Positions 1 to 62,667 of a stretch of 62,667 bases of DNA are shown here, piece by piece (position 1 is the first letter of the stretch; the number at the start of each line of letters is the position of its first letter). A model generated the notes under the pieces. It worked only from the letters and a program-made list of their open reading frames with translations, was not told the DNA's origin and made no database searches. Position numbers and translations under genes: made by a program. Source of the DNA: Clostridia bacterium (lineage in GTDB: Bacteria; Bacillota; Clostridia; Christensenellales; Aristaeellaceae). The DNA is taken from contig JAZTZK010000354.1 in the NCBI GenBank assembly GCA_045637485.1, forward strand, positions 1 to 62,667, read 5' to 3'.

Positions 1-1005
1 TGGTGCCTGTCCAACGAGATCGACGGCCCCTGGCAGGTGGGACAGAACACCGGCGCGGCCTACGGCCATCTGGCGCGCGAGGCATCGAAGGCCATGAAGC
101 TGGTCGACCCCGACATCCAAACCGTGCTGGCGGGCTCGTCCAGCCCTTCCATGCCCACCTATCCCGATTTCGACGCCGAGGCGCTGGATCAGGCCTGGGA
201 GTATGTGGACTACCTCTCCCTGCACACCTACATCAGCAACCTGAAGGGCGACACGCCCAACTACCTGGCCAAGACGCTGACCACAGAGCTGATGTTCAGG
301 CAGATCGGCGGGCTGTTCGCCTGGATGAAGGCGAAGAAGCGCTCGTCGCACGACCTCTATATCTCCTTTGACGAGTACAACACCTGGCACACCGTCTCCG
401 GAAACGAACGACTGGAGAAGCCGCGCTGGGGCATCGCCACGCCGCTGCTGGAGGACAACTACGTCATGGAGGACGCCGTGGCGCTGGGCAGCCTGCTCAT
501 CACCATCCTTCGCAACTGCGATATCGTGAAGATCGCCTGCCTGTCGGAGCTGGTCAACTGCATCTCCCACATCCGCACGCGCACCGGCGGGGGGTGCTGG
601 GCGCTGCCGCCTTACTACGCATTCCTGCATTACTCGAAATACGGACGCGGCACGGTGCTGAACGTGCGGATCGACTCGCCGAAGTATGACAGCACGGATT
701 ACACCGACGTGCCGTACCTGGATGCCGTTCCCGTGCTGAATGACGACGGGCGCATCACCGTGTTCGCCGTCAATAGAAGCATGGATGAAGTCCTGCCATT
801 GGAGGTCGGGCTGCGCGGCTTCAAGGATTCGTATGTCGTGGAAGAGGCGATCGCCCTCTCTCACTCCGATCCCAAGGCGACAAATACCGAGGACGCCCCG
901 GACAACGTCCGGCCCCATGCCGGGAGCGCCGCTTTTGAGGACGGCCTGCTGCGCGCCGATCTCGCTCCCCTTTCCTGGAATGTCCTGCGATTGAAGGCAC
1001 GATAA
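1..1005 (+). CDS. abfA: alpha-L-arabinofuranosidase, GH51 family (5'-truncated by window edge)
   Basis: Frame 1 is open from nt 1. The translation begins WCLSNEIDGPWQVGQ, which matches the GH51 acid/base motif GNE[MI]DGPWQ. An AbfA-like C-terminal region follows, with the stop at 1003-1005. Confidence 0.85.
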   Translation, partial: WCLSNEIDGPWQVGQNTGAAYGHLAREASKAMKLVDPDIQTVLAGSSSPSMPTYPDFDAEALDQAWEYVDYLSLHTYISNLKGDTPNYLAKTLTTELMFRQIGGLFAWMKAKKRSSHDLYISFDEYNTWHTVSGNERLEKPRWGIATPLLEDNYVMEDAVALGSLLITILRNCDIVKIACLSELVNCISHIRTRTGGGCWALPPYYAFLHYSKYGRGTVLNVRIDSPKYDSTDYTDVPYLDAVPVLNDDGRITVFAVNRSMDEVLPLEVGLRGFKDSYVVEEAIALSHSDPKATNTEDAPDNVRPHAGSAAFEDGLLRADLAPLSWNVLRLKAR

Positions 1006-1035
1006 GCTTTCCGTCGCCAGAGGAGGTTTGCTTCC

Positions 1036-1689
1036 ATGAAGAACATTTTGATCTACGGCGACTCCAACGCATGGGGCTATGACAGCGCCCGGTACGTCCC
1101 GGAAGCGGACGCCTTTCAGCGCATGACCGAAGCGGAGCGCTGGCCCGCCCTGGTGCGAAGCATGCTCGGCTCCGACCATCACATCATCGAGGACGCCCTG
1201 AACGGCAGGACCCTGGTGTGGGACGATCCCTACATGCCGGGTCGCAACGGGCTCAAGGGGTTGCAAACCGCGCTGGACGCCCATGCGCCGCTGGATCTGG
1301 TGGTGATACAGCTGGGCTGCAACGAGCTCAAGGATTATTTCAACCTGAGCGCCGCCATGATCGCCAGGGGAATGGAAATGCTGGTCCATGCGTGCGGCGT
1401 CTCCTACTATGGCTATCCCGCGCCGAAGGTACTGCTGATCGCGCCGGCGCCGACGCACCCGGATATCGCCGCAATACGCGCCGGCTCCAGCTTCGGCCCA
1501 ACAGCCTATCCCAAGAGCTGCGAGCTCGGAAAGCTGTATCGGGCGATCGCGCAGCAGCATCACTGCGGCTTCATCGACTGCGCGGAGCTCGGTTTCGAGA
1601 TCAACACCGTGGATGGACTCCACTATTCTCATGCCGACCACGCAAAACTGGCTCCCGTTGTGGCGGAGAAGATACGCGAGATGCTGTGA
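1036..1689 (+). CDS. SGNH/GDSL-family hydrolase (esterase/lipase)
   Basis: SGNH blocks are present: ILIYGDSNAWGY (block I), DALNGRT (block II), GCNELK (block III) and DGLHYS (block V). A GGAGG RBS precedes the ATG. Confidence 0.8.
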   Translation: MKNILIYGDSNAWGYDSARYVPEADAFQRMTEAERWPALVRSMLGSDHHIIEDALNGRTLVWDDPYMPGRNGLKGLQTALDAHAPLDLVVIQLGCNELKDYFNLSAAMIARGMEMLVHACGVSYYGYPAPKVLLIAPAPTHPDIAAIRAGSSFGPTAYPKSCELGKLYRAIAQQHHCGFIDCAELGFEINTVDGLHYSHADHAKLAPVVAEKIREML

Positions 1690-1711
1690 TGAATAACAGG
1701 AGGCTGCAAAC

Positions 1712-2317
1712 ATGGAATCCAGGCAGATGAATTTTGACGGGTGGAAGTGGCTCAACGAAAGTCGCATGATGGAAGTCAACGGTGAGATTGCCATTCTTGC
1801 GCCCGCACGGACAGACTGGTTCAACAATCCGGTGCCGGAGAATGGCACGATTCCCGCGCCCGTGGCAAACGCGCCCTTTTTCTATACGGAGGTCATCGGA
1901 GATTTTGTCTTCCGCGCCAGGGTTCGGCCGAACCACCGCTACACCTACGACGCCTGCGCCCTGATGGTGATCAAGGATGAACAGATGTGGGCGAAGGCCG
2001 CGTTTGAGGCGTCCGACTTCGGCACCAGGGCGGCGGTATGCGTGGTCACCAACGGCGTCTCGGACGACGCCAACGGCTCCAATATCGATCAGTACGTCGT
2101 CTGGCTCCAGATCGCTCGTGTGCGCGACGTCTTCTGCGTCCACTACTCTCTGGATGGCGGACGCTTCGACATGGTGCGGCTGTTCCGCCTGCCCGTTGGC
2201 GACAGCGTCAAGGTCGGCCTCGAAGCCCAAAGCCCGGCCGGGAAAGGCGGCCTGCGCCTGTTCAGCGATGTGACACTTGAGAAAAGAACCGTCCAAAACC
2301 TGCGCGCCGGCGCGTAG
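1712..2317 (+). CDS. DUF1349-like (ConA-like lectin/glucanase fold) protein
   Basis: 201-aa ORF with an AGGAGG RBS 8 nt upstream. The pattern TDWF..P...GDF.F...V......YDA.ALMV......WAK..FE resembles the DUF1349 family, judged by eye only. Confidence 0.55.
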   Translation: MESRQMNFDGWKWLNESRMMEVNGEIAILAPARTDWFNNPVPENGTIPAPVANAPFFYTEVIGDFVFRARVRPNHRYTYDACALMVIKDEQMWAKAAFEASDFGTRAAVCVVTNGVSDDANGSNIDQYVVWLQIARVRDVFCVHYSLDGGRFDMVRLFRLPVGDSVKVGLEAQSPAGKGGLRLFSDVTLEKRTVQNLRAGA

Positions 2318-2410
2318 GAACCTCATTGAAAACAACATGCGCGCCGATAGCGGAAAGCGGCTGGCGCGAAGCGTGTTTTGCCTGGATAAGAACACGGAGG
2401 ATTGAGAAAA

Positions 2411-3121
2411 ATGGGCTGTGAAATCATTCAAATCAACGCAAACACCTGGAGGATCGAGGACGAAGGCGTCCGCCTGTTCCTGCTTGCGGGCACTGAGAGG
2501 GCGCTGCTCATCGACTCCGGCATGAACCTGAACAACGCGAGGGACATCGCCGCTGGGCTGACTGACCTTCCGCTTTCTCTGCTGAACACTCACGCGGACA
2601 GGGATCATATCGGCAGCAACGAACAATTCGACGCCTTTTACATGCATCCCGCGGAAGAACCCGTCTACCGACGCTCCGGAAAGCCGGGTACGGTCATTCC
2701 CATTCGGGAGGGCGATTCCCTGAACCTCGGGGATCGTGAATTGAGGATCATCCATTTGCCCGGCCACACGCCCGGCAGCATTGCCGTGCTGGACGTTCAG
2801 AACAGGGTGTTGATCAGCGGGGACCCCATCCAGGCGCATGGGCGCGTCTTCATGTTCGGGGATCATCGGAACATGGAGAATTACATTTCAAGTCTTGAAC
2901 ACCTGGAGGGCTTTGCCGATCAATTTGACGAGATCTGGCCGTCCCACGCGGATATCCCCGTCTCCCCGGCCATTATTCGAAAGCTGCATGACGGCGCGCA
3001 AGCTGTTTTGGATGGAACGATTCAGGGAAAGCCGACAGAGTTCTTTGGGCAGCGCATCGTCGTCTATGATTTGGGCTTCTGCACATTGCTGTGCGGCGAC
3101 ACAAAAGGAGGATGCCTGTGA
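2411..3121 (+). CDS. MBL-fold metallo-hydrolase
   Basis: Motifs LLIDSG, NTHADRDHIG (an HxHxDH-type motif) and HLPGHTPGS. I chose the ATG at 2411, downstream of a GGAGG, over the TTG at 2402. Confidence 0.8.
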   Translation: MGCEIIQINANTWRIEDEGVRLFLLAGTERALLIDSGMNLNNARDIAAGLTDLPLSLLNTHADRDHIGSNEQFDAFYMHPAEEPVYRRSGKPGTVIPIREGDSLNLGDRELRIIHLPGHTPGSIAVLDVQNRVLISGDPIQAHGRVFMFGDHRNMENYISSLEHLEGFADQFDEIWPSHADIPVSPAIIRKLHDGAQAVLDGTIQGKPTEFFGQRIVVYDLGFCTLLCGDTKGGCL

Positions 3122-3687
3122 AAAAGGTGGCGGTAGTATGGTCCAGCCCGAATACAGACGGCCTGACGGCGTCGGCAAAGGATCAGTTCGTACGCGGATT
3201 AATCGATGCGGGTTCGGAGGTCAATGAGATCCATCTGAACAGGAAAACCCTGGAGCATTGCCGGGCCTGCGGGAACGGCTGGGGAACCTGTAATAAGAAG
3301 GGTGCGTGCGTAATTCAAGATGATTTTGTCTCCGTCTATCAGACGCTGGCTGAGGCGGACGGCATCGTGTGGATCAGCGCGGTCTACTGGTCGGACATGA
3401 CGGAATGCTTCAAGGCGTTCTTTGACCGGCTTCGCAGATGTGACGCGACACACAATCACTTTCTGGCTGAGAAGCGCTGCGTGCTCATCGCCTGCGCGGG
3501 CGGAACGGGAAGGGGCACGCTGGAATGCCTGACGCAGCTGGAAAGAGGCCTCACCCATATGGGCATGCGCGCGTATGACCGCATCCCTGTGGTACGCTAC
3601 AACAGGAATTACATCCTCCCGGCGCTGTATGAGGCCGGAAGGGTCTACGTAGAGCGCCTTGAGAACGGATTCGATATGTTTTATTGA
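3112..3687 (+). CDS. flavodoxin-like / NADPH-dependent FMN reductase family protein
   Basis: KVAVVWSSPNTDGLT is a flavodoxin-type phosphate loop. A Cys cluster (CRACGNGWGTC) is typical of iron-sulfur flavoprotein relatives. An AAAGGAGG RBS lies before the ATG at 3112. Confidence 0.7.
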   Translation: MPVKKVAVVWSSPNTDGLTASAKDQFVRGLIDAGSEVNEIHLNRKTLEHCRACGNGWGTCNKKGACVIQDDFVSVYQTLAEADGIVWISAVYWSDMTECFKAFFDRLRRCDATHNHFLAEKRCVLIACAGGTGRGTLECLTQLERGLTHMGMRAYDRIPVVRYNRNYILPALYEAGRVYVERLENGFDMFY

Positions 3688-3721
3688 CGATCATTTCTAA
3701 GAGATCAAGGAGGTCAACCTC

Positions 3722-4636
3722 ATGCGCTATCAAAAACTTGGCAGAACGGGATTCGATATTTCCGCGGTCAGCTATGGCGGTGTGGTATCATCCCAGCATT
3801 TTGACAAGGCTGTGATCCCCGGCGACGGGCAGGGCATGTCCGATCACTTCGTCTCATGGGCCATAGAGCATGGTGTGAATTACTTTGACGTCGCGCCCGG
3901 CTATGGGGATGCGCAGCTGTTGATGGGAAACTCACTCAGGCAATACAGGAAGAATGTCTTTCTGGCCTGTAAGACAGCCCTGCGCGACAGAGTCGGCGCT
4001 GAGCGGGACATGATGGAATCCCTTAGGCTGCTGCACACCGACTGGTTTGATGTCTATCAGCTTCACGGGCTCGTCACCATGGCGGAGCTGGAAACGGTAT
4101 TCGCGCCCGGCGGCGCGATGGAGCTTCTGCGCGACATGCGTGAAAAGGGCATCGCTCGAAAGATCGGCATCACTGTGCACAACGAGTCCGTCGCACTGAA
4201 AGCGCTTGAGTTGTACGACTTCGACACGGTGCTCTTCCCCTTCAACTGGCATATGCACATGGCGCACGGTATGGGAGAGAAGCTTCGGAACGTCGTGCGT
4301 CAGAAAGGCGCGGGGCTGCTTTGCATGAAATCCATGATTGAGCGTGCCTGGGGCGAGGACGAGCGCTATGCGTCGAAGTATCCAAAGTCCTGGTGCAAGC
4401 CCATCGATATTGACGAGGAACCGGAGCTGCTGCTCGCGGCGGTCAAATACGCGCTGTCGTTGGGCGTGGACACGCTGATTCCTCCGGGTAACTTCGAGCA
4501 TTTCCGTTTCGCGGTCGACCATATCGAAGAAGCGCTGGACAACCCCCTGTCGGAAACGGAGAGAAACCTTCTCTCCACTCGCCTGCCGGTGGTTCGCGAT
4601 CTCCCCTTCTTCGATCAGGATTGCTATACGCTTTGA
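3722..4636 (+). CDS. aldo/keto reductase family oxidoreductase
   Basis: The N-terminus MRYQKLGRTGFDISAVSYGG and the AKR-like DVYQLHG block. AAGGAGG RBS. Confidence 0.85.
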   Translation: MRYQKLGRTGFDISAVSYGGVVSSQHFDKAVIPGDGQGMSDHFVSWAIEHGVNYFDVAPGYGDAQLLMGNSLRQYRKNVFLACKTALRDRVGAERDMMESLRLLHTDWFDVYQLHGLVTMAELETVFAPGGAMELLRDMREKGIARKIGITVHNESVALKALELYDFDTVLFPFNWHMHMAHGMGEKLRNVVRQKGAGLLCMKSMIERAWGEDERYASKYPKSWCKPIDIDEEPELLLAAVKYALSLGVDTLIPPGNFEHFRFAVDHIEEALDNPLSETERNLLSTRLPVVRDLPFFDQDCYTL

Positions 4637-4651
4637 CAAAGGAGGCATTCC

Positions 4652-5362
4652 ATGCAAAATGTTTTGATCACCGGCACCGGCAGGCCGCAGGCGTTGGGCT
4701 TTAATCTGGTCAGGCGCTATCTGGAGCACGGGGACAGGGTGTTCGCGTGTGTTCGCAGGCCGACGGAAGCATTTTCCGAACTACTGAACCAATACCCCGA
4801 AAGATTGACCGTCCTTGTGATGGATATCTCGGACACGCCGTCCGTCAAAGCTGCCTTTGATCAGACCGCGACCGAGACAGATCATCTCGACACGATCATC
4901 AACAACGCGGTGACGACCGCTCCCGACTGCAACAGCTCCGTGATGGAAGCCGATCCGGACCATATCGCCGCCTCGGTGAACGTGGGCGCGGCCGGTCCGC
5001 TGCGGGTCATACAGGCGTTTTATCCGTTGCTGAAAAATAGCGGGATGGGGCTGGTGGTCAACATCTCCTCCGAAGCCGGCAGCATCGGCGCCTGCTATCG
5101 GACGAATATGACGGATTACGCCGTCACGAAAGCCGCGCTCAACATGATCACCAAGACAATCCGGAACGCATGGGAAAATGAAAGGAGCCTGAACATCCTC
5201 TGCCTGCATCCCGGCTGGATGCGCACCAATCAGGGCAACGAAAAGGCTCCGCTGGTGCCGTATGAGCATGCCGAGGCGCTGCGTCGACTATTTGAGGAGA
5301 AGCGCTTCGTCAAGGACGGCGACCTGTTCATCACCTATACCGGGGAAGCCTATCCATGGTAA
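4652..5362 (+). CDS. SDR-family oxidoreductase
   Basis: VLITGTGRPQALG is a Rossmann TGxxxGxG-like motif, NNAV is present, and YAVTK is the catalytic YxxxK. Confidence 0.85.
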   Translation: MQNVLITGTGRPQALGFNLVRRYLEHGDRVFACVRRPTEAFSELLNQYPERLTVLVMDISDTPSVKAAFDQTATETDHLDTIINNAVTTAPDCNSSVMEADPDHIAASVNVGAAGPLRVIQAFYPLLKNSGMGLVVNISSEAGSIGACYRTNMTDYAVTKAALNMITKTIRNAWENERSLNILCLHPGWMRTNQGNEKAPLVPYEHAEALRRLFEEKRFVKDGDLFITYTGEAYPW

Positions 5363-5499
5363 GCCAACAAACCATAAGAGGAAAGCGGAGAAAGCACCAT
5401 GATCTCAACGCCTATGAGCGCCTATGACATAGGAAGGCTCTCCCTGGAAACAGATCGTACCATCTTCAGCCTACCGGCTGATCGAAGGGGCGGGCTTTT

Positions 5500-6852
5500 G
5501 TGATAACAAAAGACAAGGCTTTCTACAAATCATTTGCCACCCTGACCATTGCCTTAATGCTGGAGCAGGCGGTTATCCTTTCTGTCAATCTGGCTGATAA
5601 CGTCATGCTGGGTTCCTACAGTGAGAACGCTCTTTCCGGCGTTGCCGCGGTCAACCAGATTCAATTTGTTCTGCAGCAGCTGGTTTACGGCATAAGCAAC
5701 GGCATGATCGTACTGGGCAGTCAATACTGGGGTCAGGGGCGAACAGGAGAGATCCGCAAATTATCCTCCATCGCGGCGCGCTCTGCCCTGGTGCTGACAT
5801 TGACGTTGTTTTTTCTGGTCTCGCTTTTTCCGCGTGGCGCCCTGCTACTCTTCACGAGTCACGAGGCAATCATAGCCGAAGGCATCGCCTACCTGCGAAT
5901 CATGCGGTTCTCTTACATGGTGTTCGGATTGACTACAGTATTGCTGGGTACGCTGCGCATCGCAGAGTCGGTTACCATAGCGCTGCGCGTGTCCGTCATC
6001 TCCCTGATCGTCAATATCTCCATCAACTATTTGTTGATTCCGGGGCGTTTCGGTTTCCCGGAGCTGGGCGTCCGTGGGGCGGCCTTTGGGACTCTCGCCG
6101 CAAGAATAATTGAGTTCATCATTGTCACCTTATTTATATTCAATAGTGACAACGGGCTTGACATACGCCCCGTGGATTATCTGCACATCGACCGGCGGAT
6201 GCTGAAGGATTATTTCCGTGTCAGTTCGCCTATCATTTTTGCCGCAATGGTCTGGGGCCTCAACAACGCGCTTCAAACAGTCATCCTCGGGCACATGGAC
6301 AAGAGTGCTATCGCCGCTCAGTCCATCAGCTCCACGCTTTTCCTGCTCCTGAAGGTGGCAGCTGTAGGGGCGGCGTCTGCGGCTTCCGTACTAATCGGAA
6401 AGGCAGTGGGCGCGGGCGACATGAAGAAAGTACGCGAATACACACGCACACTGCAGATCCTGTTCATAGGCATTGGCACGATGTTGGCGCTGCTATTCAC
6501 CGCGATTCGCTTCCCGCTCCTGAGCGTTTACAACATATCCGACGAGACGCGCCACATGGCCAACGCATTCATGACCATACAAACCGTGACAATCTTTACG
6601 ATGTCCTATCAAATGTGCGTGAACGCAGGAATCATCCGCGGCGGCGGCGATACCGGCTTCATACTGAAGCTGGACATGATTTCCATTGTTGGAATCGTCA
6701 TTCCCCTGTCTCTGCTCGCCGCATTCGTCTGGCATCTGTCGCCCATCGCCGTAACATTTATACTGAACTCTGATCAGATATTCAAGTGCGTACCGGCATT
6801 TGTAAGGGTAAACAGCTATAAGTGGGTTAAAAGGTTAACCCGGGAAAGCTGA
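5500..6852 (+). CDS. MATE-family efflux transporter
   Basis: 450-aa polytopic membrane protein with a MATE-like internal duplication. The N-terminal FYKSF...P..LEQ pattern fits the family. Confidence 0.85.
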   Translation: MITKDKAFYKSFATLTIALMLEQAVILSVNLADNVMLGSYSENALSGVAAVNQIQFVLQQLVYGISNGMIVLGSQYWGQGRTGEIRKLSSIAARSALVLTLTLFFLVSLFPRGALLLFTSHEAIIAEGIAYLRIMRFSYMVFGLTTVLLGTLRIAESVTIALRVSVISLIVNISINYLLIPGRFGFPELGVRGAAFGTLAARIIEFIIVTLFIFNSDNGLDIRPVDYLHIDRRMLKDYFRVSSPIIFAAMVWGLNNALQTVILGHMDKSAIAAQSISSTLFLLLKVAAVGAASAASVLIGKAVGAGDMKKVREYTRTLQILFIGIGTMLALLFTAIRFPLLSVYNISDETRHMANAFMTIQTVTIFTMSYQMCVNAGIIRGGGDTGFILKLDMISIVGIVIPLSLLAAFVWHLSPIAVTFILNSDQIFKCVPAFVRVNSYKWVKRLTRES

Positions 6853-7004
6853 ACGCAGGACCATATGCCTATACCCATGGAGCATACGCCAAAGATCAGG
6901 TTCAGCTTCTGCTTGAAATCGTCGCTGAGCCTGTTTCCGCAGGCCGCACCGATGATGCCGCCCAGCACAACTGCCAGCACGTTGCAAATCACGCCAATGG
7001 GCAT
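6816..7004 (-). pseudogene. DUF554-family membrane protein, N-terminal remnant only
   Basis: MPIGVICNVLAVVLGGIIGAACGNRLSDDFKQKLNLIFGVCSMGIGI matches the start of DUF554 proteins, which are about 230 aa. Only about 50 aa survive, and the ORF then runs into the MATE gene 3' end. Confidence 0.5.
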
Positions 7005-7092
7005 ATACTCATTCCTTGTAGCAAAGTCCCTGACAAGCTGGAATTTAGCATTATGCTGTCAGTTTCTCAACCTTCGCTTGTCCGGTAGAAAA

Positions 7093-9420
7093 TCATTCTG
7101 CCTTATCAGCCATTACTTCGTAGAAGTTGAACAGGTACAGGCTGGACGGGTTGAGCCAATAGGTCGTGATCCGTCCGCCGTAGACTTGCAGCGCCTGGTT
7201 GTTTCCGGCGCCAGCGGATTTGATGTAGTAACCACCATCGGCCTCAATCAATTGCCAAAGGCTCAGGCGGTCATCCTCGGGAGCGTCGGTCAAAGAGAGT
7301 CCGCCGCTGTCGCCACATGTGAGATACCGCCCGTCCTGACCGGTGAACATCAGCAATCCTTCGTCTGCTTCGTGCGCGGCGAAGATGAGGGCATCATTGG
7401 GGAGCACGTCCACCAGCGCATCACCATAGCTGGCGATTTCGGCAACATCCATGCCGTCACTGTTTCTATGATCCGTCAGCGTGCAGCCCTGTGCCTCGCT
7501 ATAAAGCACGTAAACGTGCCCATCCTGCGGCCTGTCCACAAGCTCCGCAACGGTTCGCCCTTCATAGGCAGGCATGGCGGCCGGGTCTTCTGAGTAGATG
7601 ATAGACCAACTCCAGTTGAAGGCTTCCGGCGAGAGGCCTCCGACGCGTTCAGTCACTTGGGCAATGTATTCTTTAATGACATCCTGTATCGTGCCTTCAT
7701 TTCCTTCTTCCAGCTGAGACCACAGTGCGTCTTCCGCCGAGAAAGACCTTAACCCGCAGCGCTCATTCCCAAGGATGTAGTTGTTGACCGCGACCAGATA
7801 GAGCACATCCGGCTGGAATGGCCGTCCATTGGCAAAGCTGTCGATGACGACCCGCTTACCGGAGGGTTTTGACATATCGTAACGGAAGTTGACGCCTCCG
7901 CAGATGATGTTTGTGAATGGATCGTTTGTCGCCAAATAGTAAGGCGTTCCCCTTAGCACTCGACAGGTCAATCTCTGAGACGCATTTTCTTCCAGCACGG
8001 CGAGAATATCCCTGCCGTACATAGGCAAGATCAGCTGATTGTTGGCGAAGCTGTACAGGCGGTACACATCGCGTGTGGAGACGGGACCACTTCGGGGAAT
8101 ATAACCACCGTTGGCCGGTGAAATAAATGAGGCGTCCACATCGAGGTGATCAAGTCCTGTTGCGGCTTGCAGCGCTTCAAGGCCGGACTGGCCGAATTTC
8201 TCCTGCATGCGTTCCGTACCGATAGCCATCACAGCCGCGTTGACCAGGTCGACCGTGTCGCTCTGGGCGGTGTAAAACTCCTCAGAGCCATCCCACTCCC
8301 CGGTCAGCTCACCAACGGGAAGATCCAGCGTGGCGTCTGCCAGTTCCGCGTAGGGGCGTATTTTATTCTGAAGGTCAGGATCGGGTGGATAGTTTGCGAG
8401 GCTCAGGTCTTCCGTTTCGTCAAGCTTGCAGCTGAGCCCGCCCTGCGCATCCTCCGTAAGGCGGAAGACAGTCTTGGTCAGTGCATGCCCGCCGCCGTTT
8501 ACGATGAGCACCTCCCGGCCCGCCTTATCCGTGACGGAGGTGCAGGAATAAGCGGTAGAATGGTCGTGGCCAAGGATCAGCAGATCGATGCCTTCCGTAT
8601 TTTGGATAATGCGCATGCCCTGGTGTTCAGAATTGAGGCCAAACACCGTCTCTTTGTCCGCGTCCCCCAGTCCCCCATGGTAGGACACGATGATGATTTC
8701 ACATCCATCCTCACGCATCTGCGCGATATAGCGGGCGGCTTCCCATGCCTGGTCATAATCCGGGTTGTTGGGGTGGGCAAACTGGATGCCCGGGTAATTG
8801 ACCGGAATATCCCAGCGGGTGATGTCGCTGTTTCCAAGCCCCAATACGCCAACCTTATGCAAGTGCCCGTTCACCGTTACCTCGCGGACGATGTAGGTGC
8901 CAAAGGCGTTTTCTCCCCGCTGATGGACACCGTCGGTGCCGTCGTAGCAGGCATTGGCCGCCAAAACGCGCACGCCGCATTCATCGAGCCAATCGTACAC
9001 CCGGCACATGGTGGCCCAGGGATAGTTGAATTCATGGTTGCCCAGCACCATGGCGTCATAGCCAATTTCCTTTAGGCACAGCGCCATGGCCTCCGGCTCG
9101 TTTCCGGGGTGCTCGGCACGCAGGAGATGCTCTTCCGATACGGGCGTGCCCTGGAAGAGATCTCCATTGTCGATCAGGATGACCTGCTCCGGTCCGTAGG
9201 CATCGCGGATCTGCCGGACGGCGGTGGACACGCGCAACATGTTCTGTTCCACTTTGCCCCCGGTCAGCAGGTTGGTTTCCCAACACTTCCCGTGCATATC
9301 AGTGGTGGACAACACCACCAGTTCGGTTGAGGCGCCTTCCGCGTATGCGAGCGTTGAGAGGCAAACAAGCCACAGCGCCAGGCATACGATAAAGAGGATT
9401 ACCCGTGTTCGGTGTTTCAT
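7093..9420 (-). CDS. secreted bifunctional metallophosphatase/5'-nucleotidase with extra C-terminal domain
   Basis: A signal peptide (MKHRTRVILFIVCLALWLVCLSTLAYA) followed by the calcineurin-like motifs TTDMHG, DNGDLFQG and GNHEFNY, then a 5'-nucleotidase C-domain. I chose the start at 9420 because of the AAGGAGG RBS. Confidence 0.85.
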   Translation of the reverse strand: MKHRTRVILFIVCLALWLVCLSTLAYAEGASTELVVLSTTDMHGKCWETNLLTGGKVEQNMLRVSTAVRQIRDAYGPEQVILIDNGDLFQGTPVSEEHLLRAEHPGNEPEAMALCLKEIGYDAMVLGNHEFNYPWATMCRVYDWLDECGVRVLAANACYDGTDGVHQRGENAFGTYIVREVTVNGHLHKVGVLGLGNSDITRWDIPVNYPGIQFAHPNNPDYDQAWEAARYIAQMREDGCEIIIVSYHGGLGDADKETVFGLNSEHQGMRIIQNTEGIDLLILGHDHSTAYSCTSVTDKAGREVLIVNGGGHALTKTVFRLTEDAQGGLSCKLDETEDLSLANYPPDPDLQNKIRPYAELADATLDLPVGELTGEWDGSEEFYTAQSDTVDLVNAAVMAIGTERMQEKFGQSGLEALQAATGLDHLDVDASFISPANGGYIPRSGPVSTRDVYRLYSFANNQLILPMYGRDILAVLEENASQRLTCRVLRGTPYYLATNDPFTNIICGGVNFRYDMSKPSGKRVVIDSFANGRPFQPDVLYLVAVNNYILGNERCGLRSFSAEDALWSQLEEGNEGTIQDVIKEYIAQVTERVGGLSPEAFNWSWSIIYSEDPAAMPAYEGRTVAELVDRPQDGHVYVLYSEAQGCTLTDHRNSDGMDVAEIASYGDALVDVLPNDALIFAAHEADEGLLMFTGQDGRYLTCGDSGGLSLTDAPEDDRLSLWQLIEADGGYYIKSAGAGNNQALQVYGGRITTYWLNPSSLYLFNFYEVMADKAE

Positions 9421-9615
9421 TTTCAAACCTCCTTGTGATTCCTTTCGATTCCGCTTCGTCGGCCCCGTCCGCATACACCGCCGAATCTAAAGCTAACCAG
9501 AAGCAAAATCAAATCATCTCAAATTTCCACATACATGGATGAAGTGTACGGCCAGAAAAACCGCTCCGGCGACCGTCAGAGGTGTGCTCTGTCTCCAAAG
9601 GCCAATAGCCACGTA

Positions 9616-9735
9616 TTAAAGCGGCGGCAGCGCCACGATAAACAGCATCATGACGAACAGGCTTTGATGACCGGCGAAATACAGCGCCCAGAAGCCGAGA
9701 TATTGATCCCGGAACAGTTTTATCCAGCGTGCCAT
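9616..9735 (-). CDS. possible 39-aa hydrophobic peptide
   Basis: Not in the ORF track because it is under 60 aa. Sequence MARWIKLFRDQYLGFWALYFAGHQSLFVMMLFIVALPPL, with a GAGAGGA RBS 5 nt upstream. Confidence 0.25.
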   Translation of the reverse strand: MARWIKLFRDQYLGFWALYFAGHQSLFVMMLFIVALPPL

Positions 9736-9744
9736 GGATTCCTC

Positions 9745-9848
9745 TCACTTCCTTATGAACCGTTCGTCTCCGGCGTGGTCCTCAATGCTCACAAACCGCT
9801 CCACGGTCAATTGGCGCCCTTATAGCGCAGATTTACTGTGATAGCCAT
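9745..9848 (-). pseudogene. antibiotic-biosynthesis-monooxygenase (ABM)-like gene remnant with internal deletion
   Basis: A good RBS (GGAGATAGG) precedes MAITVNLRYKGAN and then a stop. The shifted frame ends ..LTVERFVSIEDHAGDERFIRK. The N- and C-terminal ends of an ABM-type protein appear to be joined. Confidence 0.35.
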
Positions 9849-9991
9849 ATTCCTATCTCCTATGATATCATTCTCTTCTCGAATCGGAGCATCCCATCCG
9901 GGAACTGCTCATCAATCTGCTCTGCCACATCAGGATCGTTCGGGTTTGGACTTCGCACGCACATAGGGATTCTCAATTCTGTCCGAGCGTG

Positions 9992-12007
9992 TCAGATGCT
10001 CTTTTCGGCGACGACGATGGCGTTAGAATCCGGGAAGGGCACTTCGTTTCCGCGCTCGTCCGTCAGCGATACCAGCGGCGAGAGGTGCTCCACATAGCCC
10101 GTCTCCAGCAGGGATCGTGCCTCAATGATCTTGAACCCAAGCCCTTCAAGTTTCCGCCTGAACTCGTCCAGCTCGTAGTAGCCGAAGCACTCCTGGCACT
10201 CATGGGCGAAGGATTCGCTACCCCAGGTGTAGGTGTACAGAAATTCCCGGCCATAGTTGATGTCCGTCAGCACTTCTTGGCGGGCTTCGTCGATTTCGGA
10301 GACCTTTTCATCGTCGCTCAGCCCGTCCATGCCGTGAAAGTCCTTCAGGAACTGCCTGAAGAACGTCATGCCCTCCGCCGTCTTGAAGCGGATGCGGAGT
10401 CTGCCTCTGCCGGGGGTTTTGACGCCGTCGCGGATGATGATCCGCCCGCCGGGCTTCAGGGATTCGGCGGCGTTGCGAAGGGCCGTTTCCAGCGACCGCA
10501 TGTCAAAGCGTCCCCGGCCCAGGTCGGTGTAGGAGTAAATTTCGTGCAGTATGGAAGAAAAGATGATGTTGTCCACCCTGCGGGGGAAAGGGGCATCCAC
10601 GAAATTGTGGACCTCGGCCGTCCAGCGCCGATCCATGGCGGCCTTCCTGCGCCGGAGAACCTCGATGACGTTCTGGGAAATGTCCGTGCCGATGACCTCC
10701 AGCGCCGGGTACCGCGCCTCCAGCGCGTCCAGCAGCACGCCGCCGCCGGAACCCACGTCCAGCGCACTGTCTCCGGTCACAAAATCCAGTATGGACAGCT
10801 TCGTGCTGTCCTCGGCGCTGTTCATCGTGGACAGGTATTTCTCCTCGTTGTTCAGCCGGTCGAAGGCGTCCCGGCGGAAGCCGAAGGTGTCGTAGAGCAT
10901 GGTGATGCTCTTTTCATAGGTCAAAAGCCCGGACCGCTCTGCTTCCACGCAGAAGTCAATCAGCCTGGCGCACACCGGCGTGAACCGGATACCGACCCGC
11001 AGGCATTCTCCGGACGGCTCGACGCTGAGCGCTACGTGCTGCCCGTAGCCATCGGGATCCTCCAGCCAGCGCTCGACGATGCGTTGCTTGTAGGTGTTCA
11101 CATGCTTTTTTCCGTCGTAATCGTAGTACATCGCGTCGGCCAGCGGCTTGAAATTGAGGTACCTGATGCCGCCGTCCCCGGCTGCCTTCGCCGCCAGAGC
11201 GGTTAGCCGAGCCGCGCCGCGCAGGCCGAAGGGCGACAGCGCCGACTCGAAATACCACAGGTCGAAGCGGGGGAATACCGATTCCATGAGGGTCTGCACC
11301 GTCTCGGCGATGACGGCTTCGGAGGCGGCGGAAACCAGTCCGGGCAACAGCTGTTCGATGCGTGTCCGGGCCGGCAGCTCGGCAAACGCGCCGTCGTACA
11401 GCGCCCGCGAGAAGGCGTGAATCTCATCCTTCACCCTCTGCCATATACCCTCGCCCACGGCCCGGATGATGCAGGCGTTCAGCACATCCAGCATCCGGCA
11501 GAAGCGTTGCCGGGGCATACGACTGGCCAGCGCGTGCAGCGGCGCCGAATCGGCCATGGCGCACTCACCCCGGATGTACTTCCCAGCCAGCCCGTGGGTC
11601 AGTATCATCAGATACACCGGGTCGCTGTCCCTGTCCCGGACGTGGACGTGATCGGCATAGATGAACGCGGAGGCCTGATTGTGAATGTCCAGCGGATAGC
11701 CGCGCCGAAGCCAGCGTGCGCGATCCTCCGCCGTGCCGCCCTTGGCGACCTCCGACCAGCACAGCGCCGTGCGAATCATCGCGTAAAGCCTGTCGTCCAG
11801 CTCGTCGTATTCGTCCAGCAGATCCAGCGTGCGCAGCGTGTAATCCAGCGCGGCGTTTTCCGCCTTCTCGGCCATGCTGCCGATGCGCTCAGCGTTCCAG
11901 TAGGGCTGATCTGCGCCCACCAAATAGCGAAGCCAGGGATTTTCCATCAGCGCCTCGGGTCTGGCCTGCCCGTTTTTCTCAAAATAGCTTTTGCGGTTGT
12001 CGATCAT
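9992..12007 (-). CDS. class I SAM-dependent methyltransferase fused to a ~400-aa uncharacterised N-terminal domain
   Basis: The C-terminal half has motif I LDVGSGGGVLLDAL, then EVIGTDIS and PGGRIIIRDG. The N-terminal region is rich in His and Asp (IHNQASAFIYADHVHVRDRDSD, LTHGLAGKYIRGE). GAGGAGGTGG RBS. Confidence 0.8.
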   Translation of the reverse strand: MIDNRKSYFEKNGQARPEALMENPWLRYLVGADQPYWNAERIGSMAEKAENAALDYTLRTLDLLDEYDELDDRLYAMIRTALCWSEVAKGGTAEDRARWLRRGYPLDIHNQASAFIYADHVHVRDRDSDPVYLMILTHGLAGKYIRGECAMADSAPLHALASRMPRQRFCRMLDVLNACIIRAVGEGIWQRVKDEIHAFSRALYDGAFAELPARTRIEQLLPGLVSAASEAVIAETVQTLMESVFPRFDLWYFESALSPFGLRGAARLTALAAKAAGDGGIRYLNFKPLADAMYYDYDGKKHVNTYKQRIVERWLEDPDGYGQHVALSVEPSGECLRVGIRFTPVCARLIDFCVEAERSGLLTYEKSITMLYDTFGFRRDAFDRLNNEEKYLSTMNSAEDSTKLSILDFVTGDSALDVGSGGGVLLDALEARYPALEVIGTDISQNVIEVLRRRKAAMDRRWTAEVHNFVDAPFPRRVDNIIFSSILHEIYSYTDLGRGRFDMRSLETALRNAAESLKPGGRIIIRDGVKTPGRGRLRIRFKTAEGMTFFRQFLKDFHGMDGLSDDEKVSEIDEARQEVLTDINYGREFLYTYTWGSESFAHECQECFGYYELDEFRRKLEGLGFKIIEARSLLETGYVEHLSPLVSLTDERGNEVPFPDSNAIVVAEKSI

Positions 12008-12059
12008 ATTGCTTCCACCTCCTCGGGTGACTTTTTCGATGCTTCCGCCTCCGGCAATA

Positions 12060-12476
12060 TTATTTCAGTGCCTCCTCCTTTTTCCCGTCAAACTCCGAAC
12101 GGAGCTCCATTAAGATTTTCCCAAGGAGATTCTGGCCAGGCCATTCAGAAGGATTGGTTTCAGCAGCCGCGACAGCAGGCAAACCGATTCCCCATATGGT
12201 ATCTTTGGGACTGGCTTCCGCAAGAATGGCATCCCCGGTAGCCATGAGTTTAGCCTTCAGGTCCGGATTCTGCTCATATTTGGCCCTGTTGGCCGTTTTT
12301 ACAACGTCATATTTCACCGCATTTCATGCATCGAAATCGAACGGTTGCACCTGCTTTCCGAGTTCCTTACACTCCCAGGGCTGCGTTGACCGCAGGCTCG
12401 CAGTATAGCGTTCGGAATCGTGGAACAGCTTTGCCTTCTGCGCCATCATATACTGCTCCACATATAGCCTAAGGCG
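12060..12476 (-). pseudogene. NADAR (YbiA/DUF1768) family gene, 5'-truncated and carrying an in-frame TGA
   Basis: ..VEQYMMAQKAKLF....PWECKELGKQVQPFDFDA-TGA-NAVKYDVVKTANRAKYEQNPDLKAKLMATGDAILAEASPKDTIWGIG. The TGA is at 12324-12326. The N-terminal third of the domain is missing. Confidence 0.7.
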
Positions 12477-12686
12477 TCACCGACGGCTCGGATGACCTCC
12501 TTAAGGTCGGCCAGCTCCTCCATGGATTTGCTCTCCTGATACTCCGCCAGCTCCTTGTTCAGCTTTTCGTCCATCTTGGCGAGGTATTCTTTATCCGAGA
12601 GGGCGGAACAGACACACCTTTTACCGCTCCTCGATGATCTCCGATATATGGTCGCGGACCAGCTTGTGATACTTCTTGCCGGACAT
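12446..12686 (-). pseudogene. MazG-like (all-alpha NTP pyrophosphohydrolase, YpjD/phosphoribosyl-ATP-PPase-like) gene, frameshifted and 3'-truncated
   Basis: MSGKKYHKLVRDHISEIIEER stops, then a frame shifted by one nucleotide continues GKRCVCSALSDKEYLAKMDEKLNKELAEYQESKSMEELADLKEVIRAVGDALGY. It runs directly into NADAR-coding sequence. Confidence 0.6.
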
Positions 12687-12719
12687 AAGCCTTATCGCCA
12701 TCCTGCCATGTTGTCACGT

Positions 12720-13253
12720 TTATTTACCCAATCTGTAGCTTCGTATGAACGGCTTCACGTCCGCCCCAGCCTTTAGATACCTCAGCAATATCTCCGCACA
12801 TGCATGGCTGTCGCTGTCAGCCTGATGGTGGTTCAGGCAGATGCCGTAGTAATCACACATGGCGTCCAGGCCGTGGCTCCGTCCCGGCAGGAGACGCCTT
12901 CCCATCTGGACAGTGCATATGTAAGATGCCGTTGGCAGCCAGTCGATCCCATAGGCCTGCAGACACTTCTTCAGCACAGACATATCGAAGGGGGCGTTAT
13001 GGGCAACCAGTATGCCGCTGCTCATCACGGGTTCTATTTGCTCCCACAGCTCCGCGAAGGTGGGCGCGTCCGCCACAGCAGCTTCGTCTATCCCGGTCAG
13101 CTGTGTATTGAACCAGTCAAAGCCCACCTCCGGGTTGACCAGAGAAGAAAAGCTGTGAACAATCCCGCCGTCCTCAATCACCGTAATGCCAATCGCGCTG
13201 ATGCGGTCATTATACCGGTTCGGTGTCTCAACATCAAATGCTATGTAACGCAT
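12720..13253 (-). CDS. DEDDh-type 3'-5' exonuclease (DnaQ/epsilon-like domain protein)
   Basis: ExoI IAFDVETPN, ExoII LVAHNAPFDMSVL and ExoIII HHQADSDSHACAE. I chose the ATG at 13253 (GGAG RBS) over the upstream TTG. Confidence 0.8.
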   Translation of the reverse strand: MRYIAFDVETPNRYNDRISAIGITVIEDGGIVHSFSSLVNPEVGFDWFNTQLTGIDEAAVADAPTFAELWEQIEPVMSSGILVAHNAPFDMSVLKKCLQAYGIDWLPTASYICTVQMGRRLLPGRSHGLDAMCDYYGICLNHHQADSDSHACAEILLRYLKAGADVKPFIRSYRLGK

Positions 13254-14193
13254 GCTCCGTTTCCTCAATCAGGCCCTCGATCCATTCCCTGCGCTGCAAT
13301 GCCTCGATCCACTCTTCGGGGACGACCCGATAGTACAAACCGGCCAGTCCTCCGGCGATCGCCCCTACGGTATCCGTATCGTCCCCCAGGTTTACCGCTT
13401 TCAGCAGTGCGTCCTCAAAGTCATCGCTTGTCGCCAGCGACCAGACTGCCGCCTCAAGCGTGTCTACCACGTAGCCAGTGCTGCGTATCGAGTCCTCCCC
13501 CAGCCCGGCTAAGCGCTCCAAATCCCTGAGACGGTCATAGTTTGCCAGTTCTTCACAGTTCGCCAGCTGAGCTTCATAGAAGGCAAAGCCCGCTTCCAGT
13601 CCATTCTGCAAACGGTCCAACAGCGAACCGTCACGGGATACGATGGCCGACGCCATGAAGTAGTACAGGCCACAGGCGATATTGGCTCTTATATGCGCAT
13701 GGGTGAGTCCCCCAACCTTGTGGATGATGTCGATAGACCCATCCGTCCGGAGTCCCCGATCAATGCAATACAACACCGCCGGCATGATTCTCATAAGGCC
13801 GCCATTGCCATTGTTATTCTCGGCAGAGCTCCCTGCTTCGTGCGGCTTGTGATCACGCTTGTATTTCCGAATCGCGTTCATCGTCCCACGCCCGATGTCG
13901 TAGGCATAGCCATAGGGTGTGAATGCGCCATCATCCAGCCACTTCACGAAGTTATCCATGATGTCGGTGCAGTCAATCCCGCCGATACGTTTTATGCTCT
14001 CCAGCAGCGCAAGCGTCAGCGAAGAATCATCCGTCCAGGAACCCGCGGGCAGGTTGAAGGTGCCATAGCCACGCATTCCTGTAATGGGATGTCTTGCAAC
14101 TTCGATTCGGGATTCAAACTGCACAGGGCATCCGAGGGCGTCGCCAACCACGACGCCCATTATTCCGTTTTTCCAAATGCTCATCTTCATCAC
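13234..14193 (-). CDS. ADP-ribosylglycohydrolase (ARH/DraG) family protein
   Basis: GVVVGDALGCPVQFE at the N-terminus, WTDDSSLTLAL, NGGLMRI and LGDDTDTVGAIAGGLAG are the metal-binding ARH signatures. It overlaps the exonuclease start by 20 nt. Confidence 0.85.
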   Translation of the reverse strand: MMKMSIWKNGIMGVVVGDALGCPVQFESRIEVARHPITGMRGYGTFNLPAGSWTDDSSLTLALLESIKRIGGIDCTDIMDNFVKWLDDGAFTPYGYAYDIGRGTMNAIRKYKRDHKPHEAGSSAENNNGNGGLMRIMPAVLYCIDRGLRTDGSIDIIHKVGGLTHAHIRANIACGLYYFMASAIVSRDGSLLDRLQNGLEAGFAFYEAQLANCEELANYDRLRDLERLAGLGEDSIRSTGYVVDTLEAAVWSLATSDDFEDALLKAVNLGDDTDTVGAIAGGLAGLYYRVVPEEWIEALQRREWIEGLIEETEHALHSI

Positions 14194-14230
14194 CTCGTAG
14201 TCAAGGATACCACAGTATTCTGCATTACAG

Positions 14231-14253
14231 GTCGCTTGGGAAGCGACTTTTTT
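14231..14253 (+). terminator. orphan intrinsic-terminator-like hairpin (plus-strand sense)
   Basis: GTCGCTT-GGG-AAGCGAC followed by TTTTTT. No credible plus-strand gene ends here. Confidence 0.3.
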
Positions 14254-14284
14254 GTATCAAACGTCCGCTCATCTTCTGGCAGAA

Positions 14285-14452
14285 TCAGCATCTCTCTTGC
14301 CTTACATAGTGCCCGTTCCGATACATGTCCCCTATCTTATACAGGGAGACAGGATAACCAACGAAGGCGCACATGGCGAGATACTGGTATGCTTCGGGGT
14401 ATTCTTTCCGGTTAAGCTGTATCAAAATGATTCTCGTTTTCTCATTGGACAT
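14285..14452 (-). CDS. small Sel1-like-repeat (SLR) protein or fragment
   Basis: MSNEKTRIILIQLNRKEYPEAYQYLAMCAFVGYPVSLYKIGDMYRNGHYVRQ resembles a single SLR (A..w...AA..G...A...LG.MY..G). GGGAGAG RBS. Confidence 0.35.
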   Translation of the reverse strand: MSNEKTRIILIQLNRKEYPEAYQYLAMCAFVGYPVSLYKIGDMYRNGHYVRQERC

Positions 14453-14783
14453 GAGCTTCTCTCCCTTGCCATTCAGTCCTGATGTATTTACACCTACTTT
14501 GGCGGCGTAGACGCTGCCACGACTGAACAGATACTTTGAAAGATGAATACCGCTTGTACTTTTCAGAGCGCGATTTGATCGTATAGTATTCATTCATGGC
14601 TGCTATGGTTTCTGCACTGGGTTCATCCGTGGAGATGATGAAAGGAATGCCATGAACCTTCACGCATCTCTTTAGAAACATGTTGACTGCTGTGGATAAA
14701 TCCAACCCGAGTTCATCGAAGAGCTGGATGGAAGTCTGTTTGGTATCGCTGTCCAAGCTAAGATTCGTCGGGAACTTTGCCAA
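14442..14783 (-). CDS. RelB/DinJ-family type II antitoxin, 3' end overwritten by a repeat element; no cognate toxin gene
   Basis: AKFPTNLSLDSDTKQTSIQLFDELGLDLSTAVNMFLKRCVKVHGIPF is the DinJ ribbon-helix-helix. It uses a TTG start. The last ~30 codons (VSVQSWQRLRRQSRCKYIRTEWQ..) are encoded by repeat E. Confidence 0.65.
   Translation of the reverse strand: MAKFPTNLSLDSDTKQTSIQLFDELGLDLSTAVNMFLKRCVKVHGIPFIISTDEPSAETIAAMNEYYTIKSRSEKYKRYSSFKVSVQSWQRLRRQSRCKYIRTEWQGREAHVQ
14464..14534. repeat. mini-copy (E) of the GTATCTGTTCAGTC-TIR repeat family, without 24-bp units
   Basis: GACTGAACAGATAC at 14521-14534 is identical to the end at 31635-31648. The interior ..GGCGGCGTAGACGCTGCCAC / CCTGATGTATTTACACCTACTTTGGCGGCG matches the flanks of copies G and F. 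The opposite end is degenerate. Confidence 0.55.
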
Positions 14784-14807
14784 TAAGAATCACTTCCCAA
14801 TGAAGGA

Positions 14808-14851
14808 ATTTTACCATGATCATGCGCAATAGTCAACATAATATGCGCATG
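14808..14851 (-). promoter_or_regulatory. sigma-70-type promoter with palindromic operator upstream of the dinJ-like gene
   Basis: On the minus strand, TTGACT (14831-14836), a 17-nt spacer and TAAAAT (14808-14813). The inverted repeat CATGCGCA (14821-14828) / TGCGCATG (14844-14851) brackets the -35 element. Confidence 0.45.
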
Positions 14852-14865
14852 TGTGGAAGGTCAGG

Positions 14866-16445
14866 GTTACTACTCAGCCCACGAGGTAGGAAAACTTAAG
14901 TTAGTCTATAATAACCAAAAGGAGAATAGCCATTCACGTCGAATAATGAGAGATGAAAGGTGGCGAGACCATGGCGGGAATAAATGTTGAGCATGACATG
15001 TGGAAACACCTCATGGAGGTCATGGATCGCCTGGACAAAGTGGAGACAGAAGCACGGGAGCAACACAGGCGCGATAGCGCACGAATCAAGGAATTGGAAG
15101 CCAAGGTAGTGGAATTAGAGCAGCGCAATGCGGTATTGCAAAACGAGATCGACCGACTGAAGCATAAAGATGATACGGACAGCCACAATTCATCCTTGCC
15201 CCCATCAAGCGATCAGAAACCGGGAAAAGCGGCAAACGAATACAACCGGCGGAAAAAGACAGGCAAACCGAGCGGCGGCCAGAATGGGCATCCGGGTCGG
15301 ACATTGCGCCTCAAGGATTGTGTCGAGAAGTTGAAAGCGGCAGGAATCGAACCGGAGATCGAAGAGATCGGCAATGTGTCCAGGCCATATAAGGAACGAC
15401 TTGTTCTGGATGTCATGTTGAGGCCGAAAGCCATTTTGAAGCGGTTTCATGAGCAGGAGGACGGGAAATATCGGATTCCGGAGGAATACAACAGCGAGGT
15501 TGTATACGGAGCGGACATCAAGGCACTGACGGCGTTACTCTATGGACAGGGCGTTCAGTCGGCTGAAAGAATAGTGGAACTGATCAAGGCACTCTCTGGG
15601 GACATTATAGAAGTATCCCAAGGGACCATTTTTAGTTGGCTTGAAGCGCTGCACCAGAGTGCCGAAGCTGAAAAGAAGAAGATCGAAGAGCAATTGCTCG
15701 ACTTGCCCCAGGTGAGCACAGACGCGACAACAGTGAGTATGAACGGGCATCAGGCCTATATTCGCAATTTCAGCGATCGGCATTGGGTGTTCTATGCGCC
15801 TATGGAGCGAAAGAACATCGAAGCGCTGGCGAAGATTCCGTTCATGAAGAAATTCGCGGGCATCCTGACGCATGACCACGAGACAGCCTTGTACCACTTT
15901 GGAACAGACCACGCAGAATGCAACGTACATCTGATACGCTATCTGACAGCCAACACTGAGAATACTGGCCACAAGTGGAGCAGCAAGATGATCTCCCTTC
16001 TCTGCGAAGCGAACCGGTATCGAAAAAGGATGATGGCCAAACAGCAATACCACAGGGAACTCTGCTGCGCTTGGAATCACGCTTTGACGAGTTGCTCGCC
16101 TTTGCCAGACATGAGCGCAAACAGCATCCGGCCCGTTTCCGATGGGCCACCCAGGAAGAAACCTCACTGTTAAACCGATTGAAGAAATACAAGCAGAATC
16201 ACCTGCTGTTTCTTCACGATTTTCGCGTCCCTTTTGACAATAACATAAGCGAGCGATCTGCGCAAATGTAAGAATCGCCAGAAGATGGCCGGTGGCTTTC
16301 GTACTGCCCACGGCCTTGATATCTTTTGCTCTTTGCTCTCCATTACTGAAACCTGCAAGCCTCAAGCTATCAATTTGCTGGCTGCTTTTCGTTCACTCTT
16401 CTGTCATATCCCCATCTTCTCCTGATTTGTGGGCTGAGTAGTAAC
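14866..16445 (+). mobile_element. IS66-family insertion sequence (single-ORF, ISBst12-like organisation), 1580 bp
   Basis: Perfect 17-bp terminal inverted repeats: GTTACTACTCAGCCCAC at 14866-14882 and its reverse complement at 16429-16445. They enclose an IS66-type transposase gene. Confidence 0.85.
14971..16425 (+). pseudogene. IS66-family transposase with two frameshifts
   Basis: An N-terminal coiled coil, then NSSLPPSSDQKPGK, GHPGRTL and a DDE region (..THDHETALYHFG..HAECNVHLIRYL). The reading frame goes 1 -> 3 near 16040-16056 and 3 -> 1 at ~16251-16257 (..FDNNISER / DLRKCKNRQKMAGGFRT..). Confidence 0.8.
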
Positions 16446-16454
16446 GTTTTACCG

Positions 16455-16713
16455 GTAACAGCTCAGTCCCGTATGGAAAATGACAGAAACCCTTCGTAGG
16501 GACGCCATAATTAGCGTCCGGGGAACCTGTTACAGGGTCAACGGACGCCTATTTCTGGCGTCCCTACGGCTACGTTGATTCATTTGCGAGGATGGGACTG
16601 AACAGATATGGTTTTCAAAGATAATCCCGCCGCAAAATACCTGCGGGGTCGGCGTACACGCCGCCGACCCCGATCAAATGTCCGAACGCATGAAAGGTAC
16701 GCTGTGCAGTAAC
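16455..16713. mobile_element. MITE-like element D (259 bp) with perfect 8-bp target-site duplication
   Basis: Ends are GTAACAGCTCAG ... CTGTGCAGTAAC. TTTTACCG is duplicated at 16447-16454 and 16714-16721. The interior holds long hairpins (GTAGGGACGCC...GGCGTCCCTAC) and an internal GACTGAACAGATAT (16596-16609). Confidence 0.75.
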
Positions 16714-16829
16714 TTTTACCGTAACCATGCCTCATATCAGGCCGCAGGGAGAAGCCATCGAGGGCTTTATTATGTTAAAATAAAAACCAAATTAAATACG
16801 TAAGTATAGACCATCGTTCATAAAAAATA

Positions 16830-16859
16830 TGGACAATATAATTTACGATGTGGTATAAT
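16830..16859 (+). promoter_or_regulatory. sigma-70 promoter with extended -10 for the ABC operon
   Basis: TGGACA (16830-16835), an 18-nt spacer, then TGgTATAAT (-10 at 16854-16859). It sits in an AT-rich tract about 115 nt upstream of the permease ATG. Confidence 0.5.
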
Positions 16860-16972
16860 CAGTCAACACCAGGTGATGATATTGGGCAACGGCCGATAGA
16901 ATCATGGCGCTGAACAGTGGCGACAGCGGGAAAACTGACCGGGAAGAATACGGGGGAGGCTGAATACCGATC

Positions 16973-17650
16973 ATGACACTCTCAGACAAACTCTATACCA
17001 TCCTCATCAAGGGAGGCAGCTGGAAGACCATACTCGGCGGCCTGTGGGTAACGATTCAAATATCGTTTTTCGCCCTGCTGGTCGGCACGGTGCTGGGGGC
17101 GGTGATCTGCCTGCTGCGCACGCGGAACAATCCCGTTCTGCGGGGCGTCGCCTCGGTCTATATCGCCATACTGCGGGGCACGCCGGTGCTGATGCTGCTG
17201 CTCCTGCTGTACTATGGCGTGTTCGCCCGGGCGGGGCTTCAGCCGGTGACGGTGGCGGTGATCACCTTCGCGCTGAACGTGTCCGCCCACGTGGCGGAGC
17301 TGCTGCGCTCGGCGCTGTCCGCCGCGGACAGGGGCCAGGCCGAGGCCGCGCGCACGCTGGGCTTCTCCGCCTGGGATACCTTCCGGCTCATCACGCTGCC
17401 CCAGGTGCTGCGCATCGCCAAGCCCGTGTATCAGTCCACCGTGGTGAACCTGATCCAGTGGACCAGCGTGGTGGGCTATGTGACCATCACCGACCTGACC
17501 CGCGTCATCAACAACACCGCATCCCGCACGATGCAGCCGCTGCTGACCATCGGCATCGGCATGTTGATCTATCTGGCGCTGTCTTATATCATCTTTGGCT
17601 TGTTCGCACTGTCGGACAGGATAAAGAGCAGGGCGCATATGACAACCTGA
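16973..17650 (+). CDS. polar amino-acid ABC transporter permease (HisM/GlnP family)
   Basis: 225 aa with about 5 TM segments. The EAA-loop-like AARTLGFSAWDTFRLITLPQ is present. Confidence 0.85.
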   Translation: MTLSDKLYTILIKGGSWKTILGGLWVTIQISFFALLVGTVLGAVICLLRTRNNPVLRGVASVYIAILRGTPVLMLLLLLYYGVFARAGLQPVTVAVITFALNVSAHVAELLRSALSAADRGQAEAARTLGFSAWDTFRLITLPQVLRIAKPVYQSTVVNLIQWTSVVGYVTITDLTRVINNTASRTMQPLLTIGIGMLIYLALSYIIFGLFALSDRIKSRAHMTT

Positions 17651-17671
17651 CAAAATAAGGAGGAGGATTTT

Positions 17672-18526
17672 ATGAAAAAATGGACAACTCTGGTACTGGC
17701 TGCGCTGCTGGCGCTCTCCGCGCTGAGCATTCCCGCGATCGCGGAGGAGCAGGGCGTGCTTGGCCGCCTGACCAAGCTGAACGTGGATGAAGCTACGCTG
17801 ACCGACGCCATTGCCGAAAGCTATTTTGACAAGGTCCCCTTTTCAGGCTATCAGTTCTTTGATACGCTCAACAGCATGACCGCGGCGCTCTCCAGCGGGA
17901 TAATTGCCGGCCTGGCCGTTGACGCGCATACGGCGCAATACCTGCTCTCAAGGTCGGAGGACTTTGCGATTTATACGGCCCCGGAGGCGGTTCCCTCGTA
18001 TAATCTGGGCTTTTCCATGCTGCTGCGGGAGGAGGACGCGGAAATGTGCGCCGCCATCTCGGAGGCGATCGCGGAAATCGAGGCGGACGGCACGTTGGGC
18101 GCCTTGAAGCAGAGCTACATCGATGATGTCATCGCGGGCGTAGAACCCGATGCCGTGGTACCGGAGCGCTTTGACGGCGCGGAGACCTTCACGGTCGCGC
18201 TGACGGGCGACAGACCGCCGATGGACTATTTCTCCGCGGATGGAGCGCCGATTGGCTTCAACACGGCGCTCGTATCGGAGGTCGGCAGGCGGCTTGGCGT
18301 CAATATCGAATTCATCTCCGTGGACACCGGCGCGCGCGCCATCGCCCTGGCCTCGCAGCAGTGTGACGCGGTCTTCTGGATGGAGGCCGGAGATTTCGGC
18401 AACTGGGAAAACGCGGACGTGGAGGACCAGCCCGCGAATACCGTCGCCACCGTACCGTATCTCAAGGGTGCTTTCACCATCATCGTTTTGGCCGATTCAC
18501 CTTTGATTGACAACGAAGCGCAATAA
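17672..18526 (+). CDS. family-3 solute-binding protein, circularly permuted (paralog 1)
   Basis: Signal peptide MKKWTTLVLAALLALSALSIPAIA. SBP_bac_3-type sequence blocks are present, but the canonical C-terminal half precedes the canonical N-terminal half (FTVALTGDRPPMDYF..GFNTALVSEVGRRLGV). Confidence 0.8.
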   Translation: MKKWTTLVLAALLALSALSIPAIAEEQGVLGRLTKLNVDEATLTDAIAESYFDKVPFSGYQFFDTLNSMTAALSSGIIAGLAVDAHTAQYLLSRSEDFAIYTAPEAVPSYNLGFSMLLREEDAEMCAAISEAIAEIEADGTLGALKQSYIDDVIAGVEPDAVVPERFDGAETFTVALTGDRPPMDYFSADGAPIGFNTALVSEVGRRLGVNIEFISVDTGARAIALASQQCDAVFWMEAGDFGNWENADVEDQPANTVATVPYLKGAFTIIVLADSPLIDNEAQ

Positions 18527-18544
18527 GATGGGAGGCGAGGCGGC

Positions 18545-19642
18545 GTGAGCCTGATCGAAGTGAAGGGCCTGAAGAAATCCTTCGGCAGCCTGGAGGTCCT
18601 GAAGGGCGTCGATCTGACCGTGGAGCAGGGCGAGCGCATCGTCATCATCGGCGGCAGCGGCTGCGGCAAGAGCGTGTTCCTGCGCTGCCTGTGCCTGCTG
18701 GAGCAGCCCGACGCGGGACAGGTGCGGATCGACGGGCGGGACATCACCGCCGCCAGGGGCGTGCAGGTGGACGAGATTCGCCGCAGCATGGGCATGGTGT
18801 TCCAGAAGTTCCACCTGTTTTCCGAGATGGACGTGATGGACAACCTGTGCCTGGCCCCGACGCGCATTCTGAAAATGCCCCGGGCGGAGGCGGAGCAGAA
18901 GGCCATGGAGCTGCTCCAACAGGTGGGCCTTTCAAGCCGCGCCCACGCCTGGCCCACGGTGCTCTCCGGCGGACAGCAGCAGCGCATCGCCATCTGCCGC
19001 TGCCTGATGATGGGGCCGAAGGTGCTGCTGTTCGACGAGCCGACGAGCGCCGTTGTCCCCACCACGGTGGGCGAGGTGCTGGCGGTGATCCGTATGCTGG
19101 CCAAGCGGGACCTGAGTATGCTGATCGTGACCCACGAGATGAACTTCGCCCGCGAGGTGGCCAGCCGCGTGCTGTTCTTCGCCGACGGCGGCATCTACGA
19201 GCAGGGCACGCCCGATGAAATCTTCGATGCGCCGAAGCGGGAAAAGACGATCGCGTTTATCAACAAGATCAAGTACTTTACCTATGAGATCGCCCACCGC
19301 GATTTCGACCTGATGCAGCTCCAGGGCGGCATCCAGAACTTCGGCGAGAAATACGGCCTGAATCAGAAGCGCATTTTCAGATTGCGGGTCTGCTGCGAGG
19401 AGCTGATCTATGAACTGCTGGAGCACTGCTATCCCAGCGGGAACGATGTGGATTTGAAGCTGTCCGTGTCCCACGCGGAGTCGGACGGCGAGACGCACAT
19501 CGACCTCGATTGCGGCGGCGCGGCCTACAATCCCTTCGAGCAGGAAGAGTGCGGCCTGGGCGTGACCATACTGAAGAACATGGCCACGCGGCTGGACTAC
19601 CGCCGGGACGACGGCCTCAACCGCATATCGGTTCGCATCTGA
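18545..19642 (+). CDS. amino-acid ABC transporter ATP-binding protein with ~120-aa C-terminal extension
   Basis: Walker A GGSGCGKS, Q-loop MVFQKFHLF, signature LSGGQQQR, Walker B LLFDEPTS and H-loop VTHEM. The D-loop reads SAVV rather than SALD. About 120 extra residues follow the NBD. GTG start with a GGAGGCGAGG RBS. Confidence 0.85.
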   Translation: MSLIEVKGLKKSFGSLEVLKGVDLTVEQGERIVIIGGSGCGKSVFLRCLCLLEQPDAGQVRIDGRDITAARGVQVDEIRRSMGMVFQKFHLFSEMDVMDNLCLAPTRILKMPRAEAEQKAMELLQQVGLSSRAHAWPTVLSGGQQQRIAICRCLMMGPKVLLFDEPTSAVVPTTVGEVLAVIRMLAKRDLSMLIVTHEMNFAREVASRVLFFADGGIYEQGTPDEIFDAPKREKTIAFINKIKYFTYEIAHRDFDLMQLQGGIQNFGEKYGLNQKRIFRLRVCCEELIYELLEHCYPSGNDVDLKLSVSHAESDGETHIDLDCGGAAYNPFEQEECGLGVTILKNMATRLDYRRDDGLNRISVRI

Positions 19643-19648
19643 TTTTTC

Positions 19649-19882
19649 GTTACGGCTCAGCCTGCGGCTTCGCCTGTGTGGACGGGAGAGCAAGCTCCCC
19701 CCCCACGGCCACCCCCTCGCAGCCTCCTGCGCGCGCCCTTCGGGCACACTTGGAAGCTGTAAGGAAGGTATTTTTTGCTTGGGTCGTCAGGCCCCCGTCG
19801 CAAAAATACCTTCGGGGTCGGCGTACACGCCGCCGTCCCCGATCAACTGTCAGAAAGGACGAGATGTACGCTGAGTGGTAAC
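19649..19882. mobile_element. MITE-like element A (234 bp)
   Basis: Ends are GTTACGGCTCAG ... CTGAGTGGTAAC. Flanks are GATTTTTC (19641-19648) and GATTTTCC (19883-19890), a 7/8 match. The 5' half is near-identical to MITE B and the 3' half to the 3' half of MITE D. Confidence 0.75.
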
Positions 19883-19884
19883 GA

Positions 19885-20631
19885 TTTTCCCCCCTCCGAC
19901 GGGACGCGCTGAACGAGATTCTTCAGGATATTCTCTTCAATGTCATGCCGTTTTCGGGCTTCAAGTATTTTGATACGTTCAACAGCCTTATTCTCGCCTT
20001 TGGCAATGGGACGATCGAGGCTATAGAGGCGGATGAATACGTGACGGGTTTCCTGTCTTCCCGCATGGAAGACCTCGCGCTTTATATACCCGACGGCCTT
20101 CCCGAATACCAGTCGGGCTATTGCATGCTCCTGAGGGAAGAGGACGTCGAGCTACGCGATCGCATTTCCGAGGCGATTACGGATATGAAGGAAGACGGAA
20201 CGCTGGATGCCCTGAAGGCGCGCTATATCGACGATGTCATAGCCGGCAGCGAGCAGGAGGTGGTGACGCCGGAGCAATTTGAGGGCGCGGATACGATCCG
20301 GGTGGCCTTGACCGGCGACCGCCTGCCCATGGATTACTTCTCCGAATCAGGGGAAGCCAACGGCTTTAATACCGCGCTCGTGACGGAGGTCGCAAAGCGG
20401 CTGGGAATGAACGTCGAATTCATCTCCGTGGATACCGGCGCGCATGCCGTCGCCCTGGCTTCACATTCAACGGATGTCGTCTTCTGGTCTGAGGTGGGCG
20501 ATTACAACAACTGGGAGAAGGCCAACGCCGAGGATCAGCCGGAGAACACCATTGTGACGGCACCCTATCTCACAGGTACGCTCTTTTACATTGTCCCGCC
20601 GGATTCCCCGCTGGCAAACAAATCCCTTTAG
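19885..20631 (+). pseudogene. family-3 solute-binding protein paralog 2, lacking signal peptide/N-terminus
   Basis: The ORF opens immediately after MITE A. Similarity to paralogs 1 and 3 starts at ..LNEILQDILFNVMPFSGFKYFDTFNS. The first ATG (19945) leaves no signal peptide. Confidence 0.65.
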
Positions 20632-20707
20632 AGCTGCCCTTTAGGCAACCCGACGATGGAAGCGCCCTCCCGGCGCTCCCAAATATTTAACACTGGAGGT
20701 ACAAATC

Positions 20708-21592
20708 ATGAAAAGAATCGTTTCGCTGACCCTTGCTCTGCTGCTGGCGCTGTGCGCGCTTCCGTTCGCGTTTGCCGAGACACAGGACGACACCGAAGCT
20801 ATTCCGGAGGACTACGGCGCATTGGGTATACTGAGGAAGATGAATATTACCGCGGAGGAGTTGAATGAAATCCTTGCGGAGCCACTGGTCGAATTGAGCT
20901 ATTACGACAGGTTCGCGGATTACGACACGGTGACCAGCCTGATCATGGCGCTGAACGTCGGGGAGATTGCGCTCATCAGCGTCGATGGCAACACTGCGAA
21001 GTACATCGCTTCCAGAAACGAGCATTTTGTGGTGCGCATCCCCAATGACGGTGATTACATGCTGGGCTACTCCATGCTGCTCCGGGGGGAGGACAGGGAG
21101 CTGTGCGAAAGGATGTCCGGGATCATCCGGGAAATGAAGGGTGACGGATCGATGGAGGCCCTGAGAAAGACCTATATCGACGATGTGATCGCCGGAAACG
21201 ATCCTGTAGAGGGCATCGTGCCGCAGTCCTTTGAGGGCGCGGACACGATCCGCGTGGCTGTGACGGGAGATCGTCCGCCGATGGATTACATTGCCCCCGA
21301 CGGGACGCCGATGGGCTTTAATACGGCGCTGATCGCGGAGATCGCCAAGAGGCTTCAAATCAATGTCGAACTGGTCAGCTTCGACAGCGGCGCGCGCGCC
21401 ATCGCCCTGGCCTCCGGCGCCGCGGACGTCATCTTCTGGTCCCAGGGCGCGAATTTTGACAACTGGAGCGACGCGGACAGCGAGGATCAGCCCGAAGGAA
21501 CCGTCGTGACCGAGAGCTATCTTTCCTCCCCCTGCCGCTATGTTGTGCTGGATTCCTCGCCGCTGGCGGATATCCTGGAGCCGTGGGAGTAA
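20708..21592 (+). CDS. family-3 solute-binding protein, circularly permuted (paralog 3)
   Basis: Signal peptide MKRIVSLTLALLLALCALPFAFA. It has the same permuted block order as paralog 1 (..IRVAVTGDRPPMDYIAPDGTPMGFNTALIAEIAKRLQI.. in the C-terminal half). Confidence 0.8.
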   Translation: MKRIVSLTLALLLALCALPFAFAETQDDTEAIPEDYGALGILRKMNITAEELNEILAEPLVELSYYDRFADYDTVTSLIMALNVGEIALISVDGNTAKYIASRNEHFVVRIPNDGDYMLGYSMLLRGEDRELCERMSGIIREMKGDGSMEALRKTYIDDVIAGNDPVEGIVPQSFEGADTIRVAVTGDRPPMDYIAPDGTPMGFNTALIAEIAKRLQINVELVSFDSGARAIALASGAADVIFWSQGANFDNWSDADSEDQPEGTVVTESYLSSPCRYVVLDSSPLADILEPWE

Positions 21593-21656
21593 GATTTTCG
21601 GCGGCGCAATCATCGTGGAGAACGCTATAACGGGTTTGAAACCCGTACCATAGAAA

Positions 21657-21726
21657 CAGATCCCCCGCTTCATTCGGGATGACGGCGATTTGACGCCACG
21701 TCATCCCGAACGGAGCGGGGGATCTG
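21657..21726. repeat. long near-perfect palindrome (28-nt arms, 14-nt loop)
   Basis: CAGATCCCCCGCTTCATTCGGGATGACG (21657-21684) pairs with CGTCATCCCGAACGGAGCGGGGGATCTG (21699-21726), with 26 of 28 positions complementary. Confidence 0.5.
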
Positions 21727-21772
21727 TGTGATCATGTGCGGCCTGTCGTGAGCGCTCGGCGCACCCTCCGCC

Positions 21773-21991
21773 GTTACGGCTCAGCCTGCGGCTTCGCCTG
21801 TGTGGACGGGGGGCAGGCTCCCCACCACGGCCACTCCCCGCAGCTTCCCGCGCGCGCCCTTCGGGCACACCCGGAAGCTGATAAGAGGTGTTTTCTTTGG
21901 AAAACGCCCCGTCCCCGACGTACACGCCGCCGGGGACGATTGTAAATCGGGGGTTGCGACCCCCGATACCCCCGTGGGGCTGAGCTGTAAC
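21773..21991. mobile_element. MITE-like element B (219 bp)
   Basis: Ends are GTTACGGCTCAG ... CTGAGCTGTAAC. The first ~125 nt are near-identical to MITE A. It has no duplication of its own (left flank CCTCCGCC, right flank AGGTCAGG). Confidence 0.7.
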
Positions 21992-22263
21992 AGGTCAGGT
22001 TTTCATCCGTCTAAAGCCTGCGTCTATGGTGCGGGAATGCCTGGACCGACGTAAGCGTCAAATATAACCGCGTCCGCACTTCTCTTTGACAGCCGGGTTC
22101 CAAGGCGCTGCCTGCGCGAGGAATCAGCGACTCCAAATGTGCGACCAGAACAGGCGGCAGCGTTCCTTTTTCAGGCGCTGCCGTGTGTATTTTGGTCTAT
22201 GCGTAAGACTGATTATATGATATAATGAAGCTGACCAATCAGGATATACAGGAGAAAGCGTAA

Positions 22264-22872
22264 ATGGATTTGAACAGGATGATACCCAAAGTAGGTTCAG
22301 CGATCGTAACGGTTACAGTATTTCTGTTTGCGATATTTGAGATCATCAATTTCTCTATGGGCAGCTTCTTTGTCTGCCTGATTCTGCCGATTGGTTTTAT
22401 CCTGATGACGGCAGGTCTGCACTACGAGTGCGAAAGCAACCGCAAAGTCGCTGCGAATATTGGGATGGTTTTTGCGGCGGTGTACTGCATGCTGATCATG
22501 GTCGTCTACTTTGCTCAGCTGACCACGGTAAACAACGAGCAACTGACCGAACAGGCGGCAAAACTGCTCGATATAAGTAAGTTCGGACTGATCTTCAACT
22601 ATGACCTGCTGGGTTATGGCATAATGGCTCTCTCTACTTTCTTTACCGGACTTTCGATGAAAGCAAAGAACAGGACAGACAAGTGGCTCAAAGCACTGAT
22701 GATGATACATGGCGTGTTCTTCTTCAGTTGCAGCTTTATGCCGATGACGGGAATGTTCTCAAGGATGTCTTCTGACGGTGGTAGTATCGGCGGAAGGCTC
22801 GCTCTTGTGGCGTGGTGTGTATATTTTCTGCCCGTCGGAATTCTTGCTTTCCTGCATTTCCGAAAAAAATGA
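22264..22872 (+). CDS. integral membrane protein, function unknown
   Basis: 202 aa with about 6 hydrophobic segments, in a low-GC region. A TATAAT-type promoter lies upstream (~22222-22232). Confidence 0.6.
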   Translation: MDLNRMIPKVGSAIVTVTVFLFAIFEIINFSMGSFFVCLILPIGFILMTAGLHYECESNRKVAANIGMVFAAVYCMLIMVVYFAQLTTVNNEQLTEQAAKLLDISKFGLIFNYDLLGYGIMALSTFFTGLSMKAKNRTDKWLKALMMIHGVFFFSCSFMPMTGMFSRMSSDGGSIGGRLALVAWCVYFLPVGILAFLHFRKK

Positions 22873-23159
22873 AATATGATACCAACAATGCACACGGAGA
22901 GATTGAGTACGTCATCGGACCGAGGTTTCAGGGAATAGGGTACGCCACAGAGATGACAAGAGCATTCATCGCATATGGATTTGAGGAGATCAACTTTCAC
23001 AGAATTGAGATTGATTGCCGTACATCAAATGAAGCGTCGCGAGGGGTTATTGAGAAGTGCAGACTGACTTATGAGGGTGTATTTCGCGATTTCTTCTGGC
23101 GGAAGGATCACTTTGAGGGAAGAAGAGGGTGCTACTTTGCCGATGAAAAAGCTGTTTGA
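22869..23159 (+). pseudogene. GNAT (RimJ/RimL-type) N-acetyltransferase, C-terminal fragment
   Basis: ..GEIEYVIGPRFQGIGYATEMTRAFIAYGFEEINFHRIEIDCRTSNEASRGVIEKCRLTYEG covers GNAT motifs A and B only. The first ~80 aa are missing. Confidence 0.55.
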
Positions 23160-23688
23160 TGAGATCCCCTATCTGGAAGGAGACCGTCTTATTCTCAGAA
23201 GGATAACAGAAAAGGACTATGGTCCTCTTCAGGAAATGGCACGCAGTAATGTCGTTTACCGTTATGAGCCAACATATCTTCTTGAGCAGCAATATACAGA
23301 TATGGATCAGCTACTACATGCTTTCTATGGAGAGTACTATGAGAAGAAGCAGAATCTGTTTCTTGGTATATTTCTCAGAAATAATCCTGGAGAGCTTTGT
23401 GGATTGGCTGAATTCTACGATTATCGAGATCATATTCATATGGTCAGTATTGGGGCACGTCTGCGTGAAAAGTACTGGAAAAGTGGCATCGGGACTGAAG
23501 TTGCAAAGCTGATGGTTGATTATCTTTTCAAAGAGACCGATATCGAAATCATTACAGCCAGCACTATGGTTGACAATAAAGCTTCAGCCCATCTGCTTGA
23601 GAAAAACGGCTTCATGACGACGAACAGCATTTCCAAAGAAAACTGGGGGTACGCTGACTCTACGGATGTTTATCGTTGGTTCCTGTAA
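23143..23688 (+). CDS. GNAT-family N-acetyltransferase
   Basis: LILRRITEKDYGPLQEM.., ..YWKSGIGTEVAKLMVDYLF.. and ..NKASAHLLEKNGF. I chose the ATG at 23143. Confidence 0.75.
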   Translation: MKKLFDEIPYLEGDRLILRRITEKDYGPLQEMARSNVVYRYEPTYLLEQQYTDMDQLLHAFYGEYYEKKQNLFLGIFLRNNPGELCGLAEFYDYRDHIHMVSIGARLREKYWKSGIGTEVAKLMVDYLFKETDIEIITASTMVDNKASAHLLEKNGFMTTNSISKENWGYADSTDVYRWFL

Positions 23689-23734
23689 GCTTCAATATGC
23701 ATATATCCTTACTGTGAGAAAGGGATGAGCGCAC

Positions 23735-24673
23735 ATGGTTCTGGAAACGAAAAGACTGTTGCTCCGGGAAATGAAACCGGATGATTTTCAAGCGCTGTCT
23801 TTGGTGCTCAGTGATCCTGAAACCATGTTGCACTATCCTTATACCTTCGACGGGCGGCACGTCAAGGATTGGATCGAAAGGAACATGAACCGCTATCGGA
23901 AGGACGGCTTCGGCCTGTGGGCAGTCTGCCTGAAGGATATCGGAGAGATGATTGGCGACTGCGGGCTGACGCTGCAAAATATCAACGGAGAATTGCTCCC
24001 CGAAATCGGCTATCATATCCGCCGTGACTGTCAGCGGAAGGGCTATGCCAAAGAGGCGGCAAAGGCTGTCCGCGATTGGGCGTTTCGGAATACAGAGTAT
24101 CCGGCCTTGTACTCTTACTGCAAATACACCAATGTGCCTTCCTTCCGAACGGCAGAATCCATCGGAATGTGTTTTGCCTGCGAATACCCGGATGAAATAA
24201 AAGGAATATCACATGTTTCAGTGATATCAAGGGAGGATTGGCTGGGCGAACTGACAAACAATATGATTCACTGGGCCGAAAACCGGCAAGGCAACAGAGA
24301 ATACGCCGGCTGGTGCCTGTCCTTCATCGAGGACGCTCTGGAGAAGAGCAACGGAATCGAGATCTTCGGCGGGGATTCCGCGAAGGAGTCTGCTTTGCTC
24401 TATGCTGATGGAATGCGTCAGGGGAAACCGGAGCGAGGCGCGTTTGTCTTCTATGATTGCATCTGCCGGGGCCCGGACGGTCCGGTCAACTGGGGGCACT
24501 GCGGCATTTGCCTCGGCTATGACAAGGTCATCCATGCCTGGGATGTGGTGCGGATCGACGATTACCGGGAAATCGAAGCCATGACAGCGCTCTCCGGGGA
24601 CCGCCCGAGATACATCGGCTGGGTACCTGTCGAAAGGGTGCTGCGGCAGAAAGGAAACAACGATGCTATTTAA
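23735..24673 (+). CDS. GNAT acetyltransferase fused to a C-terminal NlpC/P60 (papain-fold)-like domain
   Basis: The N-terminal half is GNAT-like: LLLREMKPDDFQAL.., ..RKGYAKEAAKAVRDWAF... The C-terminal half has a candidate Cys nucleophile (AGWCLSFIEDAL), then PERGAFVFYD and WGHCGICLGYDKVIHAWD. Confidence 0.7.
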   Translation: MVLETKRLLLREMKPDDFQALSLVLSDPETMLHYPYTFDGRHVKDWIERNMNRYRKDGFGLWAVCLKDIGEMIGDCGLTLQNINGELLPEIGYHIRRDCQRKGYAKEAAKAVRDWAFRNTEYPALYSYCKYTNVPSFRTAESIGMCFACEYPDEIKGISHVSVISREDWLGELTNNMIHWAENRQGNREYAGWCLSFIEDALEKSNGIEIFGGDSAKESALLYADGMRQGKPERGAFVFYDCICRGPDGPVNWGHCGICLGYDKVIHAWDVVRIDDYREIEAMTALSGDRPRYIGWVPVERVLRQKGNNDAI

Positions 24674-24900
24674 GGGGATCGGCAGGACTGATTGTGAGAT
24701 CATGTATTGCCGATAGACCGCCGAAATCAGGTGAGAAAGAATTATGAGGGGGTGAGAACAGCAAGGGGAAATTAACAGTATTGGCCGGAAGTCCTCGCAG
24801 GATTGGAATACTGCGCTGCTCGCGGAGAGCTTTGCCATAGGGTTAAGCAAAAGCAACCTGTCGATAAACCGTACTGGACAGGTGAGGAGGCCTGAAAGAA

Positions 24901-25326
24901 ATGTTCAACGCGAATATGATCGCCCCGTGCGGGCTGGACTGCAGCATCTGCAAGCGAGCGCTGGCCGAGACCAGCCCCTGTGCCGGATGCCGGGGCCCAA
25001 ATGACAACAAGCCCGAATTCTGTTCGGCTGGATGCGGCATCATCCTGTGTGAAAAGAGAAAGGCAAACGGGTATGCGTTCTGTGATGAGTGCCCGGATTT
25101 TCCCTGTGCTGACGTCATGGAAAAGGAAACCCGGTACGGATCGAAGTACCCACTCCGCGAATCCCCGCTGGAGAATCTGCGAGCTATCAGGGAAGCCGGG
25201 ATGGCTGCTTTTCTGGAGCGCGAGCGGAAGCAGTGGGCCTGTCCCGCCTGCGGAGGCATCATCTGTGTCCATACGGGCGTGTGCAGCGGCTGCGGCCGGC
25301 AGTATAACGGTTCAGTGAACCGCTGA
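24901..25326 (+). CDS. DUF3795-like cysteine-rich protein
   Basis: APCGLDCSICK..CAGCRG..FC..CGIILC..FCDECPDFPC and a C-terminal CPACGG..CSGCG. GAGGAGG RBS. Confidence 0.6.
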   Translation: MFNANMIAPCGLDCSICKRALAETSPCAGCRGPNDNKPEFCSAGCGIILCEKRKANGYAFCDECPDFPCADVMEKETRYGSKYPLRESPLENLRAIREAGMAAFLERERKQWACPACGGIICVHTGVCSGCGRQYNGSVNR

Positions 25327-25342
25327 CGCGAAGAGGGAAAGG

Positions 25343-25792
25343 ATGCAGACAATATCATTTGCGGAAGGAAACGAGCAGCATCTGAAAGATTGCATGGACG
25401 CGCTATGCCGCTCGGTACTTGGCGAAAAATGCTCTTCTTCCCCAGGGAGCACGGAAAACGCAAACCTTGAAGGGATTCTCCGGGGGAATTTGTATGTTGC
25501 GCTCATCGCCGAGTACAAAGCCGCTGGTCGGCGCAAGGAGATCGAAGGCGCACTGAAGGCGCTGCACCGGGACAGCCGCGAGGCGGCCATCCCGGAAGAC
25601 CTCTGTTTCGTGTATGGAGTGTATCCGGAAGACTACCTCCACGACGTGGAGATTTGCCAGCGGTTTGCCCCCAGAAGCCGGGAGCGGATGGCGGAAATCA
25701 TTCTCGGACGGTATCTGTTCAGTCATGGCGGCGTAGACACCGCCGCTACGAGGAGATATGCCTGTAGCGGCGACACGAAGTTAGTCCTTTAG
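25343..25792 (+). CDS. hypothetical protein (possibly degraded GNAT-like); C-terminus encoded by repeat element G
   Basis: The start MQTISFAEGNEQHLKDCMDALCRSVLGEK resembles some GNATs, but later motifs are not recognisable. The last ~27 codons and the TAG stop lie inside repeat 25711-25816. Confidence 0.3.
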   Translation: MQTISFAEGNEQHLKDCMDALCRSVLGEKCSSSPGSTENANLEGILRGNLYVALIAEYKAAGRRKEIEGALKALHRDSREAAIPEDLCFVYGVYPEDYLHDVEICQRFAPRSRERMAEIILGRYLFSHGGVDTAATRRYACSGDTKLVL

Positions 25793-25816
25793 GGCGACAC
25801 GTAGTTAGTCCTTTAC
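25711..25816. repeat. left-end half-copy (G) of the second repeat family: TIR + hairpin module + 2 x 24-bp units
   Basis: GTATCTGTTCAGTC is at 25711-25724. The units GGCGACACGAAGTTAGTCCTTTAG (25769-25792) and GGCGACACGTAGTTAGTCCTTTAC (25793-25816) follow. Confidence 0.7.
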
Positions 25817-27039
25817 AGAGGCAGTTTTCTACCCTGCTTCTTCCATTCCAGGAACTCAGCGGTAGCTGTGAAGATCACGTCGCCGGAAGAATTCAACGCC
25901 GTTTCCAGGGAATCCTGGATCACGCTGATGATGAAGCCAACGCCCACCAGCTGCATGGCGGTGTCATTCGATATGCCGAACAGAGAGCAGCCCAGGGGCA
26001 CCAGCATCAGCGATCCGCCCGCCACGCCGGAGGTACCGCAGGCCGAGAACGTTGCCACGATACTCAGGAAAATCGCCATCGGTAATGTAACATGAACGCC
26101 CGTGGTAAACGCAGCCGCCAGGGAGAAGATGGTAATGGTCACCGCCGCGCCGTCCATATTGATGGTGGAGCCCAGAGGAATCGACACCGAATACAGATTC
26201 TCATCCAGGCCCAGCTCCTTGCACAACTCCATGTTCACAGGGATATTGGCCGCGGAGCTTCGGGTGAAGAAGGCGGTGACGCCGCTCTGCCTGAGGCAGC
26301 GCAACACCAGCGGATAGGGGTTGTGTCGAAGCACCAGTCCCACGATCACCGGATTTACCACCAGCGCTACAAAAAGCATCGTGCCCACCAGCAGGCCGAT
26401 CAGCTGGCCGTAGGTTTTGAATATCTCCGCTCCACTGGACGATACGGCGCTGAATATCAAACCCAGTATGCCGAAGGGCGCGCAGGCGATAACCCAACGC
26501 ACCACCGCGGATACTGCGTCGGCCAGGTCTTCCATCATTTGCTTGGTACCCGGCTTAGCCAGCTTCAACGCAATCCCGAACACCACAGCCCAGAACAGTA
26601 TACCGATGTAATTGGCACTGGCAAGCGCTTCCACAGGATTGGCAATGATGCTCCCCAACAGGTTTATCACCACTTCGGACATCCCCTGTGGTGCGGCGGA
26701 GGCGTCCGCGGCCTCCAGGCGCTTCAGTGGAATAATCACCGGAAAGGCGAAGCTGGTAACCACAGACACGATCGCCGCACATAGAGTGCTGAAAAGGTAC
26801 AGGATGATGACTGTACGGAACTTGGCCATGCTGCCACCCTTGGAGTTGGCCAGGGATGACGCGACGAGCACAAATACCAGGATAGGAGCAATGGCTTTCA
26901 ACGCGCCGACGAACAAATCGCCAATCACACCGATCCACTTGAGCCCCGGCGCAACAAAACCCAACACCGCGCCGATGATCAATCCAATCAGGATTCGCGC
27001 AATCAGGCTCATGGAATTCCATTTCTTGATGATACCCAT
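25813..27039 (-). CDS. sstT: serine/threonine:sodium symporter SstT (DAACS family)
   Basis: MSLIARILIGLIIGAVLGFV.. and conserved blocks such as ..SSAANIPVNM.. and ..PLGSTINMDGAAV... I chose the ATG at 27039 (GGGGTG RBS). The stop codon is supplied by the last repeat unit. Confidence 0.85.
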   Translation of the reverse strand: MGIIKKWNSMSLIARILIGLIIGAVLGFVAPGLKWIGVIGDLFVGALKAIAPILVFVLVASSLANSKGGSMAKFRTVIILYLFSTLCAAIVSVVTSFAFPVIIPLKRLEAADASAAPQGMSEVVINLLGSIIANPVEALASANYIGILFWAVVFGIALKLAKPGTKQMMEDLADAVSAVVRWVIACAPFGILGLIFSAVSSSGAEIFKTYGQLIGLLVGTMLFVALVVNPVIVGLVLRHNPYPLVLRCLRQSGVTAFFTRSSAANIPVNMELCKELGLDENLYSVSIPLGSTINMDGAAVTITIFSLAAAFTTGVHVTLPMAIFLSIVATFSACGTSGVAGGSLMLVPLGCSLFGISNDTAMQLVGVGFIISVIQDSLETALNSSGDVIFTATAEFLEWKKQGRKLPL

Positions 27040-27242
27040 AATCCACACCCCACATGCTTGTTTTATGAAATTATACCATCTTTATAGTCATTTGACAAGG
27101 AATATATGGACTCACAATCAACGTCGGCCGGATGCGTCAGCCCAATATCTTCATTCTCCCGGCAAGCAAGCGTCATGCCGCCTTATGCATGCTCAATATG
27201 ATCATCCCTTCATCCCTCCCAAAGCAATACCAGTGGAAAAAG

Positions 27243-28217
27243 CTATTCTGCGCTCACTCTCCATGTTTGATATTGAGATTTGTTTAACATACTTTGAAGT
27301 TGCTCTTCGTCCTCGCCAAGCCTGACCCTTCTGAACATCACCAACACGCGGTTGTCATTCAGACAGGTCGAAAGTGTCAATATTGCGTCACCCGGTTCAA
27401 CGATTACGGGAATATTGTACAGCGACCTGGCCTTCGCCCGATGGATATAATCATTGAATGCATCCACGGTATAAAAAGTCGCAATCCCCGTATACGGAAA
27501 ATATTGCTTTGATTCCATATCCTCCGGGGTGGACATAACGGCAAACACAATATAGCGTTCATTGCGAAACAGTGTGTTAAAGCTGATTATGCCATGTTTG
27601 TGTATGTAGCGCAGGTTTCGATAATGGATCAGTAATCCGAACATGCTGCCGTCGACCATATCGTGTCCGTGTATGACAAGGTGCTGTGTTTCAGCTTTGA
27701 AGGGATGTGTTTCATCCAAAAAGAGCGTGCCTGCCCTGTTCTTCTTGCCATTGAAATCGTGGTCGAGATAGTAACTGTTATTGCGATACACTACCGGCAG
27801 TCCAAGCACACCATCAATGTCCAGCCATCCAACCAGGTCAGTATTGCGCGCATATAGCTTTCGCAAGGGCATCTGAATCTCTTGCCCGATCAACTGATAA
27901 GTATCCAGAATTCTCTGTTCGGATTGGGTTTGAATGTCATCCCATAATAAATCTCTATCCGCTTCGTATGTAGCTGCAAAAGCCGGTGGCGCATTGGTTT
28001 TTGCGGCTTCAACCGCCTCCACATCATCAAGTGGCAGGGACTGTTGTTCATAGTCCCTGCCCAGGCTGTCATTGGTCATGCGCGTTTTCAGCGCGTTCCC
28101 GCAAAACATGAGCATCCTGAAGCCGCCATAGATGACGAGCATCGCACAAGCAATCATCAGCGCCCTTTGAATCTGTCTCCTGCGGGCTGCGATTCGCCTC
28201 TTCCCGGTCATATTCAT
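27243..28217 (-). CDS. srtB: class B sortase
   Basis: An N-terminal TM segment, then NTDLVGWLDIDGVLGLPVV..NNSYYLDHDF.., HLVIHGHDMVDGSMFG and the catalytic-Cys block LTLSTC. Confidence 0.8.
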   Translation of the reverse strand: MNMTGKRRIAARRRQIQRALMIACAMLVIYGGFRMLMFCGNALKTRMTNDSLGRDYEQQSLPLDDVEAVEAAKTNAPPAFAATYEADRDLLWDDIQTQSEQRILDTYQLIGQEIQMPLRKLYARNTDLVGWLDIDGVLGLPVVYRNNSYYLDHDFNGKKNRAGTLFLDETHPFKAETQHLVIHGHDMVDGSMFGLLIHYRNLRYIHKHGIISFNTLFRNERYIVFAVMSTPEDMESKQYFPYTGIATFYTVDAFNDYIHRAKARSLYNIPVIVEPGDAILTLSTCLNDNRVLVMFRRVRLGEDEEQLQSMLNKSQYQTWRVSAE

Positions 28218-28220
28218 CTT

Positions 28221-31169
28221 CTACCTGGTCAGGAAACTTTTGCGCCCATACAGAATACCGGCCATGCCCACAGCCAGCATCAGCAACCAAAGCATCGGTT
28301 TGGAGGTATCCCCTGTTTCGGGAATATCCGAAGGCGCATTTACATGAAGGACGGCAATTGTGCTCTCTGCCACATTTCCCTTTGAATCCCGTATGACGCA
28401 CTTATACTGATACCCATCATTTGAAAGATCGACGACGGATGTCAAATATTCCGCGCCGGTTGCGCCGTCGACAGCCACCCATCCCTTACCATCATTGCGG
28501 TTAATTAACCACTGATAGCTCAGGCCATCGCCCGTCGCGACAACCGCAAATTTCGCACGTTGTCCCTCGACGACGTATTGATCCTCGGGCTGGGTTTCGA
28601 TGCTGATCGGAGCCCCGGAGAACACTGCCGTAACCTGGATATGATTCGGTGGCACGGTCAGAATGGCGTTCGGGTCTTTGACATCGGAGATGATCGCCTG
28701 GACAGAGGTGGTTTCCCACCGCAGGAAGCGCGCGCCCTCGTCCGGAATGGCCGACAGGGCCACCTGCGTACCCGCCGCACATTTGATGTCGATATTCTTG
28801 ACGGCTCCGTTTCCGGAAGAGGAGAATTTCACATCGTACAGGGGGACTTCTTTAAATTTTGCCGTCACCGAGCTGTCTTTATTCACCGCAAATCTGTACT
28901 CTGGTTCGGTCCAGACGCACTTCCCGTCCACATACCAGCCCTCAAAACTGCCCCCGACGACGGGTTTTGCTGTGAGCTTCGCGAAGCTGCCATCCACGAA
29001 CCTGCCTCCGCCATAGGCGATGCCACACAGATTGTTACACCTGATGTTGACATCGTAATACCTGACGTTATCACCGCTGGACCGGCTGTGTATGGGAACT
29101 TCGCCATCCGGGCCTGTCAGCGTGTATCTGACAGAGGTGCCCTGATGTCCCGCCTCGCCATACATGTCTTCAGGAATCTCAGGGATGTCACCCACATATT
29201 CATCGCCCGCGGCAATGTCCATGTCATAGTAATTCTGCGTCAGGATGGGCTTGCCACTGGAGAGATGATATTCGCTGACGTGATAGTTCAGCTTTCCATC
29301 AACCGTCGCACGCATTTTGACGTTGTAATGCCGATCACCGGGGACTTGAATGATCTTTTCATCGTTTTCATTGATCGCGCAGAACACGGCGGCGTCAATG
29401 GTGACGGGTTTTTCAGACCGGATTCTCGCCACACTATGTCCTTTATCCACTTCGACGACTTCCACATCGACGGGGCAGTTGATGCGAATAACGCGTACGA
29501 TCTGCGGCATTTCACTAAAATCAGCATTGCGTCGGGCCATGACGCGCACCCATGCCAGCGTCATTTCCGCGTAATGGGCCTGGAGGAAGTTATATTCCCA
29601 CAACAGGTTGTCCAAAAACTGTATAAAACGAATATTCTGCGAGGCAATGGTTCGCGTCATGGCCACAAATACCTTACCCAGGCCCTCTATGAGCTTCACA
29701 ATATCTGAAATCTTCGATGCCATTCCCGAGGATTCCAATGCGTTTATGAATATCTGGGCGAACCGTTCACCAGACAGCTCCACCCGTTCCTCGAATGACA
29801 TCGTGCTGATCGAGAAGAAGGGAGCGATGATGTCTATTACACCCGCAAAGTCGTCGGCCATGAGCTTATCGCTCAGATCGGCCAGGAGTATACGGTAATC
29901 ATCGGTCTCCTTTCCGCCCATCAAATCCGCAAGCAGCGAAACCAGCGTGTCCTCCGCCACTCCCACGTAATTCGTCCTCAAATCAAAGCCGGTCGAAGCG
30001 ATATCATTGACAAAGGAATTCATGAGGATAGCATTGCTGAGGGATTTATCGTCCACCATCTCGATATCGATAAATGTACCGCCATCGAAAATGAAAAAGG
30101 GATCCACATCAATGCTCACGGTCCGCGCGTAATCCGGTACGTGATTGACGGTGTTTTCCTGATTGGTGATGACGGGAACGCCGCTGTTGTCGATGATGTT
30201 TTTGTATTCCGCCTCCATCTCCTTGAGCGCTGACGGATAATCCCCCGAGCTGATGTTAAACAGGTAGTGATCTTCTCCAAAGCGCGCGAAGTCCCAATAG
30301 GACATGGCCACCAGCGGCACCAGGTCGTTGACATTGAGGATATTGTGGATATTGCTGGCGCCTGGATGGCTGTCGCGCTCCTCTCTGGCGATTGACAGCA
30401 TGGTGCCCTGGGGCGCTTCAAATGTATAACAATACAGATCCTGTGGGCTGACCTTTGCGCCGTTGCCCAAATCATGTCCCATATTGAGGGCGCCGGCCGT
30501 GATGTTCGCCACTGCGCCACCACGGCTGTAGCCCACCAGCCAGAGCTTGATCGGGCCCGAAATATCATAGTCCCTGATGTACTGCGACAGAAATTCCAGC
30601 GCCTCGTCGCGGGCGATGGAAAAGCCGAGGTGTTCGCCTGAGCCGCCGAGCTGGAAATTGCTGCCCCATTCCCTCCTATAGCCGCCGCCGCGTATCAGCA
30701 GGGCGATCAGGGTCTGACCCTCAATCTCCTTTTTCGCGGCGACGGCGCCGATTGAGTTGATGGAAGGTGCCTGGCTCCAGAATTCGTTTTGCTCAAAGTC
30801 CATAAAGCCAATGCCATCCTCGCCCGTCAACAGTGTGCGGGCGTTTTTTGTTTTATTGGCTCACTCGCTTTCTTCGTTGCTCGGCCATGTTGACAGTTCG
30901 AGGCACAGGGACATTTCCGCCAACTCCCAGCTGAACTGTGTGGCAGGCTTCTTGAAGAAATCGTCGGAATATTTATAGATCGCGGAAGCATCCAGTTCCC
31001 CGTTAAATGAGCCTGGGAATTTGAAGGCGTCAATCTTTGAAATCCCCCCCTCGGCCTGAACGGGAAACGCCGGTATTGGACCCGACAGCATAATGCCGGC
31101 CATGATGATGCCGACCATGATGAAGCTCAACCACCGCGTGAAAGCCGTCTTCACTTCATATTCCTCCAT
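28221..31169 (-). pseudogene. cell-wall-anchored lipase/alpha-beta-hydrolase-like surface protein interrupted by one in-frame TGA
   Basis: The two track ORFs (30861..31208 and 28221..30830) are in the same frame. They are separated only by the TGA at 30861-30863 and ten sense codons. The upstream piece has the signal peptide (..WLSFIMVGIIMAGIMLSGPIPAFPVQAEG). The downstream piece has the GYSRGG nucleophile elbow, an InlB-B-repeat-like segment (FEGWYVDGK), an Ig-like domain and a C-terminal sorting signal (IPETGD, then a hydrophobic stretch, then RKSFLTR). Confidence 0.75.
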
Positions 31170-31498
31170 CTTTTGTTGTGCATTGATACTATGAAAAGCA
31201 GCTTCCACAGCCCTTTGAAGGTATATACGTCGCCGGACTGACTGGTGAGATCGACTTCGCAGAGCTTGTTCTTGTAGTCATAGTCCGACGCCATCTTTGC
31301 AGCAGCTCGTCCAGCTTTTCCAGCTGGTAATAGCGAAGCAATGCGGCGTTTAGTAGCATCCTTTCATCGTTCCTCCATGCGAAAAAAGGTCTATGTAACT
31401 GTGACTCCATATCCTCAAAATCAAATCATATAATACTATAGTTTTGGTATTGATTCCATTTCTCAAATATAACAAATCCATTATAATTTGAACATATT

Positions 31499-31648
31499 AG
31501 CGACACGAAGTTAGTCCTTTAGGGCGACACGTAGTTAGTCCTTTAGGGCGACACGAAGTTAGTCCTTTAGGGCGACACGAAGTTAGTCCTTTAGGACGGC
31601 CTCCAGGCCGCCAAAGCAGGTGCAAATACATCAGGACTGAACAGATAC
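31499..31648. repeat. right-end half-copy (F) of the second repeat family: 4 x 24-bp units + hairpin module + TIR
   Basis: Units are at 31499-31522, 31523-31546, 31547-31570 and 31571-31594. Then GACGGCCTCCAGGCCGCCAAAGCAGGTGCAAATACATCAG, then GACTGAACAGATAC (31635-31648), the exact reverse complement of 25711-25724. Confidence 0.75.
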
Positions 31649-31658
31649 AAATGATATT

Positions 31659-32576
31659 CTATTTATATGGTATATCCAGCATATCCAACAAACGTTTGAA
31701 CGTATTCTGTCCATCCAGACAGGTGTCCGTCAGCCATCCCCTTTCCGTTTTCCACTCAGAAAGTCCACGGTAATAGAAGTGCTTTTTTGTATCTTCGATA
31801 ATGAAGGGAATAATGCCATGGCGTAGGCATTCCTTCAATGATACCAGCCTCCCGACCCTGCCGTTTCCGTCCTGGAACGGATGAATGTATTCGAATTCCG
31901 CGTGAAGCGCAATCACATCATTGATCATAACTGTGCCAATGGCGTTATAATCTGCCAGAAGCTTTTTCATTCGCAGTGGTACATCCTTCGGTTTCGCCGT
32001 TTCCCGTCCACCGACCACATTTGCCCTGCGCTTATAATCACCAACGGCAAACCAGTTCAGTGTCGAATCTCGCGTATCGTGCTTGAGGATAAAATGCAGG
32101 TGTTTGATAATCTCCTCTGTCAGTTCCTCTTCCGCAACGTCAATGATGTAATCGATCGCGCGAAAGTGATGAACGGTTTCCAGAATATCATCAACCGGCA
32201 TGCCGTCGCTCACATCAAGGGTATTCGTTTCGAATACCATTCTCGTCTGATCCTCGGTAAGTCTGCTCCCCTCGATGCGATTGGAGTTGTAGGTCATCCT
32301 CACCTGTAATTCATGATAGAGGCCGCCTGTTATCCGCGCTTCCTTTTCATCGCGCAGTATCCGGAGAATCGGGTTATCAGACTTCTCTCTGCACAAGGAA
32401 CCGACCGCACAGCCAAGGTAATCGGCAATCCTTTGAAGCGTCCGTTGAGACAGCTTCTCACCCTTTGAGATCTTTGCAACGGTCCTGGATGAAATGCCAA
32501 CCTCCGTCGTCAGATCCGTCTTCGTAATACCTTTCTTTTGAAGCTGTTCGTGTAAGCCTTCATATGAGATCATCAT
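31659..32576 (-). CDS. Fic-family AMPylase-type protein with N-terminal XRE-type HTH (class II, intramolecular inhibitory motif)
   Basis: HTH: ITKTDLTTEVGISSRTVAKISKGEK. Inhibitory motif SNRIEG ([ST]xxxE[GN]). Fic core HPFQDGNGRVGRL. I chose the ATG at 32576 (GGAGGTG RBS). Confidence 0.85.
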   Translation of the reverse strand: MMISYEGLHEQLQKKGITKTDLTTEVGISSRTVAKISKGEKLSQRTLQRIADYLGCAVGSLCREKSDNPILRILRDEKEARITGGLYHELQVRMTYNSNRIEGSRLTEDQTRMVFETNTLDVSDGMPVDDILETVHHFRAIDYIIDVAEEELTEEIIKHLHFILKHDTRDSTLNWFAVGDYKRRANVVGGRETAKPKDVPLRMKKLLADYNAIGTVMINDVIALHAEFEYIHPFQDGNGRVGRLVSLKECLRHGIIPFIIEDTKKHFYYRGLSEWKTERGWLTDTCLDGQNTFKRLLDMLDIPYK

Positions 32577-32659
32577 GTCCACCTCCGTCACCTAATGCGC
32601 AGAATGCGTCCCGCTGCGTGGACTGCGCCCTGCCGTGCCCGTCTGGCATGGCAGTTCCT

Positions 32660-34006
32660 TTACGCCTTCGATACGTCGGCGCTGCGCGGATATCTCCATT
32701 TCAGCATCGCCGCGCAAAGGATCGCCGTGATCAGCGACGCCAGCGGCGTGGCATACCAGATGGCGTTCGCGCCGAAGAGCGCCGGCACCAGGTAGACCAT
32801 CGCCACCGGGGCCGCCAGTGATTCGCATACGGCGATCAGCGCGGAGGCCAGGCCGTCACCCAGTCCGGTAAATACGGACGAGACGACCAGATTAAAGCCG
32901 TAGAACAGGCAAGCCAGCGACGAGATGCGAAGCGCCTGCATTGCCAGACCGCGGGCAGCGTCGTCATAGCCCAGGTAGACGCTGGCGATGGGGCCGGCGA
33001 AGGCCGCGCACAGCAGGCACATCACCACGCCCAGCCCCACCGACAGGAGGCTGCCTGTGCGCGCCAGGCTGTCCAGCTCCTTCCTGTTCTTCGCGCCGTA
33101 CTGGTATCCGACCACCGTGACCATTGTGCTGGAGATGCCGAAAAACACGGCCATGAACAGCTCGATCACATAGTTGTACACGCCCATCGCCGCCACGCCG
33201 ATCTCCCCGATGTAGCGGGTCAGCTGGCTGTTGATCACCAGCTGGGTCAAATTCGCGGTGAGGCCGTCAACCATTTCGGAGAATCCGTTGCCGCAGATCC
33301 GGCCCAGCTCACGCAGGTGGGCCATGTTTACCCGGACCAGTCGCAGAGACGAGGCGTTGGGCCGGAGGAAGTACACGGCGGTGAACCCGGCGGTGATCAG
33401 CGCCGACAGGGACGTGGCCAGCGCCGCGCCCCGAACGCCCCAGCCCAGCGGGCCCATGAACAGCCAGTCCAGCAGCACGTTCAGCGCCCCGTTCACCACG
33501 GACACCCACATGCCCAGTACGGGCTTTTCCGCGGTGATCCACAGCGACTGGAACGCCGCGTTGACCAGATAGGCGGGTAAAAACGCCGTCAACAGCCGCC
33601 CATAGTCGACGCAATAGGGGATGGCGGCCTCCGTGGCACCCACCAGCCGCGCCAGGGCGGGCATCAGCGCCGTCGCCAATCCGCCCAGCACGATCCCCAG
33701 CAGCATCATGACCACCATCGACAGGGTGAACACCTCCCGGCCCTTCTGGCGCTCACCCTCGCCCATCAGCTGGGCCACGAGAGCGCTGGTGCCGGAGCCG
33801 AACATGAAGCCCAGACCGTAGAGCACGAGAAACGCCGGGGAGATGAAGTTGACCGCCGCGAAGGGGGTCACCCCAAGGTAGTTGGACACGAACACCCCAT
33901 CCACCAGCTGGAACGAGGTGATCGCCAGCATCTGGCCGATGGCGGGCAGGGAATAGCGCAAAAGCTTTCCCCAGGTAAAGTGTTCCGAAAGCTCGATCTT
34001 CTTCAT
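32660..34006 (-). CDS. MATE-family efflux transporter (translationally coupled to the NRPS gene)
   Basis: 448 aa with about 12 TM segments. Its start overlaps the NRPS stop by 4 nt (ATGA). Confidence 0.85.
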   Translation of the reverse strand: MKKIELSEHFTWGKLLRYSLPAIGQMLAITSFQLVDGVFVSNYLGVTPFAAVNFISPAFLVLYGLGFMFGSGTSALVAQLMGEGERQKGREVFTLSMVVMMLLGIVLGGLATALMPALARLVGATEAAIPYCVDYGRLLTAFLPAYLVNAAFQSLWITAEKPVLGMWVSVVNGALNVLLDWLFMGPLGWGVRGAALATSLSALITAGFTAVYFLRPNASSLRLVRVNMAHLRELGRICGNGFSEMVDGLTANLTQLVINSQLTRYIGEIGVAAMGVYNYVIELFMAVFFGISSTMVTVVGYQYGAKNRKELDSLARTGSLLSVGLGVVMCLLCAAFAGPIASVYLGYDDAARGLAMQALRISSLACLFYGFNLVVSSVFTGLGDGLASALIAVCESLAAPVAMVYLVPALFGANAIWYATPLASLITAILCAAMLKWRYPRSADVSKA

Positions 34007-37000
34007 GTCGTTTCTTCTCCAAGCACGATATTCCGCAGGTGTTTTTTGAACAGGGCAAGGAACCGGGCCATGCTGCCCTCGGCATAGGCCTTCTTCTGGT
34101 ATTCCACCGTCGCGCCCAGGGTGTCCCCCCAGGGCTCGATATAGACGCCCACCCGCTCACCGGCGATGGCGTTTTCGGCCTCCAGCCCGATCTCCTCGCC
34201 GCCCAGGGCGGACAGGGCGTCGTCCATGTCCAGGGCTCCCAGCCAGTTGATCTCCATGGAATCCTGGAGCGTATCCTCGCCGACCTCCAGATAGTTGCTC
34301 CTGCCGTTAATGAAGCCCGCGGCGATCTGGCGGTTGACCTCGCTGATCAGCGCCTCCAGGGTCTCATAGCGCTGGGTCTGTACCGCCACCGGCAGCTCCC
34401 GGAACAGCAGCCCCATCGTGTGATCAAAGCGGGCGTCCGTGCGGTCGTTGTTGATCCACTTCAGCAGGATGTTCTCCCTGTGGCAGTACTCCTGGAGGGC
34501 CAGTATGCCCGCCGTGACGCACAGCGCGTTGCCGGAGGTGGACAGGCGGTTCCCGCACGCCTCGACTTCCCCGAGGGTCAGCCCAAGGTCCAGGCCCTCG
34601 CTGCCCAGGTCGGCCTCCCAGGATACATAGTCCGGCGTGGGCACATTGCACCACGGTCGTTTTCCCAGCAGGTTCCGGTAATACTTCTCGGCTTTCCGGT
34701 ATTCCTTCGATTCAACCGCCTGCTTCTCCGCCAGCAGCCAGGAATAATAGTTGTCCTGGGGCAGGGCTTCGCCCCGGTAGGCCAGGGCGATGTCATCCAG
34801 CAGAACGCCCACGGAAAAGCCGTCCGAGATGATGTGGTGCATGTCCAGGAACAGGTAGAGCCATTCCCCGCTGCGATACAGCCCGCCGCGGAACAGGGCG
34901 CCCCCGATCACCCGGAAGGGCCTGATCAGGCCGCGCAACGTCTCCTCCAGCCGATCCTCGGGCACCTCCTCCAGCGCCACCGCCTCCAACTGCTCGGGGC
35001 GCCAGCGCTGCACCAGGTTGCCCTCGTCATCCATCTCCAGCACCGTCGAAAGCGCCGGATGGTTGCGTACGGCGGCGTTCACCGCGTCCAGCAGGCGACG
35101 GGCGTCCACGCTCGCCGGGAACCGGTACAGCGTCGGCAGGTTGTACATCACGGAATTCACGTGGATGAACTGATAATCCACCATGCCGATCTGGCCGGTG
35201 GTGGCGGGCAATGTCATGCCCCGGGCCCGGTTTTCATCCTCAGGGGTGATGCTGCCCTTGCGTCCGCCGTATTCCGCGGCCAGCTTCGCCGGGGTCTTCA
35301 GGCGCATCAGGTCCACCGCCGTCAGGCCGTCCAGGTCCGCCAGCGCCATGGCCCTCATGCTGCGCAGGGAGTTGCCGCCCAGGGCAAAGAAATCGTCGTT
35401 CACACCCACGGCGCCCGGCTCCAGGTCCAGCGCCGCGGCGAAGGCGTCGCACAGCTTCTGCTCGGTCGCGCTTCGCGGCGCCAGATAGGGCGCCTTCGCG
35501 GCGGTCACGTCCGGGTCGGGCAGCGCCCGCCGGTTGATCTTGCCGTTGGGCGTCATGGGCATTTTCTCCAGCCGCAGGAAGTACTCCGGCACCATATAGC
35601 CCGTCAGCCGGGAGGCCATGAATGCCTTCAGTTGTTCTTCCTCCACCGTCCCGGAGGCGGCGTAGTACAGGCATAGCATGTCCCTTCGCACCTCCGCCGC
35701 CGCCTGATCCACGCCCTCGAACAGGGCGGCGCAGTTCTCCACCTCGCCCAGCTCGATGCGGAAGCCCCGCAGCTTCACCTGGTTGTCCAGGCGGCCCAGG
35801 AAGCATAGCTCGCCGTTCTCGTCGTAGCGGGCCAGGTCGCCGGTGCGGTACATTTTCGTGCCCGCCATGAACCGGCAGTCGCAGAACCGCTCCGCCGTCA
35901 GCTCGGGCCGCCGCCAGTAGCCCTCGGCGATCTGGGGCCCGGCCAGGCACAGCTCGCCCGCCATGCCCCGGGGCAGCAGGTTCCCGCTGCCGTCGCAGAT
36001 GAACGACCAGGTGTTCGGCACGGGCCGCCCGATGGGGATGTTGACATCCCGCTCCTGATCCACGATGTGGAAGGACGAGGAGACGGTGAACTCCGTGGGA
36101 CCGTAGCCGTTGATGAGCTGCGTGGACGTCCTGGCGCAGGGCAGCATCTTTTCGCCGCCCATCATCAATGTCTTCAGGCCCACGTCCGGGTACTGATTGA
36201 TCAGCGCCATACCTATCTGGGTGGACAGGGACATGCAGGTGACCCGGTGATCCCTGAGATACGCGGCCATGCCCTGCAAATCCTGCCGCAGTTCTTCGGA
36301 GATAATATGCACCTGCGCACCTGCCGTCATCGGCTGAATCAGGTCGTCCAGCGAAGCGTCAAAGGAAAAGCTGGCATGTTCGGCGTGAACGCTGTCCGGG
36401 GTGATGCCGAACAGCGCAATTCCCCATGCGACGAAGGCCCGCAAGGCGCGATGGCTCTGCATGACGCCCTTGGGGCGGCCCGTGGAGCCGGAGGTGTAGA
36501 TCATGTAAGCCAGACGCTCCGGCGTTGCGCGATTGACGGGGGCGGCATTGGCAAATTCGGCAACGGCCCGGGCCAGTTCCTCCTCCGTCAGCGTCACCTT
36601 CGCCCCGGAATCCTCCAGCATATAGGCGATTCGGTCCTCGGGATAGTCGGGATCGACGGGCACATAGGCCGCCCCGGCCTTGTTGACCCCCAGCACAGCG
36701 GCGACGAATGCCCTGACGCGACCCATCTTCACCGCCACAAAGTCGTCGTCGCCGACGCCGCGCGCCAGCAGCCAGGCCGCCACGGCGTCTGAGGCGCGGT
36801 CCAGCTCGCCATAGGTATAGTAACCCCGACTGTCCACCACGGCGGTCCTTTCCGGCGCCTGTGCCGCCCACCTTTTGAACATGTCCACCCAGGTCTCGCC
36901 CCGGTCATAGGCCAGGTCTTCACCCCGGGAGAGGGCGATCACGGCGTCGGCGTCGGGCTGGGAGAGCCGCGGCAGCAGTGCGACGGGCGCGTCGGGCCGG

Positions 37001-40000
37001 TCCACGACCTGTGCCTCCAGGTTGGACACCAGCGCGGCCAGGCGCTCCATCTCCACGGCGCGATAGCGGCTTTCATCGAAGGTCAGGCGGATATCGACGC
37101 CGCCGTCGGGCAGGGCGACGGCATCCACGCCGACGAAGCCCGGAACGTGCTCCTCCCGGATCAGCGCGGGCCGCAGCAGCCCCTCCCCGCGCGCCTCTTC
37201 AGCATAGTTTTCATAGGAGATCGTGATCGCGCCCAGCTTCACGTCGCCGTCCATCGCCCTCTGGACGTCGGACAAGGCGCAGTAGTCGTAGGACTTGGTA
37301 GCGCAGCCCTGTTCGTGAAGGGCTTTCAACAGCTGACGCGCCGTGACGCCCTTCTCCAGCCGCACCCGCACCGGCACGGCGTTGATAAACAGGCCCACCA
37401 GGTCGGACACATCCAGGCTATAGCCGTCCCGGCCCGACACGATGGTGTTGAAGGTCACGTCGTCCTGGCGGGTGGCCGTGGCGAGCGCCAACGCCCAGAC
37501 CAGGTTGAAGCCGTCCGCCGGCGTAGCCCCGGCCTCCCGGCACAATTCCGCCAGCCGCCCGGTGATCTCGGGCGACAGGGTGAAATGCATCTGATTGTCC
37601 GCCGCCCGCTCGGCCTCGGGCACCTCGCCCCAGCAGGGAAGCTCGCAGCCGCCCTCCAGTCCGTCCAGCAGCTTTGTGAAATAGCCCACGGCGGCGTTCC
37701 GGTCCCGCGCGAGCTGTTCCCGGACGGCGCGCTCGTACTGCCCGTCGTCGCTGCCCGTCAGCGTCTTTCCGGCCAGCAGGGCCTCCAGGTCCCGCAGGAT
37801 CGTGTCAAAGCACCAGCCGTCGGTGATGATGTGGTGGGTGGCGAAGATCAGATAGCCGCCCTGTCCGGTCCTGCCATAGACGAACTGAGTCAGGGGCTTT
37901 TCCTGCAAATCATAGCCGTCGTCCAAAAACTCCAGCCTGATCCTCTGCGCCTCGGCGAAGGGGTCGGCGCACGCCGTCAAATCGACGATTTTCAGCGGCA
38001 GCTTCCGGTCCACGATGGCCTGGCGGAAGCGGGACACGCCCCTGTGGATGATGGCCGTGCGCAATACCTCGTGCCGACTGGCCAGCGCGTCCACGGCATG
38101 GCGAAGCAGCGCCTCGTCCAGCGGGCGGGTACATTCATAGATGTCGATCAGGCGATAGGCATGGCTTTGGGGGTGGGTCACGTGCTCCAGCAGCATGCCC
38201 TCCTGCATCGGCGTGAGGGGATAGATGCGCCGCAGCGCCTCGCCCCGGGCGGCAAATTCGGCGCTTATCCGCTCAAATTCCTCCAGGCTCCATTCCGTCT
38301 CGCCCAGGTCGGAGGCGGTGGTTTCCAGCGACCCGGGCTGGGCGTTCAGGAAGGCGCTCAGGGTCGTGATGTTCTTCAGGATCGCCTCCGCGAAGGATCG
38401 CGCCAGGGCCTCGGTAAACCGTTCGGCATTGTAGTCCAGCCACAGCGTGAAGCGCCCGCCCTCCACCAGGCAGTTGATCGCCAGGTCGCTGCCGTCGTGA
38501 TTGCGCGGATCGAAATAGTCCAGCCCCGCCGAGAAGCCGTCGACGCTGTCAGGCTCAAAGAATTCGCCCTTCTCCTCTTCGCCGGACACGTCGCCCAGGT
38601 AGTTGAAGATCACCATGGGGGCCCGTTCGGTCTGGAAATGCGTCTCGGGCGCGCCCTCCACAAAGGCCAGTATGTTGTAGCCCACGCCCTTGTTGGGGAT
38701 GGCGTGCAGCGTCTCCTTGGTGCGGATCAGGTCGGTCCTCGTATCGCCGGTGAAGCCCTCCAGCACCACGGGAAAGATCGACGTGAACCAGCCGATGGCG
38801 CGGTCGATGGAGAGCCGCCTGCCCAGCTCCTCCCGGCCGTGGCCCTCCATGCTGACGGACACGGCGTCCTTGCCGAACGCCTGCCGGTAAGCCTGGCCCA
38901 AGGCGGTCAGCAGCAGATCGTTGACCTGCAGCCGCCGCGCGTTCAGCCGGGTTCTCCGGAAGGCCTCGGTGTCGGCCTCGGACATGGCCACGCTCAGCGA
39001 TTCAAAACGGCGGGCGTAATCCTTGTTGTCGGAGGTATCCAGCCCCAGCATCCGCGCCTCCACGCCCTTCCAATAGGGAATCTCCTGCGAAAGCGCGTAG
39101 CTCGAACGATAGCGCTTCATGGCCTCGGCATAGTCCCGGTAGGTGTGGGTCTTGGCGGGCAATCGGATTGCTTCCCCGCGGATGGCCTGGCCGTAGGCCG
39201 TCTCCAAATCGCCCATCCAAATGCGCCAGCTGACGCCGTCCACGATGGTATGGTGGGCGGTGAGGAAGAACAGGTCGCGCGCTCCCGCGTGAATGAGGGC
39301 CAGTCGGACCAGCGCTTTTTCGATGTCCAGATGAGACTGGATCTCCTCGCACAGCGCCCGAATGGCTCCGGTTTCGTCCGCCCCGAGGGTGTATTCCTCA
39401 ATGGGGATCTTCTCGTCGGCGGGGCGCACGAAAAGATGACCGTCCCGGATGACGGCGCGGAGCATGTCATGCTGGACCGCGATGGCGTCCGACGCCCTTT
39501 GCAGCGCGTCCAGGGAGGCCCGCCCATGTACGGTCAGCAGCGTGGATTGATTGTAGTACGCCGGATTGGGATAATCCAGATCCTTGAAGAAGGCGAATAT
39601 GGCCGTGTCCGCCACCTCGCCCTCGAAGGGCGCCTGGCTGACGGCCTCGGCCCCGGAGGACGCCAGCCCCGCTGCCAGCGCCCGGGCCGTGCGGGCCTTC
39701 ATCACGTCCGCCACGGAGGCGGCATAGCCCAGATTGCGAAGCGCGCTCACCAGGCGAATGGCCTTGATGGAATCGCCGCCCAGCTCAAAGAAGTCATGGG
39801 TGACGCCCAACGGCTCGGCAACGCCCAACACCTTCGCCATAGCGCTGACCATGTCTCGCTCCGCGTCGGTCTCAGGGGCAACGTATTCCCGGGAACCGCA
39901 GATCACCGGGTCCGGCAGCGCTTTGCGGTCGATCTTGCCATTGACGTTGTGCGGCATGGTTTCCAGGCGCATGAACGCGCCGGGCACCATGTAATCGGCC

Positions 40001-41376
40001 AGCTTCTCGGCCATAAATGCCGACAGCGCCGCTTCATCGACGGGTTCCGAAGCGGTGTAGTACAGGCAAAGGGTGTTCCTGCGCACCTCCGCCGCAGTCT
40101 GGCGGATGCCGGGGAAGCGTGCGGCGCGGCTCTCCACCTCGCCCAGCTCCACCCGGAAGCCCCGCAGCTTCACCTGGGTGTCGATGCGGCCGCAGTATTC
40201 CAGCTGTCCCTCGTCGTTCCAGCGGGCCAGGTCGCCGGTGCGATAGATCCTGACGGTCTCATCCCCCGACAGCTTCAAGGTCGTAAACTTCTCCGCCGTC
40301 AGCTCCGGACGGTTCCAATAGCCATCCGCCAGCTGTGGCCCCGCCATGCACAGTTCGCCCACCTCGCCGAGGGGCAGCAGCTCCAGCTTGTCATTCACGA
40401 TGTAGGCCGCGCAGTTGTCAAGCGGCCTGCCGATGGGAATATTGTCGTATTCCCGGCCCTTTTCCAGCTCATAATAAGTGGCGTCCACGGTGAACTCCGT
40501 GGGGCCATAGACATTGTAAACAGGCCCGCGAGCCTTCGGCGTTATGGTCATGGCTTCGCCGCCCATGCACAGGTAGTCTACATCCAGAGGCTCGTCCATG
40601 GCCAGCAGTTGGCCGAACTGGGTAGAATAGCTGCCGCCGTTGATGTGATGCTTCCCGATAAAATCGCGCATTTCGAAGACGTCCCTCCGGGCGCTCTCCG
40701 GAACGACGAACACTGTGCCACCCACGGTCAGCGCCGGGAACAGGTCCTCCACCGCGGCGTCAAAGGCGAAATTGGAGTGCAGCGCAATGCGGCTGTGTCC
40801 CCCAAGCCCCCAGCGCTTCGCGATGAAATGCACGAAGTTGGTCAGCGCCCGATGGCCGATCACCACGCCCTTGGGCTTGCCGGTGGAGCCGGAGGTGTAG
40901 ATCATGTAGGCCCGACGGTCCGGCCCCCGGCGCGAGGCCAGGTCGACGGCGGGACAATCCACCTTCAACAGCGCCGCCACGCTTCGCTCCGTCAGGGTCA
41001 GCCGCGCACCGGAGTCCTCCATCATGTAGGCGACGCGCCCCGCGGGATAATCCAGGTCGACGGGCATGTAGGCCGCGCCAGCCTTGTGGATGGCCAGCAC
41101 CGCCACGTGGAATTCCTTCACCCGGCCCATGCGCACCGCGACGAACTCGTCCGGCCGCACCCCTTCCCTTTCGATCAAAGCCGCCGCCAGCCGTTCGGAA
41201 AGACGATCCAGTTCTGCGTAGCTGAGACTGCCGTTTTCCGCCTCGACCGCCGTGCGTTCCGGATGCTCACGGGCCTGTTCCCTAAACATGTCAACCCAGA
41301 TCTTTGTGCGGTCGTAATCCAGCTCTTCCCCTTTGGATAGAGCAATTACGCGATCAGGCATGTTGAATTCCATCAT
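34003..41376 (-). CDS. two-module non-ribosomal peptide synthetase, A-T-E-C-A-T-C
   Basis: A1 YTSGSTGKPKG (~40870-40905). T1 FFELGGDS (~39770). E domain HHTIVDGVSWRI (~39226-39256) plus EGHGRE (~38830-38850) plus IGWFT. C domain LTPMQEGML and HHIITDGW (~37812-37840). A2 YTSGSTGRPKG (~36468-36503). T2 FFALGGNS (~35370). Terminal C domain MHHIISDGFS (~34819-34840). Confidence 0.95.
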   Translation of the reverse strand: MMEFNMPDRVIALSKGEELDYDRTKIWVDMFREQAREHPERTAVEAENGSLSYAELDRLSERLAAALIEREGVRPDEFVAVRMGRVKEFHVAVLAIHKAGAAYMPVDLDYPAGRVAYMMEDSGARLTLTERSVAALLKVDCPAVDLASRRGPDRRAYMIYTSGSTGKPKGVVIGHRALTNFVHFIAKRWGLGGHSRIALHSNFAFDAAVEDLFPALTVGGTVFVVPESARRDVFEMRDFIGKHHINGGSYSTQFGQLLAMDEPLDVDYLCMGGEAMTITPKARGPVYNVYGPTEFTVDATYYELEKGREYDNIPIGRPLDNCAAYIVNDKLELLPLGEVGELCMAGPQLADGYWNRPELTAEKFTTLKLSGDETVRIYRTGDLARWNDEGQLEYCGRIDTQVKLRGFRVELGEVESRAARFPGIRQTAAEVRRNTLCLYYTASEPVDEAALSAFMAEKLADYMVPGAFMRLETMPHNVNGKIDRKALPDPVICGSREYVAPETDAERDMVSAMAKVLGVAEPLGVTHDFFELGGDSIKAIRLVSALRNLGYAASVADVMKARTARALAAGLASSGAEAVSQAPFEGEVADTAIFAFFKDLDYPNPAYYNQSTLLTVHGRASLDALQRASDAIAVQHDMLRAVIRDGHLFVRPADEKIPIEEYTLGADETGAIRALCEEIQSHLDIEKALVRLALIHAGARDLFFLTAHHTIVDGVSWRIWMGDLETAYGQAIRGEAIRLPAKTHTYRDYAEAMKRYRSSYALSQEIPYWKGVEARMLGLDTSDNKDYARRFESLSVAMSEADTEAFRRTRLNARRLQVNDLLLTALGQAYRQAFGKDAVSVSMEGHGREELGRRLSIDRAIGWFTSIFPVVLEGFTGDTRTDLIRTKETLHAIPNKGVGYNILAFVEGAPETHFQTERAPMVIFNYLGDVSGEEEKGEFFEPDSVDGFSAGLDYFDPRNHDGSDLAINCLVEGGRFTLWLDYNAERFTEALARSFAEAILKNITTLSAFLNAQPGSLETTASDLGETEWSLEEFERISAEFAARGEALRRIYPLTPMQEGMLLEHVTHPQSHAYRLIDIYECTRPLDEALLRHAVDALASRHEVLRTAIIHRGVSRFRQAIVDRKLPLKIVDLTACADPFAEAQRIRLEFLDDGYDLQEKPLTQFVYGRTGQGGYLIFATHHIITDGWCFDTILRDLEALLAGKTLTGSDDGQYERAVREQLARDRNAAVGYFTKLLDGLEGGCELPCWGEVPEAERAADNQMHFTLSPEITGRLAELCREAGATPADGFNLVWALALATATRQDDVTFNTIVSGRDGYSLDVSDLVGLFINAVPVRVRLEKGVTARQLLKALHEQGCATKSYDYCALSDVQRAMDGDVKLGAITISYENYAEEARGEGLLRPALIREEHVPGFVGVDAVALPDGGVDIRLTFDESRYRAVEMERLAALVSNLEAQVVDRPDAPVALLPRLSQPDADAVIALSRGEDLAYDRGETWVDMFKRWAAQAPERTAVVDSRGYYTYGELDRASDAVAAWLLARGVGDDDFVAVKMGRVRAFVAAVLGVNKAGAAYVPVDPDYPEDRIAYMLEDSGAKVTLTEEELARAVAEFANAAPVNRATPERLAYMIYTSGSTGRPKGVMQSHRALRAFVAWGIALFGITPDSVHAEHASFSFDASLDDLIQPMTAGAQVHIISEELRQDLQGMAAYLRDHRVTCMSLSTQIGMALINQYPDVGLKTLMMGGEKMLPCARTSTQLINGYGPTEFTVSSSFHIVDQERDVNIPIGRPVPNTWSFICDGSGNLLPRGMAGELCLAGPQIAEGYWRRPELTAERFCDCRFMAGTKMYRTGDLARYDENGELCFLGRLDNQVKLRGFRIELGEVENCAALFEGVDQAAAEVRRDMLCLYYAASGTVEEEQLKAFMASRLTGYMVPEYFLRLEKMPMTPNGKINRRALPDPDVTAAKAPYLAPRSATEQKLCDAFAAALDLEPGAVGVNDDFFALGGNSLRSMRAMALADLDGLTAVDLMRLKTPAKLAAEYGGRKGSITPEDENRARGMTLPATTGQIGMVDYQFIHVNSVMYNLPTLYRFPASVDARRLLDAVNAAVRNHPALSTVLEMDDEGNLVQRWRPEQLEAVALEEVPEDRLEETLRGLIRPFRVIGGALFRGGLYRSGEWLYLFLDMHHIISDGFSVGVLLDDIALAYRGEALPQDNYYSWLLAEKQAVESKEYRKAEKYYRNLLGKRPWCNVPTPDYVSWEADLGSEGLDLGLTLGEVEACGNRLSTSGNALCVTAGILALQEYCHRENILLKWINNDRTDARFDHTMGLLFRELPVAVQTQRYETLEALISEVNRQIAAGFINGRSNYLEVGEDTLQDSMEINWLGALDMDDALSALGGEEIGLEAENAIAGERVGVYIEPWGDTLGATVEYQKKAYAEGSMARFLALFKKHLRNIVLGEETT

Positions 41377-41438
41377 CTAATCCTCGCTTTTTTCGCTTTA
41401 CGTTGTCGAATGCAATATGTGCTTTCTGTCCATTGAAG

Positions 41439-42071
41439 TCATGGCTGCAAAACCCGCCACTGATTGAAGCTAACGGCATCATCTTGCGGTGTACAAACAC
41501 AAATCAGATGCCCCATCGCCTCCAATTCGGAAAAACGAACGCCTTTGGGAGCGTCTTTTCCTGGCAAGACGCAAAATGATTCAGGGGGACGGGACAATCC
41601 CTCTCCTGACAGCTTCAGATAGCTCTCCTTTCGAGTCCAAAGGCGCGAAAAGGCGTGGTTCGGATTATCCGAAGCCTTCATCCATTCCTGTTCAGCGGGC
41701 TGGAAACACATTGTCGCAACTTCCGGAACCACGTTTTGCACGGGTTCCACATCCACGCCCACCGGATGATCGGATACGGCACAGACCGCCAATATTCCGC
41801 TATGGGAGAGATTGAAATGTATATTCGGATCGTTGGCCAGCATCGGTTTCCCATTCGGAAGGCAGCGAAGGCTCAAATCGGACGCACCCGCCCGGCACAG
41901 AGCGTACGCCAGCAGGAGCCCCGCGCCAAGGCTAAGACGCCGGTCCTTATCAAAGCGAAAACGCATTACCTGTTCCCGGCGCTCCTCCCAGGGCAACAGA
42001 GACAGCCCGCGGGAGAACAGCATTGGGTCCGATAGTGGCTGAACATTGCAATACCAGCAGATTACAGACAT
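41439..42071 (-). CDS. Sfp-type 4'-phosphopantetheinyl transferase
   Basis: FNLSHSGILAVCAVSDHPVGVDVE and WTRKESYLKLSGEG motifs. I preferred the ATG at 42071 (MSVICWY..) over the upstream TTG. Confidence 0.8.
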   Translation of the reverse strand: MSVICWYCNVQPLSDPMLFSRGLSLLPWEERREQVMRFRFDKDRRLSLGAGLLLAYALCRAGASDLSLRCLPNGKPMLANDPNIHFNLSHSGILAVCAVSDHPVGVDVEPVQNVVPEVATMCFQPAEQEWMKASDNPNHAFSRLWTRKESYLKLSGEGLSRPPESFCVLPGKDAPKGVRFSELEAMGHLICVCTPQDDAVSFNQWRVLQP

Positions 42072-42217
42072 ACGCCATCCAAACACTCCATGACGAAAAC
42101 CATGCCATCCTCCGGGCAGTCTCAATACCCTGAGATCAGCGACCTCTCAACGATTTGTTTTCCCGCTCTGACGAGCTTTCCTCCACGGCAAGCCTTCCGT
42201 TCAGTATCACGGCTTAT

Positions 42218-42246
42218 ATTATACGTGAATACCAGAAGAAAAGCAA
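42218..42246 (-). promoter_or_regulatory. candidate sigma-70 promoter of the PPTase-NRPS-MATE operon
   Basis: On the minus strand, TTGCTT (42241-42246), a 17-nt spacer and TATAAT (42218-42223), about 145 nt upstream of the PPTase ATG. Confidence 0.4.
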
Positions 42247-42259
42247 TAGTAAAGGTATT

Positions 42260-42451
42260 CTATGACGATGCCATAACCACGACCGGTAGCGAGACTGTTG
42301 CGACGAGCAGATTGACGGAAGCCGCGGCCACGGCCATCACGTCGAAGATCGGATGTCCGTAGCCCATTCGGCTCATGTCGATGATAAACACTTCGTTGTT
42401 TTCATCCACCATCAGGTGTGTAAACAAGCATAAGTTCCACCGAGAAAGCAT
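42260..42451 (-). pseudogene. phosphotransferase (APH/choline-kinase-like) family fragment
   Basis: ..THLMVDENNEVFIIDMSRMGYGHPIFDV.. resembles the catalytic-loop and DFG-like region of APH-family kinases. Only about 40 aa are recognisable. Confidence 0.4.
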
Positions 42452-42652
42452 CCCCGGCAGGACTCAGGCAGGACTACCACCATCTTTTTCGTTTGGAGGG
42501 TAGAAATCAGCAGAGACTTGTGTTATAATCAGCTAATATTGGATATTTGATTAATGAGGACGATAAGACGCTTATGAACAACATCGACTTGGATATCAAC
42601 ACAAAGTGTATTGAGGTCGGTATTTCCCCAAAAAGAACTTGAGGTTGGTCGG

Positions 42653-43771
42653 ATGAAGAAATACGCAAAGATAATGAATACCTTGACAATGGTATTGGCA
42701 GCATTGCTCCTTTTTGCCGCTTGTTCCTCGGCCTCCCCTGCAGCCGGGTCAGATGAGCGTGTGCTTTCCGGCAATTCGAGTATTGTTGCAGAGGAACCCA
42801 TTTCATCCAAATCGGATGATTCCGTGCGCAGTGCGGTGGATTTCGATCATGAACTGGATTCATATGAGCCGCATAAAGACCGTTACAATTTCTATTTTAC
42901 ATACAAAACCGTCCACCCCTGGTGGGATGCCGTAGCGCTCGGGATGGAAGAAGCCCAGAGACAATACCTGGATAAGGGTATAACAATTACCTACGAGTAC
43001 ATGGCGCCGGAAGGGGCTTCCGCTGAGGATCAGGCCAAAAGACTGCTTATGGCCCAACAAAAGGACTACGATGTCATCGGTGTAGACGTCGCGGATGAGG
43101 CGATCATATCCCCTCTTCTCGATGAGATGGTGGATAAAGGGACAAAAGTCATGACCTTTTCAAGCTCTGATGCCGCAGATGGCTGTAAAAGACTTGCTTA
43201 TGTCGGCAATACGCATAATTATCAGGATGGCGCAGATCTGACAGAAGCACTCTGTGAAAAACTGGGCTACAAGGGAAAGGTTGCAATCCTCGTGGGCAGC
43301 GTTGGCGCACCCTGCCATGAAGACCGGGCCAGAGGAGCCCGGGATACCATTGCCAAATACGAAGATATGGAGATCGTCGCGACAGAATATGATATGGATT
43401 CCGTAGATCTGGCTTACGATCTTACAATGCGGATTCTGAAGGATTGCCCGGAGCTTGACGGTATTGTTTGCTGTAACATGAGCAATCCCGTCGGCGCCGC
43501 CAGAGCGATCGCGGAGACGAAAAGCGACGCTGTCATCGTAGGCATGGATCATGACGAAGAAGCACTGCACTATTTGGATGATGGCGTGATCTATTGCCTG
43601 GGCGTCCAGGATTGTTATTCGATCGGTTTTGATACGATTCAAACTGCCGTTAAAATTGCGGATGGCAATCTTGCCGGTAGACTGTTTCCAGAAAAGACAG
43701 ATGAGATTACTACTGTTATCTATCAGAAAGACGCGGCCATGATGCTTGAGCTGCTGTATGGTGATATATAA
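42653..43771 (+). CDS. type-I periplasmic-binding-protein-fold (sugar-binding-like) lipoprotein
   Basis: Lipobox LLLFAACSS, then a Peripla_BP_4-like pattern (..DYDVIGVDVADEAIISPLLDEMVDKGTKVMTFSS.., ..GKVAILVGSVGA..). I chose the ATG at 42653. Confidence 0.8.
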   Translation: MKKYAKIMNTLTMVLAALLLFAACSSASPAAGSDERVLSGNSSIVAEEPISSKSDDSVRSAVDFDHELDSYEPHKDRYNFYFTYKTVHPWWDAVALGMEEAQRQYLDKGITITYEYMAPEGASAEDQAKRLLMAQQKDYDVIGVDVADEAIISPLLDEMVDKGTKVMTFSSSDAADGCKRLAYVGNTHNYQDGADLTEALCEKLGYKGKVAILVGSVGAPCHEDRARGARDTIAKYEDMEIVATEYDMDSVDLAYDLTMRILKDCPELDGIVCCNMSNPVGAARAIAETKSDAVIVGMDHDEEALHYLDDGVIYCLGVQDCYSIGFDTIQTAVKIADGNLAGRLFPEKTDEITTVIYQKDAAMMLELLYGDI

Positions 43772-45270
43772 TGACACAGAAGAAGATAACGAATAAAACG
43801 CTTGTTTTGACAGCGGTCATAGGCAGCTTATTGATTATGGCCATGGTGACTGCCAATACAATATGGGCCTCAAAGCGCAGCAACGACGCTACAAACGAGG
43901 CGGTTTCCGCGGTCAGCTCCTTTTACCTTGAGGCAATGGCAGACCGCCGGGCGAAGACCATCACAAACCTGATCAACAACAACTTTGAAGAAATGGAAAA
44001 AGCCGTTGCTTTCATTGAAGAAGAACAGATCAATTCACAGGAAGAATTGAGGAATACAATCGGGAAGATCAAATCATTGCTGGGACTCAGTCGCTTTGCA
44101 CTGGTAGACAAAGACAATATCGTGTATACGCAATACACGACTTATACCGGAAGAACCCGACATGTATTCTTATCCGAAGATACAATAAAGAACCGGACCA
44201 TCAGCACAGTTTCTCTCTATGGCTCTTCCAAACAGCTGTGTCTGGCCATCCCGACACCTGACTTCTCCATTATGGGAAAGCCCTTTAAGGTCTGTTTTGT
44301 TCAATTGGATATCAAGGACATCGTTGATCTTCTGGCATTTGACGATCAGGGAAGAACGCATTTTGCCCTGTACTCCAAAAACGGAGGGAATCTGTCCGGC
44401 ACCGAACTGGGGCCTGTTATCTCGGATCACAATCTTTTTGATGCGATTAAGGGTATTGTTTCGGAAGACGTCTGGAGGGAGAATCACGGGAATTTTGAGA
44501 ACGAGGCGGAGGGAAGCTTGACGTTTGCCTCCGGTGAAGCAGAAGAAACACTGTGCTATGTCCCGATTCAGGGTACGGGCTGGGAGATGGCAGTCCTGAT
44601 TCGCGAGAGCGTCATTCAGGATCAAATCCGGTTCATCAGTGAAAAAAACCTTGCAACAAGCAGAAGACAGGTTATCTTCACATTGGTGTCCGTGCTGTTG
44701 CTTGCCTCAGTTCTCTTGGTACAGATCAGGAAAATTTCAAAAGATAAGCTCGAAGAAGAGAAGGAAACCAGCAGAGTTTTTCGCAACATGGCGAACACAG
44801 ATTCCCTGACTGGCGTGAGGAATAAGCACGCCTACTCCGAAAGTGAAATAGCCATCAATCACAAAATACAGGCCGGAGAAATTGAAAAGCTGGCCGTTGT
44901 CGTGGGTGACATCAATGGGCTGAAATATGTCAATGATACGCAGGGACATGCCGCCGGAGATCAGTTGATCAAGGACGCTTGCGCCCTGATCTGCGAGTAT
45001 TTCACTCATGGGGCGGTATTCAGGGTTGGCGGTGACGAATTTGTCATTGTGCTTCAGGGAAAAGGCTACGATACGATGCCCGAGGTAATAAATGAGTTGA
45101 ATCGTAAAGTCGAAGAAAATATAAAGGATAACGGTGTGGTCATTTCGATCGGCTACTCTGTGCTGAATCAGGAGGATCAACAGCTGCGGGATGTGTTTGA
45201 AAGAGCAGACCAGATGATGTATGAACGAAAGAAAGAGCTGAAGTCTATGGGCGCGCTGACAAGCCGGTAA
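43771..45270 (+). CDS. membrane sensor diguanylate cyclase (extracytoplasmic Cache-like domain + GGDEF)
   Basis: An N-terminal TM segment, a ~270-aa extracytoplasmic region, a second TM segment, then GGDEF (DSLTGVRNKHAY.., VVGDINGLKYVND, RVGGDEFVIVL). The start shares one nucleotide with the stop of the binding-protein gene (TAATG). Confidence 0.85.
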   Translation: MTQKKITNKTLVLTAVIGSLLIMAMVTANTIWASKRSNDATNEAVSAVSSFYLEAMADRRAKTITNLINNNFEEMEKAVAFIEEEQINSQEELRNTIGKIKSLLGLSRFALVDKDNIVYTQYTTYTGRTRHVFLSEDTIKNRTISTVSLYGSSKQLCLAIPTPDFSIMGKPFKVCFVQLDIKDIVDLLAFDDQGRTHFALYSKNGGNLSGTELGPVISDHNLFDAIKGIVSEDVWRENHGNFENEAEGSLTFASGEAEETLCYVPIQGTGWEMAVLIRESVIQDQIRFISEKNLATSRRQVIFTLVSVLLLASVLLVQIRKISKDKLEEEKETSRVFRNMANTDSLTGVRNKHAYSESEIAINHKIQAGEIEKLAVVVGDINGLKYVNDTQGHAAGDQLIKDACALICEYFTHGAVFRVGGDEFVIVLQGKGYDTMPEVINELNRKVEENIKDNGVVISIGYSVLNQEDQQLRDVFERADQMMYERKKELKSMGALTSR

Positions 45271-45333
45271 TTTAGGGATATATTTTGCGTCACTTTCCTT
45301 TATTCCCTCCAGAGTCTGCCGACCCGTTCTCGC

Positions 45334-45356
45334 CAAACAGTCCGCCGGACTGTTTG
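45334..45356 (+). terminator. hairpin downstream of the diguanylate cyclase gene
   Basis: CAAACAGTCC-GCC-GGACTGTTTG is a perfect 10-bp stem. It has no clear U-tract, so its terminator function is uncertain. Confidence 0.3.
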
Positions 45357-45473
45357 CCTGGCGTTCAAAACCAGTAAACCTGCGCAAAAGCGCCTTGAAA
45401 TTCATGTGACGCTTCTTGCGTGATATCTTACCCGCAACGGACGTCAACCACAAAGAGGTTTGCCCATTCTGCC

Positions 45474-45660
45474 GTTACGGCTCAGGGTCGACACGGTGGG
45501 ACCCCTCCGACCCCGCCTGTGGCGGGGCCACCTCCCCGACGCGAAGCTAGTCCTTTAGGACTTTCAGGGGAGGCAATCTCCAAAAGCCTCCCCTGAAAGG
45601 GGAGGTGCCGAGCGAAGCGAGGCGGAGGGGTTCCGAATAATCAGGACGCTGAGCTGTAAC
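45474..45660. mobile_element. MITE-like element C (187 bp) with perfect 8-bp target-site duplication
   Basis: Ends are GTTACGGCTCAG ... CTGAGCTGTAAC. ATTCTGCC occurs at 45466-45473 and 45661-45668. The interior has one degenerate 24-bp unit (GACGCGAAGCTAGTCCTTTAGGA) and a long hairpin (CAGGGGAGGC...GCCTCCCCTG). Confidence 0.85.
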
Positions 45661-45672
45661 ATTCTGCCGGGT

Positions 45673-46875
45673 TCATTTCTGCGGTTTATCCCTCCGGGTC
45701 TTGATTGTCGCTGCGTAACCGCTGTTGCACAGGCCCAGAACCGCGGAAAGTATGAACAGTGTCTCAATGCCGAGCGCCTTCCAGATCCACCCACCGAACA
45801 GCGCAATGAAGATCGTAATGAGGTGATTGACGGAGACGCCGGTGGAGATCGTGGCCCGGACCTCGTCGGCGCTGTCCGAGATGTCCTGCACGTAGACATT
45901 CGAAGCCATGGACGCCAGGGAGATGACCGAATCCAGTATGTAGTTCAGGCAGCACACGATGAAGGCGATATTCCTCGGGAAGATGTGATGGGCAAAGCCG
46001 TAGAAGAAGCAGACGATGACGAGGACCAGAGTGTCCGTCACCATGACGGCCTTATAGCCGACCCGGTCGATGATCTTGCCCACCAGTGGCGACGCGATAA
46101 AGCCGCAGACGGAGGATATGGCGAACAAGGTGCTGATGACCATGGCGTTCGCGCCGTAGAACAGCACCAACACATAGGGCCCGAAGGTGAAGAACACCTG
46201 CTTGCGCGCGCCGTAGAACACCTCCAGCATGTAGTACTTGGCAAACTTCCTTCTGAAATAGAACCGCCGCTTGTGCGCGTCCGGGGCGCTGTCGCCCGTC
46301 ACCCGCAGGCTGGAAATAAAGCCCAGGCCGATGATGCCCGCGCTGGCCGCGAATACGATGCGGTACAGGCCTGCCGAGGCCTTCACCAGCGCAAACGTGC
46401 CGATAATAACCAGGAAGCCGACCAGTGTGCCGACCTGCTGCGCCGCGTTTTGCAGCCCCAGCGCCTCGCCGCCGCGCCCTTCCCGGGAGTATTGCAGCGC
46501 CAGCGTGTTGCGCATGCCCAGCTGCATGTGGTCGCCCAGCGAATAGACGAAGATGCACAGGATCACCAGCGCACGGCTCGCGGGCACAACGGCCTGCGCC
46601 GCCATGCCGACCAGCATAAACAGCGCCCCCAGCCTATAAATACGCTCCGCTGAGAAAGTGTACAGCGCGGCGAGAATGAATACCAGCAGCAGTCCGGGCA
46701 GCTCCCGGAAGAACTCCGAGACGCCCTTATCAAACCCGGACATGCCCACGACTTCCGCCAGGTAGTTGTCGATGACACCCTTGTACAGCCCATAGGCAAG
46801 GCTGAAGGTCATCACCGACAGGAAATAAGCCCTGTACTTCGATTCAGGCCTGAATACCGCTGTCAACCGTTCCAT
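45673..46875 (-). CDS. MFS transporter
   Basis: 400 aa with about 12 TM segments. It overlaps the upstream GH9 gene by 13 nt. Confidence 0.8.
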   Translation of the reverse strand: MERLTAVFRPESKYRAYFLSVMTFSLAYGLYKGVIDNYLAEVVGMSGFDKGVSEFFRELPGLLLVFILAALYTFSAERIYRLGALFMLVGMAAQAVVPASRALVILCIFVYSLGDHMQLGMRNTLALQYSREGRGGEALGLQNAAQQVGTLVGFLVIIGTFALVKASAGLYRIVFAASAGIIGLGFISSLRVTGDSAPDAHKRRFYFRRKFAKYYMLEVFYGARKQVFFTFGPYVLVLFYGANAMVISTLFAISSVCGFIASPLVGKIIDRVGYKAVMVTDTLVLVIVCFFYGFAHHIFPRNIAFIVCCLNYILDSVISLASMASNVYVQDISDSADEVRATISTGVSVNHLITIFIALFGGWIWKALGIETLFILSAVLGLCNSGYAATIKTRRDKPQK

Positions 46876-49391
46876 GAGATTTCAAGCGCCTCCCCTCTCA
46901 GCAGTGACTGTACGGCGAGGACGAGGAACATGAAATTGGAGGAGCCGCCGCCCAGCACGTACTCGGTCTGCTGCCACAGGAAGGGGTATTCCAGAAGCTC
47001 GGGAAAATCCGGCCTGATCAGCGCGGTGCCGGAAATCACGCCGCCGGGAATGTAGGACCAGTCGCCCCTGTTCGCGCCGTATGCGACGGTAGCCGATTTC
47101 CCTCCCACACCCGAGGCGAAGGAAGCGGTGTTGCTGCCCGGGTGACAGCCCAGCACGAAGTGAAGCGCGTTCTCCAGCAGCCCCCGGTCAAACACCTCCG
47201 GAAAGGCCCGGTGCAGAAAATAATAGCGAAAGGCCATGGCCTGTATGCCCCAGCCCGCGCCCCAGATAAACGGCCGATAGGGTATGCCGTAGGGCGTCTC
47301 GGCGCGCTGGGCATCCATTTTCGCCTTCAGCGCGGGAAGCGCCTGTCTGACCTTCCGGGCAAAGCCATCCTCCGCCAAGGCGTCCACGACCCGCGCGGCG
47401 ATCCAGCCCGTCTGTTCGATATGGGCCGGGATATAATCCGCTTCTCTCAGGATGCAGTCCCGGTAGATATCCGCCCCGGTGGTCAGGAACAGCTCCGCCG
47501 CGGCGTGCAGCCGCGCGCAGCGGACCTTGTCGTCGCCCTCCGGCACGGCGGTATGCGCAAACACCGTCTCCGCGGCCTCCAGGCCCTGTCGTACCAGTGA
47601 ATCGTTGAAGTGCGCCAGCACCCTTGCCCCCGCGGCCAGGTGCGCGGCGGCGGTCAGCTCCCGTGTGGGATTGTCCTCGGTAAACACCCAGCGGTCGTCC
47701 CCGTCTCCGGACACGCCGTCGGTCATCGTGGAGGCATCGCCCAGGAGAACGTACTGGCGCAGGCTGTTGCAGATGATTCCCCGGTACAGCCGCCCCAGCG
47801 CGTTCCAACCGCCCACGATCGAAAGCATGCCGTGCTCGATTTGCTGGAGGATGTCGTTCTTGCCGTCGGGCTGGTGAATCTCCACGACCTTGCGCCGTTG
47901 GTCGATGGTGGTCGCGTCGTAAGCCACGCCAAAGACCTCCCGGGCCAGCGACAGGACGTACACCTCGCCCGACTGGGATTCCACCCGCAGGTCGTAATCC
48001 CCGGCGTCGTGCCAGCCGCCCACGTTCAGGCCCGGCACCACGTCGCCCGGCTTGAAGCGGCACAGCGTGGATTCGCCCTGCACATAGCCGTCGAAGTGGT
48101 TCAGGCGAATCGGCGCCATGCGGGCGTCGTCATCGTGGCACAGCCCGTGCCACACACGGTACTTCTCCTGCACCCGCATGTGGCACATCTGCACCGGCAG
48201 GAAGTATTCCAGCACCGGCTGCCAGACGCCGCGGTCGTACACGTCCCGGCTTATTCTGAACAGGCCGGACGCCGCCCCACCGCAGCACAGCCGGTACAGC
48301 CCCTCGCGGCGAACCCGCGAAAAGTCCACATGGCAATAGCGATACCGCAGGAAGCGGCCCCACTCCGACACCTCCAGCCGTTCCGCCAGCGCCTCACCCT
48401 CCGCAGTAACGACGTACAGCGCCGCCTCGCCGGGAATCTCTGCGTCCGGGTCCAGCTCCAGCACCGCGCGCTTGACCTGGTCGGGATGGTAGCCCACCTG
48501 GGAGACCTGAACGACTGCGGGCGAGCGCCAGCCCGGTATCGCGTTTGGCGTGACGCGCCAGCGCAGCGCGCCCTCGGCGCGACCGGCGGGAATGGGGCTG
48601 CTGACTACAAACCAGCCGTTGTTGTGATTCATTCGCCCGTCGTACAGGGCGAGATCGGTCTGAGGCGTCAGGCATTCCACCCTCAGCCGGGTCGAGGCGT
48701 CGTCCGGACAGATCGTCAGCACCCTGCCCCGGGCATAGGGCTCGGCGATCCAATCGTCGGCCACGATGGGGCTGTAGCCCTGCCCGAAGCCGGCCAGCCG
48801 CTCCCGGTCGGCATGCGGGTTCCGATCCTCATTCAGCCGCTGGTGCCCGGAATGGCTGAAATTGCCGGATCGGGCACGCACCGGGCCGTTGGGCTGCCGC
48901 GGAAACAGGCCGGACTGCCCGTCCAGTATCCAGGGCTTGCCGAACAGCGCGCCAGGAAACAGCTCCAGGTTGAAGCACAGCTTTCCCTCGAATGCCTCCG
49001 GTACCGGACAATCCAGATCCACGTCGATGACGGCGGAATTCCCTTCGCCGCGCACCGTCACCCGGTATTCCAGCTCTACGTCCGGATAGATCATCGGGTT
49101 CAGGCCCCGCAGACTCTTTTCCTCGTCGGGATAGCGCAGCCGGGTCACGATGGCGTTGGCGTCCGCGTCCAACCTGCGGGAAAGCTGCTTCGGCACGGGC
49201 TGCCACTGGCCGGGGGTGGGCTCAAAGCGCACGTCCCCGCAGGTTGCGATGCGCCGCCCGTGCATCAGTATGCTCACGCCGGACTGGTGCCCCTCGGGAT
49301 AGATGTCGTCAAAGGCCATCACGTCGACGCCTTCGTTGCGAAAATACCCTCGCCCGACATCCAGTCGGAGCCCATGATTACGATCATTCAT
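46863..49391 (-). CDS. glycoside hydrolase family 9 protein with N-terminal Ig-like domain (no signal peptide)
   Basis: VSQVGYHPDQVKRAVLE is CelD_N-like, and GGWHDAGDYDLRV is the GH9 DAGD motif. The C-terminal ..YIPGGVISG.. block fits the family. Confidence 0.8.
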   Translation of the reverse strand: MNDRNHGLRLDVGRGYFRNEGVDVMAFDDIYPEGHQSGVSILMHGRRIATCGDVRFEPTPGQWQPVPKQLSRRLDADANAIVTRLRYPDEEKSLRGLNPMIYPDVELEYRVTVRGEGNSAVIDVDLDCPVPEAFEGKLCFNLELFPGALFGKPWILDGQSGLFPRQPNGPVRARSGNFSHSGHQRLNEDRNPHADRERLAGFGQGYSPIVADDWIAEPYARGRVLTICPDDASTRLRVECLTPQTDLALYDGRMNHNNGWFVVSSPIPAGRAEGALRWRVTPNAIPGWRSPAVVQVSQVGYHPDQVKRAVLELDPDAEIPGEAALYVVTAEGEALAERLEVSEWGRFLRYRYCHVDFSRVRREGLYRLCCGGAASGLFRISRDVYDRGVWQPVLEYFLPVQMCHMRVQEKYRVWHGLCHDDDARMAPIRLNHFDGYVQGESTLCRFKPGDVVPGLNVGGWHDAGDYDLRVESQSGEVYVLSLAREVFGVAYDATTIDQRRKVVEIHQPDGKNDILQQIEHGMLSIVGGWNALGRLYRGIICNSLRQYVLLGDASTMTDGVSGDGDDRWVFTEDNPTRELTAAAHLAAGARVLAHFNDSLVRQGLEAAETVFAHTAVPEGDDKVRCARLHAAAELFLTTGADIYRDCILREADYIPAHIEQTGWIAARVVDALAEDGFARKVRQALPALKAKMDAQRAETPYGIPYRPFIWGAGWGIQAMAFRYYFLHRAFPEVFDRGLLENALHFVLGCHPGSNTASFASGVGGKSATVAYGANRGDWSYIPGGVISGTALIRPDFPELLEYPFLWQQTEYVLGGGSSNFMFLVLAVQSLLRGEALEISWNG

Positions 49392-49635
49392 ACCGGCATC
49401 CTCCCTCGCTTACGGCCTATTGGAAAAGCCTCGGCCGCATTGCCCATGTCTTTTGCGACATCGATCATCTCCCGCATCATCGCCCTGGCGTACCCACACC
49501 CCTGACAGCGCGGATTGACCGCGAGGATATGGACGGCGACAAGCCGATAGAAGTCCAGCAACCGGGGCAAATCGCTCATTTCACATCGTCTCAAACCGCC
49601 GTCGCCTCCTTTCGGATCATATTTGATCCAGTCAT
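49388..49635 (-). pseudogene. GNAT acetyltransferase remnant (frameshift + internal deletion)
   Basis: MIRKEATAV stops. A shifted frame reads ..MSDLPRLLDFYR then directly ..VAVHILAVNPRCQGCGYARAMMREMIDVAKDMG (GNAT motif A). Confidence 0.45.
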
Positions 49636-49647
49636 GCTGCTTTTGCG

Positions 49648-50292
49648 TTAACAGAATGCTCTGATTTCTTCCTCCAGCAGCCTGAAAACCTTGGCAACGA
49701 GGTATCCGTCGGCGATTGCGTGGTTGAGCCGGACGCTGACGGGCATCATCAGCCTGCCGTTCTCCTCCCGGTACTTGCCCCAGTTCACGATGGGCATAAA
49801 GTACAGGTAGCCGTCCGGCAGCTCGATGTTCAGAGAATCATAGGACAGCCAGGGAATGAAGGAGGCGTCGAACCAGTTTGGATGATTTGCCGCGTCCAGC
49901 ATGTATTCGCGCGTTTCCTTCGCCCGCTCGACATCGTCCAGCGCGTTTCGGTAGAACTGCGCGTAGTCGTCGACGTAGGTCGTATACACCGGCGTACAGG
50001 TCTCCGTATCCTCATGGAAGACATACTGGGTCGGATTGATCCGGTCGTAACAGATCAGTTCGCGGGTCTCCCGCAGCCAGCCCATCCTGTAATCCTCCCT
50101 GGCATTCAGGGCCCTGGACAGCAGATATAGGAAATTGATATAGAACTTCGTTCCTCTCGCACTTGAAGCCCTGATCAGCTCTGTCACATCCACCCTGGCT
50201 GTCATAGAGGTGGAACACTTGCAATCCTCCGAAAAGTGGCGGAACACGCCCTTACGGTAGTACTGATCCTGATCCACGATCCTGTAATTCAT
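49648..50292 (-). CDS. cat: type A chloramphenicol O-acetyltransferase-like protein
   Basis: MNYRIVDQDQYYRKGVFRHF.. and the C-terminal MPVSVRLNHAIADGYLVAKVF, which corresponds to the CAT catalytic-His block (HHAVCDG). I chose the ATG at 50292, 6 nt after a GGAGG. Confidence 0.8.
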   Translation of the reverse strand: MNYRIVDQDQYYRKGVFRHFSEDCKCSTSMTARVDVTELIRASSARGTKFYINFLYLLSRALNAREDYRMGWLRETRELICYDRINPTQYVFHEDTETCTPVYTTYVDDYAQFYRNALDDVERAKETREYMLDAANHPNWFDASFIPWLSYDSLNIELPDGYLYFMPIVNWGKYREENGRLMMPVSVRLNHAIADGYLVAKVFRLLEEEIRAFC

Positions 50293-50294
50293 AA

Positions 50295-51143
50295 TCATCC
50301 TCCAAACGCCAATGGCGGGTTCGCGCTGTCACGGCACAATACGCTCCATTCGCCAAATGTGTATCGGATCCCACTGCCGACCCTGTTTTCAAACGGCTCG
50401 CCCTTCGCCGAGCCCGCAAGTATCTGTTCCAAGCCCGAAATCATATTGTCGATCTGCGGAACCGTCAGCGGGACATGGCTGTAATGCCCGTTGTATATCC
50501 TTTGAACGCCCGCCCTGTCGAGCACATCCCGCGCGCGTCTGAGCGCGCCAAGGTAGATTTCCATCGGCAGGGACTCCTCCAGGAACAGCCACATGTTTTC
50601 CATAATCGAATCGCCGGCATAGCATATCCCTTCATCCCGGTCGATCAGGAGTATGCTGCCGGCAGTATGACCCGGAATCCCGATGATCTCAAGCTTTTTC
50701 CCACCCAGATCGATCACGTCTTCTTCGCAGATGTCTTCTGTCCGGGGAAAGTGAACGGCCGTGGGATCGACATCTCGTATAAACTCCCCATAGGTCTCCT
50801 TGACCCAGGGCTCGTTGAGCATGGCCGCGTATCCCGAGACAATTTCCTCATAGAGCGGCCTGTCAGCCGGATTCAGGTAGACGCGGCTTTTTCCATTGTC
50901 ATAGAACCAATGATTCCCGAGGACATGATCGCTATGACCGTGGGTGTTGACGACCGTGACCGGCAGATTTGTAAGCCCCTGCATCAGTGCTTTCAGGTCG
51001 CTCAGCCCATAGGCGGTATCGATCAGGCAGGCCCGCTCACTCCCGCATACCAGGTACATCGTCGCCTCGCGCCGCTCATAGATCTTGTATGAGCCGGGCG
51101 CGATTGCTTCGATATAGTATAATCCCCGTTTGGTCTCCGCCAT
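50295..51143 (-). CDS. MBL-fold metallo-hydrolase
   Basis: ACLIDTAYG, VVNTHGHSDHVLGN (HxHxDH) and GIPGHTAGS. The start is uncertain: ATG 51143 or GTG 51242. Confidence 0.75.
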   Translation of the reverse strand: MAETKRGLYYIEAIAPGSYKIYERREATMYLVCGSERACLIDTAYGLSDLKALMQGLTNLPVTVVNTHGHSDHVLGNHWFYDNGKSRVYLNPADRPLYEEIVSGYAAMLNEPWVKETYGEFIRDVDPTAVHFPRTEDICEEDVIDLGGKKLEIIGIPGHTAGSILLIDRDEGICYAGDSIMENMWLFLEESLPMEIYLGALRRARDVLDRAGVQRIYNGHYSHVPLTVPQIDNMISGLEQILAGSAKGEPFENRVGSGIRYTFGEWSVLCRDSANPPLAFGG

Positions 51144-51403
51144 TGACGATCCGTCCTTCCATCCAAGCGCCTCCGGAGCCGCTTCTCTGGCGTGAATCAG
51201 CGCCGTGTCGAACACCGGCAATTCCACATCCTCTTTTACCACCGGCAGATGGCAGCGAAGCCGGCATCCTATCAGGCGCGATTTGATTTCAACGGTGCTC
51301 TGCGCCCCCGCATCTATTCTTTGTCGCTCTCCCGTTCTTCTCCGTGCCTCTGGCTGCGGTACTCTCTGGCTTCAGCACTTCACGGGGTGAGGTGTTCCTA
51401 TTC

Positions 51404-52930
51404 TTAGCGTCGCTTCAGATGAGGGTTTGCGCGATAGTAATTCTCTTTGTCCTCGTACATCCGCGCGTCGGCGTCGGCCATCGCTTTTCGGATATCGCAA
51501 GCCTGATCCAGTTGGCAGTATCCGACGGCAAAGCTGACGTTTTCGAACAGCTCGGCCTTTTTCTTGATGTCTGCGATCTTCTTTCGCAGGTCGGTCTCGT
51601 CCGTCTCACGGTCCAGCGCGAGGAATTCGTCGCCGCCGACGCGATAGATCTCTCCATCGGCAAACGTGCTCTGCAGGATCATGGCGGCGTTTTTCAGCAT
51701 CAGGTCACCCGCCGCATGGCCAAGATTGTCGTTGACGTACTTCAGCCCGTTCAAATCCGCGAATACGACGCCCATATGGCAATCAGTGCATGCCTGGTTG
51801 CTTTCCAGTTCCTGCAGTCGCTCGTTCAGGGCGTTCCGGTTCATGACGCCGGTCAACAGATCGATCGTATTCAGGGCCTTGAGCTGGTCAATGAAGCGGT
51901 TGTTGGCGATTTCAGAGGCGATGAAGAACGTTGTGAGCTCCAGCGTATCCTTGATGTGCTGGGTGTTCTGCACATCGAAGTTGATGGCCATGATGTAACC
52001 GAGGAACTGGCCGCGGGGGATGAGCGGGAACAATACCAGACGCTCGACGTGGGCGTTCTGCATGGACAGATACCATTTCGGGTTCTTTTGCCGGATAAAC
52101 TCCATGTCATTCTCGTCGCGTATGACCAGGCAGTAGCTGCCTGCCATAGTGTCCTTCCAGGTCATCGCCAGGTCAAAGAAATCGTCGTCGAGATATTCCT
52201 GCATCATCGCGAGGCCTGAATCAGGTGTGTTTGCCTCGCCCAGAACGGAGCATTTTCGCTGGCTTTCATCCAGCAGGAGCACGCTGCAATAATCAGCGCC
52301 GCAGATGATACGGACGTCCTCAACCACCTCCTGCATGATCTGGTGGAAGGGCTTGTCCTCTCGCAGCCTGATGCAAGTGTTGATAACCTCTGTGGCCGTC
52401 TGCTGGGAGATATTCAGGCACATAAGGTTGTTCTCGGATTTTGGAATCAGAACCTGGGAAAACGTGCAATAGCCGATGCGCTCGTCCGGGCTCTCCAGAG
52501 GCATCATGTATACCAGAATATCAAATGGATATCGGCTCGCACGGAGGCAGTTGTGGATCGGCTCCTTCAAAACCGCACAGCGATAACAGACATCTTCAAA
52601 GTTCAGATCCTTTGGGATGTAGCGCGTGTATTCGCTGTTGGGAATGAATTCCTCCTTCTTGTCGCTGTGCATCTCCACGCCCCCGGCGGCCAGTGCCAGA
52701 GAGCCGATGTACTTTCCGTTGCCTGTGGCGATGCGAATCGTGCCATATCCTCCGCCTGCTTTTTTCTCGACGGACAGTATGCAGGTCGCGGGATCAAAGT
52801 AATCTACAAACCCTTTCAGATCCATAGCAATGCCCTCTTTTCTTAACTTCTCAAACGCTTGCGGGCTGCCCTCACTCCATGTTTCTACTGGGATTACATC
52901 TGACATTGCGCCTCCGGATGAGACGGTCAT
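51404..52930 (-). CDS. cytoplasmic GAF-domain diguanylate cyclase (GGDEF)
   Basis: The central GAF-like region is ..VRIICGADYCSVLLLDESQRKCSVLGE... The C-terminal GGDEF domain has DLLTGVMNRNAL, VFADLNGLKYVND and RVGGDEFLAL. The start codon is uncertain. Confidence 0.8.
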   Translation of the reverse strand: MTVSSGGAMSDVIPVETWSEGSPQAFEKLRKEGIAMDLKGFVDYFDPATCILSVEKKAGGGYGTIRIATGNGKYIGSLALAAGGVEMHSDKKEEFIPNSEYTRYIPKDLNFEDVCYRCAVLKEPIHNCLRASRYPFDILVYMMPLESPDERIGYCTFSQVLIPKSENNLMCLNISQQTATEVINTCIRLREDKPFHQIMQEVVEDVRIICGADYCSVLLLDESQRKCSVLGEANTPDSGLAMMQEYLDDDFFDLAMTWKDTMAGSYCLVIRDENDMEFIRQKNPKWYLSMQNAHVERLVLFPLIPRGQFLGYIMAINFDVQNTQHIKDTLELTTFFIASEIANNRFIDQLKALNTIDLLTGVMNRNALNERLQELESNQACTDCHMGVVFADLNGLKYVNDNLGHAAGDLMLKNAAMILQSTFADGEIYRVGGDEFLALDRETDETDLRKKIADIKKKAELFENVSFAVGYCQLDQACDIRKAMADADARMYEDKENYYRANPHLKRR

Positions 52931-53015
52931 GTCCGCGTCTCCATCGCCAGGCAGAACTGCCAGTTCCCCGGGGGATTTGTCCGCAATCCTGCCGGGCTCC
53001 GTACAGGCCCGGGAA

Positions 53016-53879
53016 TCAGCTGCCCCCCAACACCGCCGTCTTATTCGGGCTGGATCGGCGTTCCATGTTGGGAAAGCGACGCTCTATTGCGGCCAGCGCG
53101 ATCTCTACATCCTCGTAAACCTCTTCCGGCGTATGAGCGCCTACGGTGACCATATCGCAGGCACGAAGGGTTGAAAAGGCGAAGGAAAGCCCCACATAGG
53201 GCGAAACCCTGCCCGCTGCCATGGGTTTGATCGACATCACGGGCTTTCTGGCGCGCTCGATGATGGCTCGAACGCCTTCAACCTCTATCTGCATCAGGAA
53301 CCCTGCGCAATTGTAAATCTGGATATAGGTTTGCACGTCATAGTCATTTTCGTCCGAATAGAGCACCAACTCGGGCATGTGGGCCGACAGGCCGGGAATC
53401 ATGCCATGCTGGCGGATCATATCGAGGTAATCGGGCAACCGATCCATGGTCCCCTTCAGCTTGCTGACCAGCTGTTCGGCAGCGCTGTGGTGTATCAGGC
53501 AGATTTCACTGCCGTTCTTCGCGCAGGTCGCAATGGTCGATTCGGCAGAGCGTCGACCTTCCTTCGTGTCGGAAACATCGATAATTGGTGTGTCGATTTT
53601 GATGACGTGCCTGCCCGATTTGTCTTCGGCCTGTTTGATGCCATCGAGCAACGCCTGCTGACCGTTGAACGGAGCCATCATCGCGTCAATCCCGCAATTC
53701 AGATAGGCTTCAACCATGGCCTGAAACGTCTCTGAACGGCTGAAGCGGTTTTTAATCATGTGATCAGCGGAAGTGGTTGTGTGGCTCCATCCCAGCATCC
53801 AGTTTGTTCCCATGAGCAGGCGCGGAAGCGAGATGCTTTCAACCATAGTCCTCGGGAAAAGATCTGACAATTTGATCAC
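53016..53879 (-). CDS. hypothetical protein (287 aa), last gene of the cysteine-desulfidase-like operon
   Basis: Coding-like composition, co-directional with and downstream of the transporter. I could assign no motif. The start codon is uncertain (GTG 53879 or ATG 53846). Confidence 0.5.
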   Translation of the reverse strand: MIKLSDLFPRTMVESISLPRLLMGTNWMLGWSHTTTSADHMIKNRFSRSETFQAMVEAYLNCGIDAMMAPFNGQQALLDGIKQAEDKSGRHVIKIDTPIIDVSDTKEGRRSAESTIATCAKNGSEICLIHHSAAEQLVSKLKGTMDRLPDYLDMIRQHGMIPGLSAHMPELVLYSDENDYDVQTYIQIYNCAGFLMQIEVEGVRAIIERARKPVMSIKPMAAGRVSPYVGLSFAFSTLRACDMVTVGAHTPEEVYEDVEIALAAIERRFPNMERRSSPNKTAVLGGS

Positions 53880-54090
53880 CTCATTGCAGTCAAGTCAAAA
53901 GCGAGAAATAACCTCCGAAAAGACAGACGACTGCGCGCAGCCGATGTACCAAGCTTACCATAAAACGAGTATAATGGCAAGGTGTTTTTTCAAACCCAGG
54001 GGGAAAGCAAAAGCCGAAACCGAAAAATCCGTTTGGCGAGCATCCTGCCCTTATGCCCCAAATGCGCCCCATATACGCCGGAATATGTGG

Positions 54091-55271
54091 TCAGGCAGAA
54101 TGCTGCTCCTCGCGTATACCATGCTTCTCGGCGTAGCCGGTCAGCATCAACGTCAGCGCGCCGTCACCGGTTACGTTGCAGGCCGTGCCGAAGCTGTCCT
54201 GCAGGGCGAACACCGCCAACATCAGTGCGGTGCCGTCAGCGTTGAAGCCAAGAATGCCGGTGATCAGGCCCAGCGACGCCATAACAGTCCCCCCGGGCAC
54301 GCCCGGTGCGCCAATGGCGAACACGCCCAGCAGACAACAGAACAGGATCATCCTGCCGGGATCGGGAAGCTGGCCGTAGAGTACCTTGGAGACAGTCATC
54401 ACAAAGAACACCTCCGTCAGCACGGAGTCGCACAGGTGGATGTTCGCAAATAGCGGTATCGCAAAGTCCACCAGATCCCGGCGCAGGTTCCTGCTCTTGT
54501 GGGCGCAGTCCAGCGCAACGGCAAGCGTGGCCGCGGATGACATGGTGCCCACTGCGGTCAGGTACGCAGGCCCGTAGTGGCTGAGTACTTCCAGGCCCGA
54601 GCGCTTTGAATAGACCGAAGCGACGCCATAGAGTACGGTGAGCCATACGAAGTGCCCAACCAGGACGATCAAAATGACGATAAGGAAAACCGGCAGCTGC
54701 CTGGTGATAGAACCCTCCCAGGCGAGGCCGCAGAAGGTAGTGGCGATGAATATGGGCAGCACGGGGATGATAACCTTCTTCACCATCTCCAGCACCATGC
54801 TCTGGAATTCCTGAAGCATCAGGGTAATGGTCTTTGCCTTTGTCCAGACTGCCGAAAGGCCCAGCAGCGTGGAGAGTACCAGCGCGGACATCAAGGCATG
54901 ATCTGCGGAATGTCCAACTGGAAGGCTACGGCAGGCAGCTCCCGCAGGCCTTCCGGGTCAGAGACGATGTTCAGGTTGGGGATAATGCCATATCCTGCGC
55001 CCGTTGACATGAGCGCCGCCAGGAGACTGGACATGTAAGCCAGCACGACCGCCACCAGCAGCATCCGCGTGGCGCTGTTGCCCAACGTCGTGATGGACGG
55101 GGCGATGAAGCCGATGATGATCAACGGTACGCAGAAGTTGATGAGCTGTCCAAGGATGTACTTGACTGTAACGACGATGACCATGGCTTCCCTGGGCAGT
55201 ACCAATCCCAGCAGCATTCCCAGTACGATGGCCAGCAACAGTCTGACAGGCAGGCTCTTGAAGATTTTCAC
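54091..55271 (-). pseudogene. dicarboxylate/amino-acid:cation symporter (DAACS) split by a single frameshift
   Basis: The track ORFs 54891..55271 (126 aa) and 54091..54894 (267 aa) are consecutive parts of one SDF-family transporter (..AIGAPGVPGGTVMASL.., ..DSFGTACNVTGDG..). The frames meet at ~54891-54897 (..DIPQIM / ALMSALVL..). Confidence 0.75.
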
Positions 55272-55288
55272 AGACTTTTCCCCCCGTT

Positions 55289-56584
55289 CTATTCCGTCAT
55301 CATGCGAATGATTTCCTGATCTGTCTCACGCATACCCATCCTGGCGAGGCGACCGAAGTTTTCGATGGACTGTTCCACCCCTTTGACCACCAAGCCGTCG
55401 CCCGCGTAGAACTGCTGTCCGTTGCGGAACATCTCATAGCCGAAGATGCCCGTCTCGACGGCAGTGGCGATCTTGGCCGCGCAGGAGGATTTCGCTCCGT
55501 CGCACACGATGCCCGAGGTGATGGCCAGCGTATTGACGATGGTGTGGGAAATCTCCCGCAGGCCGCCGCCGTGCAGGTATGCGATGCCGCCCCCGGCCCC
55601 CGCGCCAGCGCTGACCGCGCCGCAGTATGCGGAAAGCCTGCCGATACCGGCCTTGGCCCGAAGGGTGACGAGGTTGGAAATCAGTAGCGCGCGATACAGC
55701 TTCTCCTGGCTCGCTCCCAGCCCTTCGGCAAAGACGATCACCGGCAGCGAGGCGGTAAGCCCCTGGTTGCCGCTGCCGGAGCATATCACCACCGGCAGCT
55801 CGGAACCGTTCATTCGGGCGTCAGAGCCTGCCGCGGCCCAGGCCTTGGCCCGGGTGCGCAGGTCGCTTCCCGTCGTCAATAGAACCTTGCCGATGTTCGC
55901 GCCGTAGTCATTTCGCAAGCCCTCCCGGGCGATTGCGGTGTTGTACTCGATCTGGCGATCCAGCAGCGCGCGCACGTCCTCCAGGTCGCAGGTACAGGCA
56001 AAGCTCCAAATGTCCTTCACCGTCAGCAGCGTGTAGTCGGGATTATCCGCCTTATCGTCGTCGGACGCGACTTCCTTCCGCACGAGGACGGCGCCGTCCC
56101 GCTCAATCAGCACGATGTTGGTATGCTCGCTCGCGATGCGAACCCTTGCCGACGATTCGCCCCGGTAGACAGTGACGATCATATCCAGCAGGTATTCGGA
56201 ATCCAGGGGCCTGATCTCGATGGTGGTCTGCCGGAGGTAGATTTCCAATTGATCCTTGGCGGCCTCATCAACATGGGCGATGACCTCCAGTCCGGCCTGC
56301 GCGTCGCCGGCCAGCGCGCCGATGGCCGCCGCTGTCGCTATGCCGCGCCGGTGTCCGGTATTGGGCACAACCACGCTCTTGACGTTCTTAATGATGTTGC
56401 CGCTTGCCTCCACCACGATCCTGTCAGGCAGGCAACCCAGTGTCTTACGGGCCACCGCCGCGCAGTAGGCCAGGGCAATGGGTTCCGTGCAGCCCATTGC
56501 GCTGACCAGCTCCCGGCGCAGGATCTCCACATAGGTTTGATAAACTTTGGAACTGCGCTCCATGACATCCGCAGCTTTGTCCAC
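55289..56584 (-). CDS. UPF0597 / serine-dehydratase-alpha-like family protein (L-cysteine desulfidase CyuA/YhaM-like)
   Basis: ..LVSAMGCTEPIALAYCAAVA.., ..VICSGSGNQGLTASLPV.. and ..ITSGIVCDGAKSSCAAK... GTG start with a GAGGAGGG RBS. Confidence 0.75.
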   Translation of the reverse strand: MDKAADVMERSSKVYQTYVEILRRELVSAMGCTEPIALAYCAAVARKTLGCLPDRIVVEASGNIIKNVKSVVVPNTGHRRGIATAAAIGALAGDAQAGLEVIAHVDEAAKDQLEIYLRQTTIEIRPLDSEYLLDMIVTVYRGESSARVRIASEHTNIVLIERDGAVLVRKEVASDDDKADNPDYTLLTVKDIWSFACTCDLEDVRALLDRQIEYNTAIAREGLRNDYGANIGKVLLTTGSDLRTRAKAWAAAGSDARMNGSELPVVICSGSGNQGLTASLPVIVFAEGLGASQEKLYRALLISNLVTLRAKAGIGRLSAYCGAVSAGAGAGGGIAYLHGGGLREISHTIVNTLAITSGIVCDGAKSSCAAKIATAVETGIFGYEMFRNGQQFYAGDGLVVKGVEQSIENFGRLARMGMRETDQEIIRMMTE

Positions 56585-56856
56585 TGCAATCCCTCCTCGG
56601 TTGCTCGGTCTGTAAACGAACTGCCATTCCAGAATTTGACCTTCACTTCACGATAAGCATGCGCTGTTGAAAGCTCAGAAGGTAGCGGCGCGGACTGACG
56701 GAAGGCGTCAGCCATATCAATTCTTCCCCTGCTCCAATTGGCGGCATGTGCCGTTGACAGCGCTTCTCTCTACATTTAATTATACAGGAGAAATAGACTT
56801 TTGTAAACATAATAATCCCTGGTCGACAGGAGCCTGACGGCAACGATGATTTATGA

Positions 56857-56885
56857 TTGAATACCCCGGCGGTTTTTGCTATAAT
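56857..56885 (+). promoter_or_regulatory. sigma-70 promoter with extended -10 upstream of hsdR
   Basis: TTGAAT (56857-56862), a 17-nt spacer, then TGcTATAAT (-10 at 56880-56885). Confidence 0.45.
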
Positions 56886-56972
56886 GTATAAAGGAATGCC
56901 GAGAATTATTGAAGACAGCGGCGGCCAGAATGCGGGATGTGTTCAAACTGTACCTGTAGATGAGGTGATTGC

Positions 56973-59309
56973 ATGAGCGCCATCAAACCGAAGTGGCAGA
57001 TGTCCGAGGAGGACATCAAGCTGCATTACATCACCCCGGCCATCACGGCGAAGTGGGGCTTGGATCGCATCACCATGGAGACGAAGATCACCGACGGGCG
57101 CATCAACCTGCGCGGCAATCTTGTGACGCGGGAAAAGCCAAAGCGGGCAGACTACATCCTGTATATCAACGCCAACAACCCCGTCGCCATCGTCGAGGCC
57201 AAGGACAACAGCCATTCCGTATCCCACGGCCTGCAGCAGGCCATGGAATACGCGCAGATGCTGGACGTGCCCTTTGCCTACAGCTCCAACGGCGACGGCT
57301 TCTGCGAGCATGACTTCCTGACCGGTCGGGAACGCCAGCTTGCCCTTGACGAATTCCCGTCCCCGGACGAACTGATCGCCCGATACAAACGCGGCGCGAA
57401 TGAGGGCAGCGGCCTGAACGACGCCGAGGTCGCCATGATCCGCCAGCCCTACTACAGCGGCATGAACGTCTATCCGCCCCGCTACTACCAGCGCATCGCC
57501 ATCAACCGCACGCTGGACGCCATCGCCCGCGGGCAGGATCGCATCCTTCTCGTAATGGCGACGGGCACGGGCAAGACCTACACGGCCTTCCAGATCGTCT
57601 ACCGGCTACTCAAGAGCGGCGTGAAGCACAAGATACTGTACCTGGCCGACCGGAACATCCTCGTGGATCAGTCCATCCAGCAGGATTTCGCGCCGCTGGA
57701 GAAGGTGATCCACAAGATCAACGTCGCCAAGGACGACCGCACCACCATCACCTCCCACGAGGTCTATTTCTCCCTGTATCAGCAGCTGGTGGGCGACGAT
57801 GACAGGGAGCACTTCAGCGCGCTGTTCTCCCCGGATTTCTTCGACCTGATCATCGTGGACGAGTGCCACCGCGGTTCGGCCAAGGAGGAGAGCCGCTGGC
57901 GGCGCATCCTGGAATACTTCTCCGGTGCCACGCAGATCGGCATGACCGCCACGCCCAAGGAGACCAAGTACATCTCCAACATCAACTACTTTGGCGAGCC
58001 GGTCTACACCTACAGCCTGAAGCGGGGCATCGAGGACGGCTTTCTCGCCCCCTTCAAGGTCATCGGCGTGACCACGGACATCGGCGAGGGCTGGCGGCCC
58101 CGGCGCGGCCAGACGGACATCAACGGCGTCGAAATCCCCGACCGGGTGTACACCAACAGCGATTACGACTACAACATCATACTGGAGGACCGCATCAACC
58201 AGGTGGCCTCGGAGATCACGGCCTATCTCAAAAGCACGGACCGGATGCAGAAGACCATCGTGTTCTGCGCCAACGAGGACCACGCCGAGCGCATGCGCGT
58301 CGCGCTGGTGAATCTGAACGCGGACATGTGCCGCGAGAACCCGGACTACGTCGTGCGCATCACCGGCAGCGACGATTACGGCAAGAAGAAGCTGGATTAC
58401 TTCATCTCCGTCACGGCGAAATATCCCGTCATCGCCACCACCTCCCAGCTGCTCTCCACCGGCGCGGACTGCAAGATGACCAAGCTGATCGTGCTGGACA
58501 AGATGATCGGCTCGATGACGGAATTCAAGCAGATCATCGGGCGCGGCACCCGCCTGCGGGAGAAGGAGGGCAAGACCCACTTCGTGGTGATGGACTTCCG
58601 CCGGGTGAGCCGCCTGTTTGCCGACCCGGACTGGGACGGCCCCATCGAGATGGAGGATGGCTTCGACCCTCAAAAGCCGCCCAAGCCGCCCAAACCACCC
58701 AAAGGCGACGACGGCGATCTGCCGATGCCGCCCACCGTCAAGCCCATCGTGGACGCCAACGGCTGTCCCGTGCGCGTCATCAACAAGATGGTTTCCGTCT
58801 ACGACGCAGACGGCAAGCTGCTGCGGCAGGAGAGCATCGTGGATTACACGAAGGAGAACATCGTCGGCGAATACGCCTCCCTGGACGGCTTCATCCGCGG
58901 GTGGTCCGCCCAGGACAAGAAGGAAGCCATTCGCTCGATGCTGCTGGAGCGCGGCATCAACCTGGAGGCCATGAAGGTCGACCAGTCCATGCAGGACGTG
59001 GACGATTTCGACTTCATCTGCCACGTCGCCTTCGACGCCAGGCCCCTGACCCGTCGAGAACGCGCCAACAACGTGAAGAAGCGCGACTTCCTGAGCCGCT
59101 ACTCCGGCGCGGCCCGGGAGGTGCTGGAGGCGCTGCTGGACCGCTACATGAACACCGGCGTCTACGAGATCGAGAAGACGGAGATATTGAAGCTCGACCC
59201 CTTCAAGCGTATGGGCAAGCCCGCCCGCCTCGCCGCGCTGTTCGGCGGGAAGGAAGGGTATTTGCAGGCCGTGCGGGAACTGGAAGAAGAAATCTATAAG
59301 ATAGGATGA
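56973..59309 (+). CDS. hsdR: type I restriction endonuclease subunit R (short, EcoAI/EcoEI-like form)
   Basis: The N-terminal PD-(D/E)xK region is ..ADYILY..AIVEAKD... Helicase motifs LLVMATGTGKT, DECHRGS and TATP are present. The C-terminus has a Pro/Lys-rich linker and tail. GAGGTG RBS. Confidence 0.9.
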   Translation: MSAIKPKWQMSEEDIKLHYITPAITAKWGLDRITMETKITDGRINLRGNLVTREKPKRADYILYINANNPVAIVEAKDNSHSVSHGLQQAMEYAQMLDVPFAYSSNGDGFCEHDFLTGRERQLALDEFPSPDELIARYKRGANEGSGLNDAEVAMIRQPYYSGMNVYPPRYYQRIAINRTLDAIARGQDRILLVMATGTGKTYTAFQIVYRLLKSGVKHKILYLADRNILVDQSIQQDFAPLEKVIHKINVAKDDRTTITSHEVYFSLYQQLVGDDDREHFSALFSPDFFDLIIVDECHRGSAKEESRWRRILEYFSGATQIGMTATPKETKYISNINYFGEPVYTYSLKRGIEDGFLAPFKVIGVTTDIGEGWRPRRGQTDINGVEIPDRVYTNSDYDYNIILEDRINQVASEITAYLKSTDRMQKTIVFCANEDHAERMRVALVNLNADMCRENPDYVVRITGSDDYGKKKLDYFISVTAKYPVIATTSQLLSTGADCKMTKLIVLDKMIGSMTEFKQIIGRGTRLREKEGKTHFVVMDFRRVSRLFADPDWDGPIEMEDGFDPQKPPKPPKPPKGDDGDLPMPPTVKPIVDANGCPVRVINKMVSVYDADGKLLRQESIVDYTKENIVGEYASLDGFIRGWSAQDKKEAIRSMLLERGINLEAMKVDQSMQDVDDFDFICHVAFDARPLTRRERANNVKKRDFLSRYSGAAREVLEALLDRYMNTGVYEIEKTEILKLDPFKRMGKPARLAALFGGKEGYLQAVRELEEEIYKIG

Positions 59310-59316
59310 CACACAA

Positions 59317-60798
59317 ATGAGCACCCTTTTCACATTCATCAAGCGCCTGCGCGACATCATGCGCAACGACGCCGGCGTCAACGGTGACGCCCAGCGCATC
59401 GAGCAGATCGCCTGGATGCTGTTTTTGAAGGTCTACGATTCCAAGGAGGAGGACTGGGCGCTGGACGAGGACGATTATCAGTCCATCCTGCCCGACGACT
59501 GCCGCTGGTGCAACTGGGCCCACGACGACGGCTCCGGGCGCGTGCCCACCGGCGACAGGCTGCTGGATTTCGTCAACAACCGCCTGTTCCCGACGCTGAA
59601 GACGCTGCCGGTCTCCGCCGAGATGCCGGTGAAGAAAGCCGTCGTCCCGTCCGTGTTCCAGGACGCCAACAACTACATGAAGGATGGCGTGCTGCTGCGG
59701 CAGGTCATCAACGTCATCGACGAAATCGACCTGTCCGATTACGAAGAGGTCCACGCCTTCGGTGAAATCTACGAAATCCTGCTGCACGAGCTGCAGTCCG
59801 CCGGTTCCTCGGGCGAATTCTACACGCCCCGCGCGGTCACGCAGTTCATGGCGAAGATGATCCGGCCGAAAATCGGCGAGACCATGGCGGATCTGGCCTG
59901 CGGCACGGGCGGCTTCATCACCAGCTGGCTGAGCGAGCTGGAGCCGCAGATCCAGACCACCGACGATCAGGCGAAATACTCCGGCTCCGTCTACGGCATC
60001 GAAAAGAAGCAGTTTCCCTACATACTCTGCGTGACCAACCTGCTGCTGCACGGCATCGACGAGCCCAACGTCTACCACGGCAACGCGCTGACGATCCACA
60101 ACCTGCTGGATTACACCGTCGACGAGTCTTTCTCCGTCCTCCTCATGAATCCCCCCTACGGTGGCAATGAGAAGAACGATGTGAAGAATTATTTCCCGGC
60201 GGACCTGGCCAGCAGCGAGACGGCGGACCTGTTCCTGGACGTGATGATGTACCGCCTGAAGCCCGGCGGACGGGCGGCGGTGGTGCTGCCGGACGGCTTC
60301 CTGTTCGGCACGGACAACGCCAAGCTGAACATCAAGAAGAAGCTGCTCTCGGATTTCAACCTGCACACCGTCATCCGCCTGCCGGGCAGCGTGTTTTCGC
60401 CCTACACCTCCATCACCACCAACATACTGTTCTTCGACCGCACCGGCCCCACGCAGGAGACCTGGTTCTACCGGCTGGACATGCCCGAGGGCTACAAGCA
60501 CTTCTCCAAGACCAAGCCCATGCGCCTGGAGCACTTCGCCCCGGCGATGGACTGGTGGGGAAACCGGCAGGAGATCAGCGTGGACGGCTTCGACAAGGCG
60601 AGGGCCTTCACGGCGGAACAGCTTTCCGGCGAACTGGGCTACAACTTCGACCAGTGCGGCTTCCCCCACGAGGAGGAGGAGATCCTCGACCCCATGGACC
60701 TGATCCTGCGCTATCAGGAGGAGCGCGCAAGCCTGAACGCCGAGATCGACCGCGTGCTCGATGAGATCACCGCCATACTGGGAGGGAACCGCCCATGA
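59317..60798 (+). CDS. hsdM: type I R-M N6-adenine DNA methyltransferase subunit M
   Basis: HsdM_N-like start (..LRDIMRNDAGVNGDAQRIEQIAWMLFLK..), motif I DLACGTGGF and motif IV LMNPPYGG. Confidence 0.9.
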   Translation: MSTLFTFIKRLRDIMRNDAGVNGDAQRIEQIAWMLFLKVYDSKEEDWALDEDDYQSILPDDCRWCNWAHDDGSGRVPTGDRLLDFVNNRLFPTLKTLPVSAEMPVKKAVVPSVFQDANNYMKDGVLLRQVINVIDEIDLSDYEEVHAFGEIYEILLHELQSAGSSGEFYTPRAVTQFMAKMIRPKIGETMADLACGTGGFITSWLSELEPQIQTTDDQAKYSGSVYGIEKKQFPYILCVTNLLLHGIDEPNVYHGNALTIHNLLDYTVDESFSVLLMNPPYGGNEKNDVKNYFPADLASSETADLFLDVMMYRLKPGGRAAVVLPDGFLFGTDNAKLNIKKKLLSDFNLHTVIRLPGSVFSPYTSITTNILFFDRTGPTQETWFYRLDMPEGYKHFSKTKPMRLEHFAPAMDWWGNRQEISVDGFDKARAFTAEQLSGELGYNFDQCGFPHEEEEILDPMDLILRYQEERASLNAEIDRVLDEITAILGGNRP

Positions 60799-62282
60799 CC
60801 CCGCAGGAACTCAAAAACAGCATCCTCCAGCTTGCCATACAGGGCAGGCTCGTCGAGCAGCGCCCTGAGGAGGGCACGGCGGAGGAATTGTACCGCCAGA
60901 TTCAACGGGAAAAGGCCGCCCTCGTCAAGACCGGGAAGATCAAGAAGGAAAAGCCCCTGCCGGAGATCACGGAGGAGGAAGTGCCGTTTGAGATTCCGGA
61001 GGGGTGGAAGTGGGTGCGTTACTCAGAGCTTTTTGAGATTGGATCCGCTATTAGAATACATCAAACAGACTGGAAAAAAGAAGGAATCCCTTTTTTCAGA
61101 GGGCGTGAACTTGTCAGACTTGCCAAGACAGGGAATCCAGATGCAGAAATCTTCATATCACACGAGCTATACGAGACAAATAAAGCAAAAGGCGGTGTCC
61201 CGCAAAAGGGAGATTTGCTAGTTACAGCGGTAGGTACACTTGGAAAGGTATATATTGTTAAGGGGACACAGCCATTCTATTATAAGGACGCTTATATTCT
61301 CCGTTATAATAATTTTGCTAAGCTCTTTTCTGAATACTTTAAATATGTAATTGAATCTCCTTTCATTCAAGGCTATATATCCCAAGGTTCTATGGGAACA
61401 ACAGTAGCCCAGTTAACAATCGAAAAAGCAAAAAAAATGCTATGCCCTCTCCCTCCCTTTGCCGAGCAGAAGCGGATTGTGTCGAAGATCGAGGAACTGC
61501 TGCCGTATATCGACCGGTATGAAGTGGCATGGAGCCGCCTGGAGGACTTCAATAAGCGCTTCCCGACGGACATGCAAAAATCCATCCTCCAGTTTGCCAT
61601 CCAGGGCAAGCTCGTCCCCCAGCGCCCCGAAGAGGGCACTGGCGAAGAACTCTATCAACAAATCCAAACCGAAAAACAGTCCCTCATCCGCTCCGGCAAA
61701 CTCAAAAAAGAAAAACCCCTCCCCGAAATATACGATGCCGAAATCCCGTTTGATATACCGGAGAGTTGGAAGTGGGTGAGGATAGGAGAATTAGTAGAGT
61801 GCATAACAAGTGGTTCCCGAGATTGGGCTAAATACTATTCCGATGAAGGAGATAAGTTCATCCGCATGGGAAACCTATCAAGAAACAGTTTCCGTATGCG
61901 GCTGGATAAAATACAGCATGTCAAAGCACCTGAGAACACGGAGGGACAGCGAACATCCCTTCAAGAGGGTGATTTGTTGTTTTCTATAACAGCAGAAATA
62001 GGCATGCTTGGATTGATCCCCGCTGACTTTGGAAAGGCATATATAAATCAGCATACAGCAATGATTCGCTTTGTTGAGATTCTCAGGAATAGGTACCTGC
62101 CTTTTGTGCTGATGACTGATTATGCACAGAAATACTATAATGGGAATCAACATGGAATTAAGAATAGTTTTCGGTTAGACAGAATAGCAACTCTACCTAT
62201 CCCCCTCCCTCCCCTCGCCGAACAAAAGCGCATCGTCGCCAAACTGGAAAAACTCCTGCCCCTGTGCGAAAGATTGAAATGA
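60795..62282 (+). CDS. hsdS: type I R-M specificity subunit S (two TRDs)
   Basis: It overlaps hsdM by 4 nt (ATGA). The conserved coiled-coil spacers are duplicated (..ILQLAIQGRLVEQRPEEGTAEELY.. / ..ILQFAIQGKLVPQRPEEGTGEELY.., and PPFAEQKRIVSKIEELLP / PPLAEQKRIVAKLEKLLP). They flank two AT-richer TRDs. Confidence 0.9.
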   Translation: MTPQELKNSILQLAIQGRLVEQRPEEGTAEELYRQIQREKAALVKTGKIKKEKPLPEITEEEVPFEIPEGWKWVRYSELFEIGSAIRIHQTDWKKEGIPFFRGRELVRLAKTGNPDAEIFISHELYETNKAKGGVPQKGDLLVTAVGTLGKVYIVKGTQPFYYKDAYILRYNNFAKLFSEYFKYVIESPFIQGYISQGSMGTTVAQLTIEKAKKMLCPLPPFAEQKRIVSKIEELLPYIDRYEVAWSRLEDFNKRFPTDMQKSILQFAIQGKLVPQRPEEGTGEELYQQIQTEKQSLIRSGKLKKEKPLPEIYDAEIPFDIPESWKWVRIGELVECITSGSRDWAKYYSDEGDKFIRMGNLSRNSFRMRLDKIQHVKAPENTEGQRTSLQEGDLLFSITAEIGMLGLIPADFGKAYINQHTAMIRFVEILRNRYLPFVLMTDYAQKYYNGNQHGIKNSFRLDRIATLPIPLPPLAEQKRIVAKLEKLLPLCERLK

Positions 62283-62283
62283 G

Positions 62284-62538
62284 GTGAAAATCGTGATAGA
62301 TTACTTGAACTTGAAAAACAGTTATATAGCTGCAATACAGGTGGGGCTATTGTTGAACGCTGGATATGAGGACGCAAAACGAGGAATCAACCTTCTCCAT
62401 AAGTTTTGTGAAAACTGCATTGATAACAGCAATTACAGTGATCAGGACAAGCACAACATGACGCGCAATCTGGAAATCGTAAAGGAAGCCCTCTCTCAAG
62501 AAATTGAGCTCCGTTTTCAAAATGCTCGACAACAATAA
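62284..62538 (+). CDS. small (84 aa) low-GC hypothetical protein immediately downstream of hsdS
   Basis: It uses a GTG start 1 nt after the hsdS stop and has a helical-looking sequence. No motif recognised. Confidence 0.4.
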   Translation: MKIVIDYLNLKNSYIAAIQVGLLLNAGYEDAKRGINLLHKFCENCIDNSNYSDQDKHNMTRNLEIVKEALSQEIELRFQNARQQ

Positions 62539-62599
62539 AAGAACCATTGCTGTACGAGTTATTGAAATGTTTGGCATAAACTGGTATTATAGAGCATAG

Positions 62600-62667
62600 A
62601 TGAAGAAAACTTGGCGGTATTTCAGCAGGTTAAGAGGATTGCTTAAGGATATATCGGAGGGATTGCT
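62600..62667 (+). CDS. possible 5' end of a further ORF running off the window
   Basis: ATG at 62600 (MKKTWRYFSRLRGLLKDISEGL..). Only 22 codons are visible. Confidence 0.2.
   Translation, partial: MKKTWRYFSRLRGLLKDISEGL

What the first reader, a model, noticed from the sequence alone, without database searches (positions are those of the whole stretch)
14858..21999. A 7.1-kb composite transposon with IS66-type ends and a perfect 8-bp duplication, carrying an ABC importer operon
The left boundary is the IS left inverted repeat, GTTACTACTCAGCCCAC (14866-14882). The right boundary is the outer end of MITE B; the reverse complement of 21974-21991 is GTTACAGCTCAGCCCCAC. This is the same terminus apart from the two central nucleotides and one extra C. 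The 8 nt immediately outside both ends are identical: AGGTCAGG at 14858-14865 and at 21992-21999. The IS alone has no matching duplication, since its own right flank is GTTTTACC, and MITE B alone has none either (left flank CCTCCGCC). IS66-family elements are known to make 8-bp target duplications. The simplest reading is that the whole block inserted as one unit just upstream of the dinJ-like promoter. That block holds the IS, MITE D, the promoter, the permease, SBP1, the ATPase, MITE A, SBP2, SBP3 and MITE B. This would be a MITE/IS hybrid composite transposon moving a nutrient-uptake operon rather than a resistance gene.
Basis: partly seen in the sequence, partly recalled or inferred. Interest (0 to 1): 0.8.

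Follow-up and report, generated by a model that had tools for sequence, protein, structure and literature searches.

The report
IS–MITE hybrid transposon carrying ABC importer
A 7.1-kb DNA block holding an amino-acid-type uptake operon sits between one end of a decayed insertion sequence and one end of a miniature relative, with the same 8 bases repeated just outside both ends; this is the footprint of the whole block having jumped in as one unit, a tidy but not surprising example of how mobile elements move ordinary metabolic genes.

Summary
AGGTCAGG lies directly outside the left end of a 1,580-bp IS (14866-16445) and directly outside the right end of MITE B (21773-21991).

I compared the 8-bp flanks of all five elements of this end type in the window. 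Each left end pairs with exactly one right end:
- IS-left with MITE-B-right, 8/8
- MITE D with itself, 8/8
- MITE A with itself, 7/8
- MITE E with itself, 8/8

IS-right and MITE-B-left stay unpaired. Chance is at most about 1e-3.

The IS belongs to the single-ORF ISBst12 group of the IS66 family. That group has GTNACNNCTCAGC ends and 8-bp duplications, shown experimentally for ISDge4. This copy's transposase is dead, with 7-bp and 2-bp deletions.

An unrelated metagenome contig (L014) shows the same architecture in miniature: IS, 9 bp, MITE, all flanked by one perfect 8-bp repeat.

No same-species sequence exists in any collection I searched. The empty site and a second copy therefore could not be found.

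This is a new example of a known kind (composite transposon or transposable module), now immobile unless a transposase acts in trans. Interest is moderate to low.

The parts
14858..14865 (.). Left copy of the 8-bp target-site duplication, AGGTCAGG
14866..16445 (+). ISBst12-group (IS66 family) insertion sequence, 1,580 bp. The terminal 17 nt, GTTACTACTCAGCCCAC, are identical at both ends. The inverted-repeat arms are 14866-14894 and 16417-16445.
   Evidence: (I5)
14953..16425 (+). Transposase pseudogene. Compared with intact 1,588-bp copies it has a 7-bp deletion after 16027 and a 2-bp deletion after 16252. Intact relatives are 487 aa and 92-93% identical to the repaired translation.
16446..16454 (.). 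9-bp spacer, GTTTTACCG, between the IS right end and the MITE D left end. Positions 16447-16454 are the left copy of MITE D's own duplication, TTTTACCG.
16455..16713 (+). MITE D, 259 bp. It has its own perfect 8-bp duplication, TTTTACCG, whose right copy is at 16714-16721.
   Evidence: (D9)
16830..16859 (+). Promoter-like site upstream of the operon: TGGACA, 18 nt, TG-TATAAT (11 of 12 matches)
16973..17650 (+). ABC permease (BPD_transp_1; passes the HEQRo_perm_3TM cutoff)
17672..18526 (+). Substrate-binding protein SBP1 (SBP_bac_3), 284 aa
18545..19642 (+). ABC ATPase with an extra C-terminal HATPase_c_2-like domain, 365 aa
19649..19882 (+). MITE A, 234 bp, with its own 7/8 duplication: GATTTTTC at 19641-19648 and GATTTTCC at 19883-19890
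   Evidence: (D9, D12, D14)
19885..20631 (+). SBP2, truncated at the 5' end. It has no signal peptide, and its homology begins right at the MITE A border.
20708..21592 (+). SBP3 (SBP_bac_3), 294 aa, intact
21656..21727 (.). Palindrome with 29-nt arms, downstream of SBP3
   Evidence: I3
21773..21991 (+). MITE B, 219 bp. Its distal (right) end, whose reverse complement reads GTTACAGCTCAGCCCCAC, is the right boundary of the block. MITE B has no duplication of its own (CCTCCGCC on the left, AGGTCAGG on the right).
21992..21999 (.). Right copy of the 8-bp target-site duplication, AGGTCAGG
14442..14783 (-). Left neighbour: relB/dinJ-like antitoxin gene. Its promoter-like site (14836-14808) lies 22 bp from the insertion point.
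22264..22872 (+). Right neighbour: 202-aa membrane protein gene. The insertion is intergenic, and no ORF spans the rebuilt empty site.

Best explanation
The 7,126 bp from 14866 to 21991 entered this intergenic site in one transposition event. A transposase of the ISBst12 group of the IS66 family paired the left end of the IS with the far end of MITE B, a compatible terminal repeat lying downstream. It did not use the IS's own right end.

The transposase came either from this IS before it decayed or from a sister copy acting in trans. The event moved everything between the two ends: the IS, the ABC importer operon, and possibly MITE D and MITE A. It duplicated the 8-bp target AGGTCAGG. By analogy with ISDge4, the movement was probably copy-and-paste.

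MITE D and MITE A are separate simple insertions with their own duplications. The order of their insertion relative to the jump is unknown.

The IS later lost its transposase through 7-bp and 2-bp deletions, so the block is now immobile unless helped in trans.

What is shown: the ends, the flank pairing, the family assignment, the transposase decay and the parallel locus. What is inferred: the single-event transposition, its donor and its timing.
For: - Flank pairing matrix (corrected): IS_L/B_R 8/8, while IS_R and B_L are unpaired. The other three MITEs each carry their own 8-bp duplication, so this end type makes 8-bp duplications in this genome.
- Chance is at most about 9e-4.
- Family: DUF6444 + DDE_Tnp_IS66. 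The ends match those of ISDge4 (GTGACTACTCAGCA and GTAACTGCTCAGCA). ISDge4 transposes experimentally with an 8-bp repeat and tolerates non-identical ends (PMC12898284).
- The relative L011, on a 197-kb NCBI genome contig, has the same GTTACTACTCAG ends and a perfect 8-bp duplication, ATTTTGAG.
- L014 is an independent parallel. It holds an IS (1171-3001), a 9-bp spacer and a 177-bp MITE (3011-3187), all flanked by GTTTACAT on both sides. The IS alone and the MITE alone have no duplication.
- Homologous operons in relatives (80-88% nucleotide identity) sit at other loci with none of these ends. The right-flank gene in relatives has no such operon upstream.
Against: - No empty site and no second copy of the block were found. 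The nearest relatives are 88% identical for the flank protein and 87% for the ATPase, and the DNA scans were empty. Movement as a unit is therefore inferred from one locus.
- Four related full-length IS copies on metagenome contigs lack duplications: L008, L010, L012 and L013. These may be chimeric short-read joins, but this was not shown.
- The IS left end and the MITE B right end differ at positions 6-7 and by one extra C. Cross-recognition by one transposase is assumed.
- The transposase scores below NCBIfam's IS66 cutoff (143.6 against 180 bits).
Confidence: 0.8

Rival explanations
1. Coincidence. The IS and MITE B inserted separately around a resident operon, each lost its own duplication through later rearrangement, and the two AGGTCAGG copies match by chance.
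For: Several related IS copies also lack duplications, so missing duplications are not rare for this element in the available data. AGGTCAGG occurs four times in the window against 1.46 expected.
Against: The probability of an 8/8 match is 1.8e-5 to 3.4e-5 per comparison, at most about 9e-4 over all 25 end pairs. The match involves exactly the two ends that have no partner. The same architecture recurs in L014.
Confidence: 0.03
2. Stepwise build-up by recombination. An element, IS or MITE, first inserted at AGGTCAGG with a normal duplication. The operon was then brought in by homologous recombination between dispersed MITE or IS copies, for example integration of a circle or a crossover between MITE B-like copies.
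For: MITE A and MITE B share a 39-nt identical left end and are mosaics of shared modules, so MITE-MITE recombination is plausible here. A crossover inside MITE B would explain its mismatched flanks.
Against: The left junction is a true IS end. It aligns with other IS copies from the first base. The IS and the MITEs share only the terminal 17 nt or so, which is too little for a second homologous crossover. An inversion or an adjacent deletion would not leave both AGGTCAGG copies in direct orientation flush with outward-facing ends.
Confidence: 0.1
3. Assembly artefact. The contig is a chimera joined through repeated IS or MITE sequence, and the block does not lie between these flanks in the real genome.
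For: The window appears to be a single metagenome-type contig: its proteins are seen on one 62,667-bp contig only. Repeated 1.6-kb IS copies can cause chimeric joins.
Against: A chimera would not produce identical 8-mers outside the two outer ends. The IS right end and the MITE B right end share no exact word longer than 8 nt, so no assembler could switch paths there. The MITEs, at 260 bp or less, are shorter than typical read pairs.
Confidence: 0.03

Closest known systems
ISBst12 group of the IS66 family (ISBst12, ISDge4)
   Same: Both have a single transposase ORF with a DDE_Tnp_IS66 domain, GTNACNNCTCAGC terminal repeats and an 8-bp target duplication. ISDge4 transposes by copy-and-paste and has non-identical ends (PMC12898284).
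   Different: This copy is a pseudogene. Its left end is paired with a MITE end 7.1 kb away rather than with its own right end. The transposase is about 490 aa with a DUF6444 N-terminus, and it scores below NCBIfam's IS66 equivalog cutoff.
Classical composite transposons (Tn5, Tn10; TnPg17 of Porphyromonas gingivalis, which carries ABC transporter genes)
   Same: Cargo genes lie between two elements whose outer ends are used together. The target duplication flanks the whole unit and not the individual elements (PMC2575886; PMC10969869).
   Different: Only one boundary is an IS. The other is a 219-bp non-coding MITE from a related but different end subtype. The cargo is a nutrient importer, not a resistance gene.
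MITE-flanked mobilised segments (class 1 integrons flanked by MITEs in Acinetobacter)
   Same: MITE ends serve as transposase substrates to move the DNA between them, with the transposase supplied in trans (PMC10969869).
   Different: Those units have two identical MITEs. This one is an asymmetric pairing of an IS with a MITE.
Transposable modules and ISEcp1-type one-ended mobilisation (IS1380 family: ISPme1, IS1247a)
   Same: A single IS moves adjacent downstream DNA by skipping its own right end and using a downstream surrogate end (PMC3281130).
   Different: The IS family is different. Here the surrogate end is a genuine, well-matched MITE terminal repeat, not a weak fortuitous look-alike.

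Membership tests
IS66 family, ISBst12 group | Transposase with a DDE_Tnp_IS66 catalytic domain | tested here: met
   Pfam PF03050 scores 34.3 bits against a cutoff of 23.1 on the first ORF, and PF20042 (DUF6444) is also present. The intact relatives P0241-P0244 carry both domains. PGAP names distant plasmid homologues 'IS66 family transposase'.
IS66 family, ISBst12 group | Passes NCBIfam's IS66 transposase equivalog model | tested here: not met
   NF033517 scores 143.6 bits against a cutoff of 180 for the intact relative P0244. This is a divergent subgroup.
IS66 family, ISBst12 group | Single ORF, with no tnpA or tnpB accessory genes | tested here: met
   The element is 1,580 bp and holds one frameshifted transposase reading frame.
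IS66 family, ISBst12 group | Terminal inverted repeats of the GTNACNNCTCAGC type | tested here: met
   GTTACTACTCAGCC is present at both ends. ISDge4 has GTGACTACTCAGCA and GTAACTGCTCAGCA.
IS66 family, ISBst12 group | 8-bp target-site duplication | tested here: inconclusive
   The IS alone has none (AGGTCAGG on the left, GTTTTACC on the right). The IS-left/MITE-B-right unit has 8/8. Among relatives, L011 has 8/8, while L008, L010, L012 and L013 have none.
Composite transposon / transposable module | Two outward-facing, transposase-compatible ends in inverted orientation bounding the unit | tested here: met
   The ends are GTTACTACTCAGCCCAC and the reverse complement GTTACAGCTCAGCCCCAC.
Composite transposon / transposable module | A duplication of family-typical length flanks the whole unit, while the inner ends are unpaired | tested here: met
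   Pairing matrix.
Composite transposon / transposable module | Empty target site, or the same unit at a second locus with a different duplication | tested here: inconclusive
   No hit for the 21-mer made of left flank plus duplication in metagenome contigs. No hit for the IS ends or the transposase in genome contigs. No protein more than 88% identical in 5.8 billion clusters. The data lack a close relative, so the test could not be made.
Composite transposon / transposable module | A working transposase | tested here: not met
   The copy in cis carries 7-bp and 2-bp frameshifting deletions. Mobility now would need a transposase in trans.
MITE | Short, non-coding, multi-copy, with IS-like terminal repeats and duplications | tested here: met
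   Four copies of 187-259 bp share the GTTAC..CTCAG termini. The duplications are 8/8, 7/8 and 8/8 for D, A and E.
Polar amino acid (PAAT-type) ABC importer | BPD_transp_1 permease, SBP_bac_3 binding protein and ABC_tran ATPase in one operon | tested here: met
   Pfam. TIGR01726 scores 77.4 bits against a cutoff of 42.2. The substrate was not determined.

The most novel reading that the evidence does not exclude
ISBst12-group transposases may have a built-in route to cargo capture, in two steps.
1. MITEs are inserted at a fixed position next to the IS right end. The spacer is 9 bp both here and in the unrelated L014.
2. The transposase then reads past the IS's own right end and uses a downstream MITE end as a surrogate.

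This would yield IS plus MITE units that range from 2 kb with no cargo (L014) to 7 kb with a whole operon (this window). If it is general, this would be a recurrent way of moving metabolic operons in gut Clostridia.
Probability: 0.25. Interest if true: 0.55.

Novelty: new member of a known kind. Interest (0 to 1): 0.35.

Why it matters
The locus is a clean, sequence-level example of a non-resistance operon, an amino-acid-type ABC importer, packaged as a transposon in an uncultured Clostridia-like bacterium. The pairing of an IS with a MITE is asymmetric, and standard annotation would not recognise it. It adds the little-studied ISBst12 group to the elements known to mobilise adjacent genes. 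It also warns that IS copies without their own duplications can mark the ends of larger mobile units. It does not change any concept in the field.

Tried and rejected
- Exact-protein look-ups of both flank genes found nothing on record.
- Relatives of the right-flank gene are not syntenic upstream, so they give no empty site.
- Relatives of the ABC ATPase carry homologous operons at other loci without these ends. These loci are neither donors nor second copies.
- The scan of genome contigs with the IS-end pattern gave 0 hits, and the scan with the transposase protein gave 0 confirmed.
- The scan of metagenome contigs for left flank plus duplication gave 0 hits. The scan for the IS right end gave one contig, L010.
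- The scan of viral contigs for IS-right/MITE-left junctions gave 0 hits.
- tblastn against plasmids found only relatives of about 30% identity.
- No ORF spans the rebuilt empty site, so no gene was disrupted.
- Rfam found no riboswitch or known RNA in the block.
- Base composition does not discriminate. The block is 56-63% GC, the immediate flanks 43-51%, and the window ranges from 45% to 68% overall.
- I looked for matching 8-mers next to end motifs in the flanks of the duplication-less IS copies L008, L010, L012 and L013. None was found within the contigs.


Full report
**Observation**

- AGGTCAGG occupies 14858-14865 and 21992-21999. The 62.7-kb window holds only four copies of this 8-mer.
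- The left copy abuts GTTACTACTCAGCCCAC at 14866.
- The right copy abuts the end of MITE B at 21991, whose reverse complement reads GTTACAGCTCAGCCCCAC.
- The end motif GTWACNNCTCAGYC occurs 8 times in the window, against 0.58 expected by chance.

**Inventory of elements**

The motif hits resolve into five elements:
- an IS at 14866-16445
- MITE D at 16455-16713
- MITE A at 19649-19882
- MITE B at 21773-21991
- a fifth MITE, which I call E, far outside the block at 45474-45660

The MITEs share only the termini and a few internal modules.

**Flank pairing**

I compared the 8 bases outside every left end with the 8 bases outside every right end (MITE E start corrected).
- MITE D pairs with itself (TTTTACCG, 8/8).
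- MITE A pairs with itself (GATTTTTC and GATTTTCC, 7/8).
- MITE E pairs with itself (ATTCTGCC, 8/8).
- The IS left end pairs with the MITE B right end (AGGTCAGG, 8/8).
- With the corrected MITE E coordinate, the printed off-diagonal values are 5 or lower. The IS right end (GTTTTACC) and the MITE B left end (CCTCCGCC) have no partner.

An 8/8 match has probability 1.8e-5 from base composition and 3.4e-5 empirically. Over all 25 comparisons that is at most about 9e-4.

Three conclusions follow. This end type makes 8-bp duplications in this genome. AGGTCAGG is not part of any terminus. The only two ends without a partner of their own are partners of each other.

**The IS**

The IS encodes one reading frame with DUF6444 and DDE_Tnp_IS66 domains. 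The frame is broken twice. Alignment with two intact 1,588-bp copies from metagenomes (L008 and L010, about 92% identical to this copy) locates a 7-bp deletion after 16027 and a 2-bp deletion after 16252. The repaired protein finds intact 487-aa relatives at 92-93% identity.

The intact relative scores below NCBIfam's IS66 equivalog cutoff, 143.6 against 180 bits. The element therefore belongs to a divergent single-ORF subgroup.

The published ISDge4 belongs to the ISBst12 group of the IS66 family. It has terminal repeats GTGACTACTCAGCA and GTAACTGCTCAGCA and a single transposase. It was seen experimentally to transpose by copy-and-paste with an 8-bp direct repeat (PMC12898284). Those ends are essentially the ends found here, and the two ISDge4 ends differ from each other. 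That makes it plausible for one transposase to use both the IS left end and the MITE B right end, which differ at positions 6-7 and by one extra C. Other IS66-family elements are also tabulated with 8-bp repeats (PMC3281130).

**The cargo**

Between the ends lie, in order:
- a strong promoter-like site at 16830-16859
- a permease with BPD_transp_1, which passes the HEQRo_perm_3TM cutoff
- SBP1
- an ABC ATPase with an extra HATPase_c_2-like C-terminal domain
- MITE A
- SBP2, truncated at its 5' end
- SBP3
- a long palindrome

This is a polar-amino-acid-type importer. Its substrate is unknown.

**Evidence from relatives**

No same-species sequence exists in the collections.
- The best homologue of the right-flank 202-aa protein is 88% identical. 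The best homologue of the ATPase is 87% identical.
- Exact look-ups of window proteins found nothing.
- Loci of the flank-gene relatives (L001-L004) share only that gene with the window.
- Loci of the ATPase relatives (L005-L007) carry homologous operons, 80-88% identical in nucleotides. L007 has the same order of permease, SBP and ATPase. They sit in unrelated contexts, and none of the seven loci contains the end motif.

So the operon is not at this locus in any relative I could examine, and elsewhere it is not bounded by these ends. This fits relocation here. It is not an empty-site proof.

The DNA and protein scans added little:
- IS ends in genome contigs: 0 hits
- left flank plus duplication in metagenome contigs: 0 hits
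- transposase in genome contigs: 0 confirmed
- IS right end in metagenome contigs: one contig, L010

**Behaviour of related IS copies**

L011 encodes a transposase 53% identical to the repaired one here. It lies on a 197-kb NCBI contig, has the same GTTACTACTCAG ends, and has a perfect 8-bp duplication, ATTTTGAG.

L008, L010, L012 and L013 have both ends but no duplication. All four lie on metagenome-derived contigs, where joins through a repeated 1.6-kb element can be chimeric. I could not resolve this and record it as unexplained.

**An independent parallel**

L014 comes from a 67-kb scaffold. Its transposase, P0360, is 46% identical to the repaired one here. The locus holds:
- an IS at 1171-3001, with GTAACAGTTCAGCC-type ends
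- a 9-bp spacer, AAAAAAATC
- a complete 177-bp MITE at 3011-3187

GTTTACAT lies immediately outside the IS left end (1163-1170) and immediately outside the MITE right end (3188-3195). Neither the IS alone nor the MITE alone has a duplication.

This is the same architecture as in the window, without cargo. It shows that this IS group does move units defined by an IS left end and a downstream MITE right end. The spacing from the IS right end to the MITE left end is 9 bp in both cases; in the window the spacer is GTTTTACCG at 16446-16454.

**Rivals**

- Chance is excluded at about 1e-3, and it is further weakened because the match joins exactly the two orphan ends.
- Recombination-based build-up would need a crossover between the IS and a MITE, which share only about 17 nt. 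Inversions or adjacent deletions would not leave both repeats in direct orientation flush with outward-facing ends.
- Misassembly cannot generate the pattern, because the two right ends share no exact word longer than 8 nt.
- The insertion is intergenic. No ORF spans the rebuilt site. It lies 22 bp upstream of the -35 element of the promoter-like site of the relB/dinJ-like gene.

**Comparison with what is known**

Several related kinds are already described:
- composite transposons, including one that carries ABC transporter genes (TnPg17, PMC2575886)
- MITE-flanked mobilised segments (PMC10969869)
- single-IS transposable modules that use a surrogate far end (PMC3281130)

This locus combines them: an IS at one end and a MITE of a related end subtype at the other, from the ISBst12 group, carrying a nutrient importer. 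I class it as a new member of a known kind.

**Verdict**

The element is decayed and the biology is ordinary. The most interesting open thread is the repeated 9-bp IS-to-MITE spacing, together with the possibility that read-through to MITE ends is a regular property of this IS group.

Noticed in passing
window 16446-16454; L014 3002-3010: In the window and in the unrelated locus L014, a MITE left end lies exactly 9 bp after the IS right end. In the window this is 1 bp plus MITE D's 8-bp duplication. This suggests end-directed target choice, but there are only two cases.
   Followed up: partly
L008 2468-4055; L010 344-1931; L012 89-1742; L013 3887-5502: Four full-length relatives of the IS have both ends but no 8-bp duplication. 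L008 and L010 are 99.7% identical to each other yet sit in different contexts. Possible causes are chimeric short-read joins, recombination, or their being left ends of larger units.
   Followed up: partly
window 45474-45660: A fifth MITE (E, 187 bp) with the same termini and a perfect duplication, ATTCTGCC, lies between a GGDEF-domain gene and an MFS transporter gene. It contains one copy of the 24-bp unit described in the next item (45537-45561).
   Followed up: yes
window 25746-25841 and 31476-31619; also 14472-14534: Two arrays of a 24-bp tandem repeat, GCGACACGAAGTTAGTCCTTTAGG, bracket a 5.7-kb segment in direct orientation. The segment holds an SDF symporter, a sortase-like protein and an InlB-repeat surface protein. 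The sequences next to the arrays recur, inverted, at 14472-14534, inside the 3' end of the relB-like ORF. Their function is unknown.
   Followed up: partly
window 17672-18526, 19885-20631, 20708-21592: The three binding proteins look circularly permuted relative to canonical amino-acid-binding proteins. Residues of about 38-154 align with positions of about 140-250 in solved structures, and residues of about 172-234 align with positions of about 12-72.
   Followed up: partly
window 18545-19642: The ABC ATPase carries an extra C-terminal domain of about 110 aa with weak similarity to HATPase_c_2 (anti-sigma-factor or histidine-kinase-like ATPase). The domain is conserved in thousands of relatives at 76-87% identity.
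   Followed up: no
window 19641-19900; L005 12264-12455: SBP2 lacks roughly its first 40-50 codons, and the truncation lies right at the MITE A border. The relative L005 carries a duplicated 111-nt fragment of the ATPase 3' end in front of the orthologous binding-protein gene. This points to repeated duplication and deletion among the tandem binding-protein genes.
   Followed up: partly
window 34003-41376 (minus strand), 41439-42125, 32660-34006: A two-module non-ribosomal peptide synthetase (2,457 aa, with Condensation, AMP-binding and PP-binding domains) lies next to a phosphopantetheinyl transferase and a MatE exporter. This region is the GC-richest part of the window.
   Followed up: no
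L007 1-160: The contig with the closest same-order operon homologue starts with a different inverted-repeat element (CTTCACGGAAAGTTG...CAACTTTCCGTGAAG) just upstream of the permease gene. That operon too adjoins small repeat elements.
   Followed up: no

Follow-up and report, generated by a model that had tools for sequence, protein, structure and literature searches.

The stretch of DNA analyzed here, 62.7 kb in length and called the window throughout, carries an insertion sequence (IS) of the IS66 family, an operon for a polar amino acid ABC transporter and four short elements, the putative MITEs A to D (Table 1). The products of the operon carry the Pfam domains BPD_transp_1, SBP_bac_3 (three times) and ABC_tran. 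The operon is interrupted by A, which starts 6 bp past the stop codon of the ATPase gene. The four short elements are related but non-identical copies, all located within 62.7 kb. At the gathering threshold, a search of the whole window against Rfam retrieved no family.

Table 1. Positions of the IS66-family element, the MITEs and the candidate composite transposon in the window
Feature	Position	Strand	Description
IS66-family insertion sequence, ISBst12-group-like, defective	14866..16445	+	1580 bp, perfect 17-bp terminal inverted repeats
IS left inverted repeat	14866..14882	+	GTTACTACTCAGCCCAC; identical sequence in intact relatives
IS right inverted repeat	16429..16445	-	GTTACTACTCAGCCCAC on the minus strand
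Transposase pseudogene	14971..16425	+	Three reading frames; Pfam DUF6444 and DDE_Tnp_IS66
Candidate composite transposon	14866..21991	+	7126 bp; IS left end to MITE B right end
Cargo: polar amino acid ABC transporter operon	16973..21592	+	Permease, binding protein, ATPase, two more binding proteins
MITE D	16455..16713	+	259 bp; ends GTAACAGCTCAGTC and GTTACTGCACAGCG; perfect 8-bp duplication
MITE A	19649..19882	+	234 bp; ends GTTACGGCTCAGCC and GTTACCACTCAGCG; flanks 7/8
MITE B	21773..21991	+	219 bp; ends GTTACGGCTCAGCC and GTTACAGCTCAGCCCCAC; no own duplication
MITE C	45474..45660	+	187 bp; ends GTTACGGCTCAGGG and GTTACAGCTCAGCG; perfect 8-bp duplication

The inverted repeats of the IS are identical at 17 of 17 positions and remain 83% identical across 29 nt. 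Its ORF scored 34.3 bits against the DDE_Tnp_IS66 model (PF03050; cut-off 23.1), and the match to DUF6444 also exceeded the curated cut-off. PF03050 and PF20042 are both present in intact homologues. The transposase frame stands alone in the window IS, with no tnpA or tnpB accessory genes, and the intact relatives, of 1.59 to 1.9 kb, have one gene each. This single-ORF layout without accessory genes is that of the ISBst12 group (PMC12898284). The closest intact transposase, P0002, reached 143.6 bits against the NCBIfam IS66 model NF033517 (cut-off 180), the model spanning residues 168 to 482, and annotated plasmid relatives are only about 28 to 31% identical to P0002, indicating that the window IS is a divergent member of the IS66 family rather than one to be excluded from it.

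The closest intact database homologues of the window transposase are 487 residues long and up to 92% identical to it. At the DNA level the window IS is 92.5% identical to an intact 1588-bp element (L081), relative to which it has a 7-bp deletion near position 16027 and a 2-bp deletion near position 16252, the latter within the invariant SERDLRKCK motif of the transposase. The reading frame is shifted over approximately 75 codons of the catalytic region, and this copy is therefore a pseudogene. Judging from its sequence, it is not autonomous and would be unable to drive transposition itself. It is flanked by AGGTCAGG on the left and GTTTTACC on the right and thus has no duplication of its own.

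The ends of the IS are shared with A to D. In the window, exact GTTACNNCTCAGC was found seven times, compared with 0.00 expected from 100 shuffles, namely at both ends of the IS (14866 and 16445), of A (19649 and 19882) and of B (21773 and 21991) and at the right end of C (45660). When one or two mismatches were allowed, C was also matched at its left end (45474) and D at both of its ends (16455 and 16713). A two-ended pattern search found A, B and C where none was expected, and at up to two mismatches per end no further pair of ends was detected within the window beyond those of A to D. A 12-nt core is common to the IS and all eight MITE ends with zero to two mismatches, and at the right end of B the match covers about 17 nt. 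Positions 6 and 7 of the core are GG, AG, CA or TG at all eight MITE ends and TA in the IS, and the ends of D carry additional mismatches to the IS besides those at these two positions.

Short direct repeats lie immediately outside three of the four elements. C is bordered on both sides by ATTCTGCC (45466-45473 and 45661-45668; 8/8) and D by TTTTACCG (16447-16454 and 16714-16721; 8/8), and the flanks of A, GATTTTTC at 19641-19648 and GATTTTCC at 19883-19890, agree at 7/8 positions. The flanks of B, CCTCCGCC on the left and AGGTCAGG on the right, match at 1/8. The length of the repeats at C, D and, with one difference, A is that of the target duplications in the IS group, which supports transposition of these elements. 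The preliminary description of this DNA mentioned neither the 8-bp duplications at three of the four elements nor the broken transposase gene.

The resemblance of A to D to the IS is confined to the terminal 12 to 18 nt. We considered whether they could be internal-deletion derivatives of the window IS and rejected this, as nothing is in common beyond approximately 18 nt. Their coding potential amounts to spurious overlapping ORFs typical of high-GC DNA. When their single-stranded DNA was folded and compared with shuffled sequences, B, C and D were markedly more stable (z = -4.3, -6.9 and -5.9, respectively), whereas A was not clearly better (z = -1.6). Over its first 111 nt, A shares 90% identity with the 5′ part of B, and over its last 80 nt it shares 85% identity with the 3′ part of D, reaching 94% over 49 nt. 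D itself looks fused, its left end pairing with an internal ATATCTGTTCAGTC at 16596-16609. Most of what the preliminary description had said about A to D thus held: a GTTAC-nn-CTCAG core, which we find to be far above chance, at both ends of four short elements and of the IS, lengths of 187 to 259 bp, a lack of ORFs, and mosaic interiors in which A has its 5′ half in common with B and its 3′ half with D. Its statement that the elements are packed with hairpins is borne out for B, C and D, and not clearly so for A.

We then asked of what group the shared terminus is a property. Relatives of the IS were fetched from species-representative genomes by their transposase protein, independently of the DNA motif, and their inverted repeats were located afterwards. 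These relatives, of 1.6 to 1.9 kb, end in GT[AT]AC[AT][GA][TC]TCAGCC, and at least 14 of them have perfect 8-bp target duplications. The terminus GTWAC-nn-YTCAG(CC) is kept where the transposases are only approximately 21 to 59% identical to the closest intact one, no relative above 59% identity having been found by this transposase-alignment scan of species-representative genomes. It is thus unusually well conserved over very divergent transposases. In a Christensenellales genome, an element whose transposase is 56% identical has the ends GTTACTACTCAGCC, as do both ends of the window IS, and the duplication ATTTTGAG. In Anoxybacillus and Clostridium estertheticum, plasmid copies with transposases about 30% identical to P0002 start with GTAACTATTCAGCC or GTTACTGCTCAGCC. 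ISDge4 of Deinococcus geothermalis, assigned to the ISBst12 group by its authors, has been observed to transpose; it ends in GTGACTACTCAGCA and GTAACTGCTCAGCA and generates an 8-bp direct repeat (PMC12898284). The ends of the window IS agree with those published for ISDge4 and with those of the protein-retrieved relatives.

Closer to the window IS, intact elements whose transposases share 92%, 86% or 73% identity with its own end in GTTACTACTCAGCCC. The possibility raised in the preliminary description, that the inverted repeats of intact copies might differ from those seen in the window, is therefore not what we found. The lineage with the 86% identical transposase occurs in at least four different flanking contexts. 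The close intact copies on metagenome contigs showed no duplications, which counts against the explanation favored below. It may be, and this is an assumption of ours, that the contigs are chimeric assemblies at repeats.

Short elements with the same ends recur elsewhere. We scanned metagenome contigs for GTTACNNCTCAG followed after 161 to 221 nt by CTGAGNNGTAAC, which returned at least 120 stretches. Short elements with these ends numbered at least 122 and belonged to at least 54 clusters of interior similarity. All matches contain the core motif by construction; the independent evidence is the occurrence of duplications, the preference for TA and the presence of ISs on the same contigs. Among the 122 listed elements, 53 have a perfect 8-bp duplication and 19 more a duplication matching at 7/8 (72/122), with approximately 0.002 perfect ones expected by chance. 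The two free positions are TA, as in the IS, at 175 of 222 ends (111 distinct elements among the matches listed). Also among the matches listed, three contigs (L136, L158 and L203) each carry a MITE together with an IS66-type IS with matching ends, whose transposase is about 26 to 33% identical to P0002; in L158 the similarity between MITE and IS ends reaches past the 12-nt core.

A 229-bp MITE family found in four GC-rich contigs (L113, L150, L184 and L185) has perfect duplications in 4/4 cases, and C shares with it one end (GTTACAGCTCAGCGTCC) and an internal hairpin. The contigs of the listed elements range from 27 to 66% GC. In viral contigs, the two MITE end sequences that were tried gave no match, and the two-ended pattern gave a single match, which is without duplication. 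MITEs with ISBst12-type ends are not confined to Clostridia, and the number and variety of the matching sequences suggest that such elements may be common and diverse. To annotation pipelines they would appear as intergenic repeats without an explanation.

We consider it probable, with good confidence, that the window IS is a decayed ISBst12-type IS and that A to D are MITEs mobilized in trans by an intact member of that group. A to D would retain only the 12 to 18 terminal nt recognized by the transposase, with the consensus GTWAC-nn-CTCAG(C), around interiors that are unrelated, hairpin-rich and modular. An intact IS of the ISBst12 type located elsewhere would supply the DDE transposase, which would bind two inverted ends, and insertion by an 8-bp staggered cut would yield the 8-bp duplications. 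If only the ends matter, a left end might be used with any right end facing it. Pairing of ends between neighboring elements could in this way produce mosaics, such as the 5′ half common to A and B and the 3′ half common to A and D, and it could occasionally capture genes, as in the 7.1-kb segment with the ABC operon that extends from the IS left end to B.

The MITE-type reading is supported by the 8-bp duplications, by the ends of the intact relatives and by the same pairing of MITE and IS elsewhere. Several observations speak against the IS as partner: the sole IS in the window is dead, the collections searched yielded no intact copy from the same genome, the MITEs differ from the window IS at positions 6 and 7, and no more than about 18 nt are common to both. 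The preliminary description had presented the IS as the likely autonomous partner of the MITEs. That there are MITE-type elements with the ends of such an IS66 element is supported, but the window copy of the IS is itself a pseudogene.

The flanks of the IS and of B suggested a larger unit. AGGTCAGG is found both at 14858-14865, to the left of the IS, and at 21992-21999, to the right of B, as the sole 8/8 match between the flanks of different elements among 25 comparisons, for which approximately 4e-4 would be expected. The IS left end at 14866 and the B right end at 21991 are in inverted orientation, with the direct 8-bp repeat around the unit, which contains the dead IS, D, the ABC operon interrupted by A, and B. 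The GC content is 45 to 48% just outside both ends and 60% in the cargo, and the step coincides with both proposed outer ends. A 1653-bp metagenome contig (JAEIGA010657932.1, GCA_016852305.1, referred to as L122) is 98% identical to 20548-21991. Its copy of B is 99.5% identical and has an equal left context and another right flank: the homology ends exactly at the last base of B and is followed by unrelated DNA, and B is without duplication there too. Exact-protein look-up of the binding protein encoded beside B returned the L122 contig only.

The presence of AGGTCAGG on both outer sides, the break in L122 at the terminus of B and the GC contrast indicate that 14866-21991 may have moved as one unit. 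From these sequence features we regard it as roughly evenly balanced whether the segment was transposed as a 7.1-kb composite carrying the amino acid ABC transporter operon. Such an event, with the IS left end used together with the B right end, would explain why B lacks its own duplication. As a source of the shared flank, homologous recombination of the IS with B was discarded, since an inversion swaps flanks reciprocally and a deletion removes the interval, and neither outcome fits a single flank shared in direct orientation. Should the IS left end lie upstream in L122 and be preceded by GACAAAGG, the composite would have moved at least twice.

Searches for uninterrupted sites yielded an exact empty site for none of A to D or the IS in the sequences searched. 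The reconstructed empty site of the composite (14865 joined to 22000 with a single AGGTCAGG; CATGTGTGGAAGGTCAGGTTTTCATCCGTC) had no match among plasmids, and likewise none was found for the IS itself; the empty-site junction was not found in viral contigs either. In a search through homologues of a 202-aa protein, the gene alone was conserved (87%) and the flanks differed. Exact-protein look-ups of the relB-like protein, the 202-aa membrane protein, the MFS transporter and the ABC permease returned nothing on record. Three orthologous ABC operons (L211-L213), with ATPases 85 to 86% identical, lie in unrelated contexts and lack MITEs where A, B and D are located in the window; in L211 and L213 the position of A is taken by approximately 60 to 70 bp of intergenic DNA without a MITE. 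The intergenic DNA of these operons is too diverged to define exact empty sites. The evidence on presence and absence thus consists of the alternative flank of B in L122 and of this between-species comparison of diverged intergenic DNA.

Other explanations were weighed. The elements could have been driven by a sister IS with GTTAC[A/G]GCTCAG ends, the window IS lineage being an unrelated neighbor of the same group. None of the eight MITE ends has the TA of the IS at positions 6 and 7, exactly where the terminus varies between IS sub-lineages, the related 229-bp MITE family is of the AG type as well, and the window IS is dead. Nevertheless, no IS with exact GTTAC[A/G]GCTCAGC ends was present among the 80 genome loci and the close homologues examined. 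Moreover, positions 6 and 7 differ between the two ends of single MITEs with perfect duplications (L113 and L184) and between those of ISDge4, suggesting that variation there is probably tolerated within one mobile element. At its right end, B agrees with the close IS lineage over CTCAGCCCC, and the IS left end was apparently used together with this end. A sister IS, the main alternative, may be the driver, although we hold this to be rather unlikely.

The age and nature of the elements can also be read differently. A to D might be old, immobile fossils, with the AGGTCAGG match reflecting coincidence or another rearrangement beside the IS and B. The diverged duplication of A (7/8), the degenerate ends of D and the dead local IS are in line with this, as is the fact that no empty site of the composite was found in the sequences searched; B lacks a duplication in L122 too, and a deletion next to B may earlier have changed its right flank. 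The duplications at C and D are perfect, however, the expectation for an 8/8 match in the 25 flank comparisons is very low, and the GC changes at both proposed outer ends, and we consider this explanation improbable. That A to D are not transposons at all, but structured intergenic repeats of a REP/BIME-like kind or terminator or protein-binding modules, appears scarcely credible. They are intergenic and hairpin-rich, a terminator-like hairpin is predicted on the minus strand in the module common to A and D, and some interior hairpin modules are also found outside these elements. Yet precise 8-bp duplications directly outside inverted ends are a signature of DDE transposition, and they occur at three of the four elements and, at 7/8 or better, at 72 of the 122 listed metagenome elements. 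The ends match those of the IS group over 12 to 18 nt, and none of the elements belongs to an Rfam family. To our knowledge, palindromic repeats of the REP/BIME type have no target-site duplication and are not bounded by IS-type inverted repeats, and repeats of this kind were ruled out by the 8-bp duplications together with the IS-type ends. Mobilization of A to D as MITEs by a transposase of the ISBst12 group thus appears to account best for the locus.

A broader proposal can be put forward tentatively, at slightly less than even confidence. The conserved 12-nt terminus of the ISBst12 type may be the hallmark of a very large and as yet undescribed superfamily of MITEs with a broad taxonomic range, in which the ends of ISs and MITEs are interchangeable, and their joint use may have moved the 7.1-kb operon, with duplication of AGGTCAGG, into a low-GC island and made the mosaics. 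If the composite is real, it would be a tangible example of a metabolic operon moved by the joint use of an IS end and a MITE end, and it would illustrate how non-autonomous ends can extend the range of cargo of an IS group that has received little study. The GTWAC-nn-YTCAG terminus combined with an 8-bp duplication provides a simple and specific search key.

The IS resembles members of the ISBst12 group, that is, ISBst12 of Geobacillus stearothermophilus and ISDge4 of D. geothermalis, in having one DDE_Tnp_IS66 ORF without tnpA and tnpB, a length of about 1.6 kb, terminal repeats of the form GT[A/T/G]ACT[A/G]CTCAGC and, in its relatives, an 8-bp target duplication. It departs from them in that the window copy is a pseudogene without a duplication of its own. 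The grouping was made through ISDge4 and the gene layout. The candidate composite can be set beside other arrangements of this kind. In Acinetobacter, some resistance cassettes are flanked by MITEs. Composite transposons and mobile insertion cassettes (MICs), both mentioned in PMC3281130, carry cargo between two IS-type ends, with the transposase acting in trans. Segment 14866-21991 similarly has two inverted ISBst12-type ends, cargo genes and an 8-bp direct repeat. Unlike those systems, it would be bounded by one IS end and one MITE end rather than by paired copies, and its mobility is deduced from a single flank match.

MITEs that depend on an IS in trans are a familiar class, and Correia elements and MITEAba12 are further bacterial MITEs tied to a partner IS. 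In Cardinium, a 240-bp MITE has the ends of ISCca4, of the IS982 family (PMC9769881). The elements described here are like such IS-linked MITEs in being short, non-coding, intergenic and multicopy, with IS-like inverted repeats and duplications of the length made by the partner. They differ in that the partner family is IS66/ISBst12, and in that the interiors of A to D are mosaics of halves and small hairpin modules instead of variants of one consensus. Our literature search found no MITE tied to IS66 or ISBst12, the papers naming both terms being concerned with other families; an earlier description is possible. The concept is thus not new, and the practical value of these observations is that of an annotation key for what is probably a large class of intergenic repeats.

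In MITE D, a short non-coding element with ISBst12-type ends, the pairing partner of the left end is an internal ATATCTGTTCAGTC at positions 16596-16609 (window 16455-16609). MITE D therefore resembles a 155-bp inner element fused to the 3′ module that it has in common with MITE A. The hairpin module found in its interior was also present outside MITEs in metagenome contigs L150 (4468-4492) and L113. In L150, this module was interrupted by the insertion of a MITE, with duplication of CGTAGGGA. Small palindromic repeats of a second family seem to be present in the genomes bearing the CGTAGGGACGCC module. The locations of the features discussed here are collected in the table.

Positions of repeat units and genes (window coordinates unless a contig is named)
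Feature	Position	Strand	Remarks
RelB-type antitoxin gene	14442-14783	-	directly left of the IS; Pfam RelB
~70-nt GTATCTGTTCAGTC...GACTGAACAGATAC unit, nearly whole	14472-14534	-	adjoins relB-like gene
Hairpin module CGTAGGGACGCC...	16495-16519		inside MITE D
202-aa membrane protein gene	22264-22872		no Pfam family
~70-nt GTATCTGTTCAGTC...GACTGAACAGATAC unit, split copy	25711-25744 + 31599-31648		parts either side of 25745-31598
GCGACACGAAGTTAGTCCTTTAGG, two copies in tandem	25770-25817		
GCGACACGAAGTTAGTCCTTTAGG, four copies in tandem	31500-31597		
2457-aa ORF	34003-41376	-	
GCGACACGAAGTTAGTCCTTTAGG, single copy	45537-45561		within MITE C
GCGACACGAAGTTAGTCCTTTAGG, single copy	L179 (metagenome contig) 66-88		within unrelated MITE; 23/23 identical

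A hairpin with 29-nt arms that are 93% complementary was observed at 21656-21727, 3′ of the last binding-protein gene of the polar amino-acid ABC transporter operon and upstream of MITE B. It is also kept in metagenome contig L122, and it is probably the terminator of that operon. The gene coding for the 202-aa membrane protein has more than 3600 database clusters, of which the best 120 show 79-89% identity to it. At the three loci fetched for one homologue, P0127, conservation was limited to the gene itself and the flanks differed, a sequence arrangement that makes the gene look like a cassette at these loci. As for the 2457-aa ORF, repeat families D3, D7 and D8 correspond to internal segments that recur at a distance of approximately 4.4 kb, a spacing that would fit a multi-module enzyme. 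The RelB-type antitoxin gene is preceded by a promoter-like site (14808-14836) ending 30 bp from the end of the IS66-family element.

Our repeat search revealed that the 24-nt unit GCGACACGAAGTTAGTCCTTTAGG is found in tandem at both borders of a 5.9-kb segment of the window. Segment 25745-31598 codes for a sodium:dicarboxylate symporter, a sortase and a surface protein, and no transposase was found within it. The palindromic ends GTATCTGTTCAGTC...GACTGAACAGATAC bound a unit of approximately 70 nt, for which an 8-bp duplication was absent. The split unit and the segment that it encloses could constitute a gene-carrying non-autonomous element, of which the nearly whole unit may be a miniature version. 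The 14-nt ends of the unit are similar to ISBst12-type ends, with two mismatches relative to the degenerate consensus.

Follow-up and report, generated by a model that had tools for sequence, protein, structure and literature searches.

The region 25711–31648 of a contig from a Clostridia bacterium is best read as a non-autonomous element of about 200 bp, the tandem array of which is split by 5.7 kb of ordinary chromosomal genes. On this reading it is an ISBst12-type miniature element with a foreign unit array, interrupted by genes. The stretch of DNA analysed (GCA_045637485.1 JAZTZK010000354.1:1-62667), 62,667 nucleotides at its full length, is referred to as the window. The left end of the split element is designated G, the right end F, the whole region G..F, and a compact copy elsewhere in the window E. 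Features are listed in Table 1.

Table 1. Features of the window, with positions counted from its first nucleotide.
Feature	Position	Strand	Characters	Flanks, left / right	Duplication
G, left terminal inverted repeat GTATCTGTTCAGTC	25711–25724	+	Exact match		
G subterminal hairpins	25725–25769	+	hpA1 GGCGGC GTAGACA CCGCC; hpA2 CCGCCGCTAC..GTAGCGGCG		
Left array, two 24-bp units	25770–25817	+	GAAG type, then GTAG type; last 2 nt diverge		
sstT, serine/threonine transporter	25813–27039	-	NF010151 equivalog, 575 bits (cut-off 308); Pfam SDF		
Class-B-like sortase	27243–28217	-	Pfam Sortase; TIGR03064, 114 bits, under cut-off of 153.75		
Surface protein	28221–31169	-	Lipase_3, InlB B-repeats, PETG sorting signal		
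218-bp orphan segment between shared gene block and F array	31282–31499		Absent from relative		
Right array, four 24-bp units	31500–31595	+	GAAG, GTAG, GAAG, GAAG; TRF period 24, 4.0 copies, 97% matches		
F hairpin and subterminal part	31596–31634	+	Hairpin GGCC TCCA GGCC GCC; subterminal AAAGCAGGTGCAAATACATCAG; match to E		
F, right terminal inverted repeat	31635–31648	-	Exact GTATCTGTTCAGTC; 10 nt from Fic stop codon		
G..F	25711–31648			CTCGGACG / AAATGATA	None
Compact copy E	14465–14534	-	Terminal repeat, single hairpin, subterminal part, second repeat reduced to 7 nt	TTCTCTCC / TTTGAAAG	None
ISBst12-group insertion sequence, IS66 family	14866–16445	+	29-nt inverted arms; repeat GTTACTACTCAGCC		
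Miniature element 'a', mixed ends	16455–16609	+	Left GTAACAGCTCAGTC; right ATATCTGTTCAGTC (minus-strand reading)		
Element b	19649–19882			GATTTTTC / GATTTTCC	7/8
Left end of IS through right end of element c	14866–21991			AGGTCAGG / AGGTCAGG	8/8
Element d	45474–45660			ATTCTGCC / ATTCTGCC	8/8

Anatomy of the split element

The terminal repeats of G and F are identical over 14 bp and inverted, as an earlier note on this DNA had reported. The same repeat is found without mismatch at 14521–14534 (minus strand) and with one mismatch at 16596–16609 (minus strand). At up to two mismatches there are four matches in the window against 0.34 expected; four were reached in 0 of 100 shuffles. A lone 14-bp inverted pair would be without significance, since by a rough estimate about 7 such pairs are expected by chance in 62.7 kb (N^2/2 divided by 4^14). 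The G/F pair gains significance from E, the subterminal sequence of which is similar both to that of F (88% over 43 nt) and to that of G (85% over 34 nt). The order of parts given in the note, with terminal repeat, hairpins and two units on the left and four units, hairpin and terminal repeat on the right, was recovered. The DNA fold of G has an energy of -17.4 kcal/mol (z = -1.97).

Second ends of their own, which would make G and F two independent insertions, are not seen: no match within two mismatches is present in the window for either. One candidate, GTAACTGTGACTCC at 31395 as the second end of F, was rejected; it scores no better than shuffled sequence. A composite of two complete miniature elements was likewise not recognised, neither flanking copy having both ends.

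The 24-bp unit GCGACACGAAGTTAGTCCTTTAGG is present in two copies on the left and four on the right, all on the plus strand, with 0 copies expected by chance. The first two units are alike in both arrays (25770–25815 equals 31500–31545, 46 of 46 bases), so that a perfect direct repeat of 46 bp stands on either side of the 5.7 kb. The right junction between block and array falls at a unit start (31499/31500). On the left, the TAA stop codon of sstT (25813–25815, minus strand) lies inside the second unit; it is unit sequence, because the junction comes directly after the last sense codon of sstT. Among features of the attL/attR kind, this direct repeat is present, and none of the three genes gave a match to an integrase or recombinase domain.

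E is 70 bp long and sits in the 3' end of a RelB-like ORF. On the minus strand it reads GTATCTGTTCAGTC-GTGGCAGC-GTCTAC-GCCGCC-AAAGTAGGTGTAAATACATCAGGACTGAA, which is G 25711–25744 joined to F 31613–31641 at CCGCC. DNA fold of -9.8 kcal/mol, z = -2.0. E had been described as two hairpin modules directly joined; it contains a single hairpin, and of its second terminal repeat only 7 of 14 nt remain. Since both end types are joined in E, G and F belong to a single element type as its two ends. The earlier proposal that they are halves of one type therefore holds, E being a G end plus an F end and the arrays being direct with 46/46 bases shared. Relative to E, everything from the extra hairpin of G through the hairpin of F, arrays and genes included, falls in the loop of the central hairpin. 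An intact long form (repeat, hairpins, units, hairpin, repeat) was not found in any collection searched. It is from E that we infer the state of the G..F element before the insertion.

Family assignment

The terminal repeats of the window have the form GT[AT][AT]C..[CT]TCAG. The G/F repeat belongs to this set, and G and F bear terminal repeats of the family type (GTnACnnCTCAGC). By this likeness the G/F repeat is assigned to the ISBst12 group of the IS66 family. ISDge4, an experimentally active element, has the ends GTGACTACTCAGCA / GTAACTGCTCAGCA and an 8-bp duplication (PMC12898284). GTATCTGTTCAGTC shares 10 of 14 bases with GTAACTGCTCAGCA of ISDge4 (repeat from PMC12898284) and 9 of 14 with the repeat of the resident insertion sequence, differing from the latter at 5 of 14 positions. 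The resident element encodes a transposase of 406 aa at 14953–16173 (Pfam DUF6444 and DDE_Tnp_IS66; NF033517, 75 bits, below cut-off). Element 'a' carries one end of each type and so ties the G/F repeat type to the GTWAC..CTCAG family.

The window agrees with ISBst12 elements such as ISDge4 in a terminal repeat of the form GTnAC..CTCAG, in an 8-bp duplication for three events and in a single-ORF transposase with DUF6444 and DDE_Tnp_IS66. It differs in that the G/F repeat is a diverged variant and in that G..F is without a duplication.

Target-site duplications

No 8-bp duplication is present at the outer ends of G..F; here the earlier comparison of CTCGGACG with AAATGATA was confirmed. Such a duplication is detectable in this genome, since three other events show one (elements b and d and the stretch 14866–21991). 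The last of these is a composite of 7.1 kb that carries ABC-transporter genes and has the right end of a miniature element. As the outer flanks of G..F are without an 8-bp duplication, the original small insertion at this place is undocumented.

Genes of the bracketed block

The block had been described as a self-contained minus-strand unit (25817–31498) with an AT-rich promoter region, a surface-lipase gene, srtB and sstT. The identities of sstT and of the lipase-type surface gene stand; the sortase is class-B-like, below the cut-off. The description is further corrected in that the 218 bp at 31282–31499 lie outside the block shared with the relative, and in that sstT ends with a stop codon inside the last unit on the left. 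The promoter region was not recovered: no promoter-like site was found on the minus strand of 31209–31499. A strong promoter-like site is present at 27098–27070, by sstT.

For SstT an exact protein is on record (P0380). The 90% cluster of the sortase has 7 members, and every other homologue is at 55% identity or below; a search of species-representative genomes gave one relative at 46%, without the repeat. The surface gene is interrupted by an in-frame TGA near 30860. The relative represented by locus L124 has TGG at that codon and encodes an uninterrupted surface protein of 972 aa. The 218-bp segment has no similarity to any fetched locus. No recombinase gene is encoded in the block, and an Rfam search of the whole window gave no family.

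Relatives and flanking sequences

The source organism is rarely sampled, and homologues of its MATE protein bear the name Clostridia. Loci L124 and L125 match the gene block at 96.8–97.2% identity over the surface gene, the sortase gene and the start of sstT. Loci L002 and L003 match a core stretch, the NRPS end and MATE, at about 95%. The block diverges like core genes, so its genes are native to the species. Evidence of foreign passenger genes was not obtained; outside the species no sortase homologue exceeds 55%. The alignment of L124 covers 26986–31281 of the window at 96.8%; beyond it, 218 bp short of F, the sequences diverge. It follows that the 218-bp segment and F are not beside these genes in the relative. 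The same gene order without the repeats, named in the earlier note as what would speak against its claim, is thus seen on the F side only (L124, 26986–31281). In L002 and L003 the divergence sets in precisely at the start codon of Fic, and the gene that follows MATE is that of an amylase. No link between the relative's contigs L124 and L002 was found. All that the distant relative L143 adds is that lineages differ in the region downstream of MATE. From these alignments, the bracketed block is apparently not conserved as a unit.

On the right flank stands Fic, a prophage-type gene with 90% identity to loci in which genes for a ParB-methylase and a terminase are also present; the homology is confined to the reading frame, 32583–31657. 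The left flank holds a GNAT gene that breaks off after codon 57; nucleotide homology stops at 25508, and a 202-bp orphan follows. The array of small genes on the left (GNAT, NUDIX, glyoxalase; L126–L128) was considered as integron-like, a reading that was set aside, the gaps taken from ORF coordinates being mostly short. The region is a patchwork with breakpoints at 25508, 25710, 25815, 31281, 31499, 31648, 31657 and 32583. The sequences beside both terminal repeats are themselves rearranged.

The G/F terminal repeat is absent from the 145 fetched loci and from viral contigs (searched with two patterns), and it was not recovered in a plasmid search with the reconstructed element as the query. 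Neither the same G..F unit at two or more sites nor its presence and absence with precise ends was observed.

It is unlikely that G..F is a true mobile cassette, transposed as a 5.9-kb unit, the duplication of which was later erased by rearrangements adjacent to the ends. The terminal repeats are perfect and correctly oriented, both outer flanks are rearranged in a way that could have removed a duplication, and the 7.1-kb composite with its 8/8 AGGTCAGG means that long-range mobilisation by the ISBst12-type family happens here. However, d (8/8), b (7/8) and that composite (8/8) keep their duplications and G..F has none; in L124 the genes stand without the 218 bp and without F; divergence of the genes is like that of core genes; and no second copy is present in any collection searched. 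The idea of a cargo-carrying unit that transposed to this site is accordingly not supported, with no 8-bp duplication, no other copy found and the relative diverging before F. In its anatomy G..F is like a cargo cassette without a transposase, which a cognate transposase of the ISBst12 type could in principle mobilise. Its mobility is unproven, and there is no sign of past movement as a whole unit.

Proposed origin

The preferred history has about an even chance of being correct: one ISBst12-type miniature element gained a unit array in its hairpin loop, and a chromosomal segment then entered the array. The basic form would be the 70-bp E, composed of terminal repeat, central hairpin, subterminal part and terminal repeat. 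The loop would have been filled in three steps, with an extra hairpin, then a tandem array of a 24-nt unit that stands alone in many genomes, then a native piece of 5.7 kb (surface protein, sortase, sstT and the 218 bp) at a unit boundary. Entry of the block by array recombination or by break repair is suggested by the two units on either side, which are identical (46/46). Two routes may be considered, namely recombination between unit arrays, of the Campbell type, via a circle carrying units, and break repair within an array of six units. The earlier note had favoured recombination within the arrays of two elements, by which the segment was captured or inverted. Capture is retained as the favoured event and fits the 46-bp direct repeat; two elements are not needed. 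Inversion is rejected on geometry: units would then be in inverted and terminal repeats in direct orientation, and the opposite is observed.

A false join in the assembly is an improbable source of the arrangement. An intact small element between the left fragment and Fic would then have been joined, via the identical 24-bp arrays, to a gene block that belongs elsewhere, beside other unit arrays. Such an error is favoured by the origin of the window, which is one whole contig of a metagenome-type NCBI assembly of an uncultured organism, by the 96-bp array of four near-identical units, by the contig L039 of a related sample, which breaks inside such an array, and by the several loci with unit arrays in such genomes. 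Opposed to it are the junctions between block and array, both of which are unique sequence, so that the block really abuts units on both sides, and the left array, which is only 46 bp long, so that ordinary reads, or k-mers from about 49 upwards, would bridge it. The arrangement would require two wrong joins.

Occurrence of the 24-nt unit

When metagenomes were scanned for the unit, at least 120 stretches were obtained, nearly all single-copy among the matches listed. In 107 distinct contexts among the matches listed, the flanking information is about zero beyond positions -1 (G) and +1/+2 (G, C). The unit has the characters of a small dispersed repeat: length within 21–27 nt, sharp borders and many unrelated contexts. 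Positions 5 and 11 covary; in 108 contexts among the matches listed the combinations are G..C 94, A..T 12, G..T 2 and A..C 0, a pattern that fits a putative GNA mini-hairpin, RCGWAGY. Host contigs among the matches listed fall into two groups, near 40% and near 60% GC. The cyanobacterium Chondrocystis sp. NIES-4102 has an exact copy on a plasmid. The unit often lies between inverted flanks, with a stem of at least 6 bp in 11% of the listed contexts and in 1.6% of controls.

In the viral contig L145 a three-unit array occupies the loop of ATGGCGGC..GCCGCCGCTAC. The module that bears this array is the hpA1 module of G, the loop of which holds only GTAGACA. In L144 and in many metagenome contexts the unit is likewise inside a hairpin loop. 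The GTAG/A..T variant of the unit occurs in L145, and unit arrays occur in L039. From the many unrelated contexts and the case of L145, the unit is a separate, widely shared module, not private to the element. A literature search for the unit sequence matched only unrelated primers.

That G and F are two unrelated partial elements, with arrays built independently and a coincidental likeness to the ends of E, agrees with the independence of the unit (sharp borders, 107 contexts among the matches listed), with the formation of arrays elsewhere (L039, L145) and with the GTAG/A..T variant in L145, but it demands coincidence in the E-type ends, the mutual orientation, the direction of the arrays and the first two units (46/46), and is the least credible of the alternatives.

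A wider reading, speculative and rather improbable, concerns the unit itself. The 24-nt unit GCGACRCGAAGYTAGTCCTTTAGG would be a self-contained micro-element with a covarying GNA mini-hairpin, common base for base to cyanobacteria and gut Clostridia. By entering hairpin loops and building arrays it would provide portable recombination sites that load gene blocks into ISBst12-type miniature elements and turn them into transposase-less cargo transposons. G..F would then be a loading event in progress.

Comparison with known systems

Mobile insertion cassettes of Bacillus cereus and MITE-flanked units, among them integron mobilisation units, consist of passenger genes bracketed by inverted repeats of an IS family, without a transposase. 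Both are known at several sites with duplications, and integron mobilisation units use two complete miniature elements. G..F is like both in having IS-family repeats around transposase-less passenger genes. It differs from both in being one split element, the mobility of which is undocumented.

BOX elements of Streptococcus pneumoniae are composed of boxA, a variable number of boxB and boxC. G, F and E likewise have two different end modules and variable tandem units, including a unit-less form (E). The sequences are unrelated, and the internal unit here differs from BOX as a free-standing 24-nt module common to different phyla. We know of no BOX element that encloses genes.

In Nostocaceae, small dispersed repeats (Elhai et al. 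2008, Genome Res 18:1484) are described in two papers as modules of 21–27 nt with sharp borders, inserted precisely in other repeats and palindromes and abundant in cyanobacteria (PMC5861425, PMC4390886). None is reported outside Nostocaceae in PMC5861425. The unit resembles these repeats, as there described, in length, borders and palindrome setting; the likeness is one of description only. It differs in its occurrence in a plasmid of Chroococcales and in GC-rich contigs of the gut Clostridia type, and in forming tandem arrays.

Significance

Provided that the split element is real and open to mobilisation, it would represent a route by which ordinary chromosomal genes are brought between the ends of a miniature transposon, with no need for two complete copies of it. 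The genes concerned are those of a transporter, a sortase and its surface substrate. If G..F is only a local rearrangement, it is one more case of repeats that mark a recombination hot spot in a mosaic region. The finding matters mainly for the unit, which merits a study of its own. Identical across phyla, sharply bordered and found in hairpin loops, the unit extends the little-understood class of very small mobile repeats far beyond the cyanobacterial family from which it was described and offers a test system for such repeats in gut bacteria.

Repeat unit and miniature element d

The 24-nt unit is GCGACRCGAAGYTAGTCCTTTAGG, sharply bordered in more than 100 unrelated contexts (the window and comparison loci L004-L123, L141, L144 and L145, the last a viral contig). 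Besides a Chondrocystis plasmid, the contexts include contigs of about 40% GC (cyanobacteria-like) and of about 60% GC (gut Clostridia-like). Frequently located in hairpin loops. Positions 5 and 11 covary. Stop codons are present in two frames per strand. In miniature element d, one unit of the G..C type is enclosed by CCTCCCC and GGGGAGG. A similar element in contig L039, from the same sample as the relative, carries two units, which look to occupy the same position as the single unit of element d.

Features of the window and their positions
Feature	Position	Ends	Duplication
24-nt unit	25770-25817, 31500-31595, 45536-45559		
Miniature element d	45474-45660	GTTACGGCTCAG / CTGAGCTGTAAC	ATTCTGCC, perfect
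7.1-kb composite	14858-21999	IS66/ISBst12 left end, 14866; miniature element c right end, 21991	8 bp, perfect
RelB-antitoxin-like ORF	14442-14783		
GC-rich hairpin module	16633-16674, 19803-19882		
Small-gene run	22264-25326		
Chimeric ORF	25343-25792		
In-frame TGA, surface-protein gene	~30858-30860		
Fic/HTH gene	31657-32583		
NRPS-like ORF	34003-41376		

Composite and neighboring modules

Besides the transposase, the 7.1-kb composite contains three ABC-transporter permease-like genes and two other ORFs. AGGTCAGG borders the IS66/ISBst12 insertion sequence at its left end and miniature element c at its right end; with this sequence at both outer ends, the composite therefore appears to have transposed as a single unit.

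The RelB-antitoxin-like ORF contains copy E, the 70-bp compact copy of the proposed split element, in its 3' end. Its Pfam match is confined to residues 9-68, so about 30 C-terminal residues are read from E. The GC-rich hairpin module at 16633-16674, GGTCGGCGTACACGCCGCCGACC, also occurs at 19803-19882. It is 88% identical to L001 10854-10896, beside the distant sortase homologue in MAG W1P25.031.

Genes at and beyond the proposed split element

The ORF at the left end (G) is a chimera. The first 57 codons are a GNAT acetyltransferase start (74% to the gut contig L126), followed by an orphan segment running into the terminal repeat, with a TAG stop within the first 24-nt unit. At one codon of the surface-protein gene, an in-frame TGA stands in place of the TGG of L124, a relative with 97% identity; the gene is a pseudogene, or the TGA is a sequencing error. 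The Fic/HTH gene shares 90% identity with prophage genes, the homology being confined to the reading frame, from the start codon to 2 nt past the stop. An amylase gene occupies this position in relatives. The NRPS-like ORF (2457 aa, with internal repeats) lies immediately upstream of a MATE gene. This pair is kept in relatives at identities as low as 64%; what lies downstream of MATE is different in each lineage examined.

Small-gene run

Small genes, all on one strand, include GNATs and DUF3795. The run is similar to arrays in other gut contigs (L126-L128), which also carry NUDIX, glyoxalase and histidine-phosphatase genes. Clustering at 90% identity places the DUF3795 protein in a group of 599 members, and it is therefore widely exchanged.
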